From NCBI GenBank assembly GCA_020697055.1, contig JAJFBP010000018.1:10730-42729 (forward strand): a DNA stretch of 32,000 nt, in the 5' to 3' direction. The translations under genes were made by a program, and so were the position numbers. Positions within the stretch are counted from its first letter, which is position 1. Each line of letters begins with the position of its first letter. This document shows positions 1 to 32,000 of the stretch, in pieces. The notes below the pieces were generated by a model that saw only the letters and a list, made by a program, of their open reading frames with translations, was not told the DNA's origin and ran no database searches. The DNA comes from Panacagrimonas sp. GTDB lineage: Bacteria > Pseudomonadota > Gammaproteobacteria > Nevskiales > Nevskiaceae.

Positions 1-1326
1 ACGCGCTGCCGCGAGGTCTTCGCCACGCTGGCCCGTTCGCTCGACACCTACGGCAGCGACGCGATCGGGCTCTACATCATCAGCATGGCGCGCTCGCCGG
101 CCGACGTGCTCGCGGTGCTCGCGCTGGCGCGCCATGGCGGGCTGATCGATCGGCGCGGCGACGTGCCGCTGGACGTCGCACCGCTGTTCGAGACCGTCGA
201 CGACCTGCGCGCCGGCCCCGACACGCTGCGCGCGCTGCTCGCCGATCCGGTGTACCGCGCGCACCTGGGTGCACGCGGCGATCGCCAGGTGGTGATGCTC
301 GGCTATTCGGACAGCGGCAAGGACGGCGGCACGGTGGCGTCGCGCTGGGCGCTGCAGCGCGCACAGGTCGAACTGCTCGAGGTCGCGCAGACCGCCGGCA
401 TCCGCCTGAGCTTCTTCCACGGGCGCGGCGGTTCGGCCAGCCGTGGCGGCGGCAAGATCGGACCGGCATTGATGTCGAGCCCACGCGGCTCGATCGCCGG
501 CGTTTTTCGCGTCACCGAGCAGGGCGAGGTCATCCATCGCAAATACGGCATCCGTGCGCTGGCCCTGCGCAGCCTCGAACAGATGGCCGGCGCGACGTTG
601 CGCGCCTCGCTGCGTCCGCGCGTTCCCGAGGCGCGCGAGGCATCGTGGCGCCAGATGATGGGCGCCATCGCCGCGACGTCGCGCGAGGCGTATCGGGCGT
701 TCGTCGATGCACCGGACTTCGTCGCCTACTTCCGCCTCGCCACGCCCATCGACGTGATCGAGAAGATGACGCTGGGCTCGCGTCCTTCGCGACGCGGCTC
801 GATGTCGGGCGTCGAATCGCTGCGCGCGATCCCCTGGGTGTTCGCCTGGACGCAGTGCCGCGCGATCATCACGGCGTGGTACGGCCTGGGCAGCGCGCTG
901 GAGCGTGCGAGCAGCGAGTTCGGCGAGGCGCGCCTGGTCGAGATGGCGCGCGACTGGGCCTTCGTGCGCGTGATGCTCGACGACATCGACATGATCCTGG
1001 CCAAGTGCGACCTCGGCATCGCCGAGCGTTTCTCGCTGCTCGCCGGCCACGAACTGCATGCGCGCTTTTTCGCGATGGTGTCGGACGAGTACGCGCTCAC
1101 GGTCCGCTGGGTGCTGCGCCTGCGCGGCGCCGACCGGCTGCTGTCGCAGGATCCGCGCTTGGCCGAATCGATCCGCCTGCGCAATCCCTACGTCGATCCG
1201 ATCAGCCTGATCCAGATGGATCTGCTCTCGCGCTGGCGCGCCTCGGGCAGCCAGGACGACGACCTGCTGTCCGCGCTCGTGGGCACGGTCAACGGCGTGG
1301 CGCAGGGGCTGCAGAACACCGGCTGA
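1..1326 (+). CDS. ppc: Phosphoenolpyruvate carboxylase, C-terminal part (5' end lies outside the window)
   Basis: Frame 1 is open from base 1 (..[11 protein letters not shown]..). PEPC signatures are present: [23 protein letters not shown], and the family-typical C-terminal ..GLQNTG followed by a stop. Confidence 0.95.
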
Positions 1327-1424
1327 GCGGCGCCCACTTCCTTTCTGAGGGTTTCGAAGACGTCCACGCCAACTGGCTGGACCTTCGGCGTACCATCGGG
1401 AGCCTCCCGCGACGGACCGACGCC

Positions 1425-2036
1425 ATGAACGATGCCCAGATGCCGCGCGCCACGTTCACCCGCATCGAGCACTCGACCGCAGACGACTGGGCGGCCATCA
1501 AGACGCACTACGGGCCGTTCACGCAGGACCTACCCAATCGCGTGCTGGCGCACCTGAGGCTGCTCGACGGTGATCACGGCGGCTTTCCGATCGACCGGCT
1601 GCAGCACTGCCTGCAGACCGCGACCCGCGCGCACGACGCCGGCGAGAACGAGGAGTACGTGGTGTGCGCGCTGCTGCACGACATCGGCGACACGCTCGGA
1701 CCGTTCAACCACGCCGACGTCGCCGCGGTGCTGCTCAAGCCCTTCGTCACACCGGAGCACCACTGGATGGTGGAAAAGCACGGCATCTTCCAGGGCTACT
1801 ACTTCTTCCATCACCTGGACATGGATCGCAACCTGCGAGAGAAATTCCGCGGCCATCCGGGTTTCGAGGCCACCGCGCGCTTCTGCGAGATCTACGACGG
1901 ACCGGCATTCGATCCGACCGCCCGGACGCTGCCGTTGGGCTTCTTCGAGCCGATGGTGCACCGCGTGTTCGCCGCGCCGCGGGAGACGCTCTACACCGGG
2001 ATCACCGACCCGGCCGGCGGACGCACCGGCGAGTAG
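1425..2036 (+). CDS. HD-domain metal-dependent protein (phosphohydrolase/PhnZ-MIOX-like HD superfamily; exact function unknown)
   Basis: This is the 3' part of ORF 645..2036. The ATG at 1425 (MNDAQMPRATF..) lies just after the ppc stop. The ALLHDIGD HD motif is followed by several His residues (HHWMVEKHG, FFHH). The upstream extension overlaps ppc and has Arg/Ala/Pro-rich shadow composition. Confidence 0.8.
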   Translation: MNDAQMPRATFTRIEHSTADDWAAIKTHYGPFTQDLPNRVLAHLRLLDGDHGGFPIDRLQHCLQTATRAHDAGENEEYVVCALLHDIGDTLGPFNHADVAAVLLKPFVTPEHHWMVEKHGIFQGYYFFHHLDMDRNLREKFRGHPGFEATARFCEIYDGPAFDPTARTLPLGFFEPMVHRVFAAPRETLYTGITDPAGGRTGE

Positions 2037-2093
2037 ATCGAGCGAAGGCGTCTGGAATCGGCCCCGCCGAGTCGGTAAACTCCGCGGCCCTGT

Positions 2094-2170
2094 GGTGGCC
2101 GTAGCTCAGTTGGTAGAGTCCCAGGTTGTGATCCTGGTTGTCGCGGGTTCGAGCCCCGTCGGTCACCCCA
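2094..2170 (+). tRNA. tRNA-His (anticodon GTG)
   Basis: Cloverleaf read by eye. There is an extra 5' G(-1) typical of tRNA-His. The acceptor GTGGCCG pairs with CGGTCAC, the anticodon stem-loop is CCAGG-TTGTGAT-CCTGG, the T-arm is GGGTTCGAGCCCC, and the 3' CCA is encoded. Confidence 0.95.
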
Positions 2171-2232
2171 CTTCTCTTCTACAGCGGTGCGGCTACAATG
2201 CGCGCCCTTTGCTGTGCGGCAGCGGTTCGAGT

Positions 2233-2307
2233 GGGTTGCTAGCTCAATGGTAGAGCAGCTGACTCTTAATCAGTAGGTTCGGGGTTCGAGTCCCTGGCAG
2301 CCCACCA
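2233..2307 (+). tRNA. tRNA-Lys (anticodon CTT)
   Basis: The acceptor GGGTTGC pairs with GCAGCCC. The D-arm is AGCTCAATGGTAGAGC, the anticodon loop is CTCTTAA, the T-arm is GGGGTTCGAGTCCC(T), and the 3' end is A-CCA. Confidence 0.95.
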
Positions 2308-2344
2308 CTCTTCACCGCTTGCCCCGGCATCGCCGACGTCGGCA

Positions 2345-2524
2345 TCACTTCTTCCTGCCGAAGTACGCGCGAACGTCATCGGCCATCGTGCCGGCGGCCT
2401 GCACCGCCTTCTTCAATTCGTCCACGCTGACGTTGAAGGCGGCGCTCCAATATCGAAGCTCGTGATCCTCGTTGACGTTGATGCGCTTGCTGTCCGGCGA
2501 ATTGCGCTTTGTGGGGTCGTCCAT
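2345..2524 (-). CDS. Small DUF3606-like protein (59 aa), absent from the supplied ORF track (shorter than any listed ORF)
   Basis: Manual translation of the minus strand gives MDDPTKRNSPDSKRINVNEDHELRYWSAAFNVSVDELKKAVQAAGTMADDVRAYFGRKK*. A GGAGA lies 8 nt upstream of the ATG. The pattern 'I.v.ed.El.yW...f.vs.deL..AV...G' matches my recollection of the DUF3606 family. Confidence 0.7.
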   Translation of the reverse strand: MDDPTKRNSPDSKRINVNEDHELRYWSAAFNVSVDELKKAVQAAGTMADDVRAYFGRKK

Positions 2525-2654
2525 GGCACCGATCTCCTGCGAGGGGTCCGGTCGATCAGCTACCGCCGTGCCCGGTGCGCCCGGCCGCCTTAGCAGGGCC
2601 GGGTCCGCGACGTGCTTTGCCTCCTGGACCTATCCTGTTTCGGAGATCCGTGCC

Positions 2655-2960
2655 GTGACCCTCAACCGATCCCTCTTCATCGCCGCGGCGCTCGCGTCGG
2701 CGCTGGGCAGCGCAGCGCTGCACGCCGAACAGCCGGCGCCGATCGAATCGCGCAAGGCCAACCGCGCCGACGCGGCGCCGCAATACCAGAGCGACGCGCC
2801 GCCGGGCTCCACCCAGCGTGCCGCCGAAGCTCTCAACAAGCGTGACACCGCGGAGATCGAAAAGCGTCGGCGCGACGGTGACGACGATCCCGAAACGCGC
2901 GACGGGATCCGCATCGAGAGCACGCCCGACCATCCCGGCGAGAACGACGGCAAGCCTTAG
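2655..2960 (+). CDS. Hypothetical small exported protein, acidic and low-complexity
   Basis: A GTG at 2655 lies 8 nt after GGAGA. The N-terminus VTLNRSLFIAAALASALGSAALHA looks like a signal peptide. No family was recognised. The longer 2472 start would overlap the DUF3606-like gene region. Confidence 0.5.
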   Translation: MTLNRSLFIAAALASALGSAALHAEQPAPIESRKANRADAAPQYQSDAPPGSTQRAAEALNKRDTAEIEKRRRDGDDDPETRDGIRIESTPDHPGENDGKP

Positions 2961-2961
2961 C

Positions 2962-2993
2962 GGGGCCGGCGTACCCGATCGACGCCCTGCCCC
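2962..2993. terminator. Candidate bidirectional hairpin between convergent genes
   Basis: GGGGC-C-GGCGT [ACCCGATCG] ACGCC-CT-GCCCC forms two stacked 5-bp helices. It lies exactly between the stop at 2960 (+) and the stop at 2994 (-). There is no clear U-tract. Confidence 0.3.
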
Positions 2994-5135
2994 TCAACCC
3001 ATCAGCCCCCAGCTCGCGAGCTTCATCTTGATCATCACCCAGATGAACTTGGCCGCCGAACGGATCTGGTCCCAGGCGCTGGGCTGGTAGCGCGCCCGCT
3101 CGCGCAGGAAGTGGCGGATGGACTCGAGATCCGCGTCCTCGATCTCCGCGAACGGCGGCATGCCCCGGGCCATCAGCGCGCCGTCGCGTACGACCGAGGC
3201 AAAGCCTTCCGCCGACAGCGGCACCGGCGAGGCGCGCAGGTCCGGTGCCGAGCCTCCCCCGACGGCGGCGACGCCGTGGCAGATCGTGCATTTCTCGCCG
3301 TAGACCCACTGTCCGCGCCTGACCTTGGCGGCATCGACGACGAACGCCGGATCGTCCACCGGCGTGACGGCCTGCGTCGGCGCGGCCGACGCAGGCAGCG
3401 GCATCCTGGCGTCGAGTGCGAACACCAGCAGCCGACGCGGATGTTCGCGTCCGACCCAGCCGTGCTGCGCCGTGAGCGAACCCATCAGCATCTGCCCGCC
3501 GGCCCAACCCGCGAGCACCGCGACGTACTGCTTGCCGTCGAGCTCGTAGGTGATCGGCGGCGCCTGCGTGCCCACGCCCAGATCGTGGCTCCACAATTCC
3601 GCGCCGGTGTCGGCGTCGTGCGCAACGAAACGCCCGTCGGCCTGGCCCTGGAACACCAGTCCGCCGTGCGTCGACAACACGCCGCCGCCGGTGGCCCCGG
3701 GCGTCGGCACGCGCCACGCCTCTTTTTGCGTGACCGGATTCCAGGCGAGCAGCGAGCTGCTGCCCGCTTCCTTCGGGATGTCGTCGAAGAACGCCTTGAC
3801 GCCCAACGGCCCTTCCTTGAGCGGATCCCAGTTCGCGCGCGTGATGCCGCGCGCGTCGTAGTAGCCGGCCATCTCGCGCGCCGGGATGTACGTCAGTCCC
3901 GTGTCGGGGCTGTACGACATCGGCTGCCAGTTGTGCGCACCGCCCGGCCCGGGCCAGATCATCGCCTCGTTGCCATCGAAGCGCGCGCCGCGCACTTCGA
4001 CCGGTCGACCGGTGACGAGATCGACCCGCTCCGCCCACGTGACCTTGGCGATCTTCTCGGCCGAGATCAGCTTTCCATCCTCGCGATCGAGCACGTAGAA
4101 GAAACCGTTCTTCGGCGCGTGCAGCAGCGCCTTGCGCGGTTTGCCGTCGAGCCGCAGATCGGCGAGCACCATGTCCATCGCCGAGTTGAAGTCCCAGGTC
4201 TCGCCGGGCGTGGTCTGGTAGTGCCACACGTACTCGCCGGTGTCGGCGTCGAGCGCAACGACGGAACACAGGAAGAGGTTGTCGCCGCCGCCCGGACTGC
4301 GCAGCGACTGGTTCCACGGCGAGCCGTTGCCGGTGCCCAGGTACACGCGGTTGAACTCGGGGTCGTAGGTCATCGCGTTCCAGACCGTGCCGCCGGCGCC
4401 GTGCTTCCACCAGTCGCCCTTCCAGGTCTTGGCCGCCATCTCCATCGCGGGATTCTCGAAACCCTTCGACGGATCGCCCGGCACGGTGTACCAGCGCCAC
4501 GCCTGCTTGCCGGTGTTCGCGTCGTAGGCGGTGACGTAGCCGCGCACGTCACCGAAGTCGGCGCCGCCGTGGCCGATCAGCACCTTGTCGTTGAACACGC
4601 GCGGTGCGCCGGTGATGTAGCGCTTGTCGCCGGGCTCGCCTGTCTGCACTTCCCACGCGAGCGTGCCGTCCCTGGCCTCGATCGCGACGAGGCGTCCGTC
4701 CTGCACGCCGACGAAGATCCGGCCCTTCCAGAACGACAGGCCGCGGCTGCCCCAGGCCATGCGCATCTTCCTGGGATCGCACTTGGGGTCGTACTTCCAC
4801 AGCAGCTGGCCGGTGCGCGCATCGACCGCGTGCACCACGCTGTAGCCGGCGGCGAAATAGAGGACGCCGTCGACCGCCACCGGCGCGGTCGAGACGTTCC
4901 ACATCTCCGGCAGCTCCATCGTCCAGGCCAGGCCCAGTCGCTTCACCGACGTGCCATCGATCTGCGCCAGCGGGCTGAAACGCTGCTCGCTGAAGGTGCG
5001 GCCCCAGGCCGCCCAGTTGCGGCCGTCCGACTCGTTGGCGAGCGTGTCCTGGTCGACCTGCGCCCAGGCCGGAACGAACAGCGTGGCGGCGGAGCAGAGC
5101 GCGAGCGCGATGCGGGTCAGACGCGAACGAATCAT
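2994..5135 (-). CDS. PQQ-dependent dehydrogenase with C-terminal c-type cytochrome domain (quinohemoprotein alcohol-dehydrogenase-like)
   Basis: 713 aa with the signal peptide MIRSRLTRIALALCSAATLFVPAWA. Repeated W-containing beta-propeller motifs are typical of PQQ dehydrogenases (..RGYVTAYDANTGKQAWRWYT.., ..TWDFNS..). The C-terminal haem-binding motif is CTICHG, with a downstream Met. Confidence 0.93.
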   Translation of the reverse strand: MIRSRLTRIALALCSAATLFVPAWAQVDQDTLANESDGRNWAAWGRTFSEQRFSPLAQIDGTSVKRLGLAWTMELPEMWNVSTAPVAVDGVLYFAAGYSVVHAVDARTGQLLWKYDPKCDPRKMRMAWGSRGLSFWKGRIFVGVQDGRLVAIEARDGTLAWEVQTGEPGDKRYITGAPRVFNDKVLIGHGGADFGDVRGYVTAYDANTGKQAWRWYTVPGDPSKGFENPAMEMAAKTWKGDWWKHGAGGTVWNAMTYDPEFNRVYLGTGNGSPWNQSLRSPGGGDNLFLCSVVALDADTGEYVWHYQTTPGETWDFNSAMDMVLADLRLDGKPRKALLHAPKNGFFYVLDREDGKLISAEKIAKVTWAERVDLVTGRPVEVRGARFDGNEAMIWPGPGGAHNWQPMSYSPDTGLTYIPAREMAGYYDARGITRANWDPLKEGPLGVKAFFDDIPKEAGSSSLLAWNPVTQKEAWRVPTPGATGGGVLSTHGGLVFQGQADGRFVAHDADTGAELWSHDLGVGTQAPPITYELDGKQYVAVLAGWAGGQMLMGSLTAQHGWVGREHPRRLLVFALDARMPLPASAAPTQAVTPVDDPAFVVDAAKVRRGQWVYGEKCTICHGVAAVGGGSAPDLRASPVPLSAEGFASVVRDGALMARGMPPFAEIEDADLESIRHFLRERARYQPSAWDQIRSAAKFIWVMIKMKLASWGLMG

Positions 5136-5240
5136 GGGCAGATCGGGCAGCGGAGATTGTCGCGAAGTATCCTGCCGTGCTGAGGGTCTGCCCTACCCCG
5201 TTCGGGCGACCGCCGCGCTTTTCGGGAACGGGAATTCACG

Positions 5241-7097
5241 ATGAAGAAGATGCCCGCCGCCGCGATAGTCGTGCTCGTGGTGCTCTGCCTGGTTGCGCCC
5301 GGCGCGCGCTCGGCTCCGCTGGATTTCAGCGGACTGGAACTGGCGCAGACCCACGTGCTCCCGCCCGAAGGAAAGCGTTGGAGCTTGGCGGCTGCGACGG
5401 AGTCGCTGCACCTGGTCGGTGGACGCGACACGCTCGCGCTCGTGGGGATCTCGCACGCCGACGCGCTCGACCCGGTGCTGGAGGCCTGGGCCGACGGGGC
5501 ACGCCTCGGCACGGTGTCGCTCGATCCGCCCGCGCTGCTGCCGCCGACCGAGGCCGGCGGCGCCAAATACGCATCCGATCGCCACAGCGCGACGATTCCG
5601 GGAGACTGGATCCGCCCCGGTCTGCAGCTGCGCATCCGTGCCGGCAATCACGCGCCGAGCAGCCTTCGCAACGTGCTCGTGGGGGCGGACATGCCGGTGA
5701 CCGTCCGCATCCTGCCCTTCTACCTGTTTGGCGCCGACGACGGCGATCGGCCTTACGCGCAGACCGCGAAGCCGGACGCGGCGACCGTCAACGAGATGTT
5801 CCAGAAGTGGCCGGTCGCATCGCTGATGGTGGATACGCATCCGGCGCGACGCGTGCACTGGCCGCGGCTCGTGATCGGTCCGGACGGCAAGGCGCCGGCA
5901 CGCGTGATGGAGTCCTCCGGCGATCGGCAGGCCGGCCTGCAGGTGCTGATGACCGTGCTCGGCATGGTCGATCGCTTCATGGAGGCCAACGGCGATTCCC
6001 CGCTGGCCGTCCAGTACTACGCCCCCCTGGTCCAGCAGGACGCCTCGGGACGCTACGCGAGCCAGCAGGTAGGACTCGGATCGGTCGCGGGCGACAGCGG
6101 CGCGGGCGACGACGCGTATCGCGGCATCTTCATCCACGAGCAGGGCCACGCGATGGGCCTGCCGCACGCAGGCGAGGCGTACGACGCCGGCCGGTATCCC
6201 TACGCCTGGGGCAGCCTCGATGGCTCGGCCTGGGGCTGGGACGGGACCCGGCGCGAATTCCTGGCGCCGTTCGTGCCGATGGGCGCGGAACGTCATCGCC
6301 TGTGCGCCAGCGACCGGTTCGAAGGACACCCGCGCGCACTCGATGCGCAGAACCGATGCATCAAGCAGGACCCGATGCAGAACGGCGCCGGCGATGCGGC
6401 CGGCGGATTCCGGTTCACGATGTTCTCCGACTACAACGCCGCCGTGATGCAGCGACAGATGGAAACGCGCTACGCGGTCGCCGACAACACGTTTCCCGGC
6501 GCCTACAAGCGCTGGAGCCGCGCCGAGCGCAAGTGGGTGAACGTCACGCCGACGACGACGGACGGCGCGCAGTCCGGCTTCAGGGAGCGGTTCCCCATCC
6601 AGCGCAACGTGCCCGTCCACGCCATCGCGCTGACGCTCAGCAAGACCGGCACGCCGGGCCTCACGCAGATCTATCCGCCGCTTTCATTCGTGGGCAACCT
6701 GGTCCGGACCATCGATCCGACCGATGGGCCCCAGCGCGCGGTCGTACGTTCCCATCGGGCGCCGTACAACGGCACCGGCGAAGGCCGTCGGTACTGCTCG
6801 GAATCCGGCTGCGACTACACGCTGCGGATCCGCTACACCACCGGCAACGTCCGCAACGTTCTGCTGCAGGGCGCGTTTCGAAATTTCGATTATCCGGGCG
6901 GCACGAAGCACCCCGGTGCGCCATCCGACTTCGATCCCGATGCCGCCGATCCGACCCACGCCGACAGCTTCCGGAGCTACGTGGTCAACGTGCCCGGCGA
7001 TTCACCGATCGAGCGCATCGAACTGCTCGATACGCCGATGGCATGGGACAAGGGCGTTCCGCAGATGGCGGTTCCGATCGCGATCTACACGCCGTGA
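5241..7097 (+). CDS. Secreted zinc metalloprotease (HExxHxxGxxH motif; family not assigned, M66-like is only a guess)
   Basis: 618 aa with the signal peptide MKKMPAAAIVVLVVLCLVAPGARSA. The motif IFIHEQGHAMGLPHAG is an extended zincin/metzincin-type motif. Confidence 0.8.
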   Translation: MKKMPAAAIVVLVVLCLVAPGARSAPLDFSGLELAQTHVLPPEGKRWSLAAATESLHLVGGRDTLALVGISHADALDPVLEAWADGARLGTVSLDPPALLPPTEAGGAKYASDRHSATIPGDWIRPGLQLRIRAGNHAPSSLRNVLVGADMPVTVRILPFYLFGADDGDRPYAQTAKPDAATVNEMFQKWPVASLMVDTHPARRVHWPRLVIGPDGKAPARVMESSGDRQAGLQVLMTVLGMVDRFMEANGDSPLAVQYYAPLVQQDASGRYASQQVGLGSVAGDSGAGDDAYRGIFIHEQGHAMGLPHAGEAYDAGRYPYAWGSLDGSAWGWDGTRREFLAPFVPMGAERHRLCASDRFEGHPRALDAQNRCIKQDPMQNGAGDAAGGFRFTMFSDYNAAVMQRQMETRYAVADNTFPGAYKRWSRAERKWVNVTPTTTDGAQSGFRERFPIQRNVPVHAIALTLSKTGTPGLTQIYPPLSFVGNLVRTIDPTDGPQRAVVRSHRAPYNGTGEGRRYCSESGCDYTLRIRYTTGNVRNVLLQGAFRNFDYPGGTKHPGAPSDFDPDAADPTHADSFRSYVVNVPGDSPIERIELLDTPMAWDKGVPQMAVPIAIYTP

Positions 7098-7100
7098 CCT

Positions 7101-7802
7101 TCAGCCCGCAGCGATGTTCTCCGACGCCATGCGCTGCGCGCCGGTCACGATCATGCGCAGCATCACCACCGTCTGTTCGAGGATCGCAGCGTGATGCTCG
7201 CGCGGCAGATCCAGCGCGCTCGCACCCATCGCGAACACCAGGCGCGTGATCGCCTTGGCGGCGAGCGCCGGTTCCGCGATCGGTGAGTTGTTCGCCCTGG
7301 CCAGGCGCACGAGGTCCACGCACAGCTCGTCCTCGAAGAAGCGCAGTTCGCGTTCGACCGCGCGCTTGAACGCCTCCGAGCCGGTGTTGCCCTCGCGCAG
7401 CAGGATGTGCAGGAACTTCTCGTCGGCGCCGAGCTGCTCCATGAACGATTCGAGCGACGTGCGGATCACGCTGCGCTCGGCCGATGCGCGGTGCCGCGCG
7501 TGGCCGATGATCTTGCGCAGGCTGCGGCCGGCCAGATCGATCAGCGCGATGGCCAGCTCGTCGGTATCGCGGAAGTGACGGTAGAAGCTGTTGGGCGCGA
7601 TGCCGGCCTCGCGGGCGATCTCGCGCAGGCTCAGCGTCGAGATGCTGCGGTGTGGGCCGACCAGGCCCAGCGCGGCGCTGATCAGGTCCTCGCGGGAAAT
7701 TGTCGGACGCCGTCCCGGACCGGTGCCCGCGGCGCCGGCCCGCCGCTTCCCTGCGCCGGATCCGCCCCGCGCTTTCAGTGACTTGGCTGCCATGCGGTGC
7801 AT
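7101..7802 (-). CDS. desT: TetR-family repressor of the FabR/DesT type (unsaturated fatty-acid regulation)
   Basis: The segment ..STLSLREIAREAGIAPNSFYRHFRDTDELAIALIDLAGRSLRKI..SVIRTSLESFMEQL..FLHILLREGNTGSEAF.. aligns closely with E. coli FabR as I remember it. The gene is divergent from a reductase/desaturase pair, as in Pseudomonas desT-desCB. The start is taken at ATG 7802 (ATG 7793 is also possible). The track start at 7847 would run through the AT-rich operator region. Confidence 0.88.
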   Translation of the reverse strand: MHRMAAKSLKARGGSGAGKRRAGAAGTGPGRRPTISREDLISAALGLVGPHRSISTLSLREIAREAGIAPNSFYRHFRDTDELAIALIDLAGRSLRKIIGHARHRASAERSVIRTSLESFMEQLGADEKFLHILLREGNTGSEAFKRAVERELRFFEDELCVDLVRLARANNSPIAEPALAAKAITRLVFAMGASALDLPREHHAAILEQTVVMLRMIVTGAQRMASENIAAG

Positions 7803-7818
7803 GATATACGGCCATTTA

Positions 7819-7832
7819 TATACATATGTATA
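7819..7832. promoter_or_regulatory. Perfect 14-bp palindrome TATACATATGTATA in the desT/desC divergent intergenic region (candidate operator)
   Basis: Read directly; the sequence is its own reverse complement. It sits in the only AT-rich stretch of this part of the window, between the divergent starts at 7802 (-) and 7887 (+). Confidence 0.4.
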
Positions 7833-7886
7833 GACATGTGTAATCACATCTGTGCATCATCGCCCTGAATCTACCGTCGTCCCTCC

Positions 7887-8960
7887 ATGTCCCGCCTCCT
7901 GCCCCGCTCCTGGCTCAGCCCGTTCGTGTCGCCCGCCGTGTTCGATTTCTGGGCCGCCCGCCTGCGCCCGGAAGCCTCGTGGGACCGATGCCTGGCGCGC
8001 GTGGTGTCGCGCAGCGTCGAGGCGCGTGACGCCGTGACGCTGGTGCTGCAGCCCAACCGCCACTTCGCGGGCTTCCGCGCGGGGCAGCACGTGAACGTCG
8101 GCGTCGAGGTCGACGGGGTGCTGCAGACGCGCAGCTACAGCCCGTCGGATGCACCGCGCGCCGATGGTCGCGTGTCGATCACCGTGCGCAACGTCGAGGG
8201 CGGCAAGGTCAGTTCGCACCTGTGCCTGCACACGCGCGTCGGCGACGTCCTCGAACTCGGCCCCGCCTACGGCGAGATGACGGCCGTCGACGGACCGCGC
8301 CTGTTCTGCGCTGCCGGCAGCGGCATCACCCCGCTGGTCAGCCTCGTGCGGGCCGCGGCCGAAGCGCCGACCGCGCTCGACCTGGACCTGGTCTATTGGG
8401 CGCGCCGTCGCACCGACCTGTGCTTTGCCGATGAACTGCGCGAGATGGCCGCGCGCACGCCGGGCCTGCGCGTGCACTTCGTCCTGACCCGCGAAGCCGA
8501 ACTCGAAGCCGGCGAATACGCCGGCCGTCCGAGCGCCGGATTACTGGACCGCCTCGTGCCCGATCACGCGCAGCGGACCGTCAGCGCCTGCGGGCCGGCC
8601 GGCTTCGTCGATTCGCTGCGCGCGCTGCTCGACGGCCGTTGCGCCGGCTTCCACGCCGAGAGCTTCACGCCGCCCGCGCCGATCGAGCCGACCGACGTCA
8701 CCGGCACCGTGCGGGTGGAACTCGTGCGCAGCGGCCGCACGCTCGAGGTGACCGCCGGCACGCCGCTGCTGGCCGCGCTCGAAGCGCAGGGCCTGAAACT
8801 TGCGTACGGCTGCCGCATGGGCCTGTGCAACACCTGCGCGTGCGGCAAGCGCGAAGGCACGACCCATAACGTCCTCAACGGCGAGTTCGACGGCGAGCCG
8901 CGCAGCGCGCTGCGCCTGTGCATCAACCGCGCCGCTTCCGACCTGATCCTCGATCTCTGA
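7887..8960 (+). CDS. desC: Ferredoxin-NAD(P) reductase-type oxidoreductase with C-terminal 2Fe-2S ferredoxin domain (DesC-like electron donor for the desaturase)
   Basis: 357 aa. The FAD-binding RSYSPS motif, the NAD-binding CAAGSGITPL motif and the C-terminal plant-type 2Fe-2S cysteines CRMGLCNTCAC..LC are present. The gene ends 11 nt before the desaturase gene. Confidence 0.9.
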   Translation: MSRLLPRSWLSPFVSPAVFDFWAARLRPEASWDRCLARVVSRSVEARDAVTLVLQPNRHFAGFRAGQHVNVGVEVDGVLQTRSYSPSDAPRADGRVSITVRNVEGGKVSSHLCLHTRVGDVLELGPAYGEMTAVDGPRLFCAAGSGITPLVSLVRAAAEAPTALDLDLVYWARRRTDLCFADELREMAARTPGLRVHFVLTREAELEAGEYAGRPSAGLLDRLVPDHAQRTVSACGPAGFVDSLRALLDGRCAGFHAESFTPPAPIEPTDVTGTVRVELVRSGRTLEVTAGTPLLAALEAQGLKLAYGCRMGLCNTCACGKREGTTHNVLNGEFDGEPRSALRLCINRAASDLILDL

Positions 8961-8971
8961 TTCCCGATCCC

Positions 8972-10084
8972 ATGGCTTCCGCGATCCGTCCCCTGTCCGC
9001 CTGCGACCTCGACGCCTTCGGCGCCGAGCTCGACGCCCTGCGCGCGCGCACCGTCGCCAAGATCGGCGAGGAGGACGCGCGCTACATCCGCCGCGTGGTG
9101 AAGGTGCAGCGCTACATGGAGGCCGCCGGCCGCGTGCTGCTGTTCGCCAGCGCGTTCCCGGTCGTCGGCTGGCTGCTGTGCTGGCCGCTGGGGACGCTGC
9201 TGCTGGGTGTCTCCAAGATTCTCGAGAACATGGAGATCGGCCACAACGTGATGCACGGCCAGTACGACTTCATGCGCGACCCGCATCTGAACGGCAAGAC
9301 CTACGAGTGGGACATCGTCGGAACCTCCGATGCATGGCGCAAGACGCACAACTTCAAGCACCACACCTACACCAACGTCCGCGGCATGGACGACGACATC
9401 GGCTACGGCCTGCTGCGACTGTTCCCCGAGCAGCGCTGGCGCCCGTTCTTCCTGGCCCAGCCGATCGTGGCGATCGTCTTCGCGCTCGCGTTCGAATGGG
9501 GCGTGGCGATCCAGGATCTGGAGCTGGGCAAGTACCTGGCCGGCCGCAAGAGCAAGGAACAGCTCAAGCGCGAGTGGACGCCGGTGGCGCGCAAGATGCG
9601 TCGCCAGCTGATCAAGGACTACCTGGTGTTCCCGCTGCTCGCCGGTCCCTTCTTCCTGCCGGTGCTTGCGGGCAACTTCGTCGCCAACATCATTCGCAAC
9701 CTGTGGACGTACACCGTGATCTTCTGCGGGCACTTCACTGCCGACGTGCACCTGTTCTCGAAGAGCGTGGTGGAGAACGAAACGCGCGGGCATTGGTACT
9801 GGCGCCAGATCCTGGGCTCGTCGAACCTGCGCGGCGGAAAACTCTTTCACGTGATGACCGGCAACCTCAGCCACCAGATCGAGCACCACCTGTATCCGGA
9901 CATCCCGGCGTGGCGCTACGAGGGCCTGGCGCGCGAAGTACGCGCCATCTGCGCGCGCTACGGCGTGCCGTACAACACCGGCCGCATGTCGTCGCAGTTC
10001 GCGCAGGTGGTGTGGCGGATCTTGCGCCACGCGCTGCCCAGCCGGCCGGCTCGCGCGCCGGCGATCGACGCACTGCCGGCGTGA
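8972..10084 (+). CDS. desB: Membrane acyl-CoA (fatty-acid) desaturase, DesB/DesA3-like
   Basis: Three His boxes are present: HNVMHG, HNFKHHTYTN and HQIEHHLYP. Hydrophobic segments are present. The ATG at 8972 (MASAIRPL) follows the desC stop. Confidence 0.92.
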   Translation: MASAIRPLSACDLDAFGAELDALRARTVAKIGEEDARYIRRVVKVQRYMEAAGRVLLFASAFPVVGWLLCWPLGTLLLGVSKILENMEIGHNVMHGQYDFMRDPHLNGKTYEWDIVGTSDAWRKTHNFKHHTYTNVRGMDDDIGYGLLRLFPEQRWRPFFLAQPIVAIVFALAFEWGVAIQDLELGKYLAGRKSKEQLKREWTPVARKMRRQLIKDYLVFPLLAGPFFLPVLAGNFVANIIRNLWTYTVIFCGHFTADVHLFSKSVVENETRGHWYWRQILGSSNLRGGKLFHVMTGNLSHQIEHHLYPDIPAWRYEGLAREVRAICARYGVPYNTGRMSSQFAQVVWRILRHALPSRPARAPAIDALPA

Positions 10085-10088
10085 TGCG

Positions 10089-10943
10089 ATGCGCGCCTGG
10101 ACGCTCGGCGTGCTGGTATTGGCAACGCTGATCGGGGTCGCGGCCTGGCACACGCTGTATTGGGGCGCCGAGCTCGAACCGGCCGATTTTGCGTACCCGG
10201 GTGCGCCGTCGCAGGTCTCCTGCGCGAAGGCAGCACCCGCGACGGCCGATCTTCCGCGCGTTCGCGTCCGCGCCCCGCGCAACTACCGCGCCGATCACGC
10301 GCACGGGCTGCTCGTGGTCTTCAGCCCGGCCGGATTCGCTCCGGCACTGACCGAACGCTTCACGGGACTGACGCGACGCGCGACGGCGCAGGGCGTGATC
10401 GTCGCGTACGTCGGCAGCAGCCCGCTGAGCGCCGAACTGGCATCGCGCCTGGTGCAGGTGCCACAGGCGGTGGCGCGCAACTGGTGCATCGATGCCTCGC
10501 GCATCGCCTTCACCGGTCACTCGGACGGCGGCACGCTGGCGCAGGTAGTGGCGTTGCAGGCCGCCACGCCCGGCGCGCTGCAGCCGCGTGCGATCGTGGC
10601 GAGCGGCGCCGGCCTGCTCGAATCGGACTTCGGCACGCTCGACTGCCCCGTATCCCGTGAACTCGACGTGCTGATCCTGCACGGCCGCAACGATCGGCAT
10701 TTCCCCGACTACGGCGCATCGGCGACACGCGCCTGGGCGCGATGCCTGGGCTGCGCGCCCGATCCCGTCACCGACGCGTTCGATTGCCAGCACCACGCGG
10801 GCTGTCGCGGGCATCTGACGTTCTGCCAGCACGACGGCCGCCACTGGAACTGGCCCGACCTGTTTCGTCAGACCACGGTCGATGCGGCAGGTCCGTCCGG
10901 GGCTCCTTTGGGGCATGGCGACGGTACCGGCGGAGGCGTATAA
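10089..10943 (+). CDS. Alpha/beta-hydrolase esterase (PHB-depolymerase/LpqC-like), N-terminally membrane-anchored or secreted
   Basis: 284 aa with the hydrophobic N-terminus WTLGVLVLATLIGVAAW and the nucleophile elbow GHSDGG. The gene starts 4 nt after the desB stop. Confidence 0.75.
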   Translation: MRAWTLGVLVLATLIGVAAWHTLYWGAELEPADFAYPGAPSQVSCAKAAPATADLPRVRVRAPRNYRADHAHGLLVVFSPAGFAPALTERFTGLTRRATAQGVIVAYVGSSPLSAELASRLVQVPQAVARNWCIDASRIAFTGHSDGGTLAQVVALQAATPGALQPRAIVASGAGLLESDFGTLDCPVSRELDVLILHGRNDRHFPDYGASATRAWARCLGCAPDPVTDAFDCQHHAGCRGHLTFCQHDGRHWNWPDLFRQTTVDAAGPSGAPLGHGDGTGGGV

Positions 10944-10994
10944 GGGCGGAGGTTGAACGATCGGTTTTTCCAAGCCGGCCCTGGAGTGAGAACG

Positions 10995-11747
10995 ATGAGC
11001 GCCCGCCACGTCGCCACCGCAGAAGTCGCCCCGAAGGCTCCGTGGGTGCAGCTCGCCCTCGTGCTGTTCGGCACCGGAGCGGTCTTCGCGATCTATCGCG
11101 TGTACCAACAGACGACGGCGTTCACGCTGGGCCTCGACTACTTCTCCGAGGACTTCCAGACCTACTGGATGAACCTGCTCTACGCGCAGCTGCCGATCCT
11201 GACGCTGCTCGGCGCCGGCATCGTCGGCCGGTTGTGGATGACGCGCGAACGCAATCCGGCGGCGGTGAGCCCGCGCGAGGAATTGCGCCGCCACTACGTG
11301 GTGCTGTCGCAGATCCTGGTGTTCGCGGTCGTCGCCTACCTGACCGCATCGATCTTCACCGAGGCCGACGCCGCCTGGCACCAGGTCACGATCCGCGACA
11401 CCGACTTCACGCCGACCCACATCGCGCTGTTCTACTTCGGCATCCCCTGTTTCATCATGGCCGGCGTCGTCGCCTTCACCTACGCGCACACGCGGCTGCC
11501 CAAGTTCATGAACCGCGTTTCGCTGCCCTTCGCGATCGTCGTGGCCGGGCCGATCATGATCATGCCCAACCTGGGTCTGAACGAATGGGGCCACACCTTC
11601 TTCTACGCCGAGGAACTGTTCGCGGCGCCGATCCACTGGGGGTTCGTGCTGCTGGGTTGGGCGACCTTCGCTGCCGGCGGACTCGTGGTGCAGCTGCTCA
11701 CCCGCATCGTCGAGCTCACCCGCGTAGCCGGTCGCCCCGAAGTCTGA
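10995..11747 (+). CDS. xmoC: Copper membrane monooxygenase subunit C (AmoC/PmoC family)
   Basis: The ATG at 10995 lies 8 nt after GGAG. The motifs EADAAWHQVTIRDTDFTPTH (D-x3-H-x12-H) and NEWGHTFFYAEELFAAPIHWGF (N-x3-H-x13-H) are near-identical to PmoC/AmoC consensus motifs. The protein is polytopic. Confidence 0.93.
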   Translation: MSARHVATAEVAPKAPWVQLALVLFGTGAVFAIYRVYQQTTAFTLGLDYFSEDFQTYWMNLLYAQLPILTLLGAGIVGRLWMTRERNPAAVSPREELRRHYVVLSQILVFAVVAYLTASIFTEADAAWHQVTIRDTDFTPTHIALFYFGIPCFIMAGVVAFTYAHTRLPKFMNRVSLPFAIVVAGPIMIMPNLGLNEWGHTFFYAEELFAAPIHWGFVLLGWATFAAGGLVVQLLTRIVELTRVAGRPEV

Positions 11748-11819
11748 GTTTCGCCTCACGCGACGTCCGCGGAATCCGCCATCGACCAAGAGCGGAGCCG
11801 CACAGGGAGGAATCACCGC

Positions 11820-12596
11820 ATGGCCGAAGACTCGGCGCCACCGCCGGCCTCACCGTCGACCCAGAGCGGGGTCGCGAACCTCGCTGAACAGCGGCGCGCG
11901 TACATCCAGTTCGACATGCTGGTGATTCCGCTGATCGTGCTGCTGTTCATGGGCATCTTCAGCTTCCACTTCGCGCTGCTGGTCGGCGACTGGGACTACT
12001 GGGTCGACTGGCGCGATCGCCGCTGGTGGCCGCTGGTGACGCCGCTGTGCCTGGCGGTGTTGCCCGGCGTGTTCGGCTACCTGCTGTGGGAGCGCCTGCG
12101 CCTGCCGCTGGCCGGCACGCTGACGATCCTGTGCCTGACGGTGGCTTCCTGGATCAGCCGTTATCTGAACTTCTACCTGTTCGCGGATTTTCCGATGAAC
12201 ATGGTGTGGCCTTCGACCTACGTGGCGCTGGGCCTGATCTTCGACTGCATCCTGCTGCTGTCGCGCAGCTTCTTCTGGACCGGTCTGGCGGGCGGCTTCC
12301 TGTTCGGCCTGCTGGTGTATCCGCTCAACTGGCCGCTGCTCGCGCCCTACATGGTGCCGGTGGAACTGCACGGGACGATGCTCACCGTGGCCGACCTGCA
12401 GGGCTACGAATACGTGCGCACCGCCATTCCCGAATACGTGCGCAAGATCGAGCAATCCACGCTGCGCACCTTCGGTGAGGCGGTGACGCCGCTGACGGCG
12501 GTGTTCGCCGGGTTCGTCAACATCCTCAACACCTGGCTGTGGATGTGGGTCGGCTACCTCGGCGCCAAGGCCGTGTGGATCCGGAAGATCACGTGA
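11820..12596 (+). CDS. xmoA: Copper membrane monooxygenase subunit A (AmoA/PmoA family)
   Basis: GGGAGG lies 9 nt upstream of the start. The AmoA/PmoA hallmarks GDWDYWVDWRDRRWWP and ..TAIPEYVRKIEQSTLRTFG.. are present. 258 aa with multiple TM helices. Confidence 0.95.
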   Translation: MAEDSAPPPASPSTQSGVANLAEQRRAYIQFDMLVIPLIVLLFMGIFSFHFALLVGDWDYWVDWRDRRWWPLVTPLCLAVLPGVFGYLLWERLRLPLAGTLTILCLTVASWISRYLNFYLFADFPMNMVWPSTYVALGLIFDCILLLSRSFFWTGLAGGFLFGLLVYPLNWPLLAPYMVPVELHGTMLTVADLQGYEYVRTAIPEYVRKIEQSTLRTFGEAVTPLTAVFAGFVNILNTWLWMWVGYLGAKAVWIRKIT

Positions 12597-13813
12597 GCGC
12601 GGTCCTGCGATGGCTGGTCGCGATGGGCCTTGCGCTGGTCGCCAGCGCCGTGGGCGCGCACGGCGAAAAGGCGCAGATGCCGCAGCTGCGCATGAGCACG
12701 GTGCACTGGTTCGATCTCGAGGTCTCGACCACCAAGCTTTCGGTCAACGACGAGATCGTCGTACGCGGCCGCTTCATGCCCTCGATGCACTGGCCCCATC
12801 ACGTCGAATCGATCGAGGACACCGCGTTTCTCAACATCGGCGTCCCCGGCCCCGCGTTCGTGCGCCTGGAATCGCGGGTCAACGGCGTGCCGATGATCCG
12901 CTCGACGCGCTTCTTTCGCGGTGAAACCTACGAATTCATGATCCGCATGAAGGCGCGCAAGCCCGGGCGCTACCACGTCCACCCGCTGATCAACGTCAAG
13001 GGCACCGGCCCGATCATCGGACCCGGCCGCTGGATCGAGGTCGGCGGCGATCCCGCCGCATTTGAACTCAAGGCCAAGACGCTGCTCGGCCGGGAGATCG
13101 ACCTGGAGTCCTACGGCTTCGCCAACGTACTCGGCTGGTCGGCGTTCTGGTTCCTGCTCGGCCTGTCCTGGTTCGTCTACTGGCTGTGGAAGTGCCCGAT
13201 CGTGATCCCGCGCTTCAAGCAGCGCGACGAACTGGGCGTGGACGCCGACCGGATGATCACGCGCACCGATCGCCGCACCGGCCTGATCTACCTGGCCGTC
13301 ACGCTGTGCGCGATCGTCGGCGGCTACCAGTACGCGCAGGCGTCCTACCCGATCACCACGCCGCTGCAGACCGGGCGCGTCGACGTGCCGCCGGCCGATC
13401 CCGGCCCGCGCGTCGTGACGGCCACGATGGTCGAGGCGCGCTACCGAATTCCGGGTCGCAGCTTTCGCATCGAGATGGAAGTGACCAACCACGGGGACAA
13501 GGCGCTCTCGATCGGCGAAATGGCCGCCGGCAACCTGCGCTTCATCAACGCCGCGGTGAAGCCGGTGCAGCCGGCCGACGAGGACGATCTGGTCGCCGTC
13601 GATTCGCTGCGCGTCGAGAACGCGCCGATCCCGCCCGGCGAGACCCGCACCGTCGTGATCTACGCCGACGACGCGCTGTGGGAGACCCAGCGCATGACCA
13701 CGATGATCAAATCGCCCGATGCCAACGTCGCCGCGCTGCTGTTCTTCTACGACACCGACGGCCGGCGCCACCACGTCGAGATCGGCGGGCCGATGATCCC
13801 GGTGTTCGGTTGA
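12593..13813 (+). CDS. xmoB: Copper membrane monooxygenase subunit B (AmoB/PmoB family)
   Basis: The GTG start overlaps the xmoA stop (GTGA). The signal peptide ends ..ASAVGA|HGEKAQMPQLRMSTVHWFDL, which is the PmoB-type mature N-terminus. The HxH motif (RYHVHPLINV) and GTGPIIGPGRWIEVGG are present, followed by two TM helices and a C-terminal cupredoxin-like domain. Confidence 0.93.
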   Translation: MSAVLRWLVAMGLALVASAVGAHGEKAQMPQLRMSTVHWFDLEVSTTKLSVNDEIVVRGRFMPSMHWPHHVESIEDTAFLNIGVPGPAFVRLESRVNGVPMIRSTRFFRGETYEFMIRMKARKPGRYHVHPLINVKGTGPIIGPGRWIEVGGDPAAFELKAKTLLGREIDLESYGFANVLGWSAFWFLLGLSWFVYWLWKCPIVIPRFKQRDELGVDADRMITRTDRRTGLIYLAVTLCAIVGGYQYAQASYPITTPLQTGRVDVPPADPGPRVVTATMVEARYRIPGRSFRIEMEVTNHGDKALSIGEMAAGNLRFINAAVKPVQPADEDDLVAVDSLRVENAPIPPGETRTVVIYADDALWETQRMTTMIKSPDANVAALLFFYDTDGRRHHVEIGGPMIPVFG

Positions 13814-14403
13814 TGCGGCAGACCCTCGCGGCACTCCTGCTGCTGCTCTGCGCGCCGGCCGCGCTCGGCCACGGCGGCGTGTCGATGGAGGACGACACCT
13901 GCATCATGCGCATCGGCCTGTTCCGTGCGCACTTCACCGGCTACCAGCCCGAGACGCGCGCAACGCAGGAGTTCTGCGAGGACATCCCCGAACTGGGCAA
14001 GGCGATCATCGTCGTCGACTTCATCGACAACGCGCTGCGCAGCTACCAGGTGGAATTCCGCGTGCTGCGCGACGTGCACGAACTGGGGAAACGTGCGCGG
14101 CTCGACGATCTGGGCGACGCCAATGCCATCGACGCAGCGACGTTGTTCAAGCTCGATGCGACGAAGTATCCGAAGGGGACGCTCACCTTCGAACAGCGCT
14201 TCGAACACCCCGGCTGGTACATCGGCGTGCTCAGCGCCCGCGACGATGCGGGGCACACGATCGACTCGGTGTTTCCGTTCCAGGTCGGTGTCTCGCATCC
14301 CTGGCGCTACATCCCGGCGTTCGTGCTCGTGCTCGTCCTGAGCCTTTTGATATACCGCCTGACCGGGCGCAACCTGCCGGCCGCTGCCAAGTCCGAACCC
14401 TGA
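13813..14403 (+). CDS. Exported, C-terminally membrane-anchored protein in the 'D' position of the CuMMO operon (PmoD/AmoD-like by position and topology; homology unverified)
   Basis: The ATG shares 1 nt with the xmoB stop (TGATG). The signal peptide is MRQTLAALLLLLCAPAALG|HGG... A ~150-aa soluble domain with Cys/Met/His residues (DDTCIMRIGLFRAHF, EFCEDIP) is followed by the C-terminal TM helix YIPAFVLVLVLSLLIY. The long upstream extension in the track (13186) is a frame shadow over xmoB. Confidence 0.7.
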   Translation: MRQTLAALLLLLCAPAALGHGGVSMEDDTCIMRIGLFRAHFTGYQPETRATQEFCEDIPELGKAIIVVDFIDNALRSYQVEFRVLRDVHELGKRARLDDLGDANAIDAATLFKLDATKYPKGTLTFEQRFEHPGWYIGVLSARDDAGHTIDSVFPFQVGVSHPWRYIPAFVLVLVLSLLIYRLTGRNLPAAAKSEP

Positions 14404-14406
14404 ACC

Positions 14407-14781
14407 ATGATCCGGTTGCTCTTCGCCGCCCTGCTGATCGCCTTCGGCACCGGCGCCTGGGCGCACGCTGCGCTGACCAAGTCGATCCCCGGCAATCGCG
14501 AAGTGCTGGCGGCCTCGCCCGCGTCCATCCACCTCAAGTTCAACGAGAAGGTCGAGGCGAAGTTCTCGAAGGTCTCGCTCGAGGACGCGCACGGCAAGCC
14601 GGTGACGCTCGGCACGCCGGCCGTGGCCGCCGATGACCCCTATGCCCTGCAGACGCCGGTGACCGGGCCGCTGGCAGCGGGGCGCTACACCGTGCGCTAC
14701 CGCGTGCTGTCGCAGGACGGCCACGTCATCGAACGCTCGTTCGTCTTCACGATCGGGACGCCGGAGACGCCGACCCCGTGA
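14407..14781 (+). CDS. copC: Periplasmic copper chaperone CopC
   Basis: 124 aa. The signal peptide ends ..GTGAWA|HAALTKSIP, giving the CopC-type N-terminal His. The ..VLSQDGHV.. motif is present. The gene starts 3 nt after the upstream stop. Confidence 0.9.
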   Translation: MIRLLFAALLIAFGTGAWAHAALTKSIPGNREVLAASPASIHLKFNEKVEAKFSKVSLEDAHGKPVTLGTPAVAADDPYALQTPVTGPLAAGRYTVRYRVLSQDGHVIERSFVFTIGTPETPTP

Positions 14782-16691
14782 TCGAGGCGTACGCCGCGGG
14801 CGCACGCGCGCTCGCCGCGCTGTGCGGCGCCTACCTGATCGGCACCCCGCTGTTCCTCTTGCGGGCAGGCGCCTCCGATGACCCGGCGGTGCGGGCCTGG
14901 CGCGCGCGCCTGCTTCGCTTTTTCCCGATCGCGGCGCTGGGCCTGCTGTTCGCGCTGCTCGGACTGCTGCACGCGCAGGCCAGCGGCGTCGCGGCCGCAG
15001 TCGCCGACCTGGCGCTGACGCGCGACATCGCATCGAGCACGGCGTTCGGCCGGATCGCGCTCGTGCGACTGGGCCTGGCGCTGCTGCTGGTACCGCTTGC
15101 GATCGGGTGCGCGGTGCGGGCCGGCGATCGCATCTCGATCGCCGCAGTGGCGGCGATGCTGCTCGCGGCCGTCGTCGTCGGCGCCGGCCCGTTGTCGGGC
15201 CACGCCGCGGGCACGGACGTCGCCACGGTGCTGGTCACGCTGCACGTCGTCCACGTGCTGGCGCTCGCCTGCTGGATCGGCGGCCTGCCCGCGTGGATCA
15301 CGCTCGCGCGCGCGGCGCAGCACGACCACGACGGCTCCATCCGGGCGTTTGCCGCGGTCGCGATGACGCGCTTCTCGCGCTTCGCCCTGCCCTGCATGGC
15401 GGTGATCGTGGTCGCCGGCAGTCTGATCGCATTGGAATTCGTGGACGACCAGGGCGATCTGCTCGGCACGCGCTACGGGCGCCTGCTGTGCCTGAAGATC
15501 CTCGCGCTGCTCGCGGTGCTCGCGATCGCCCATCGCCTCCGTACGCGCTGGTTGCCGCGCCTGGACGAACCGGCCGACCTCGACGTCCACGCCGACGGCG
15601 TGCGACGCACGCAGCGTGAAGCGCTGTTCGCGGTGGTGGTGCTGGCGCTCGGCGCGGGCCTGGCGCAGACCACGCCCGCGATCCACGACCAGCCGCACTG
15701 GTGGCTGCCGTGGCGCCTGTCGTTCGATGCGAGCGCGGAAGTGCCCGGCTCGCGCATCGCGGTGCTCGTCGGCGCCGGCCTTCTGATCGCCGCGGCGTGG
15801 TGGGCGGCGCTCGGGGCGCGATCGGGTCGCGGCGCGCGGAGGGGCATCGGCGTTCTCGGCCTCGCGGGCCTCGGCACCGCGGCCTGGGGCCTGTCGGTGC
15901 CGGCCTATCCCGACACGTTCCTGCGCTCGCCGGTGCCCTACCTGACGCTGTCGATCGACCAGGGACGCCGGGCGTTCGCGCAGAACTGCGTGGCGTGCCA
16001 CGGCACCGGCGGCCTGGGCGACGGCGTGCTCGCGAGCACCTTGCGCAGGCCGCCCGCCGACATGAGCGCGCCGCACACCGCGCTGCACACCGCCGGCGAC
16101 ATGTACTGGTGGATCACGCACGGCATGCCCGAGGGGCCGATGCCGGGATTCGGCTCCGTGCTCGATGACGAGCAGCGCTGGGACACCGTGAACTTCCTGC
16201 GCGTGTTTTCGCAGGGCTTCCAGGCGCGCGTGCTGTCGCCGCGGATCGTGCCGCGCGGTCCCTGGCTCGGCGCGCCGGACTTCTACTACGCCACCGCCGA
16301 CGGCGGACGCGCGCAGCTCAAGGACCTGCGCGCCGTGCGCGCCGCGCTGATCGTGTTCACCGTCGCCGGGGATCCGCGTTCGCTCGCGCGGCTCGGGGCA
16401 TTGCGCTCACGCGCCGACCCGCGGCTGGCGATCGTCGAACCGACCTCGCCCGACGTGTGGCAGGCCTACCAATTCCTCACGCGCACGCTGGCGGACCGCG
16501 GCGCGCCGGACCGGCTCGACCTGCCGCGCCGCCATGCCGAGTTCCTGGTCGATCGCTTCGGCTACGTGCGCGCGCGATGGCTGCCGGAGGACGATCCGAC
16601 TCACGCCAACGATTTCGATCTCGATGCGGCCGTGTCGGCGCTGGCTGAAGAGCCCGAGATCCTGCCGCCCCCGGATCTGCACCTGCATTGA
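14778..16691 (+). CDS. copD: CopD-family copper membrane protein fused to a c-type cytochrome domain and a C-terminal thioredoxin/peroxiredoxin-like (Cys-less) domain
   Basis: The GTG start overlaps the copC stop (GTGA). The first ~300 aa are polytopic and CopD-like. They are followed by CVACHG..(M) as in cytochrome c, then ..AEFLVDRFGYVRARW.., which resembles the AhpC/TSA/SCO fold. Confidence 0.88.
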   Translation: MIEAYAAGARALAALCGAYLIGTPLFLLRAGASDDPAVRAWRARLLRFFPIAALGLLFALLGLLHAQASGVAAAVADLALTRDIASSTAFGRIALVRLGLALLLVPLAIGCAVRAGDRISIAAVAAMLLAAVVVGAGPLSGHAAGTDVATVLVTLHVVHVLALACWIGGLPAWITLARAAQHDHDGSIRAFAAVAMTRFSRFALPCMAVIVVAGSLIALEFVDDQGDLLGTRYGRLLCLKILALLAVLAIAHRLRTRWLPRLDEPADLDVHADGVRRTQREALFAVVVLALGAGLAQTTPAIHDQPHWWLPWRLSFDASAEVPGSRIAVLVGAGLLIAAAWWAALGARSGRGARRGIGVLGLAGLGTAAWGLSVPAYPDTFLRSPVPYLTLSIDQGRRAFAQNCVACHGTGGLGDGVLASTLRRPPADMSAPHTALHTAGDMYWWITHGMPEGPMPGFGSVLDDEQRWDTVNFLRVFSQGFQARVLSPRIVPRGPWLGAPDFYYATADGGRAQLKDLRAVRAALIVFTVAGDPRSLARLGALRSRADPRLAIVEPTSPDVWQAYQFLTRTLADRGAPDRLDLPRRHAEFLVDRFGYVRARWLPEDDPTHANDFDLDAAVSALAEEPEILPPPDLHLH

Positions 16692-16707
16692 GTCGGCAGT
16701 CGATGTC

Positions 16708-16751
16708 GGGATGCTCCGCCTGTGGCGGACCGGGAAAGCCAGGCGCATCCC
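16708..16751. terminator. Nested inverted repeats between the two convergent operons (candidate bidirectional terminator)
   Basis: The outer arm GGGATGC (16708-16714) pairs with GCATCCC (16745-16751). An inner hairpin TCCGCC-TGT-GGCGGA spans 16715-16729. There is no U-tract. Confidence 0.25.
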
Positions 16752-16766
16752 GCCAATGCGTCACCA

Positions 16767-17099
16767 TCATCCGCAGCACCCGCTCCCCATCCGCAAGCAA
16801 TCCAGTCCATCCAGCGCGATGTGGATCAGCAACCCGATCGCCACGACGCGGCTACGCCGGGGCGCCAGCAGCAGCGCATATACCCCGACGGCCGGCGCGG
16901 TGTGCAGCGGATGAAAGCCCAGGCTGCAGCGTTCGTCCGGCGAATAGACCGGATCGGCGAGCAGGTGATCCACGTCGATGAGCCAGCCGGCCAGCATCAG
17001 CAGCCAGGCGCGCTTCCAGCCGTCGCGATACGCCAGCCGCGCCACCGCCAGCGGTACCAGTGCGTGCAGGACCAGGTGCAGCAGCGCGAAGGCGCTCAT
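16767..17099 (-). CDS. Small integral membrane protein (DUF6122-like by recollection)
   Basis: 110 aa, MSAFALLHLVLHALVPLAVARLAYRDGWKRAWLLMLAGWLIDVDHLLADP..GFHPLH..LLIHIALDGLDC. The ATG overlaps the nadR stop (ATGA at 17096-17099). The 354-aa track ORF is an upstream shadow over nadR. Confidence 0.65.
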   Translation of the reverse strand: MSAFALLHLVLHALVPLAVARLAYRDGWKRAWLLMLAGWLIDVDHLLADPVYSPDERCSLGFHPLHTAPAVGVYALLLAPRRSRVVAIGLLIHIALDGLDCLRMGSGCCG

Positions 17100-18115
17100 C
17101 GCGAAGCCTCGATCTCGAGTCGCCGCGCCACCGCCTGCACGCGCGCTTCGAGCGGCCCGCCGACCCGCAGCACGCGATCGGCGTGCGGTGCCAGCCGTTC
17201 CAGGTACCACGCGTGCTGCCGCGCGCGGAACGCATCGTCGCGACGCGTTCCGTCCTGCACGAAATCGAAGTCCGGCTCGCACAGCACCAGCAGGTCGTAG
17301 TGGCGGTTGGCCAGCTCGATCAGACCCGGCGGCGCCCGTCCGAAATCCTCGAGGCAGTAGAACAGCGTCGTCAGCGGCGTGGTGTCGCCGATCACCAGGC
17401 GACACCCTTCGTCGCGCGCCGCCTGCTCCTCGCGCAGCACCTGCGCCCCGGCGATCGGCGGCAGATCGCCCTCGTCGAGCCGTCCGCCTCGCTCCACCCA
17501 TCGATCGCGTCCGTACTCCTGCGCGCATCGTGCCCGCGGCAGGCGCGCCGCCAGCGCCCGCGCCAGCGTGGTCTTGCCGCTGGACTCGCCGCCGAGCACG
17601 CCGATGCGCGGCACCAGCGACGCGAACACTTCGGGCGCGACGTGCGCGCGGTGTGCGAACGGATCGGTGCGCAGCCGCGACGCGCTGATCGGAATCCGCG
17701 CCCGCGCCGGATCGACCATGACGTGCGCGACGGGGCGGCCGAACTGCTCCGACAGCGCCGCCGCGAATCCGTCGCCGTACGCCTCGCTGGTGAACACCGC
17801 GTCGGGCACGCAGCCGAAGCGGGTCACGCACTGGTCGCCGCAGAAGCGGCGATGCACCGCTTCCGGGTCGTCGTCGTTGTGCGGCAGGCCATCGGCCTGG
17901 TCGAGCACCCGCCAGCGCAGCGCCGGATGACCGGCAAAGCGCGCCTCGAACCAGCGCCGCCGTTCAAAAGGCTCGCAGTGCGCGAACTCCGGCCGCGAAT
18001 AGCTCAGCAGCAGCACCTCGTCGCACCGGGCCAGCGCCGTTGCGATCAGCAGCTCGTGCCCGAGGTGCAGCGGGCAGAACTTGCCGATCACCAGGCCACG
18101 AGCGAAGCGCTTCAT
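17096..18115 (-). CDS. nadR: NadR-type bifunctional NMN adenylyltransferase / ribosylnicotinamide kinase (no N-terminal HTH)
   Basis: 339 aa. VIGKFCPLHLGH is the nucleotidyltransferase (H/T)xGH motif. The second domain carries the P-loop VLGGESSGKTTLARALA. The ATG overlaps the pnuC stop (ATGA at 18112-18115). Confidence 0.9.
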   Translation of the reverse strand: MKRFARGLVIGKFCPLHLGHELLIATALARCDEVLLLSYSRPEFAHCEPFERRRWFEARFAGHPALRWRVLDQADGLPHNDDDPEAVHRRFCGDQCVTRFGCVPDAVFTSEAYGDGFAAALSEQFGRPVAHVMVDPARARIPISASRLRTDPFAHRAHVAPEVFASLVPRIGVLGGESSGKTTLARALAARLPRARCAQEYGRDRWVERGGRLDEGDLPPIAGAQVLREEQAARDEGCRLVIGDTTPLTTLFYCLEDFGRAPPGLIELANRHYDLLVLCEPDFDFVQDGTRRDDAFRARQHAWYLERLAPHADRVLRVGGPLEARVQAVARRLEIEASR

Positions 18116-18669
18116 GCGAGCTGCGCCCGCCAGTGGCGCCACGCGACCAGCGCGTTGATCCAGTACGCCGCGTACAGCGCGGCCGTGACGTACAGCCCGC
18201 GATTGGCGAACAGCGGGATCGCCAGCGTGTTGACCAGCAGCCACACCGGCCAGGTCTCGAGATGGCGCCGCATCAGCAGCAGCTGCGCCACCACGCTGAA
18301 GCTGAGCACCAGCGAATCCACGAACGGTGCATAGGCGTCGGTCCACGCGTGCAGCAGCGCGCCGTATCCCGCGCCGCCCAGCAGGCCGCCGATCGCGCTG
18401 AGCAGCAGCATCCGGCGCGGCGCGCGGGTGATCGCCAACGGCCCGTCGCGATCGGCGCCGTGCAGCCACTGCCACCAGCCGATCGCGCTGGCGACGATGA
18501 AGAACCCCTGCAGGCTTGCGTCCGCGTAGAGCCGCGCGTGCACGAACACCAGCGTGAACAGCGCGCAGCCGAGGATGCCGATCCACCAGGTGTGCACGCT
18601 GTTGCGCCCGGCCAGCAGGATCGAGACCGTGGCCAGACCGTTGGCGGTGATTTCCAGCGGATCGGTCAC
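18112..18669 (-). CDS. pnuC: Nicotinamide riboside transporter PnuC
   Basis: 185 aa, polytopic, with PnuC-typical Trp-rich motifs (..GRNSVHTWWIGILG.., ..AIGWWQWLHG..). The GTG start overlaps the upstream stop (GTGA at 18666-18669). Confidence 0.88.
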   Translation of the reverse strand: MTDPLEITANGLATVSILLAGRNSVHTWWIGILGCALFTLVFVHARLYADASLQGFFIVASAIGWWQWLHGADRDGPLAITRAPRRMLLLSAIGGLLGGAGYGALLHAWTDAYAPFVDSLVLSFSVVAQLLLMRRHLETWPVWLLVNTLAIPLFANRGLYVTAALYAAYWINALVAWRHWRAQLA

Positions 18670-20030
18670 GCGACCTCGGCGTCCGCCAGTTCGCTACGGT
18701 ACTGCTGCACCTTGTCCTCGGCCTCGAGTGTTTCGACTTCGACCGGCTGCGCACCGAACAGTGGGCGCAGCGCCTCGACGGCCTGGCCCGCGTGGAGCTC
18801 GCGTTCGTGAGGTCGCAGGCTCAGCGCCAGCGCACCGTCCGCGGCCTGCCGGAATCCGTAGTGCGACAGCGGCACGCCGGCCAGCGCGTGGCTGACATCG
18901 ATGTTGTTGAACCATTCGCCCTCGGCATTGCGAAAGCGCACCGGCCGGCGTCCGCCCAGCGCGACGATGCACGGCGCGCCGCCGCGCATCGCCAGCGATC
19001 CGACGTCGCCTGTGCGATAGCGCAGCAGCGGCAGGCAGAAATTGAACCCGCCGGTGACCGTGATCTCTCCGCGCGCGCCGGCCGGCAGCGCGCGATCGGC
19101 TTCGTCCAGCACTTCCACGTACAGACGCGGCTGCAGCAGCACGTGCGCATCCAGTGCCGGATCCAACACGCCCACCGGGCCGACCTCGTTGAGCGAGTAG
19201 ACGTCGAGCACCGGACAGGCGAAGCGCTGCTCCAGTCTCGATCGCAGCGCCGGCGACAGCGCCATCGACACCGAGATCAGCGCGCGCGGACGATGACGCA
19301 CCGGCAATCGCAGCAGCTCGGCGAACGAGATCGGGTCGCCGGCGTAGACCTCGGCCTGCAGCGCGTCCAGGTACGTCGCACGGTCGTCCGGATGCTGCCA
19401 GTCGACCGGGTGCAGGTTGAGCTTCACCAGCCCGGATTCGTCCATCTGCGGCGTCACCGACACGTAGGTGAAGCAGCGTCGCTGGTGGCCCAGCAGCACG
19501 ACACCGACCTGGTCGCGACCGTGCGTCAGCGTCACACCGACGCGCTTCAGCGCGCGCTTGTGAAACGTCAGATAGCGCGCCGCGACCTGCGGATGCGAGG
19601 CGATCAGCATCGGGTGGCCGGTGGTACCGGTGGTGCGGAAGTTGATCAGCCGGTCGATCGGCGCGGTGTCGGACACGTACGCCGCGATGTCGGCTGCCAG
19701 GTCCGCCCGACGCGTGGATGGAATCACGTCGAAGCGCTGCGGCGGCGCGCCGCGCGCACGAAAGGCCGGGACCTGCGCGTGACACTGCGCGACGAACGAT
19801 GCGACCCACGCGGGCACCTCGCCCGGCGTCCACGAGACCGGCTCGTCGAGCGTGCGCGCCTCGAACGATCGCACCTCCACCAGGTCTTCGGCCGACAGCC
19901 GGTTGCCGCTTCGATTGCGAAAGACCGGTGCCGCCGGGTGTTCGCGCAGGCGCCGCAGCATCCGCGCGCCGGCGTCGGTCAGCGTCGGGTAGCGGTCCGC
20001 GTCGTCGGGTTCGTCGCCGCCACGCGTCAT
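18666..20030 (-). CDS. Adenylate-forming enzyme of the PaaK / coenzyme F390 synthetase / CapK-like family
   Basis: The motifs FRTTGTTGHP (the A3-like T/S-GTTG loop), ..VYSLNEVG.. and ..RYRTGDVG.. are present. The start is placed at ATG 20030, which overlaps the upstream stop (ATGA at 20027-20030). GTG 20042 is the alternative. Confidence 0.85.
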   Translation of the reverse strand: MTRGGDEPDDADRYPTLTDAGARMLRRLREHPAAPVFRNRSGNRLSAEDLVEVRSFEARTLDEPVSWTPGEVPAWVASFVAQCHAQVPAFRARGAPPQRFDVIPSTRRADLAADIAAYVSDTAPIDRLINFRTTGTTGHPMLIASHPQVAARYLTFHKRALKRVGVTLTHGRDQVGVVLLGHQRRCFTYVSVTPQMDESGLVKLNLHPVDWQHPDDRATYLDALQAEVYAGDPISFAELLRLPVRHRPRALISVSMALSPALRSRLEQRFACPVLDVYSLNEVGPVGVLDPALDAHVLLQPRLYVEVLDEADRALPAGARGEITVTGGFNFCLPLLRYRTGDVGSLAMRGGAPCIVALGGRRPVRFRNAEGEWFNNIDVSHALAGVPLSHYGFRQAADGALALSLRPHERELHAGQAVEALRPLFGAQPVEVETLEAEDKVQQYRSELADAEVA

Positions 20031-20608
20031 TCGCGCGACCACTTGTCCGCCGACTCCTCGGCCGCCTTCCTGGCCAGCGCCTCGCGGATCTCGCGCGCAC
20101 GTTTTTCCGCGGCGCGGCTGGCCGCCAGCAGGCGCTTGCGCTCGACCGCGCTCAGGCTCGAGAGGCGATCGGTCGCCTGCTCCAGCGTCTCGCCCTGCGG
20201 ACGAAAGTCCATGCGCGCCAGCACGACGCGGACCAGCTCTTCGCGCCGATCGGGATCCGCGACGTAGCGCGACGCGTCCGCCGCCTGCGCCAGTCCACCG
20301 ACGGCATCGTCGAACACCTGCACGAGGCCCGGCACCGGCAGCGCGGTCTTCACGAACCAGCGATCCGCGAGCAGCCAGCAGACGACCGCGGTGAGCAGCA
20401 GGCGCGCACGATCGGCCTCGCGGACCGACGACAGGCGCCGCAGCATCGCTTCCGGTGCGGTGTGCCCCACCTGCGCGAACAGATCGTTGACCAGCGCGGC
20501 GGTGTGCACCGTGCCCTTGCCCGCGATCCGCGGCGGCAGCAGGAACTCCGGCGGCAGATCGATCAGCCGTCGCAGCAGGGTTTCGAGCTCGGGTCCGGGG
20601 TTCTGCAT
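20027..20608 (-). CDS. Hypothetical protein (193 aa) with a charged helical C-terminal tail; no family recognised
   Basis: The ATG at 20608 follows GGGAGA in the 13-nt spacer after the radical-SAM stop. Its placement between two recognised genes of the same strand and its stop/start overlap (ATGA) with the downstream gene support it as real. The sequence reads MQNPGPELETLLRRLIDLPPEF... and ends ..AEKRAREIREALARKAAEESADKWSRE. Confidence 0.65.
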   Translation of the reverse strand: MQNPGPELETLLRRLIDLPPEFLLPPRIAGKGTVHTAALVNDLFAQVGHTAPEAMLRRLSSVREADRARLLLTAVVCWLLADRWFVKTALPVPGLVQVFDDAVGGLAQAADASRYVADPDRREELVRVVLARMDFRPQGETLEQATDRLSSLSAVERKRLLAASRAAEKRAREIREALARKAAEESADKWSRE

Positions 20609-20621
20609 GGCATCGATCTCC

Positions 20622-21587
20622 CTATCGGCTCGCGAACTTGGCGAAGACGTGGTTGGACGGGCAGTCGCCGCAGGTCGGGGCCGGCGCGCGCGTCCGCGCC
20701 GCGCGAAAGCGTCCCGGCAACGCGAACAGGTCCTCCAGTGTCTGCACCTCGTCGACGTGCACGCCGTAATCGCCGCAGGTGAAGCTGCACGGCGCCAGGC
20801 GGCCCTGCTCGTCGACGAACAGGAAGCGTTCGGCCGGCGCGCAATCGCCGACGCTCAGCGCGCGCCCTTCGGCGGCGGCGTGGATGCGGGAGAGATAGGA
20901 CTGCCCACCGCACAGGCGCACGCCGCGCAACGCGAGCCGGTCGCGCAGCGGCGCAACCCCTTCGGCCAATCGCCGCGTGTCGTCGGTGCGCAGCCGGTGC
21001 GCCGGATGGAATTCCGGGCGATCGCGCCCGCCCAGCGCGTTGAACGTGATCTCGTCGATGCCCCAATCGGCGAGCTCGGCGCACAGCGCCGGAAAATCCT
21101 CGAGGTTGTCGCGCATCAACACGACGTTGGCGCGCAGACGCAAGCCGCTCGGGTCGCGATCGCGCGCCAGCGCAACGACGCCGTCGCGGATCCGCTGCCA
21201 GAGGCCCGCGCGCCCGCGCGTGCGGTCGTGGAATTCGGCGAAGCCGTCGACGCTGACGGTCAGTTCCGACAGGTTCGCCAGGATCGCCGCCCTCACCGTA
21301 GCGCGATCCAGCGTGCTGCCATTGGTCGTCAGGCTCAGCGACAGCGCGTGATCGCGCCGCAGTTCCTCGCACAGCGCGAACAACGGTGTCCAGCGCAGCG
21401 GCTCGCCCCCGAGCCAGCTCAGCAGCACGCGCTCGCCGGTGCGCCGTTGCAGCGCGCCCAGCACCGCGGCGAACCGGCGGATCGAACCGACGTCCGCGTC
21501 GTGGCGCGTGCGTCGCAGCCGGCGGTCGTATGCGCAGAAGCCGCACGCGAGGTCGCAGCGCTCGGTGATGCGCCACAGCACGATCAT
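20622..21587 (-). CDS. Radical SAM enzyme with Cys-rich C-terminal (SPASM/twitch-like) extension
   Basis: 321 aa. The CxxxCxxC motif lies at the N-terminus (RITERCDLACGFCAY), followed by GGEPL. C-terminal cysteines occur in ..CAPAERFLFVDEQGRLAPCSFTCGD.. and ..CGDCPSNH... The ATG overlaps the upstream stop (ATGA at 21584-21587). The 898-aa track ORF is an upstream shadow. Confidence 0.88.
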   Translation of the reverse strand: MIVLWRITERCDLACGFCAYDRRLRRTRHDADVGSIRRFAAVLGALQRRTGERVLLSWLGGEPLRWTPLFALCEELRRDHALSLSLTTNGSTLDRATVRAAILANLSELTVSVDGFAEFHDRTRGRAGLWQRIRDGVVALARDRDPSGLRLRANVVLMRDNLEDFPALCAELADWGIDEITFNALGGRDRPEFHPAHRLRTDDTRRLAEGVAPLRDRLALRGVRLCGGQSYLSRIHAAAEGRALSVGDCAPAERFLFVDEQGRLAPCSFTCGDYGVHVDEVQTLEDLFALPGRFRAARTRAPAPTCGDCPSNHVFAKFASR

Positions 21588-23362
21588 CGCGCGCGTTCCT
21601 GGTAATGGCGGCGTGCGAACCGGCGCGCGAAGCCGAGCAGCTCGGGCCAGCTCGCCACGGGCTCCACCACCCAGCCCTGCTCGCGCTGCGCGCGCTGCAG
21701 GTCGGCGTCGGGCTTGCCCGGAAGATTGAGCACCATCGTGCCGCCACCCCGCGCGCGCGCCAGCGCCTGCGCGGCGATCGCCCAGCCGTCGCCGCCGCGT
21801 TCGTCGTTCTGGAACATCGTGGTGATGCCATCGTCGGAGATGTGCAGGATGTGCACCGGCCGATCGTGGGGTGTGCGCGCGGCGTAGGTGTCGCGCAACC
21901 GGTGGACCGGAAATGCGGTCGCACCGCCGTAGAAGCCGGTCAGCACGCGCAGGATCGCGTCCTCGCTGCGCACGAACCCGTCGGTGTGCAGGAACTGCCT
22001 GGGCCCGCTCCACAGCGTCGCCTGCACGCGCGCGCCGGCGCGCAGCGCCGAGAGCACGATCACCGCGCCGGCCAGCGTCAGCCACGAGGTCTGGCGCTGC
22101 GGATTGGGCATCGAACCCGAACTGTCGACGTACAGGTCCAGGTCCAGCGGCACCGGTTCCTGCTCGCGATCGGGCGCGCGTCCGTACACGCGCTTGACCG
22201 TGCTCAGGCCCGGGATCAGGCGCGGCGACTGCAGCACGCTCTGCAGCGGATCGAGCAGATCGATCGAGTCGCCGATATCCCAGGGCTCCAGCCCCTCGAG
22301 CTGCAGTTCGGCGCTGTGCGGCGCCGGACGCGTCGGAAACGGGATCCGATGCGGCAGCGCGCGCTCGCGGTAGTAGCGCACCGCGATGTCGTGATCGCCC
22401 AGCGACAGACCGCCGGCTCTCAGGATCTCGCCGTATTCGAACGGCTCGCGATGCTGCCCGCGCGCGCGTTCGCTCGCTGCCGTTTCCGGCGCCGGACCGC
22501 GCGCATCGACTTCGTCGGTGCCGTCCTCGCCGGTGATGCGCGGATCCCGCGACGGATGCACCGCGCCGTCGAGCTCGTCGTCCTCGACTTCCAGCCCGCC
22601 CTGAGGATCCAGGCCCGCACCCGCGGACCGCGTGTCGTGCCAGCGCGCGAGCGCCTTGGCCGCTGCATCGTCGTCGACCAGGTACGGCAGGATCAGTGTC
22701 GCGAAGCGCCCCGAACCGGCCAGCCAGTCCTTGGCGTAGACCCGCACCAGGCGCGCGCCCAGCCAGGCGTCGCCGTCGATCGGGTCCTCGCGTTGTATGC
22801 CGCTGCCCAGGCTGCCGCGCTCGAGCGTCCAGAGCTGCTCGTAGATCCGCAGGTACAGCCGCCACAGCGCGCCGGTCTGCTCCTTGTCCTTGTCCTTGCG
22901 GCGGCTCTCGTACAGGCGCCGGTACACCGCATCCATGCGCAGCTTTCGCTGGCGCTGCAGGCGATCGTTGATGTGCAGGTCGGTGTAGAGGTTGGCGACC
23001 ATCGGCGCGTGCCGCTCGAGCGTCGGCAGCGCGCGCCGCAAGCGCGCCATTAGACGCAGGTGATCGCTGCCGTTGGCCGGCGCGTACACGTGATGGCCGA
23101 TCTCGTGGGCAAGGACTTCCGGCGCGTAGTCGTCGAGCCTGAGCTCGCGCACCTGCTGCAGGTCCACGACCACCGACTGGTCGGCGAACCGGATCATCGC
23201 GAAGCTGCCGTCGAGGCCTTCGGCGCGCGCTTCGCGCGAGGTCTCGCACAGTCGCGGCGCGTGCAGCCGCGTGTAGCGGCTCCATGCGGCGAGCGCATCG
23301 GGCCATGCCTGCCGCCATCGCTCGGCCAACGACAGCGTCGTGGCGGCCGCACCCGCGCTCAT
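21584..23362 (-). CDS. Zincin-like metallopeptidase domain + von Willebrand A domain protein (DUF2201_N/DUF2201-like architecture)
   Basis: 592 aa. The N-terminal part, ..APEVLAHEIGHHVYAP..VANLYTDLHINDRL.., resembles the putative metallopeptidase domain found with VWA partners of MoxR ATPases. The C-terminal part carries the MIDAS motif LDLYVDSSGSM. The ATG overlaps the upstream stop (ATGA at 23359-23362). Confidence 0.85.
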   Translation of the reverse strand: MSAGAAATTLSLAERWRQAWPDALAAWSRYTRLHAPRLCETSREARAEGLDGSFAMIRFADQSVVVDLQQVRELRLDDYAPEVLAHEIGHHVYAPANGSDHLRLMARLRRALPTLERHAPMVANLYTDLHINDRLQRQRKLRMDAVYRRLYESRRKDKDKEQTGALWRLYLRIYEQLWTLERGSLGSGIQREDPIDGDAWLGARLVRVYAKDWLAGSGRFATLILPYLVDDDAAAKALARWHDTRSAGAGLDPQGGLEVEDDELDGAVHPSRDPRITGEDGTDEVDARGPAPETAASERARGQHREPFEYGEILRAGGLSLGDHDIAVRYYRERALPHRIPFPTRPAPHSAELQLEGLEPWDIGDSIDLLDPLQSVLQSPRLIPGLSTVKRVYGRAPDREQEPVPLDLDLYVDSSGSMPNPQRQTSWLTLAGAVIVLSALRAGARVQATLWSGPRQFLHTDGFVRSEDAILRVLTGFYGGATAFPVHRLRDTYAARTPHDRPVHILHISDDGITTMFQNDERGGDGWAIAAQALARARGGGTMVLNLPGKPDADLQRAQREQGWVVEPVASWPELLGFARRFARRHYQERAR

Positions 23363-24309
23363 CTCGGATGCGTCGCGCGCGGCATCACGCGCAGCCGATG
23401 GCTCAGCGGCGTGCCGATCACCTGCGACACCGTGCTGGTCGTGACCCGCGTTCCTTCGCCTTCGCCCCGATCCGGCGCGTGATCGAAGTCCGTGGGCGTC
23501 GCTGGGTGCAGGCTCCAGCCGTGGACGTCGGCCAGCAGCCAGAAATGACGATCGCCACTGCGTACGACGAAGTCCTCGCCGGCCGCACGGACCTGCGGGG
23601 GTTCCGGAAAGGCGCCGCCGAATCCGGTGAACGCGCCCAGCTCGAAACCGCGCGCGGCCTGGTGGGTGATCACGTCGTCGGGCGACCACCAGCGGTCGGC
23701 GCGCAGGCGCGCGCACATCGCCTCCAGCGTCAGGCTCGAAGGCGCACCCATGGCGGCGCACGCCAGCGTCGGGGTCAGCGTCGCCAGTTTTTCGAGCGCG
23801 CCCTCGCGGAAGTGCGACAGCCCCGCCGTCCACGCCAGCACCTGGCCCAGCGCCAGCAGCTCGTCGCGCGACGCGGCGCGCGGACCCAGCCGCTTCATCT
23901 GGTCGACCCATCGCACGGCGCGATCTTCCGGCACGCGGTCCAGGTGCATCGCCGCGTGGGTGAGCGCCGCGATCGTCGGCGCCGGCGCCGGTGCCACCTG
24001 TGCCGCCAGCGCCGGCAGCAGCTGCGACCACGTGCGCGCGACCAGCGGATTGCGTGCGCCGGGCCCGACGAGCTTGCGCGCGACCAGCTCCAGCGCGTGG
24101 TCGAATGCCGCGAGCGCGCACGCATCGGCGGCGTCCGGAAGGCGCGTCGCGACCGTCTCCACCAGCGGCGCCACCCCTTCGCGCAGGAACTCGCCGAAGG
24201 CCTCGGCATCGAACGTCGGCACGCGGCTGCGCATCTGGGCCACGCGCGCGTTGAACCCGCCGCGACCGGCGGCGAGCAGGCGCGCGAAGTGGGGCGGCAC
24301 GGCGCTCAC
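23359..24309 (-). CDS. Hypothetical protein (316 aa) between the AAA+ and VWA genes; no family recognised
   Basis: A GTG at 24309 overlaps the AAA+ stop (GTGA at 24306-24309). The frame is continuous and is sandwiched with 4-nt overlaps on both sides. The start is uncertain, because internal Met codons exist. Confidence 0.6.
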   Translation of the reverse strand: MSAVPPHFARLLAAGRGGFNARVAQMRSRVPTFDAEAFGEFLREGVAPLVETVATRLPDAADACALAAFDHALELVARKLVGPGARNPLVARTWSQLLPALAAQVAPAPAPTIAALTHAAMHLDRVPEDRAVRWVDQMKRLGPRAASRDELLALGQVLAWTAGLSHFREGALEKLATLTPTLACAAMGAPSSLTLEAMCARLRADRWWSPDDVITHQAARGFELGAFTGFGGAFPEPPQVRAAGEDFVVRSGDRHFWLLADVHGWSLHPATPTDFDHAPDRGEGEGTRVTTSTVSQVIGTPLSHRLRVMPRATHPR

Positions 24310-25892
24310 GACGATGCGCTCAGCCAGTGCAGGTAGTTGGTGTAGCGCTGGTGCAGGTACTTGAGCTTGAGCAGGTCGTCGTACAGGTGACCGTAGAGCT
24401 TGCGTCCGCGCGTGCGCTCGCCCACCACCTGCTCGATGCGCACCAGGCGCCCGCGCACTTCGCGCTCGCTCAGGCCGTCGAGACCGCGATCGAACTCCTC
24501 GCCCAGCGCGCCGACGGCATCGTCGTTGTCCAGGTCCAGCCGGTCGTACTCCTCGCAGGAGAGGTCGAACAGCCGTCGCAGCCAGCCCAGCCGATCGGTG
24601 CGGTACGCCGCGTTCTCCGGCAGCGCGAAGAACGGCGCGTCCGGATCGGGCTGGAGCTTGTCGCCCAGCACGAAGGGCAGCACCTGGCGCAAGTCCTCGA
24701 GCTCGACCGTCGCGTTGCCGCGAAAGTAGGCCAGCGCCTTGGCGTAGATCATCAGCGTCATCAGGTTGCGCACCGACAGGCCGTTGCGCGTCTGGCAGCC
24801 CAGGTCCTTCAGGCGATCGCGACCGTCGTCCGCGGCGGTGACCTCGCTCCATTCCACGCCCGAGAGCCGCGCGACGTCCTTGGTCATCGTCTCGAACTGG
24901 GCGCCTGCGCTCTCCATCAGCTCGAACTGGCTGGTGAAGAATTCCAGGCGACGACGGACCGGCTCGGGCAGATCGACCGCGCGGATCTCCTGTCCCAGCC
25001 GATCGATCTCGGATTCGGTGAACACGATTTCGCGCGGCACCAGTTCTTCGGGACGCAGGTTCTCCTCGATGCGCGACAGCAGCTGGCCCAGGAAGCGCGG
25101 ATTGAACGCCAGCGCGGGCACGACCACGTCGATGCGATCGCGCAGCGCCTCGATCACCTGGTAGGTGCCGCCGCCGCGATCGTCGTTGGCGGTCAGGTAC
25201 CACGCCGAATCGGGGCACTCGTAGATGTGGTTGAGCACCTCGGCGTAGTTGTCGCCCATCACCGTGAGCAGCGCGCTCTGCGTGCGCGTCGGAATGCGGT
25301 TGTATTCGTCGATGATCTTGACGCGCATGCCCAGCCAGTTGCGCCAGGCGATGCGGATGGCGTCCATGCTCTGCGCGTTGACCAGGTCGGCCGGCAGCGG
25401 GTTGCCGAGCAGGTCGGCGATCGTCATCTGCGGATGGCCGTGCTGCATCGCGCGGCGGACTTCGCGCACCGGATAGCCTGCGAGCACGCCCATCAGGATC
25501 GCGCTGGCCGTTTTGCCGCGACCGGGGCCGCCGACGAGCAGGCACTTGCGGCGCGTGGCGAAGGTGAGCAGCGGCAGCAGCACGTAACTGGAGTAGCTCT
25601 GCGCCGACGGCAGCGTCAGCGTGCGCTTGCGATCGCCGACGGTGAACTGCGACGGCGGTCCCTGGTTGTACTCGACGTCGTAGTGCGGGCTGATGATCGC
25701 GCTGTTGACGATCCAGAAGTACGCCTGGCGCAGCTTCTCGTCGAGCGGCGTCTGCGACGCGACGTCGACGTTTCCGGCCGACAACGGCCCTTCGTACAGC
25801 GTGCCCACGTCGAAGGCGCGCGTGGCCGGCGCGGCCGGCCGGGGATTGGTGGGTGCGCGCGATACGCGCTGAAAGGGTTTGAACAGGCTCAC
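24306..25892 (-). CDS. MoxR-like AAA+ ATPase with N- and C-terminal extensions
   Basis: 528 aa with Walker A LLVGGPGRGKT and Walker B VKIIDEYNR. The GTG start is preceded by GGAGAGGA. Its position next to a VWA protein is typical of MoxR/VWA pairs. Confidence 0.88.
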   Translation of the reverse strand: MSLFKPFQRVSRAPTNPRPAAPATRAFDVGTLYEGPLSAGNVDVASQTPLDEKLRQAYFWIVNSAIISPHYDVEYNQGPPSQFTVGDRKRTLTLPSAQSYSSYVLLPLLTFATRRKCLLVGGPGRGKTASAILMGVLAGYPVREVRRAMQHGHPQMTIADLLGNPLPADLVNAQSMDAIRIAWRNWLGMRVKIIDEYNRIPTRTQSALLTVMGDNYAEVLNHIYECPDSAWYLTANDDRGGGTYQVIEALRDRIDVVVPALAFNPRFLGQLLSRIEENLRPEELVPREIVFTESEIDRLGQEIRAVDLPEPVRRRLEFFTSQFELMESAGAQFETMTKDVARLSGVEWSEVTAADDGRDRLKDLGCQTRNGLSVRNLMTLMIYAKALAYFRGNATVELEDLRQVLPFVLGDKLQPDPDAPFFALPENAAYRTDRLGWLRRLFDLSCEEYDRLDLDNDDAVGALGEEFDRGLDGLSEREVRGRLVRIEQVVGERTRGRKLYGHLYDDLLKLKYLHQRYTNYLHWLSASS

Positions 25893-25919
25893 GGAGTTCC
25901 TCTCCCTGCCGGGCGGTGG

Positions 25920-26663
25920 CTACTTGTTGCCGAACACCTTCTTCAGGATCTCGCTGGTGCGCGCCGCCGGATTGCTGCGAATGGCCTTCTCCTCGTCGGC
26001 CACGCGCAGGAACAGGCGGTTGAGCGCCTTGCGCGTGACGTAGTCGTTGACGTCGGCCTTCTGGCCCGCCAGGGCTGCGGCCAGCGGACCCGCCGAGGCG
26101 ATCATCCTGTCGTACTGCTGCACCAGCCCCGACCCCGCGGTGACCTTGGCCACCAGCGGCTTGAACTGCAGCGCCAGCGTCTCGCCCGTGGCCTTGCGGA
26201 AGTATTCCGTGGCCGCGTCGGGTGCGCCCGACAGGATGTTGCGGGCGTCCGCGATGGTGAGCTTCTGAACCGCTTGCGCGAACACATCCGCCGCGATCGG
26301 CACCGACTGCTCCGCGGCGCGGTTGAACGACAGGTGCAGCTCGTCGATCTGCGGCCCGTAGCCGCCGGCGCGCAGCAGCGTGTCGGCCTTGGTGATGGTC
26401 TTGGGCAGCGGGATGCGGAACCGATCCGAGGCCCAGAACCCGTCGGCCTTGCCCAGCTCCAGCACCGCGCTGCGCGTACCCTTGGCCAGCGCCTCGCGCA
26501 GTCCCTGGACGATCTCGGCGTCCGCGAGCTGGCTGGCCTGCGGGCTCTGCGCCATCTGCTCCATGGCCTGCTGGGCCATGCCCTTCCAGTCGGTCTCGGC
26601 GGCGGCGGCGCCGCAGGCCACCATCAAACCGACCGCACCCGCCATCAGGGACTGGTTCGGCAT
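25920..26663 (-). CDS. DUF4197-like periplasmic protein
   Basis: 247 aa. The N-terminus MPNQSLMAGAVGLMVACGAAAA is a signal or lipoprotein-like peptide. The body (..IVQGLREALAKGTRSAV..LGKADGFW....RIPLP..) matches my recollection of DUF4197. The upstream extension in the track is a shadow. Confidence 0.8.
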   Translation of the reverse strand: MPNQSLMAGAVGLMVACGAAAAETDWKGMAQQAMEQMAQSPQASQLADAEIVQGLREALAKGTRSAVLELGKADGFWASDRFRIPLPKTITKADTLLRAGGYGPQIDELHLSFNRAAEQSVPIAADVFAQAVQKLTIADARNILSGAPDAATEYFRKATGETLALQFKPLVAKVTAGSGLVQQYDRMIASAGPLAAALAGQKADVNDYVTRKALNRLFLRVADEEKAIRSNPAARTSEILKKVFGNK

Positions 26664-26667
26664 GGGC

Positions 26668-27018
26668 TCAGTACTTGGACTTCTTCTTTTTCTTGGGCCC
26701 CTTGCCGTAGTGCTCGACGACATACGCGTGCTCGCGATACGGCTTGTCGCTGTCCAGCTCGATGCTGATCCCGCCCACCGTGTACTGCTGCAGCCGCACC
26801 GGGAGATGCACGCCGGCTTTCCAGTCGCCGTCCCGGTCCATCCAGAACCAGAAATCGGACTCCGGCGAGTAATAGATCTCGTGGTCCCGGTAATAGGTGT
26901 ATCGGTGCTGCTTGGCGCGCCACCCGTGCGCCGGCGCATGGGCCGGCGGATCGGCGAAGGACGGTCCGATCCAGGCACAGGTGATCAGGACCAGCAGCGC
27001 GGCGACGGTCGTTCTCAT
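26668..27018 (-). CDS. Small exported protein with a poly-Lys C-terminus (hypothetical)
   Basis: 116 aa with the signal peptide MRTTVAALLVLITCAWIGPSFA, ending ..HYGKGPKKKKKSKY. This is the 3' end of a 677-aa track ORF whose remainder is antisense to metG. Confidence 0.65.
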   Translation of the reverse strand: MRTTVAALLVLITCAWIGPSFADPPAHAPAHGWRAKQHRYTYYRDHEIYYSPESDFWFWMDRDGDWKAGVHLPVRLQQYTVGGISIELDSDKPYREHAYVVEHYGKGPKKKKKSKY

Positions 27019-27100
27019 GGCGGGCACTCCCCGGTGCGATGGCGCGGCCTGAGTATGCCGCCTGGTCTGCAGGCCGTGGAGCGATGGCAGGCGGTGCGCG

Positions 27101-27109
27101 TGAGATAAT
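27101..27109 (+). promoter_or_regulatory. Candidate extended -10 element (TGaGATAAT) upstream of metG
   Basis: The motif was read directly, ~36 nt upstream of the metG ATG in the 126-bp divergent intergenic region. No convincing -35 element was seen. Confidence 0.3.
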
Positions 27110-27144
27110 CGCCGGCCCCCTCCTGCCCGCCGCATCCTTCCGCG

Positions 27145-29184
27145 ATGGCTCGCCAGATCCTCGTCAGCAACGCCCTGCCCTATGCCAACGGCCCGCTGCA
27201 CCTGGGCCACATGGTGGGCTACGTCCAGGCCGACATCTGGGTCCGCTTCCAGCGCATGTGTGGAAACCTCACGACGTATGTCTGCGCCGACGACGCGCAC
27301 GGCACGCCGATCATGCTCGCCGCCGAGAAGGCCGGCGTCTCGCCCGAGCGGTTCATCGAGAGCATCAAGGTCGAACACGCGCGCGACTTCCACGACTTCG
27401 GCGTGCACTTCGACCAGTACCACACGACGCATTCGGAGGAGAACCGCTACTTCGCCGAGCTGATCTACACCCGGCTCAAGGAAGGCGGCGCGATCGCGCG
27501 ACGGTCCATCCAGCAGCTCTACGATCCGGTAAAGGAGATGTTCCTTCCGGACCGCTACATCAAGGGCGAGTGTCCCAACTGCGGCTCGGCGGACCAGTAC
27601 GGCGACAACTGCGAGAACTGCGGCAAGGCCTATTCGCCCACCGATCTGAAGAATCCGCGCTCGGTGGTATCGGGCGCAGCGCCCGTGATGCGCGACTCCG
27701 AGCACTTCTTCTTCGAGGTCGGAAAGTTCCAGACCTACCTGCAGGGCTGGCTCGAAGGCGACGTTGCGCATCCGTCGGTCAAGGCCAAGCTGCGCGAATG
27801 GTTCGACGCCGGCCTGAAGGACTGGGACATCTCGCGCGATGCGCCGTACTTCGGCTTCGCCATTCCCAACGAACCCGGCAAGTACTTCTACGTCTGGCTC
27901 GACGCGCCGATCGGCTATATGGCGAGCCATTTGTCGCTGTGCAAGTCCAACGGCGAGGATTTCGGCGCGTATTGGGACGCCGGTTCCAGCGCCGAGCTGC
28001 ACCATTTCATCGGCAAGGACATCGTGAATTTCCACGGCCTGTTCTGGCCCGCGATGCTGCACGGATCCATGCACCGCACGCCGAGCAAGCTGCACGTGAA
28101 CGGGTACCTGACGATCAACGGCGCCAAGATGAGCAAGAGCCGCGGCACGTTCGTGCGCGCCCGCACCTGGCTCGATCACCTGGATCCCGAGTACCTGCGC
28201 TACTACTTCGCGGCCAAGCTCGGCAGCAGCCCGGACGACCTGGACCTGGACCTGAAGGACTTCCAGGCGCGCGTCAACAGCGACCTCGTCGGCAAGTTCA
28301 TCAACATCGCCAGCCGCTGCGCGGGTTTCATCGAGAAACTGTTCGATGGAACGCTCGCGTCGGAGATGCACGACCGCACGCTGTTCGACGACATCGCCTC
28401 GGAATCCGATTCGATCCGCGAGCTGTACGAGGCCGGCGAATACTCGGCGGCGCTGCGCGAGATCATGCTGATGGCCGACGACGCCAATGCCGAGATCCAG
28501 AAGCTCGCGCCGTGGACGCTGGCCAAGAACCCGGAACACCGCGAAACGCTCCACCGCGTGTGCACGACGTTCCTCAACGTGTTCCGCCAGATCGCGCTGT
28601 ACCTGAAGCCGGTGCTGCCGGCGATCGCGACCAAGGTCGAGCGCTTTCTCGACGTCGCGCCGCTGGCCTGGGACCAGGTCGGCACGCCGCTGCTGGGCCA
28701 TCGCATCAAGCCGTACGAGGCGATCATCACGCGCGTGGAGCCCAAGGCGGTGGACGCGATGATGGCGGCCGAGGCCGGCGAAGTGACGGTGACGCCGGCG
28801 CCGGCGGTCGAAAAGAAGAAGCCGGTCGCGACGTCACCCGCTCCCGCGGGCGACGGCACGATCACGATGGACGACTTCGGCAAGCTCGATCTGCGCATCG
28901 CGCGCATCGCGTCGGCCGAAGCGGTCGAAGGCGCGGACAAGCTGCTGCGCTTGAAGCTCGATCTCGGTCCGCTGGGCGAGCGCCAGGTGTTCGCCGGCAT
29001 CAAGGGCGCCTATTCGCCTGAGCAGCTCGTCGGACGACTGACGATGTGCGTCGCCAATCTCGCGCCGCGCAAGATGAAGTTCGGCATGAGCGAGGGCATG
29101 GTGCTGGCCGCGAGCGACGATCGCGGCGGACCGTTCCTGCTGGCGCCGGACGACGGTGCGCAGCCCGGCATGCGGGTCAAATAA
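27145..29184 (+). CDS. metG: Methionyl-tRNA synthetase with C-terminal tRNA-binding domain
   Basis: The HIGH-type motif ([11 protein letters not shown]), the Zn knuckle [23 protein letters not shown] and a C-terminal Trbp111/EMAP-like domain (..[10 protein letters not shown]..) are all present. Confidence 0.97.
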
Positions 29185-29196
29185 GACGGATCTGCG

Positions 29197-29787
29197 ATGG
29201 GCGCATCGTTGGCCGACACGCTCGACGCCCTGTTGCCGCAGACGCAGTGCACGCGCTGCGGCTATCCGGCCTGTCGACCGTATGCCGAGGCCATGGCCGC
29301 CGGCGAAGCGCCGATCAATCGCTGCCCGCCGGGTGGTGCGGCGGGCATCGGACGACTCGCGAGTGCGCTGGGAAGCCAGCGCCTGGCCCTGGATCCGGCC
29401 TGCGGCGAGGAGCTCGCCATCGAGCGGATCGCGCGCGTGGTCGAGGCGGACTGCATCGGCTGCACCAAATGCATCCAGGCGTGTCCGGTCGATGCGATCG
29501 TCGGCGCGATGAAACTCATGCATACGGTGCTCGACGGCGAGTGCAACGGCTGCGAGTTGTGCCTGCCGGTCTGCCCGGTCGACTGCATCGTGATGGAGCC
29601 GGATCCGGCACTGCCGCCGGCCTACGTGCGCGCACCGCAGTTCCGTGCACGGTTCGAAGCGCGCACGCGGCGGCTCGAGGGCTGGGCGCGCGAGGACGAG
29701 GCGCGACGTCGCGATCGACGTACGACCCCCGGCGAACTCGATCCCGTCGCCGAAGCGCTGCGGCGCGCGCAGGCGCTTCCGTCGTGA
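29197..29787 (+). CDS. rnfB: RnfB/RsxB-family ferredoxin-like protein (short form, found upstream of nth)
   Basis: An N-terminal Cys cluster ([20 protein letters not shown]) and two 4Fe-4S motifs ([12 protein letters not shown] and [12 protein letters not shown]) are present. Confidence 0.9.
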
Positions 29788-30422
29788 ATCCGGCCAAGCG
29801 CCGCGCGATCTATGCGCGCCTGAAGGACTCGATGCCGGCCCCGACGACCGAGCTCGAGTACGGCACGCCCTTCGAGCTGCTGGTTGCCGTGGTGCTGTCG
29901 GCGCAGGCCACCGACGTGTCGGTGAACAAGGCCACGCGCAGGCTCTATCCCGTGGCGAACACGCCCGAGTCGATCCTGGCGCTCGGCGAAGCCGGGCTGC
30001 GCGACTTCATCAAGACCATCGGCCTGTTCAACACCAAGGCCAAGAACGTCATCGCGCTGTGCCGGATCCTCCTGGAACAGCACGGCGGCCAGGTGCCGCG
30101 CGACCGCGAGGCGCTCGAACATCTACCGGGGGTCGGCCGCAAGACGGCCAACGTCGTGCTCAACACCGCCTTCGGCGAACCCACCATCGCGGTCGACACC
30201 CACATTTTCCGTGTCGCCAACCGCACGGGCCTGGCGTCGGGCAAGTCCGTCCGCGAGGTCGAGGATCGGCTCGTGAAGTTCACGCCAGATGAGTACAAGC
30301 ATGACGCGCATCACTGGCTGATCCTGCACGGCCGCTACACCTGCAAGGCGCGCCTGCCGGACTGTCCGCGTTGCGTGATCCTCGATCAGTGCGAGTACCG
30401 CGCCAAGACGGTCCCTACCTGA
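29784..30422 (+). CDS. nth: Endonuclease III
   Basis: The GTG start overlaps the rnfB stop (GTGA). The HhH-GPD motif ([13 protein letters not shown]) and the C-terminal 4Fe-4S cluster loop C-x6-C-x2-C-x5-C ([17 protein letters not shown]) are present. The track ORF beginning at 29046 is an upstream shadow. Confidence 0.95.
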
Positions 30423-30437
30423 TGGGGCAGTGACGCG

Positions 30438-30476
30438 TCGGGCCTCCAGGCCCGATAATTTCCCTCTTTTTCTCCG
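30438..30476 (+). terminator. Candidate rho-independent terminator after nth
   Basis: The hairpin (GT)CGGGCC-TCCA-GGCCCG(AT) is followed by the T-rich tract AATTTCCCTCTTTTTCT. The T-run is not immediately adjacent to the stem. Confidence 0.45.
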
Positions 30477-30499
30477 CCTCCCGGATTCACGGACACAAC

Positions 30500-31642
30500 A
30501 TGGAAAACTCCGAGCTCGAGCTGTTCAGGGACAACGTTCGCCGCTTCTTCGCCGAGAACGTCGAGCCGCACTATGAGCAGTGGGAGAAGGCCGGGCGCGT
30601 GCCGCCGGAGTTCTACCTGCAGATGGCCGAGCAGGGCCTGCTGTGCGTGGACCTGCCCGAGGAGTACGGGGGCATCGGCGCGCCGTTCGAGTTCTCGGTG
30701 GCGGTGCTCGAGGAATGCGCGCGCATGGGCTTCATGTCGCTGGCCTCGAACCTGTCGGTGCATTCCGACATCGCCACGCCGTACATCCTGCATCTGGGCA
30801 GCGAGGAGCAGAAGCAGAAATACCTTCCGCGCATGGCGCGCGGCGAATGCATTGGCGCCATCGGCATGACCGAGCCCGGTGCGGGCTCCGACCTGCAGGG
30901 CATCAAGACCTCCGCCATGCCCGATGGTGAGGACCACTACCTCATCAACGGCTCCAAGACCTTCATCACCAACGGCCAGAATTCCGGCGTGGTGGTGCTG
31001 GCGACGAAGACCGATCCCAAGCTTGGCGCGCGCGGCACCACGCTGTTCACCGTCGAGTCCTCGCTCGAGGGCTTCGCGCGCGGCCGCAACCTGGACAAGG
31101 TGGGCCAGTACGCGGCCGACACCTCCGAGATGTTCTTCGACAACGTGCGGGTGCACCGCAACGAGATCCTCGGCCGCGCCGGCGGCGGCTTCGGGCACCT
31201 GGTGGATGAGCTGCCGCGCGAGCGCCTGGTGCTCGGCGCGATGGCGGTGGCCCATGCGCAGGGCGCGATGGAAAAGACCATCGAGTACGTCACCCAGCGC
31301 AAGGCCTTCGGATCGCCGATCGCGTCGTTCCAGAACACGCGCTTCGAGCTGGCCAAGATCAAGACCGAGATCGAGGTGCACCGCGCGTTCGTCGAGAAGT
31401 GCGCGCACCTGTATTCGCAGAAGAAGCTCGACGTGGCGACCGCAGCGATGGTGAAGCTCGCGACCTCGGAGATGGAGGGACGCGTCACCGACGCCTGCCT
31501 GCAGCTGTTCGGCGGTTACGGCTACATGACCGAGTATCCGATCTCGCGCTACTGGGCCGACGCGCGCATCCAGCGCATCTACGGCGGAACCTCCGAGATC
31601 ATGAAGGAGGTCATCGGTCGCAGCCTCGTCGGCCGCGGCTGA
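30500..31642 (+). CDS. Acyl-CoA dehydrogenase
   Basis: 380 aa with ACAD signatures (..IGAIGMTEPGAGSDL.., ..QLFGGYGYMTEYPISRYWADARIQRIYGGTSEIMKEVI..). Confidence 0.93.
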   Translation: MENSELELFRDNVRRFFAENVEPHYEQWEKAGRVPPEFYLQMAEQGLLCVDLPEEYGGIGAPFEFSVAVLEECARMGFMSLASNLSVHSDIATPYILHLGSEEQKQKYLPRMARGECIGAIGMTEPGAGSDLQGIKTSAMPDGEDHYLINGSKTFITNGQNSGVVVLATKTDPKLGARGTTLFTVESSLEGFARGRNLDKVGQYAADTSEMFFDNVRVHRNEILGRAGGGFGHLVDELPRERLVLGAMAVAHAQGAMEKTIEYVTQRKAFGSPIASFQNTRFELAKIKTEIEVHRAFVEKCAHLYSQKKLDVATAAMVKLATSEMEGRVTDACLQLFGGYGYMTEYPISRYWADARIQRIYGGTSEIMKEVIGRSLVGRG

Positions 31643-31733
31643 TACGCTACCTGCGCATTGGGAGGCTGGCGTTCAGTTGAGGCTCAGTCGCCGAAGCCAG
31701 CCTATGGGCATCGTCGGTTTCTGGGAGTACCGC

Positions 31734-32000
31734 ATGCGTCGTTCGTCCGCCCTGGCCCTGTCGGCCGCTTTGACGTTCCTGATCTCCGCGGCCTCGTTCG
31801 CCCAGGATCCGGACACGATCGCGCCGGCTCCGGCCGAGCAGACCACGACGCCGGCGCCCGGTCCGCCGGAGAATCGGCCGATCCCGCAGGACGGCTACAC
31901 GGCGCAGGAAATCGTCAACGTCGCCGGAAACTTCTTCGGCGAGACCACCGAAGGCCTGGCCAAGGTCATCGAGCGCGTTTTCGCCGAGCAGGGCAAGCCG
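31734..32000 (+). CDS. Exported DUF1134-like protein, 5' part (continues beyond the window)
   Basis: The ATG follows GGGAG. The signal peptide is MRRSSALALSAALTFLISAASFA|Q. The segment ..YTAQEIVNVAGNFFGETTEGLAKVIERVFAEQGKP resembles the conserved DUF1134 N-terminal region as I recall it. The frame stays open to base 32000. Confidence 0.6.
   Translation, partial: MRRSSALALSAALTFLISAASFAQDPDTIAPAPAEQTTTPAPGPPENRPIPQDGYTAQEIVNVAGNFFGETTEGLAKVIERVFAEQGKP

Follow-up and report, generated by a model that had tools for sequence, protein, structure and literature searches.

Which substrate would a copper membrane monooxygenase (CuMMO) serve in a GC-rich bacterium of the heterotroph type? This question is raised by a locus of Panacagrimonas sp. 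(Nevskiales, Gammaproteobacteria), a host that agrees with the GC-rich heterotroph context read from the letters alone in the initial annotation. Here, we analysed a 32 kb stretch of its DNA (the window), in which three adjoining ORFs occupy 10995-13813 of the plus strand in C-A-B order. The Pfam searches proposed in that annotation gave strong matches for the whole trio and bore out its assignment: xmoC (10995-11747, +; 250 aa) encodes the C subunit (AmoC, E 6.8e-80), xmoA (11820-12596, +; 258 aa) the A subunit (AMO, E 3.9e-77), and xmoB (12593-13813, +; 406 aa) the B subunit (Monooxygenase_B, E 4.2e-121, spanning the whole model, 1-380 of 380). The ATG codons of xmoC and xmoA are preceded by the ribosome-binding sites GGAG and GGGAGGA, respectively. 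The start of xmoB is most likely GTG 12593, overlapping the xmoA stop (GTGA), and the same 406 aa product was given by an independent gene caller. The three frames are intact, and the frameshifts that had been considered earlier were not found in xmoCAB, nor were internal stops; the products align end to end with solved pMMO/AMO chains (E 1e-63 to 1e-104).

We then compared the metal sites with those of the particulate methane monooxygenase (pMMO) of Methylococcus capsulatus Bath and Methylotuvimicrobium alcaliphilum 20Z (PDB 3RGB, 7S4H, 6CXH), with which XmoCAB shares the three-subunit architecture and full-length alignments. XmoB carries the signal peptide MSAVLRWLVAMGLALVASAVGA, cleaved before HGEK, and its CuB ligands are H23 (the mature N-terminus), H128 and H130. 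In the alignment with Bath PmoB (E 3.7e-104), 'A|HGEK' pairs with His33 and 'YHVHP' with His137/His139. The best solved match of XmoC was Methylocystis PmoC (E 8e-71), again with the ligands aligned: 'DAAWH...PTH' (CuC; D125/H129/H142) pairs with Asp156/His160/His173, and 'NEWGH...PIH' (CuD; N196/H200/H214) with Asn227/His231/His245. Thus, XmoB and XmoC hold nine of the nine copper ligands known from pMMO structures, identical at CuB, CuC and CuD, whereas the bis-His site of Bath pMMO is incomplete in XmoB, where His72 is replaced by Met. The CuB ligands are invariant in 78 XmoB orthologues, and those of CuC and CuD in 69 XmoC orthologues, bar one N-to-D change, so the ligand motifs read by eye in the initial annotation stand. 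These alignments show XmoCAB to be a complete CuMMO in which every CuB, CuC and CuD ligand is in place.

The earlier description of the locus was right on the completeness of xmoCAB but stopped short of its end, as three further genes, xmoD, copC and a copD-cytochrome c fusion, continue to 16691. With xmoCAB they make up one operon of six genes, xmoC-xmoA-xmoB-xmoD-copC-copD(cytochrome c), which spans 10995-16691 on the plus strand. Besides the GTGA at xmoA/xmoB, the ATG of xmoD overlaps the xmoB stop as TGATG, and the GTG of copD overlaps the copC stop; such overlaps indicate that the operon genes are translationally coupled. We considered whether the operon might be a silent or decaying acquisition without current function. 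Its GC content (0.65-0.66) is slightly lower than that of the flanks (~0.70), and the 51 nt ahead of xmoC showed no promoter-like site, as might be seen in such a case. However, besides the intact ORFs, the invariant ligands and the coupled starts, many Nevskiales genomes preserve the order of the six genes, and dN/dS was 0.12-0.35 for xmoCABD against three relatives (0.16-0.22 for xmoA) and 0.12-0.52 across all six genes. Purifying selection acts on all six operon genes, and a decaying operon is the least credible of the readings considered here.

The xmoD gene (13813-14403, +; 196 aa) encodes a PmoD/AmoD-family, membrane-anchored, cupredoxin-like protein (E 2.3e-15 to PmoD of Methylocystis sp. 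Rockwell, PDB 6CPD), although Pfam and NCBIfam profile searches gave no match and its homologues are annotated as hypothetical. XmoD is laid out like PmoD/AmoD, with a signal peptide, a periplasmic domain of the cupredoxin type, a transmembrane helix at the C-terminus and two cysteines that are invariant, and its gene, like pmoD, lies straight after the B subunit and ahead of copC-copD. H20, C30, H40 and C55 are 100% conserved among 70 orthologues, and an invariant mature N-terminal His-Gly-Gly is a feature of their own. In contrast to the CuA-forming PmoD, XmoD has a C-x9-H motif, with Arg or Lys at the Met49 position in most orthologues, which places it in the Cx9HxnC class; PmoD of this class bound copper but formed no CuA (Fisher et al. 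2018, PMC6189053). The same study associated PmoD, CopC and CopD with pmo/amo operons, reported a copper-dependent growth defect of a pmoD mutant, and held the family to be specific to methane and ammonia oxidisers, beyond which XmoD is now found. In about 69 of 80 related loci, xmoD comes after xmoB. Starting 4 nt past the xmoD stop, copC (14407-14781, +; 124 aa) encodes a periplasmic copper-binding protein (Pfam CopC, E 3.8e-22) with His at its mature N-terminus. In about 25 of the closer loci, too, copC comes after xmoD. The copD-cytochrome c fusion (14778-16691, +; 637 aa) matches CopD (E 9e-17) and Cytochrom_C (E 1.5e-12), with one CxxCH motif and an extra C-terminal domain of ~150 aa that is thioredoxin/peroxiredoxin-like in some orthologues; a Polaromonas orthologue additionally matches AhpC/TSA. 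The same architecture is seen in the orthologues of 27 loci. By parallel with pmoD-copC-copD of extended pmo/amo operons, the membrane-tethered XmoD, CopC and CopD-cytochrome c may serve copper uptake, reduction or delivery for XmoCAB.

Given the layout of pmoD-copC-copD, which resembles extended pmo operons, the similarity of XmoB to gammaproteobacterial PmoB (E 4e-104) and the full ligand set, we asked whether XmoCAB could be a true pMMO, in which case the host would be a methane oxidiser, facultative or atmospheric, that has escaped recognition. Two XmoA motifs served to seed a genome scan, which yielded 262 confirmed relatives; 80 loci were kept, and 80 of 80 fell in the window's lineage. 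In a neighbour-joining tree with bootstrap, XmoA lies in a clade of 30 sequences (99.5% bootstrap) from Nevskiales, Polaromonas/Rhodoferax/Hydrogenophaga, Pseudomonadales and Porticoccaceae. Bath and 20Z PmoA, AmoA of AMO (9PXF), Methylacidiphilum PmoA and an Actinomycetota cluster all fall outside this clade. Its identity to canonical PmoA, AmoA, verrucomicrobial and actinobacterial sequences is 32-44% (42-44% to PmoA of 20Z and Bath). XmoA therefore lies outside both the canonical PmoA and AmoA clades, where the initial annotation would have looked for an ordinary enzyme. Moreover, XmoA, XmoB and XmoC all score below the NCBIfam cut-offs of TIGR03078/79/80, which also argues against a pMMO. 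An ammonia monooxygenase used in heterotrophic nitrification or hydroxylamine production would fit the score of XmoB above the AmoB_BACT cut-off (508 bits vs 336), and according to the literature all CuMMOs assayed to date co-oxidise some ammonia. However, XmoA and XmoC do not reach the AmoA_BACT and AmoC_BACT cut-offs, XmoA and AmoA of 9PXF stay apart in the tree, and no multihaem HAO, c554 or cM552 was found in the window, where the ORFs of at least 80 aa hold two CxxCH motifs, each in a single-haem domain; the earlier statement that hao/cycAB are missing holds for the window. Taken together, the tree and profile scores show that XmoA is part of a lineage of proteobacterial enzymes separate from both pMMO and AMO.

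The context gene carrying most information is at 2994-5135 on the minus strand. Its 713 aa product is a PQQ-dependent alcohol dehydrogenase of the type II quinohemoprotein class, built from a PQQ beta-propeller and a haem c domain at the C-terminus, and matches Pfam PQQ (E 6.6e-83) and Cytochrome_CBB3. With NCBIfam TIGR03075 it scores 556 bits, above the cut-off of 480, and among solved structures it is nearest to ADH IIB of P. putida HK5 (PDB 1KV9; 681 bits), an enzyme induced by 1-butanol. With only ~300 bits to XoxF/MxaF, its assignment to that type was ruled out, and no gene in the window encodes an MxaF/XoxF-type dehydrogenase. The initial annotation was thus literally true in listing none, but it overlooked this member of the same superfamily. 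A PQQ dehydrogenase of the methanol/ethanol family close to xmoCAB could suit methane oxidation, yet its quinohemoprotein type does not. The gene lies outside the operon, 5.9 kb upstream on the opposite strand with unrelated genes between; P. perspica and another Panacagrimonas have orthologues of 82% identity at the corresponding place, and paralogues of 44-47% identity directly follow xmoD in Polaromonas, Rhodoferax and Hydrogenophaga. It is probable that this enzyme catalyses the second step of the pathway.

Neighbours of the 80 loci were tabulated as 19 families, 14 of them with a Pfam assignment. Aldehyde dehydrogenase (21 loci), quinohemoprotein alcohol dehydrogenase (21), acyl-CoA synthetase (16), thiolase (14) and GMC oxidoreductase (13) recur, pointing to a route for alkanes of at least two carbons, not methane or ammonia. 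Speaking against an alkane route here, the alcohol dehydrogenase stands apart from the operon, and the 32 kb window has neither an aldehyde dehydrogenase nor an acyl-CoA synthetase devoted to such a pathway. It has no C1-assimilation gene either, which speaks against methane. Polaromonas/Rhodoferax bacteria with related operons reportedly assimilated ethane and propane but not methane. With neighbours serving chains of at least two carbons throughout the clade, a methane-oxidising role appears improbable; these neighbours belong to carbon metabolism, which counts against ammonia oxidation, slightly the less probable of the two. We consider that XmoCAB is probably a short-chain alkane monooxygenase rather than a methane or ammonia oxidiser; the short-chain hydrocarbon guessed earlier stays the best guess, in keeping with the neighbours for at least two carbons and the ADH IIB-like dehydrogenase. 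XmoCAB, a complex of the inner membrane, would consume O2 and two electrons in hydroxylating a small hydrophobic compound to its alcohol; a C2-C4 n-alkane is the most probable substrate. The periplasmic quinohemoprotein alcohol dehydrogenase would oxidise this alcohol to the aldehyde and hand the electrons on, by way of its haem c, to respiration. From the aldehyde, the carbon would reach central metabolism through aldehyde dehydrogenase, acyl-CoA synthetase and enzymes of the beta-oxidation type, whose genes adjoin the operon in sister genomes and not in this window.

Since CuMMOs are promiscuous, gene context cannot fix the preferred substrate, and another small molecule was weighed. Candidates are the short-chain alkenes ethylene and propylene, as in the proposal for Haliea, and oxygenates, for example acetone; with any of these, the link to alcohol and aldehyde metabolism would be loose. 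Members of the family with such activities exist in the literature, acetone oxidation having been shown for verrucomicrobial PMO3 and alkene oxidation proposed for Haliea. The wider clade holds MAGs of Porticoccaceae and of Cellvibrionales, the order of Haliea. An esterase-like alpha/beta-hydrolase (10089-10943, +; 284 aa, with an N-terminal signal or anchor) ends 51 nt upstream of xmoC and could suit a ketone and ester route. It gave weak matches (Pfam Abhydrolase_3, E 7.5e-5; NCBIfam PHA-depolymerase-type esterase, E 6.7e-7), and homologues of it are found no more than 6 kb from xmoA in 18 of 81 loci; it is absent at the corresponding position in P. perspica, and its membership of the xmo system is uncertain. 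Against an alkene or acetone, neither the scanned genes of the window nor the 19 neighbour families, 14 of them assigned by Pfam, included an epoxyalkane:CoM transferase, epoxide hydrolase, glutathione transferase or Baeyer-Villiger monooxygenase, and the recurrent neighbours fit a path from primary alcohol through aldehyde to acyl-CoA. Such a substrate seems rather unlikely, though less so than methane or ammonia.

The proposed alkane role is shared with other CuMMOs of non-methanotrophic heterotrophs. The actinobacterial hydrocarbon and butane monooxygenases (Mycobacterium hmoCAB, Nocardioides CF8 bmoCAB) have the same proposed physiological role, and work on CF8 is cited for oxidation of C2-C4 alkanes and not of methane. 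Their lineage differs, as an Actinomycetota cluster representative, a stand-in for HmoA/BmoA themselves, is 36% identical to XmoA and lies outside the clade. CuMMOs of like kind have been reported in alkane-utilising Polaromonas/Rhodoferax (Rochman et al. 2020, ISME J 14:714). XmoA of Polaromonas/Rhodoferax/Hydrogenophaga in our set is 64-69% identical to that of the window, in a subclade uniting Nevskiales and Burkholderiales (bootstrap only 0.73), but these are GTDB sequences and may not be the Rochman lineages, in which induction by alkanes was reportedly shown. Like the window, these Burkholderiales loci carry xmoD behind xmoB, together with copC-copD(cytochrome c) and a quinohemoprotein alcohol dehydrogenase associated with them; unlike it, they hold the alcohol dehydrogenase inside the operon and have aldehyde dehydrogenase, GMC oxidoreductase and acyl-CoA synthetase genes alongside. 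The Polaromonas order is aldehyde dehydrogenase, then xmoCABD, the quinohemoprotein dehydrogenase, further genes and copC-copD.

The rarity and novelty suggested in the initial annotation were overstated, given the 262 relatives, the existing NCBI entries and the prior literature. XmoC and XmoA are exactly MCC2657177.1 and MCC2657178.1 (the latter named 'pmoA1'), entries from a Panacagrimonas sp. MAG labelled as methane/ammonia monooxygenase subunits. The Solimonas aquatica copy was described as a 'CuMMO of unknown function' (Khadka et al. 2018, PMC6215863), and Polaromonas and Rhodoferax CuMMOs and Nevskiales MAG operons (2026) are likewise in the literature. The xmo lineage is already recognised and widespread in hydrocarbon-degrading heterotrophs, and neither rare nor new. 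The Nevskiales copies (Solimonas aquatica DSM 25927, Sinimarinibacterium sp. CAU 1509 and Panacagrimonas perspica DSM 26377) belong to the same lineage, with XmoA 72-90% identical, the 90% being that of P. perspica. The order xmoCAB-xmoD-copC-copD(cytochrome c) of S. aquatica and P. perspica matches the window, whereas Sinimarinibacterium CAU 1509 has a multicopper-oxidase pair in place of copCD. P. perspica also shares the upstream quinohemoprotein alcohol dehydrogenase, TetR, reductase and desaturase genes, and differs by an M66 peptidase and the esterase-like hydrolase, which are inserted in the window.

Three contiguous genes on the plus strand, xmoC, xmoA and xmoB, were found at 10995-13813, where the initial annotation had placed a copper membrane monooxygenase (CuMMO). 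Their products matched the Pfam families AmoC (PF04896; E 6.8e-80, 268 bits against a cut-off of 27), AMO (PF02461; E 3.9e-77, 260 bits against 27.5) and Monooxygenase_B (PF04744; E 4.2e-121, 405 bits against 22.7, over the full model length), respectively. A search of solved structures gave end-to-end alignments to chains of particulate methane monooxygenase (pMMO) and ammonia monooxygenase (AMO), with E values of 3.7e-104 for XmoB, 8e-71 for XmoC and 2.4e-63 for XmoA. In these alignments, all nine residues of the ligand motifs that had previously been read from the translations coincided with ligands of solved pMMO structures. At CuB in XmoB, A|HGEK corresponds to His33 of Methylococcus capsulatus Bath and YHVHP to His137/His139; in XmoC, D-x3-H-x12-H corresponds to Asp156/His160/His173 at CuC, and N-x3-H-x13-H to Asn227/His231/His245 at CuD. 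These nine positions were invariant, but for one N-to-D change, in 69-78 orthologues from 80 related xmo loci. The equivalent of Bath PmoB His48 is kept in the window XmoB and is His in 58 of 78 orthologues (XmoB residues 38 and 62 were compared); its partner, Bath PmoB His72, is replaced by Met, indicating that the Bath-type bis-His copper site is not conserved as such. A complete CuMMO subunit set with intact ligands is encoded here, far beyond what chance would produce. The subunits and ligands place the enzyme in the CuMMO family, and monooxygenase activity is predicted for it.

The gene unit was found to extend further than the xmoCAB described initially, which stood as its first part. 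A GGAG lies ahead of the xmoC start (ATG 10995) and a GGGAGGA ahead of that of xmoA (ATG 11820). For xmoB, ending at 13813, the most plausible start is GTG 12593, a codon sharing bases with the xmoA stop (GTGA); from this start the product carries a 22-residue signal peptide ending ...AVGA|HGEK, and the same 406-aa protein was called by an independent gene caller. On the same strand, the ATG of xmoD (13813-14403) overlaps the xmoB stop as TGATG, copC (14407-14781) begins 4 nt past xmoD, and a 637-aa fusion of CopD with a cytochrome c (14778-16691) starts at a GTG that overlaps the copC stop. Given these start/stop overlaps and short gaps, we regard xmoC-A-B-D-copC-copD(cytochrome c), 10995-16691, as one operon. 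Scans for promoters and terminators over window positions 7000-17500 gave nothing above shuffled expectation, and no sigma-54-like element was found in the 51-nt gap before xmoC. In comparison with three relatives, dN/dS was 0.12-0.35 for xmoC, xmoA, xmoB and xmoD and 0.38-0.52 for copC and copD. All six genes are under purifying selection and are not decaying, which makes a silent operon scarcely credible. Recent horizontal acquisition was also rejected: GC content falls only from ~0.70 to 0.65, Panacagrimonas perspica shows synteny across the operon and the regions on either side, and no mobile-element signal was detected.

We then placed the enzyme among known CuMMOs. The closest XmoA sequences came from Nevskiales (Panacagrimonas, Solimonas, Stagnimonas, Sinimarinibacterium, Polycyclovorans, Oceanococcus and Nevskia; 65-90% identity), followed by Burkholderiales (Polaromonas, Rhodoferax, Hydrogenophaga and Acidovorax; 64-72%) and by Pseudomonadales, Macondimonas, Thiotrichaceae and Porticoccaceae MAGs (45-58%). 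When the library was clustered at 50% identity, the window XmoA fell into a single cluster, and all other CuMMO A-subunit clusters were at most 42% identical. In a neighbour-joining tree with 200 bootstraps, it belonged to a 30-sequence clade with 99.5% bootstrap, apart from all references, which were PmoA of Bath and of M. alcaliphilum 20Z, one AMO AmoA (PDB 9PXF), Methylacidiphilum PmoA and one Actinomycetota cluster. Bootstrap was 0.73 for the Nevskiales/Burkholderiales subclade and 0.995 for the whole clade.

A canonical pMMO was rejected, because XmoA lies outside the PmoA clade and the scores stay below the cut-offs of TIGR03080 (248.8 vs 318), TIGR03078 (256 vs 281) and TIGR03079 (380 vs 395). 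A nitrifier AMO was rejected as well, with scores of 266.7 vs 290 for AmoA_BACT and 285 vs 319 for AmoC_BACT, and with XmoA not grouping with the AMO AmoA of PDB 9PXF; AmoB_BACT was the only one of the NCBIfam pMMO/AMO models passed, by XmoB (508 vs a cut-off of 336). The initial annotation had set these genes apart from methanotroph and nitrifier types, and no nesting in canonical PmoCAB or AmoCAB was seen, the 99.5% clade being separate and both XmoA and XmoC remaining under the equivalog cut-offs. XmoA belongs to a hydrocarbon-type xmoCABD lineage of Nevskiales, Burkholderiales and Pseudomonadales that is distinct from pMMO and AMO. In many cases one MAG holds two or three xmoCAB paralogues that belong to this lineage but have diverged (locus sets L009 and L014 in SAW216, L048/L051/L052 in NORP120, L043/L050, L047/L057, L055/L061 and L036/L056); the two copies in the Panacagrimonas MAG SAW216 are 80% and 85% identical to the window XmoA.

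The fourth gene, xmoD, gave no Pfam or NCBIfam match, and the 242 homologues in databases either lack a name or are called 'hypothetical'. Its product aligned with the sequence of the PmoD crystal structure (PDB 6CPD) at E 2.3e-15 over query residues 27-158, the query being 13816-14403, to which one is added for numbering from the ATG at 13813. Among 70 orthologues, the mature N-terminal His-Gly-Gly and C30, H40 and C55 were 100% conserved, and the signature C-x9-H-x14-C was invariant (loci L001-L080); a hydrophobic stretch, IPAFVLVLVLSLLIY, lies at the C-terminus. On this homology XmoD is assigned to the PmoD/AmoD family. The subclass of CuA-forming PmoDs, with the motif Cx7MxHxnC, was rejected since XmoD has C-x9-H instead: the window protein reads C30-IMRIGLFRA-H40 with Arg at the Met49 position, which is Arg or Lys in 62 of the 70 orthologues. 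This motif and the Arg/Lys substitution place XmoD in the Cx9HxnC class, which binds copper and does not form CuA (Fisher et al. 2018, PMC6189053). An xmoD-type gene directly after xmoB was kept in ~69 of the 80 related loci. PmoD/AmoD has been described as specific to methane and ammonia oxidisers (Fisher et al. 2018, PMC6189053), whereas the XmoD family was found here in xmo operons of heterotrophs. In the setting of extended pmo/amo operons, disruption of pmoD caused a copper-dependent growth defect (PMC6189053). What is added here is the prediction that the 'hypothetical' fourth gene encodes a PmoD-class protein with an invariant HGG...C-x9-H...C signature.

The last gene of the operon joins CopD to a c-type cytochrome domain and, at the C-terminus, to a domain of ~150 aa, which matches AhpC/TSA in some orthologues (e.g. 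16339-18432 of locus L026). Its haem may act in Cu(II) reduction or in electron transfer. The CopD-cytochrome c family numbers in the hundreds, with 223 matches at E<=1e-20, and since Bradyrhizobium proteins are among them, the family may extend beyond xmo operons. When the 80 loci were clustered, CopC and CopD-cytochrome c appeared in about 25-27 of the closer ones, the CopD-fused cytochrome c being kept with xmoCABD in 27. A multicopper-oxidase-like pair occurred in 29 loci, mostly more distant ones, in place of copC-copD, indicating that the lineage has two alternative copper accessory modules. The pair (~585 and ~239 aa) follows xmoCABD at ~+2.7 to +6 kb from xmoA, in L012, L015, L017, L034 and L039-L075, which represent the more distant part of the clade and a few Nevskiales.

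A further gene of interest lies 5.9 kb upstream of the operon, at 2994-5135 on the minus strand; its 713-aa product is a PQQ dehydrogenase that carries haem c in its C-terminal domain. It passed the NCBIfam methanol/ethanol-family model and was closest to the type II alcohol dehydrogenase (ADH) IIB of P. putida HK5 (PDB 1KV9, 681 bits), with XoxF and MxaF at ~300 bits. The initial annotation had reported no MxaF/XoxF-type dehydrogenase, which is literally correct for the window, but it had missed this quinohemoprotein ADH. No MxaF/XoxF or C1 assimilation genes were found in the 32-kb window, the type II enzyme being its only PQQ enzyme, and the reported absence of hao/cycAB agrees with the lack of any multihaem protein encoded in it. 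P. perspica and another Panacagrimonas each have an orthologue (82% identity) at the corresponding place, and a paralogue with 44-47% identity directly follows xmoD in Polaromonas, Rhodoferax and Hydrogenophaga.

To compare neighbourhoods, all ORFs of the 80 loci were clustered and the recurrent families annotated. Aldehyde dehydrogenase and quinohemoprotein ADH each recurred in 21 loci, acyl-CoA synthetase in 16, thiolase in 14, GMC oxidoreductase in 13 and a MerR regulator in 11. An aldehyde dehydrogenase or acyl-CoA synthetase assignable to the pathway was not found in the window; both adjoin xmo in many sister loci. The clade neighbourhood is that of an alkane to alcohol to aldehyde to acyl-CoA route for chains of at least two carbons, and not that of methane or ammonia oxidation. 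This clade-wide analysis, which is new here, favours alkanes of at least two carbons, and we consider it rather likely that the operon encodes a putative C2-C4 alkane monooxygenase. It is unlikely that the enzyme acts instead on an alkene, acetone or some other small molecule. Methane is very improbable, since the neighbourhood suits chains of at least two carbons, and ammonia is slightly more improbable, given a neighbourhood unlike that of ammonia oxidation and the lack of a multihaem protein in the window. Rochman et al. 2020 reportedly linked the xmoCABD genes of Polaromonas and Rhodoferax to induction by C2-C4 alkanes and to growth with ethane and propane rather than with methane. In the proposed route for C2-C4 alkanes, XmoCAB would hydroxylate the alkane, the periplasmic quinohemoprotein ADH would oxidise the alcohol and pass electrons to the respiratory chain, and enzymes encoded elsewhere would convert the aldehyde to acyl-CoA; by analogy with extended pmo/amo operons, XmoD, CopC and CopD(cytochrome c) may supply the copper.

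It is also conceivable, if quite doubtful, that electrons from alcohol oxidation reach the monooxygenase directly in the periplasm, through the conserved haem domains of the CopD-fused cytochrome c and of the quinohemoprotein ADH, whose gene is near the operon here and within it in Burkholderiales; in that case the haems would serve more than copper handling and respiration. If true, this would place a version of 'direct coupling', a long-debated proposal for how pMMO-type enzymes are reduced in vivo, in a genetically tractable heterotroph.

The initial annotation was right in its main lines, but the rarity and novelty assumed there did not hold up, as a motif-seeded scan with one genome per species confirmed 262 relatives, the proteins are already deposited and named, and the lineage and xmoD have been published. 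Exact sequences of XmoC, XmoA, CopC, MetRS and the PQQ dehydrogenase are present in NCBI on a single contig of a Panacagrimonas sp. MAG, the subunits being named 'methane monooxygenase/ammonia monooxygenase subunit' and 'pmoA1'. The operon of Solimonas aquatica was listed as a CuMMO of unknown function (Khadka et al. 2018, PMC6215863), as were the CuMMOs of Polaromonas, Rhodoferax and Solimonas aquatica (Awala et al. 2021), and a 2026 survey described pmoCAB-type operons in groundwater MAGs of Burkholderiales, Pseudomonadales and Nevskiales. Polaromonas AER18D-145 is a uranium-tailings isolate and not among the single-cell genomes of Rochman et al. 2020. Our literature search found no link between Panacagrimonas itself and a CuMMO. 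A study of Panacagrimonas MAGs describes autotrophs and metal oxidisers, with SAW216 as a CBB-cycle autotroph; a search of its text yielded no Panacagrimonas-CuMMO link, and its passages on Panacagrimonas mention no CuMMO. For sister taxa, the lineage, xmoD and an experimental connection to alkanes are already published, and nothing here is conceptually new; the full operon structure and the nearby quinohemoprotein ADH are new from the present analysis.

Annotation pipelines label xmo genes as pmoA/amoA (KEGG K10944-6; NCBI 'pmoA1'), so metagenome surveys can wrongly count genomes such as this one among those of methanotrophs or nitrifiers. Placing the operon in a separate lineage associated with at least two carbons guards against such miscounting. 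The lineage is widespread and spans taxa known from groundwater, soil and marine hydrocarbon settings, so that ethane, propane and butane may indeed be consumed by it in nature. The cultured strains P. perspica DSM 26377 and Solimonas aquatica DSM 25927 carry near-identical operons and would allow a direct test of the substrate.

Besides the operon and the PQQ ADH, the window encodes only housekeeping or unrelated functions, including PEP carboxylase, MetRS, an Nth-type glycosylase, an acyl-CoA dehydrogenase, pnuC with a nadR-like gene, and a TetR-reductase-desaturase module. An Rfam scan detected nothing but two tRNAs, tRNA-His (GTG) and tRNA-Lys (CTT), at 2095-2307 between the PEP carboxylase and quinohemoprotein ADH genes. 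In the module at 7101-10084, a minus-strand TetR regulator is divergent from a FAD/NAD/2Fe-2S reductase (7887-8960) and a fatty-acid-desaturase-family protein (8918-10084), a layout resembling the Pseudomonas desT-desCB acyl-CoA desaturase module. These two proteins were considered as the electron supply of Xmo or as an AlkB-like hydroxylase, and a part in Xmo was rejected because their genes adjoin xmo at just three loci, all from Panacagrimonas (the window, L001 and L005), and the layout is desT-desCB-like. The module runs tightly and on the same strand into a hydrolase gene and xmoC with no predicted terminator between, and may be co-transcribed with xmo. The hydrolase (10089-10943), 51 nt upstream of xmoC, is of the esterase-like alpha/beta type and has an N-terminal signal or anchor; in 18 of 81 loci a homologue is encoded no more than 6 kb from xmoA, its position and orientation differing between loci.

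Downstream of the operon, a minus-strand run at 16767-24300 encodes DUF6122, AAA_28 (NadR-like), PnuC, an AMP-binding enzyme, a 193-aa protein with no Pfam match, a radical SAM protein and a 572-aa protein, and is followed by a MoxR-like AAA ATPase (24306-25892) and then DUF4197. Between the quinohemoprotein ADH and TetR genes, a gene for a 618-aa peptidase M66 was observed at 5241-7097. No equivalent is present in P. perspica (L005) or L001, where the flanking genes are much closer together, and the gene therefore looks like a lineage-specific insertion.

Follow-up and report, generated by a model that had tools for sequence, protein, structure and literature searches.

What might a radical SAM enzyme, a 193-aa protein of unknown function and a PaaK-like adenylate-forming ligase do together when their genes are packed one against the other? 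This question was raised by a 32,000-nt stretch of DNA from Panacagrimonas sp. (assembly GCA_020697055.1, contig JAJFBP010000018.1, positions 10,730 to 42,729; hereafter, the window). A first-pass annotation, made from the sequence alone, had proposed that the three genes form a chemical core, and that in the absence of a precursor-peptide ORF the substrate might be one of the encoded proteins, with the 193-aa protein or a neighbouring 316-aa protein as candidates, or else a small molecule. In the following sections we analyzed whether these genes are intact and conserved, whether the radical SAM enzyme depends on its neighbours, and which class of substrate is compatible with its predicted fold and its genomic context.

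Organization and conservation of the locus

The three ORFs are intact on the minus strand, so that the arrangement described in the first-pass annotation was confirmed. They are located within an eight-gene unit (Table 1), and no terminator-like site was found on the minus strand inside this unit. The radical SAM gene and the 193-aa gene are separated by exactly 13 nt, the 193-aa gene overlaps the ligase gene by 16 nt, the ligase stop overlaps the pnuC start (GTGA), and the radical SAM start overlaps the stop of the upstream vWA gene (ATGA). These junctions leave no room for a precursor-peptide ORF, as had been claimed.

Table 1. Genes of the unit, in order of transcription (positions are those of the window)
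Coordinates	Strand	Length (aa)	Assignment	Sequence features
24306..25892	-	528	MoxR-like AAA+ ATPase	
23359..24309	-	316	Protein of unknown fold	Conserved GxFxGFGGxFxxPP motif; the window copy lacks about 30 residues near the C-terminus
21584..23362	-	592	Zincin-vWA protein	N-terminal zincin-like domain (invariant AHExGHH plus E116); C-terminal vWA domain with a complete MIDAS motif (D413-S-S-G-S417, T482, D510)
20622..21587	-	321	Radical SAM enzyme, twitch-type by Cys pattern	ERCDLACGFCAY (Cys11/15/18, SAM cluster); GGEP; CAPAERFLFVDEQGRLAPCSFTC; CGDCPSNH; auxiliary-cluster candidates C249, C267, C306 and C309; C169 also invariant
20027..20608	-	193	Predicted all-alpha protein with a long C-terminal helix	Ends ...RKAAEESADKWSRE; most conserved motifs DPDRREE..R and RPxGE..QAxDRL
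18666..20042	-	458	PaaK-like adenylate-forming (ANL) ligase	NFRTTGTTGHP; LRYRTGD; C-terminal Lys444; extra conserved N-terminal region of about 100 aa
18112..18669	-		PnuC nicotinamide riboside transporter	
17096..18115	-		NadR-like enzyme (NMN adenylyltransferase plus ribosylnicotinamide kinase)	No HTH domain

In order to determine whether this gene order is a chance arrangement, we collected 82 related loci from at least six phyla. About 56 of them carry the six-gene core, from MoxR to the ligase, in the same order and with near-constant protein lengths, and 37-40 of these add PnuC-NadR. The vWA gene lies directly upstream of the radical SAM gene in 56 loci, the MoxR protein is 526-528 aa long in 45 of 47 loci, and NadR follows the ligase and PnuC in 36-40 loci. 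The ligase and the 193-aa gene travel with the radical SAM gene as a trio, without MoxR/vWA, in four loci. In a further 22 loci the radical SAM gene stands alone. The family is nevertheless rare and patchily distributed: it was found in about 199 of 185,579 species, and in 1 of 200 sampled gammaproteobacterial families, and it is therefore not a core salvage step. No paper found in our literature searches describes this cassette.

The flanking genes were assigned by profile searches. The MoxR protein matched Pfam AAA_3 and AAA_lid_2. The 592-aa protein gave no Pfam or PDB sequence hit, and its two domains were recognized from the invariant columns of the family alignment, whereas the 316-aa protein gave no hit in Pfam, NCBIfam or PDB. 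PnuC, the only one encoded in this genome, matched Pfam NMN_transporter (163 bits) and TIGR01528 (78 bits against a cut-off of 42). NadR matched Pfam AAA_28, and TIGR01526 with 136 bits, a domain match below the full equivalog cut-off. Hence, the unit ends in a PnuC-NadR pair for nicotinamide riboside salvage.

Sequence and predicted fold of the radical SAM enzyme

The protein belongs to the radical SAM superfamily: C11-x3-C15-x2-C18 and G60-G61-E62-P63 are invariant, Pfam Radical_SAM (PF04055) scores 61 bits against a cut-off of 29.5, and the AF2 model (pLDDT 88.8) matches radical SAM structures at E = 1e-13. No NCBIfam equivalog was reached. The first-pass annotation had recognized auxiliary-cluster (SPASM/twitch) cysteines at the C-terminus, and this was borne out at the level of sequence. 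Only C249-x12-G262-x4-C267 and C306-x2-C309 are conserved, and no further Cys follows C309, so that the seven-Cys SPASM motif (CX9-15GX4C ... CX2CX5CX3C ... C) is not present; there was no SPASM Pfam hit, and all SPASM equivalogs fell far below their cut-offs. The pattern fits one auxiliary cluster, i.e., a twitch domain rather than a full SPASM domain. The predicted beta-hairpin (E255-258 and E263-265) agrees with this pattern, the four Cys are invariant both in cassette and in stand-alone copies, and the twitch model NF033640 (N_Twi_rSAM) scored 34.5 bits against a cut-off of 170; one auxiliary cluster is therefore a prediction from the Cys pattern.

The best full-length fold match in the PDB was BlsE, a nucleoside-sugar decarboxylase (7vob, TM 0.72/0.71), and DesII, viperin and MoaA, all of them nucleotide-sugar or nucleotide enzymes, were also among the hits. 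Many Arg, Lys and Trp residues are invariant. On the other hand, the nearest sequence relatives with solved structures include the peptide maturases ChlB, CteB and SkfB, and full-length sequence or fold similarity was found to CteB, SuiB, SkfB, MftC and DynA-type maturases. The N-terminal peptide-recognition (RRE) domain of CteB, SuiB and SkfB is, however, absent: the protein starts 10 residues before the CX3CX2C motif, and the alignment begins at residue 102 of CteB and at residue 114 of SkfB.

The similarity to viperin opens the possibility of an anti-phage or conflict system, in which a viperin-like enzyme makes a modified nucleotide, MoxR-vWA acts as sensor or chaperone, and PnuC-NadR protect the NAD pool of the host. 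The PADLOC pVip models hit the radical SAM core (56 bits, E = 9e-16), MoxR-vWA modules occur in conflict systems (PMC7159879), vWA chaperones occur in predicted NrtR-controlled ADP-ribose-removal systems (PMC9503650), PnuC-NadR pairs counter NAD depletion (PMC13464706), the distribution is rare and patchy, and GmrSD/NERD genes flank the Paucimonas locus. However, the viperin equivalog (NF038283) scored only 45 bits against a cut-off of 180, the similarity is limited to the common core and is weaker than that to BlsE and CteB, and viperins are not known to carry the auxiliary-cluster Cys seen here. Furthermore, the other five proteins have no PADLOC hit, sequences and lengths are unusually constant across phyla (62-64% mean column identity), no copies were found in viral contigs, and stand-alone copies lie in ordinary pncA/pncB/nadV operons. 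This reading is considered unlikely.

The radical SAM gene occurs alone next to NAD salvage genes

We then analyzed the 22 loci in which the radical SAM gene is not accompanied by the cassette. In these loci it lies next to NAD salvage genes, usually divergent from nrtR, the product of which is a repressor that responds to ADP-ribose (PMC2330246). In 18 of the 22 a bona fide NrtR (NUDIX + NrtR_WHD) is encoded beside it, and NrtR is also adjacent in Paucimonas. Ten sphingomonad loci read nrtR-NADK-like-pncB <> pncA-like-radical SAM, Caulobacter reads nadM-nadV-radical SAM, and an alphaproteobacterial MAG reads prs-nadV-nadM <> radical SAM. The nrtR/radical SAM spacers hold conserved operator-like repeats, and in Bradyrhizobium DOA9 this is the only perfect copy in 7.9 Mb. 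In the Bradyrhizobium type NrtR may be only a local regulator rather than a regulon marker. The link does not extend to every locus: no NrtR_WHD match was found in the genome of the window (90.6% complete), no shared operator was found upstream of the six-gene operons, and the three betaproteobacterial trio loci have no NAD genes nearby.

In order to test whether the enzyme can exist without its cassette partners, nine of the stand-alone genomes were searched for the 193-aa protein. No homologue was detected, while the genome of the window, used as positive control, scored 9e-84. Five of these genomes were also searched for the ligase and the vWA-zincin protein, and both were absent. When the two groups of radical SAM sequences were compared, all 59 invariant residues were shared and no position was fixed differently between the two clades.

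These results bear on the rival proposal of a RiPP-like or protein-maturation pathway, in which the radical SAM enzyme would modify the C-terminal tail of the 193-aa protein (or the 316-aa protein), and the ligase and the zincin would then process it into a peptide-derived cofactor or product, as with MftC/MftA, PqqE/PqqA or scaffold-peptide (PEARL-type) pathways. In its favour are the near-invariance across phyla of the tail ...ADKW(T/S)RE, the similarity to maturases described above, the zincin-type protease motif in the neighbouring gene and the tight translational coupling. Against it, the same enzyme occurs alone in the nine genomes without any 193-aa homologue and no tail-like motif lies within 10 kb; in addition, there is no precursor peptide or RRE domain, only one auxiliary cluster's worth of Cys is present, and the Trp of the tail is not conserved. 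We regard this proposal as improbable. Hence, the interpretation of the first-pass annotation was only partly supported: the twitch-type Cys pattern, the PaaK-like nature of the ligase and the absence of a precursor peptide hold, but its leaning towards a peptide or protein substrate was not supported, and its alternative, a small molecule, is favoured. The tie to NAD salvage, which is the most informative fact, was not part of that annotation.

A third proposal, that MoxR-vWA, the radical SAM enzyme and the ligase form a metal-centre or enzyme maturation module, appears very unlikely. In this view, they would assemble a cofactor for a neighbouring enzyme, here a copper monooxygenase, or would build a nicotinate-derived metallocofactor in the manner of LarB/LarE/LarC. 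MoxR-vWA pairs mature metalloenzymes, such as CoxD/E, NorQ/D and CobS/T, and NAD-derived cofactors such as the nickel-pincer nucleotide exist; a weak BchI-like hit (E = 0.009) and the complete MIDAS motif are also compatible with it. However, the copper monooxygenase neighbour is unique to the window, since by cluster analysis none of the other roughly 56 loci has it nearby, no conserved client enzyme accompanies the cassette, and the stand-alone radical SAM copies have no MoxR/vWA.

The ligase and the 193-aa protein

The ligase is PaaK-like only at the superfamily level. Pfam AMP-binding (PF00501) scored 32.4 bits against a cut-off of 29.9 and the ligase profile hit the PaaK structure 2y4o at E = 1e-14, but the PaaK equivalogs (TIGR02155 and NF041878) scored 35-37 bits against cut-offs of 646-700, and the DVU_1553 family of AMP-dependent ligases (NF045666) 84.6 bits against 300, so that it belongs to neither. 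The TTGTTG and YRTGD motifs and the C-terminal Lys are present. The suggestion of nicotinate-type acids as candidate substrates, made in the first-pass annotation, remains reasonable.

The 193-aa protein gave no Pfam, NCBIfam, PADLOC or PDB sequence hit, and its AF2 model (pLDDT 93.5) had no PDB fold match at E < 1. The family comprises 693 representative clusters. Among 143 family representatives the last residue is Glu in 135 and the one before it Arg in 125, so that the protein ends in Arg-Glu in about 90% of them, but the Lys at position -5 is only 65% conserved, and the most conserved part of the protein is an internal motif and not the tail. A carrier role is thus uncertain. Given the gene overlap and the trio loci, it is more likely the partner of the ligase.

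A working model for the cassette

The three genes can be seen as the catalytic centre of a conserved, undescribed cassette that belongs to NAD/ADP-ribose metabolism, an explanation which we hold to be about as likely as not. What the analysis establishes is that the radical SAM enzyme is stand-alone-competent and twitch-type by its Cys pattern, and that its gene is embedded in NAD salvage loci in two independent ways, i.e., in an operon with pnuC-nadR, as in the window, and, in other bacteria, alone, divergent from nrtR or in operons with pncA-like, pncB, nadV or nadM genes. Its chemistry is inferred from context and fold only. We infer that its substrate is most likely a small, phosphate-bearing NAD-derived nucleoside or nucleotide (ADP-ribose, NMN/NaMN, NR or NAD itself), that the 5′-deoxyadenosyl radical would abstract a sugar hydrogen, and that a fully Cys-ligated auxiliary cluster would take the second electron, leading to a BtrN/BlsE/DesII-type oxidation, elimination or decarboxylation. 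If so, this would be the first radical enzyme step linked to vitamin B3/NAD recycling.

The inference is weaker for the expanded cassette. The ligase may adenylate a carboxylate, either that of the radical SAM product (or of a nicotinate-type acid) or that of the conserved C-terminal Glu of the 193-aa protein, and then join small molecule and protein. The MoxR ATPase and the zincin-vWA protein would then bind the protein through the MIDAS site, remodel it and possibly clip it, and PnuC-NadR would import nicotinamide riboside and rebuild the NAD that the pathway draws on.

Comparison with characterized enzymes and systems

BlsE, the cytosylglucuronate decarboxylase of blasticidin S biosynthesis (PMC3715490), has a similar size (327 versus 321 aa), a radical SAM core with GGEP and a short Cys-bearing C-terminal domain, and it acts on a nucleoside-sugar small molecule. 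However, identity is only 23%, the BlsE equivalog scored 35 bits against a cut-off of 400, the C-terminal Cys pattern differs, and the genomic context is NAD salvage rather than an antibiotic cluster. The twitch enzymes BtrN and MoaA (reviewed in PMC9012708) have one auxiliary cluster in a truncated SPASM domain, to which the C-x12-G-x4-C hairpin signature followed by a single CxxC in the present enzyme would correspond, and act on small sugars or nucleotides, BtrN performing a two-electron oxidation. MoaA scored 44 bits against a cut-off of 284, and BtrN was not among the top fold hits.

PaaK phenylacetate-CoA ligase and PaaK-like ligases (2y4o, 6siw, AjiA1) share with the ligase the ANL fold, the A3 (TTGTTG) and A8 (YRTGD) motifs and the C-terminal catalytic Lys, but here there is the extra N-terminal region and the gene is always coupled to the 193-aa gene. 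The logic proposed for the expanded cassette resembles that of EF-P beta-lysylation, in which the radical SAM aminomutase EpmB works on a small molecule and the adenylating ligase EpmA acts with a dedicated protein partner, EF-P, and that of the amino-group carrier protein LysW, the essential carrier residue of which is also a C-terminal Glu. There is no sequence or fold relationship with either, LysW uses ATP-grasp ligases and EpmA is a class II tRNA-synthetase paralogue; attachment in the cassette is proposed by analogy only.

In the literature that could be searched, no radical SAM gene has been reported in any NrtR regulon, and the description of NrtR regulons by Rodionov et al. 2008 (PMC2330246) states that alphaproteobacterial NAD regulation was unknown; the stand-alone radical SAM genes nevertheless lie in typical nrtR divergons with pncA, pncB, nadV or nadM and a conserved operator-like site. 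The ternary MoxR-vWA systems of Kaur et al. 2020 (PMC7159879) have other effectors, and the single mention of a radical SAM enzyme in that work concerns a peptide effector in FtsH-type systems, but there too an AAA+ MoxR ATPase pairs with a MIDAS-bearing vWA partner. Finally, NARP3 (PMC13464706) is a two-gene phage module without the six upstream genes, in which, as proposed here, an HTH-less PnuC-NadR pair converts nicotinamide riboside to NAD.

Gene organization of the window

Eight genes lie head to tail on the minus strand between positions 25892 and 17096, with overlapping or near-abutting ends. Every detail that the first-pass annotation reported was found to be there, including the CDLACGFC cluster motif and the C-terminal cysteines of the radical SAM enzyme, the TTGTTG and YRTGD motifs of the ligase, and the 13-nt spacer, so that its observation held. 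Its interpretation was supported only in part, because the 193-aa protein, which it had named among the possible substrates, is not favored by the data presented below, whereas the small molecule that it offered as an alternative is. When the proteins were compared with family models, Pfam recognized Radical_SAM, AMP-binding, AAA_3, NMN_transporter and AAA_28, but NCBIfam brought none of the first six proteins to an equivalog cut-off, the best ligase hit being the DVU_1553 family with 85 bits against a cut-off of 300. No riboswitch was found in the window, and a promoter and terminator scan was uninformative, with no terminator-like site on the minus strand inside the unit. The 316-aa protein lacks about 30 residues near its C-terminus when aligned with 37 orthologues, but its reading frame is intact, and this may be a lineage-specific deletion.

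Coordinates of the features in the window and in the related loci and genomes
Location	Coordinates	Strand	Feature
Window	24306-25892	-	MoxR-like AAA+ ATPase
Window	23359-24309	-	316-aa unknown
Window	21584-23362	-	592-aa protein with an N-terminal HExxH motif and a C-terminal vWA/MIDAS domain
Window	20622-21587	-	Radical SAM enzyme, 321 aa
Window	20027-20608	-	193-aa unknown
Window	18666-20042	-	PaaK-like ligase
Window	18112-18669	-	PnuC
Window	17096-18115	-	HTH-less NadR
Window	2095-2304	+	Two tRNA genes, found by the Rfam scan
L001 (Paucimonas locus)	15913-20772		GmrSD_N and NERD/UvrD-type genes following the cassette
L035, L046, L071 (betaproteobacterial trio loci)	around 9440-9970		Conserved 169-aa gene, co-directional with and preceding the trio
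L047 (sphingomonad locus)	5403-10975		nrtR, NAD-kinase-like 297-aa gene and pncB, facing a PncA-like gene and the radical SAM gene
L068 (Chloroflexi MAG)	9431-12855		Six-gene set, short NMNAT-only NadR fragment, second trio
G001 (Bradyrhizobium sp. DOA9), C1	4324649-4324668		TTGCAA-N8-TTGCAA site between nrtR and the radical SAM gene
L029, L031, L032, L039, L041, L060, L062 (sphingomonad six-gene operons)	about 40 nt upstream of the AAA+ start		Shared upstream block, GCCTTGGCAGG...ACTGGATA

The radical SAM enzyme has a twitch-type sequence pattern

About 120 close relatives of the radical SAM enzyme (52-79% identity) are all about 320 aa long, and in an alignment of 26 of them the invariant cysteines are 11/15/18, 169, 249, 267, 306 and 309. 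The C249-x12-G262-x4-C267 stretch is the hairpin signature shared by SPASM and twitch domains. Only one CxxC follows it, which would give the ligands for one auxiliary cluster, and a single auxiliary cluster is the definition of a twitch domain (PMC9012708). The protein starts ten residues before the first cluster cysteine, and therefore it has no N-terminal peptide-recognition domain; the profile matches to CteB and SkfB begin at residues 102 and 114 of these proteins. The AlphaFold model is confident (pLDDT 88.8), and its best full-length match in the PDB is BlsE, the cytosylglucuronate decarboxylase (TM 0.72/0.71), followed by CteB, SuiB, SkfB, DesII, viperin-like enzymes, anSME and MoaA.

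The radical SAM gene is found in three architectures

In order to learn in which contexts this gene is found, a scan of one genome per species was performed, which yielded 199 relatives among 185,579 species; 80 loci were then retrieved and their neighbors were scored by tblastn. Three architectures were observed. About 56 loci carry the six-gene core in the same order and with near-constant protein lengths, and in 37-40 of these the core is followed by PnuC-NadR; they come from Alpha-, Beta- and Gammaproteobacteria, Verrucomicrobiota, Gemmatimonadota, Chloroflexota and Thermodesulfobacteriota. Four loci have only the radical SAM, 193-aa and ligase genes (the trio), and 22 loci have the radical SAM gene alone (solo). 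The copper monooxygenase gene that neighbors the cassette in the window is not conserved in the other loci, and a link to it, being window-specific, was rejected. In locus L068 the six-gene set and the NadR fragment are followed by a second radical SAM, 193-aa and ligase trio, and what appeared to be a fusion of the second 193-aa protein to the ligase is a frameshift of its gene into the ligase frame. The betaproteobacterial trio loci are each preceded by the 169-aa gene (MNISMYNASIPVMIK...), with acyl-CoA dehydrogenase-like genes on the other strand, and no NAD genes are nearby.

The solo copies sit in NAD salvage loci. In 18 of them an NrtR gene, in which Pfam confirmed NUDIX plus NrtR_WHD, lies beside the radical SAM gene and is usually divergent from it. 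In ten sphingomonads (L047 and nine other loci) nrtR, a diverged NAD-kinase-like gene and pncB lie on one side, and a PncA-like gene followed by the radical SAM gene on the other; the kinase-like gene scores only 33 bits to NAD kinase models and may have another substrate. The 289-aa and 297-aa genes next to pncB in two loci are not homologous to each other, one being PncA-like and the other NAD-kinase-like. In a Caulobacter the order is nadM-nadV-radical SAM, and in an alphaproteobacterial MAG the gene faces nadM-nadV-prs. In Paucimonas, nrtR lies directly upstream of the whole eight-gene unit and faces pncA-like, pncB, nadE and nadM. A calcineurin-like phosphoesterase downstream of the Bradyrhizobium copy was considered as a conserved partner, but it is confined to that genus.

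The nrtR/radical SAM spacers contain conserved repeat blocks, namely AGCAAATTGCAAATAACAAGTTGCAAT in Nitrobacteraceae and relatives, and a block around an imperfect TATRTGCG...CGCATAT palindrome in sphingomonads. In Bradyrhizobium sp. DOA9 the TTGCAA-N8-TTGCAA site is the only perfect copy in the 7.9-Mb genome, and a second NrtR paralogue lies about 12 kb from nadA. These blocks are at present only putative NrtR operators; the published NrtR motif is a 21-bp palindrome that varies by lineage, and the effector of NrtR is ADP-ribose (PMC2330246). No shared operator was seen by eye upstream of the six-gene operons across phyla; seven sphingomonad six-gene operons share an upstream block that could be a promoter or operator. 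In the genome of the window, PnuC is the only copy, a PncB/NadV-type gene lies elsewhere, and there is no NrtR, in that no NrtR_WHD match is present in this 90.6%-complete genome.

A defense function was also considered. PADLOC matched only the common radical SAM core, to pVip models, and a defense reading would further fit the MoxR-vWA theme (PMC7159879; PMC9503650, section 3.8) and the rarity of the family, which was found in 1 of 200 sampled gammaproteobacterial families. In addition, the GmrSD_N and NERD/UvrD-type genes form a defense-like neighborhood, but this was seen in the Paucimonas locus only. Against this reading stand the strong sequence constancy, the absence of copies from viral contigs, the lack of PADLOC hits for the partner proteins, and the ordinary salvage-operon setting.

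The radical SAM gene occurs without its cassette partners

In a maximum-likelihood tree, 21 alphaproteobacterial solo copies were separated from the six-gene/trio copies (support 99/93), and one solo copy, the one facing nadM-nadV-prs, was nested in the six-gene clade. Across both clades 59 positions are at least 95% conserved with the same residue, including every invariant cysteine and a set of Arg, Lys, Trp, His and Asp residues, and no position is fixed differently. We then analyzed whether the partner genes lie elsewhere in the solo-type genomes. Nine of these genomes have no homologue of the 193-aa protein, whereas the genome of the window scores 9e-84 with the same profile, and five have no ligase or vWA-zincin homologue, again in searches with positive controls. 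Furthermore, no tail-like peptide, i.e., no hidden precursor with the C-terminal tail of the 193-aa protein, is encoded within 10 kb of any solo copy. The simplest reading is one reaction on one substrate that is not the 193-aa protein, and, taken together with the context and the fold relatives, a small NAD-derived nucleoside or nucleotide is inferred. A replacement for quinolinate synthase is excluded, because all five genomes checked, that of the window and those of the solo type, have NadA.

The 193-aa protein and the ligase

The 193-aa family is large, with 693 clusters at 50% identity, nearly all of 185-215 aa, and it has no Pfam, NCBIfam, PADLOC or PDB sequence relative. Sequence-profile searches likewise revealed no remote homology of the 316-aa and vWA-zincin proteins to solved structures. 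The model of the 193-aa protein is very confident (pLDDT 93.5) and shows an all-alpha body and a 39-residue C-terminal helix, but it has no structural match in the PDB at E < 1. In 43 cassette orthologues the last 50 residues are almost invariant and end ...ESADKW(T/S)RE. Over 143 family representatives the last residue is Glu in 135 and the one before it Arg in 125, but Lys at -5 is found in only 93 and Trp is not conserved; the trio versions end ...KMWRE or ...KAMPE. The strongest conservation overall lies in an internal DPDRREE..R / RPxGE..QAxDRL block. A RiPP-like reading keeps some weight because of the conserved tail and the maturase-like relatives of the radical SAM enzyme, but the solo copies contradict it.

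The ligase is an ANL enzyme of the PaaK branch, with the catalytic C-terminal Lys and a conserved extra N-terminal region, and its gene always overlaps the 193-aa gene. A free, conserved C-terminal Arg-Glu beside an adenylating enzyme suggests that the ligase may activate that carboxylate, or that it may load an acid onto the protein, but both possibilities rest on sequence alone. The neighboring vWA protein has an intact MIDAS motif and a gluzincin-like AHExGHH...E motif, so that it could bind an acidic tail and cut.

Proposed mechanism and implications

The analysis established the gene architecture, the twitch-type sequence pattern, the NAD-salvage context in two independent forms, and the autonomy of the radical SAM enzyme in the sense described here. 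The chemistry, in contrast, is inferred: sugar C-H abstraction on an NAD/ADP-ribose-type substrate, with the auxiliary cluster as electron acceptor. The inference is weaker for a ligase-mediated joining of a carboxylate and the 193-aa protein, for its handling by MoxR and the vWA-zincin, and for PnuC-NadR as the NAD supply line.

NAD biosynthesis and salvage are regarded as essentially fully mapped, and no radical SAM enzyme is known to us in them. The presence of a highly conserved radical SAM enzyme in NrtR divergons and in pncA/pncB/nadV/nadM/pnuC-nadR operons of soil and water bacteria points to a missing reaction, which could be salvage from an unusual pyridine source, processing of ADP-ribose or its adducts, or synthesis of an NAD-derived metabolite. 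The stand-alone form offers a one-gene, directly testable entry point, and the analysis reduces an unknown operon to a short list of possible substrates. The six-gene form adds two proteins with no detectable homologues of known function, and a ligase-plus-tail arrangement that suggests protein tethering. In a more far-reaching reading, which is not excluded but which we consider unlikely, the radical SAM enzyme would perform a so far unknown transformation of ADP-ribose or another NAD-derived nucleotide under the control of the ADP-ribose sensor NrtR, and in the full cassette its carboxylate product, or a nicotinate-type acid, would be ligated by the PaaK-like enzyme to the Arg-Glu tail of a carrier protein whose predicted fold is unmatched in the PDB. 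The result would be a protein-bound NAD-derived group that MoxR and the zincin-vWA protein then deliver or release. If true, this would be the first radical enzyme step in NAD/ADP-ribose metabolism and a new kind of protein-tethered cofactor pathway.

In the literature that could be searched, no paper describes this cassette or connects a radical SAM enzyme with NrtR, PnuC, NadR or pncA/pncB operons, and the NrtR study (PMC2330246) lists only nrtX/nrtY as unknown regulon members and does not cover Alphaproteobacteria. What is new here is the stand-alone, NrtR-linked form of the radical SAM enzyme, the argument that its substrate is not the 193-aa protein, the trio sub-module, the conserved Arg-Glu terminus, the finding that the predicted fold of the 193-aa protein has no PDB match, and the predicted BlsE-like fold of the radical SAM enzyme, BlsE itself being an enzyme that acts on a nucleoside-sugar (PMC3715490).
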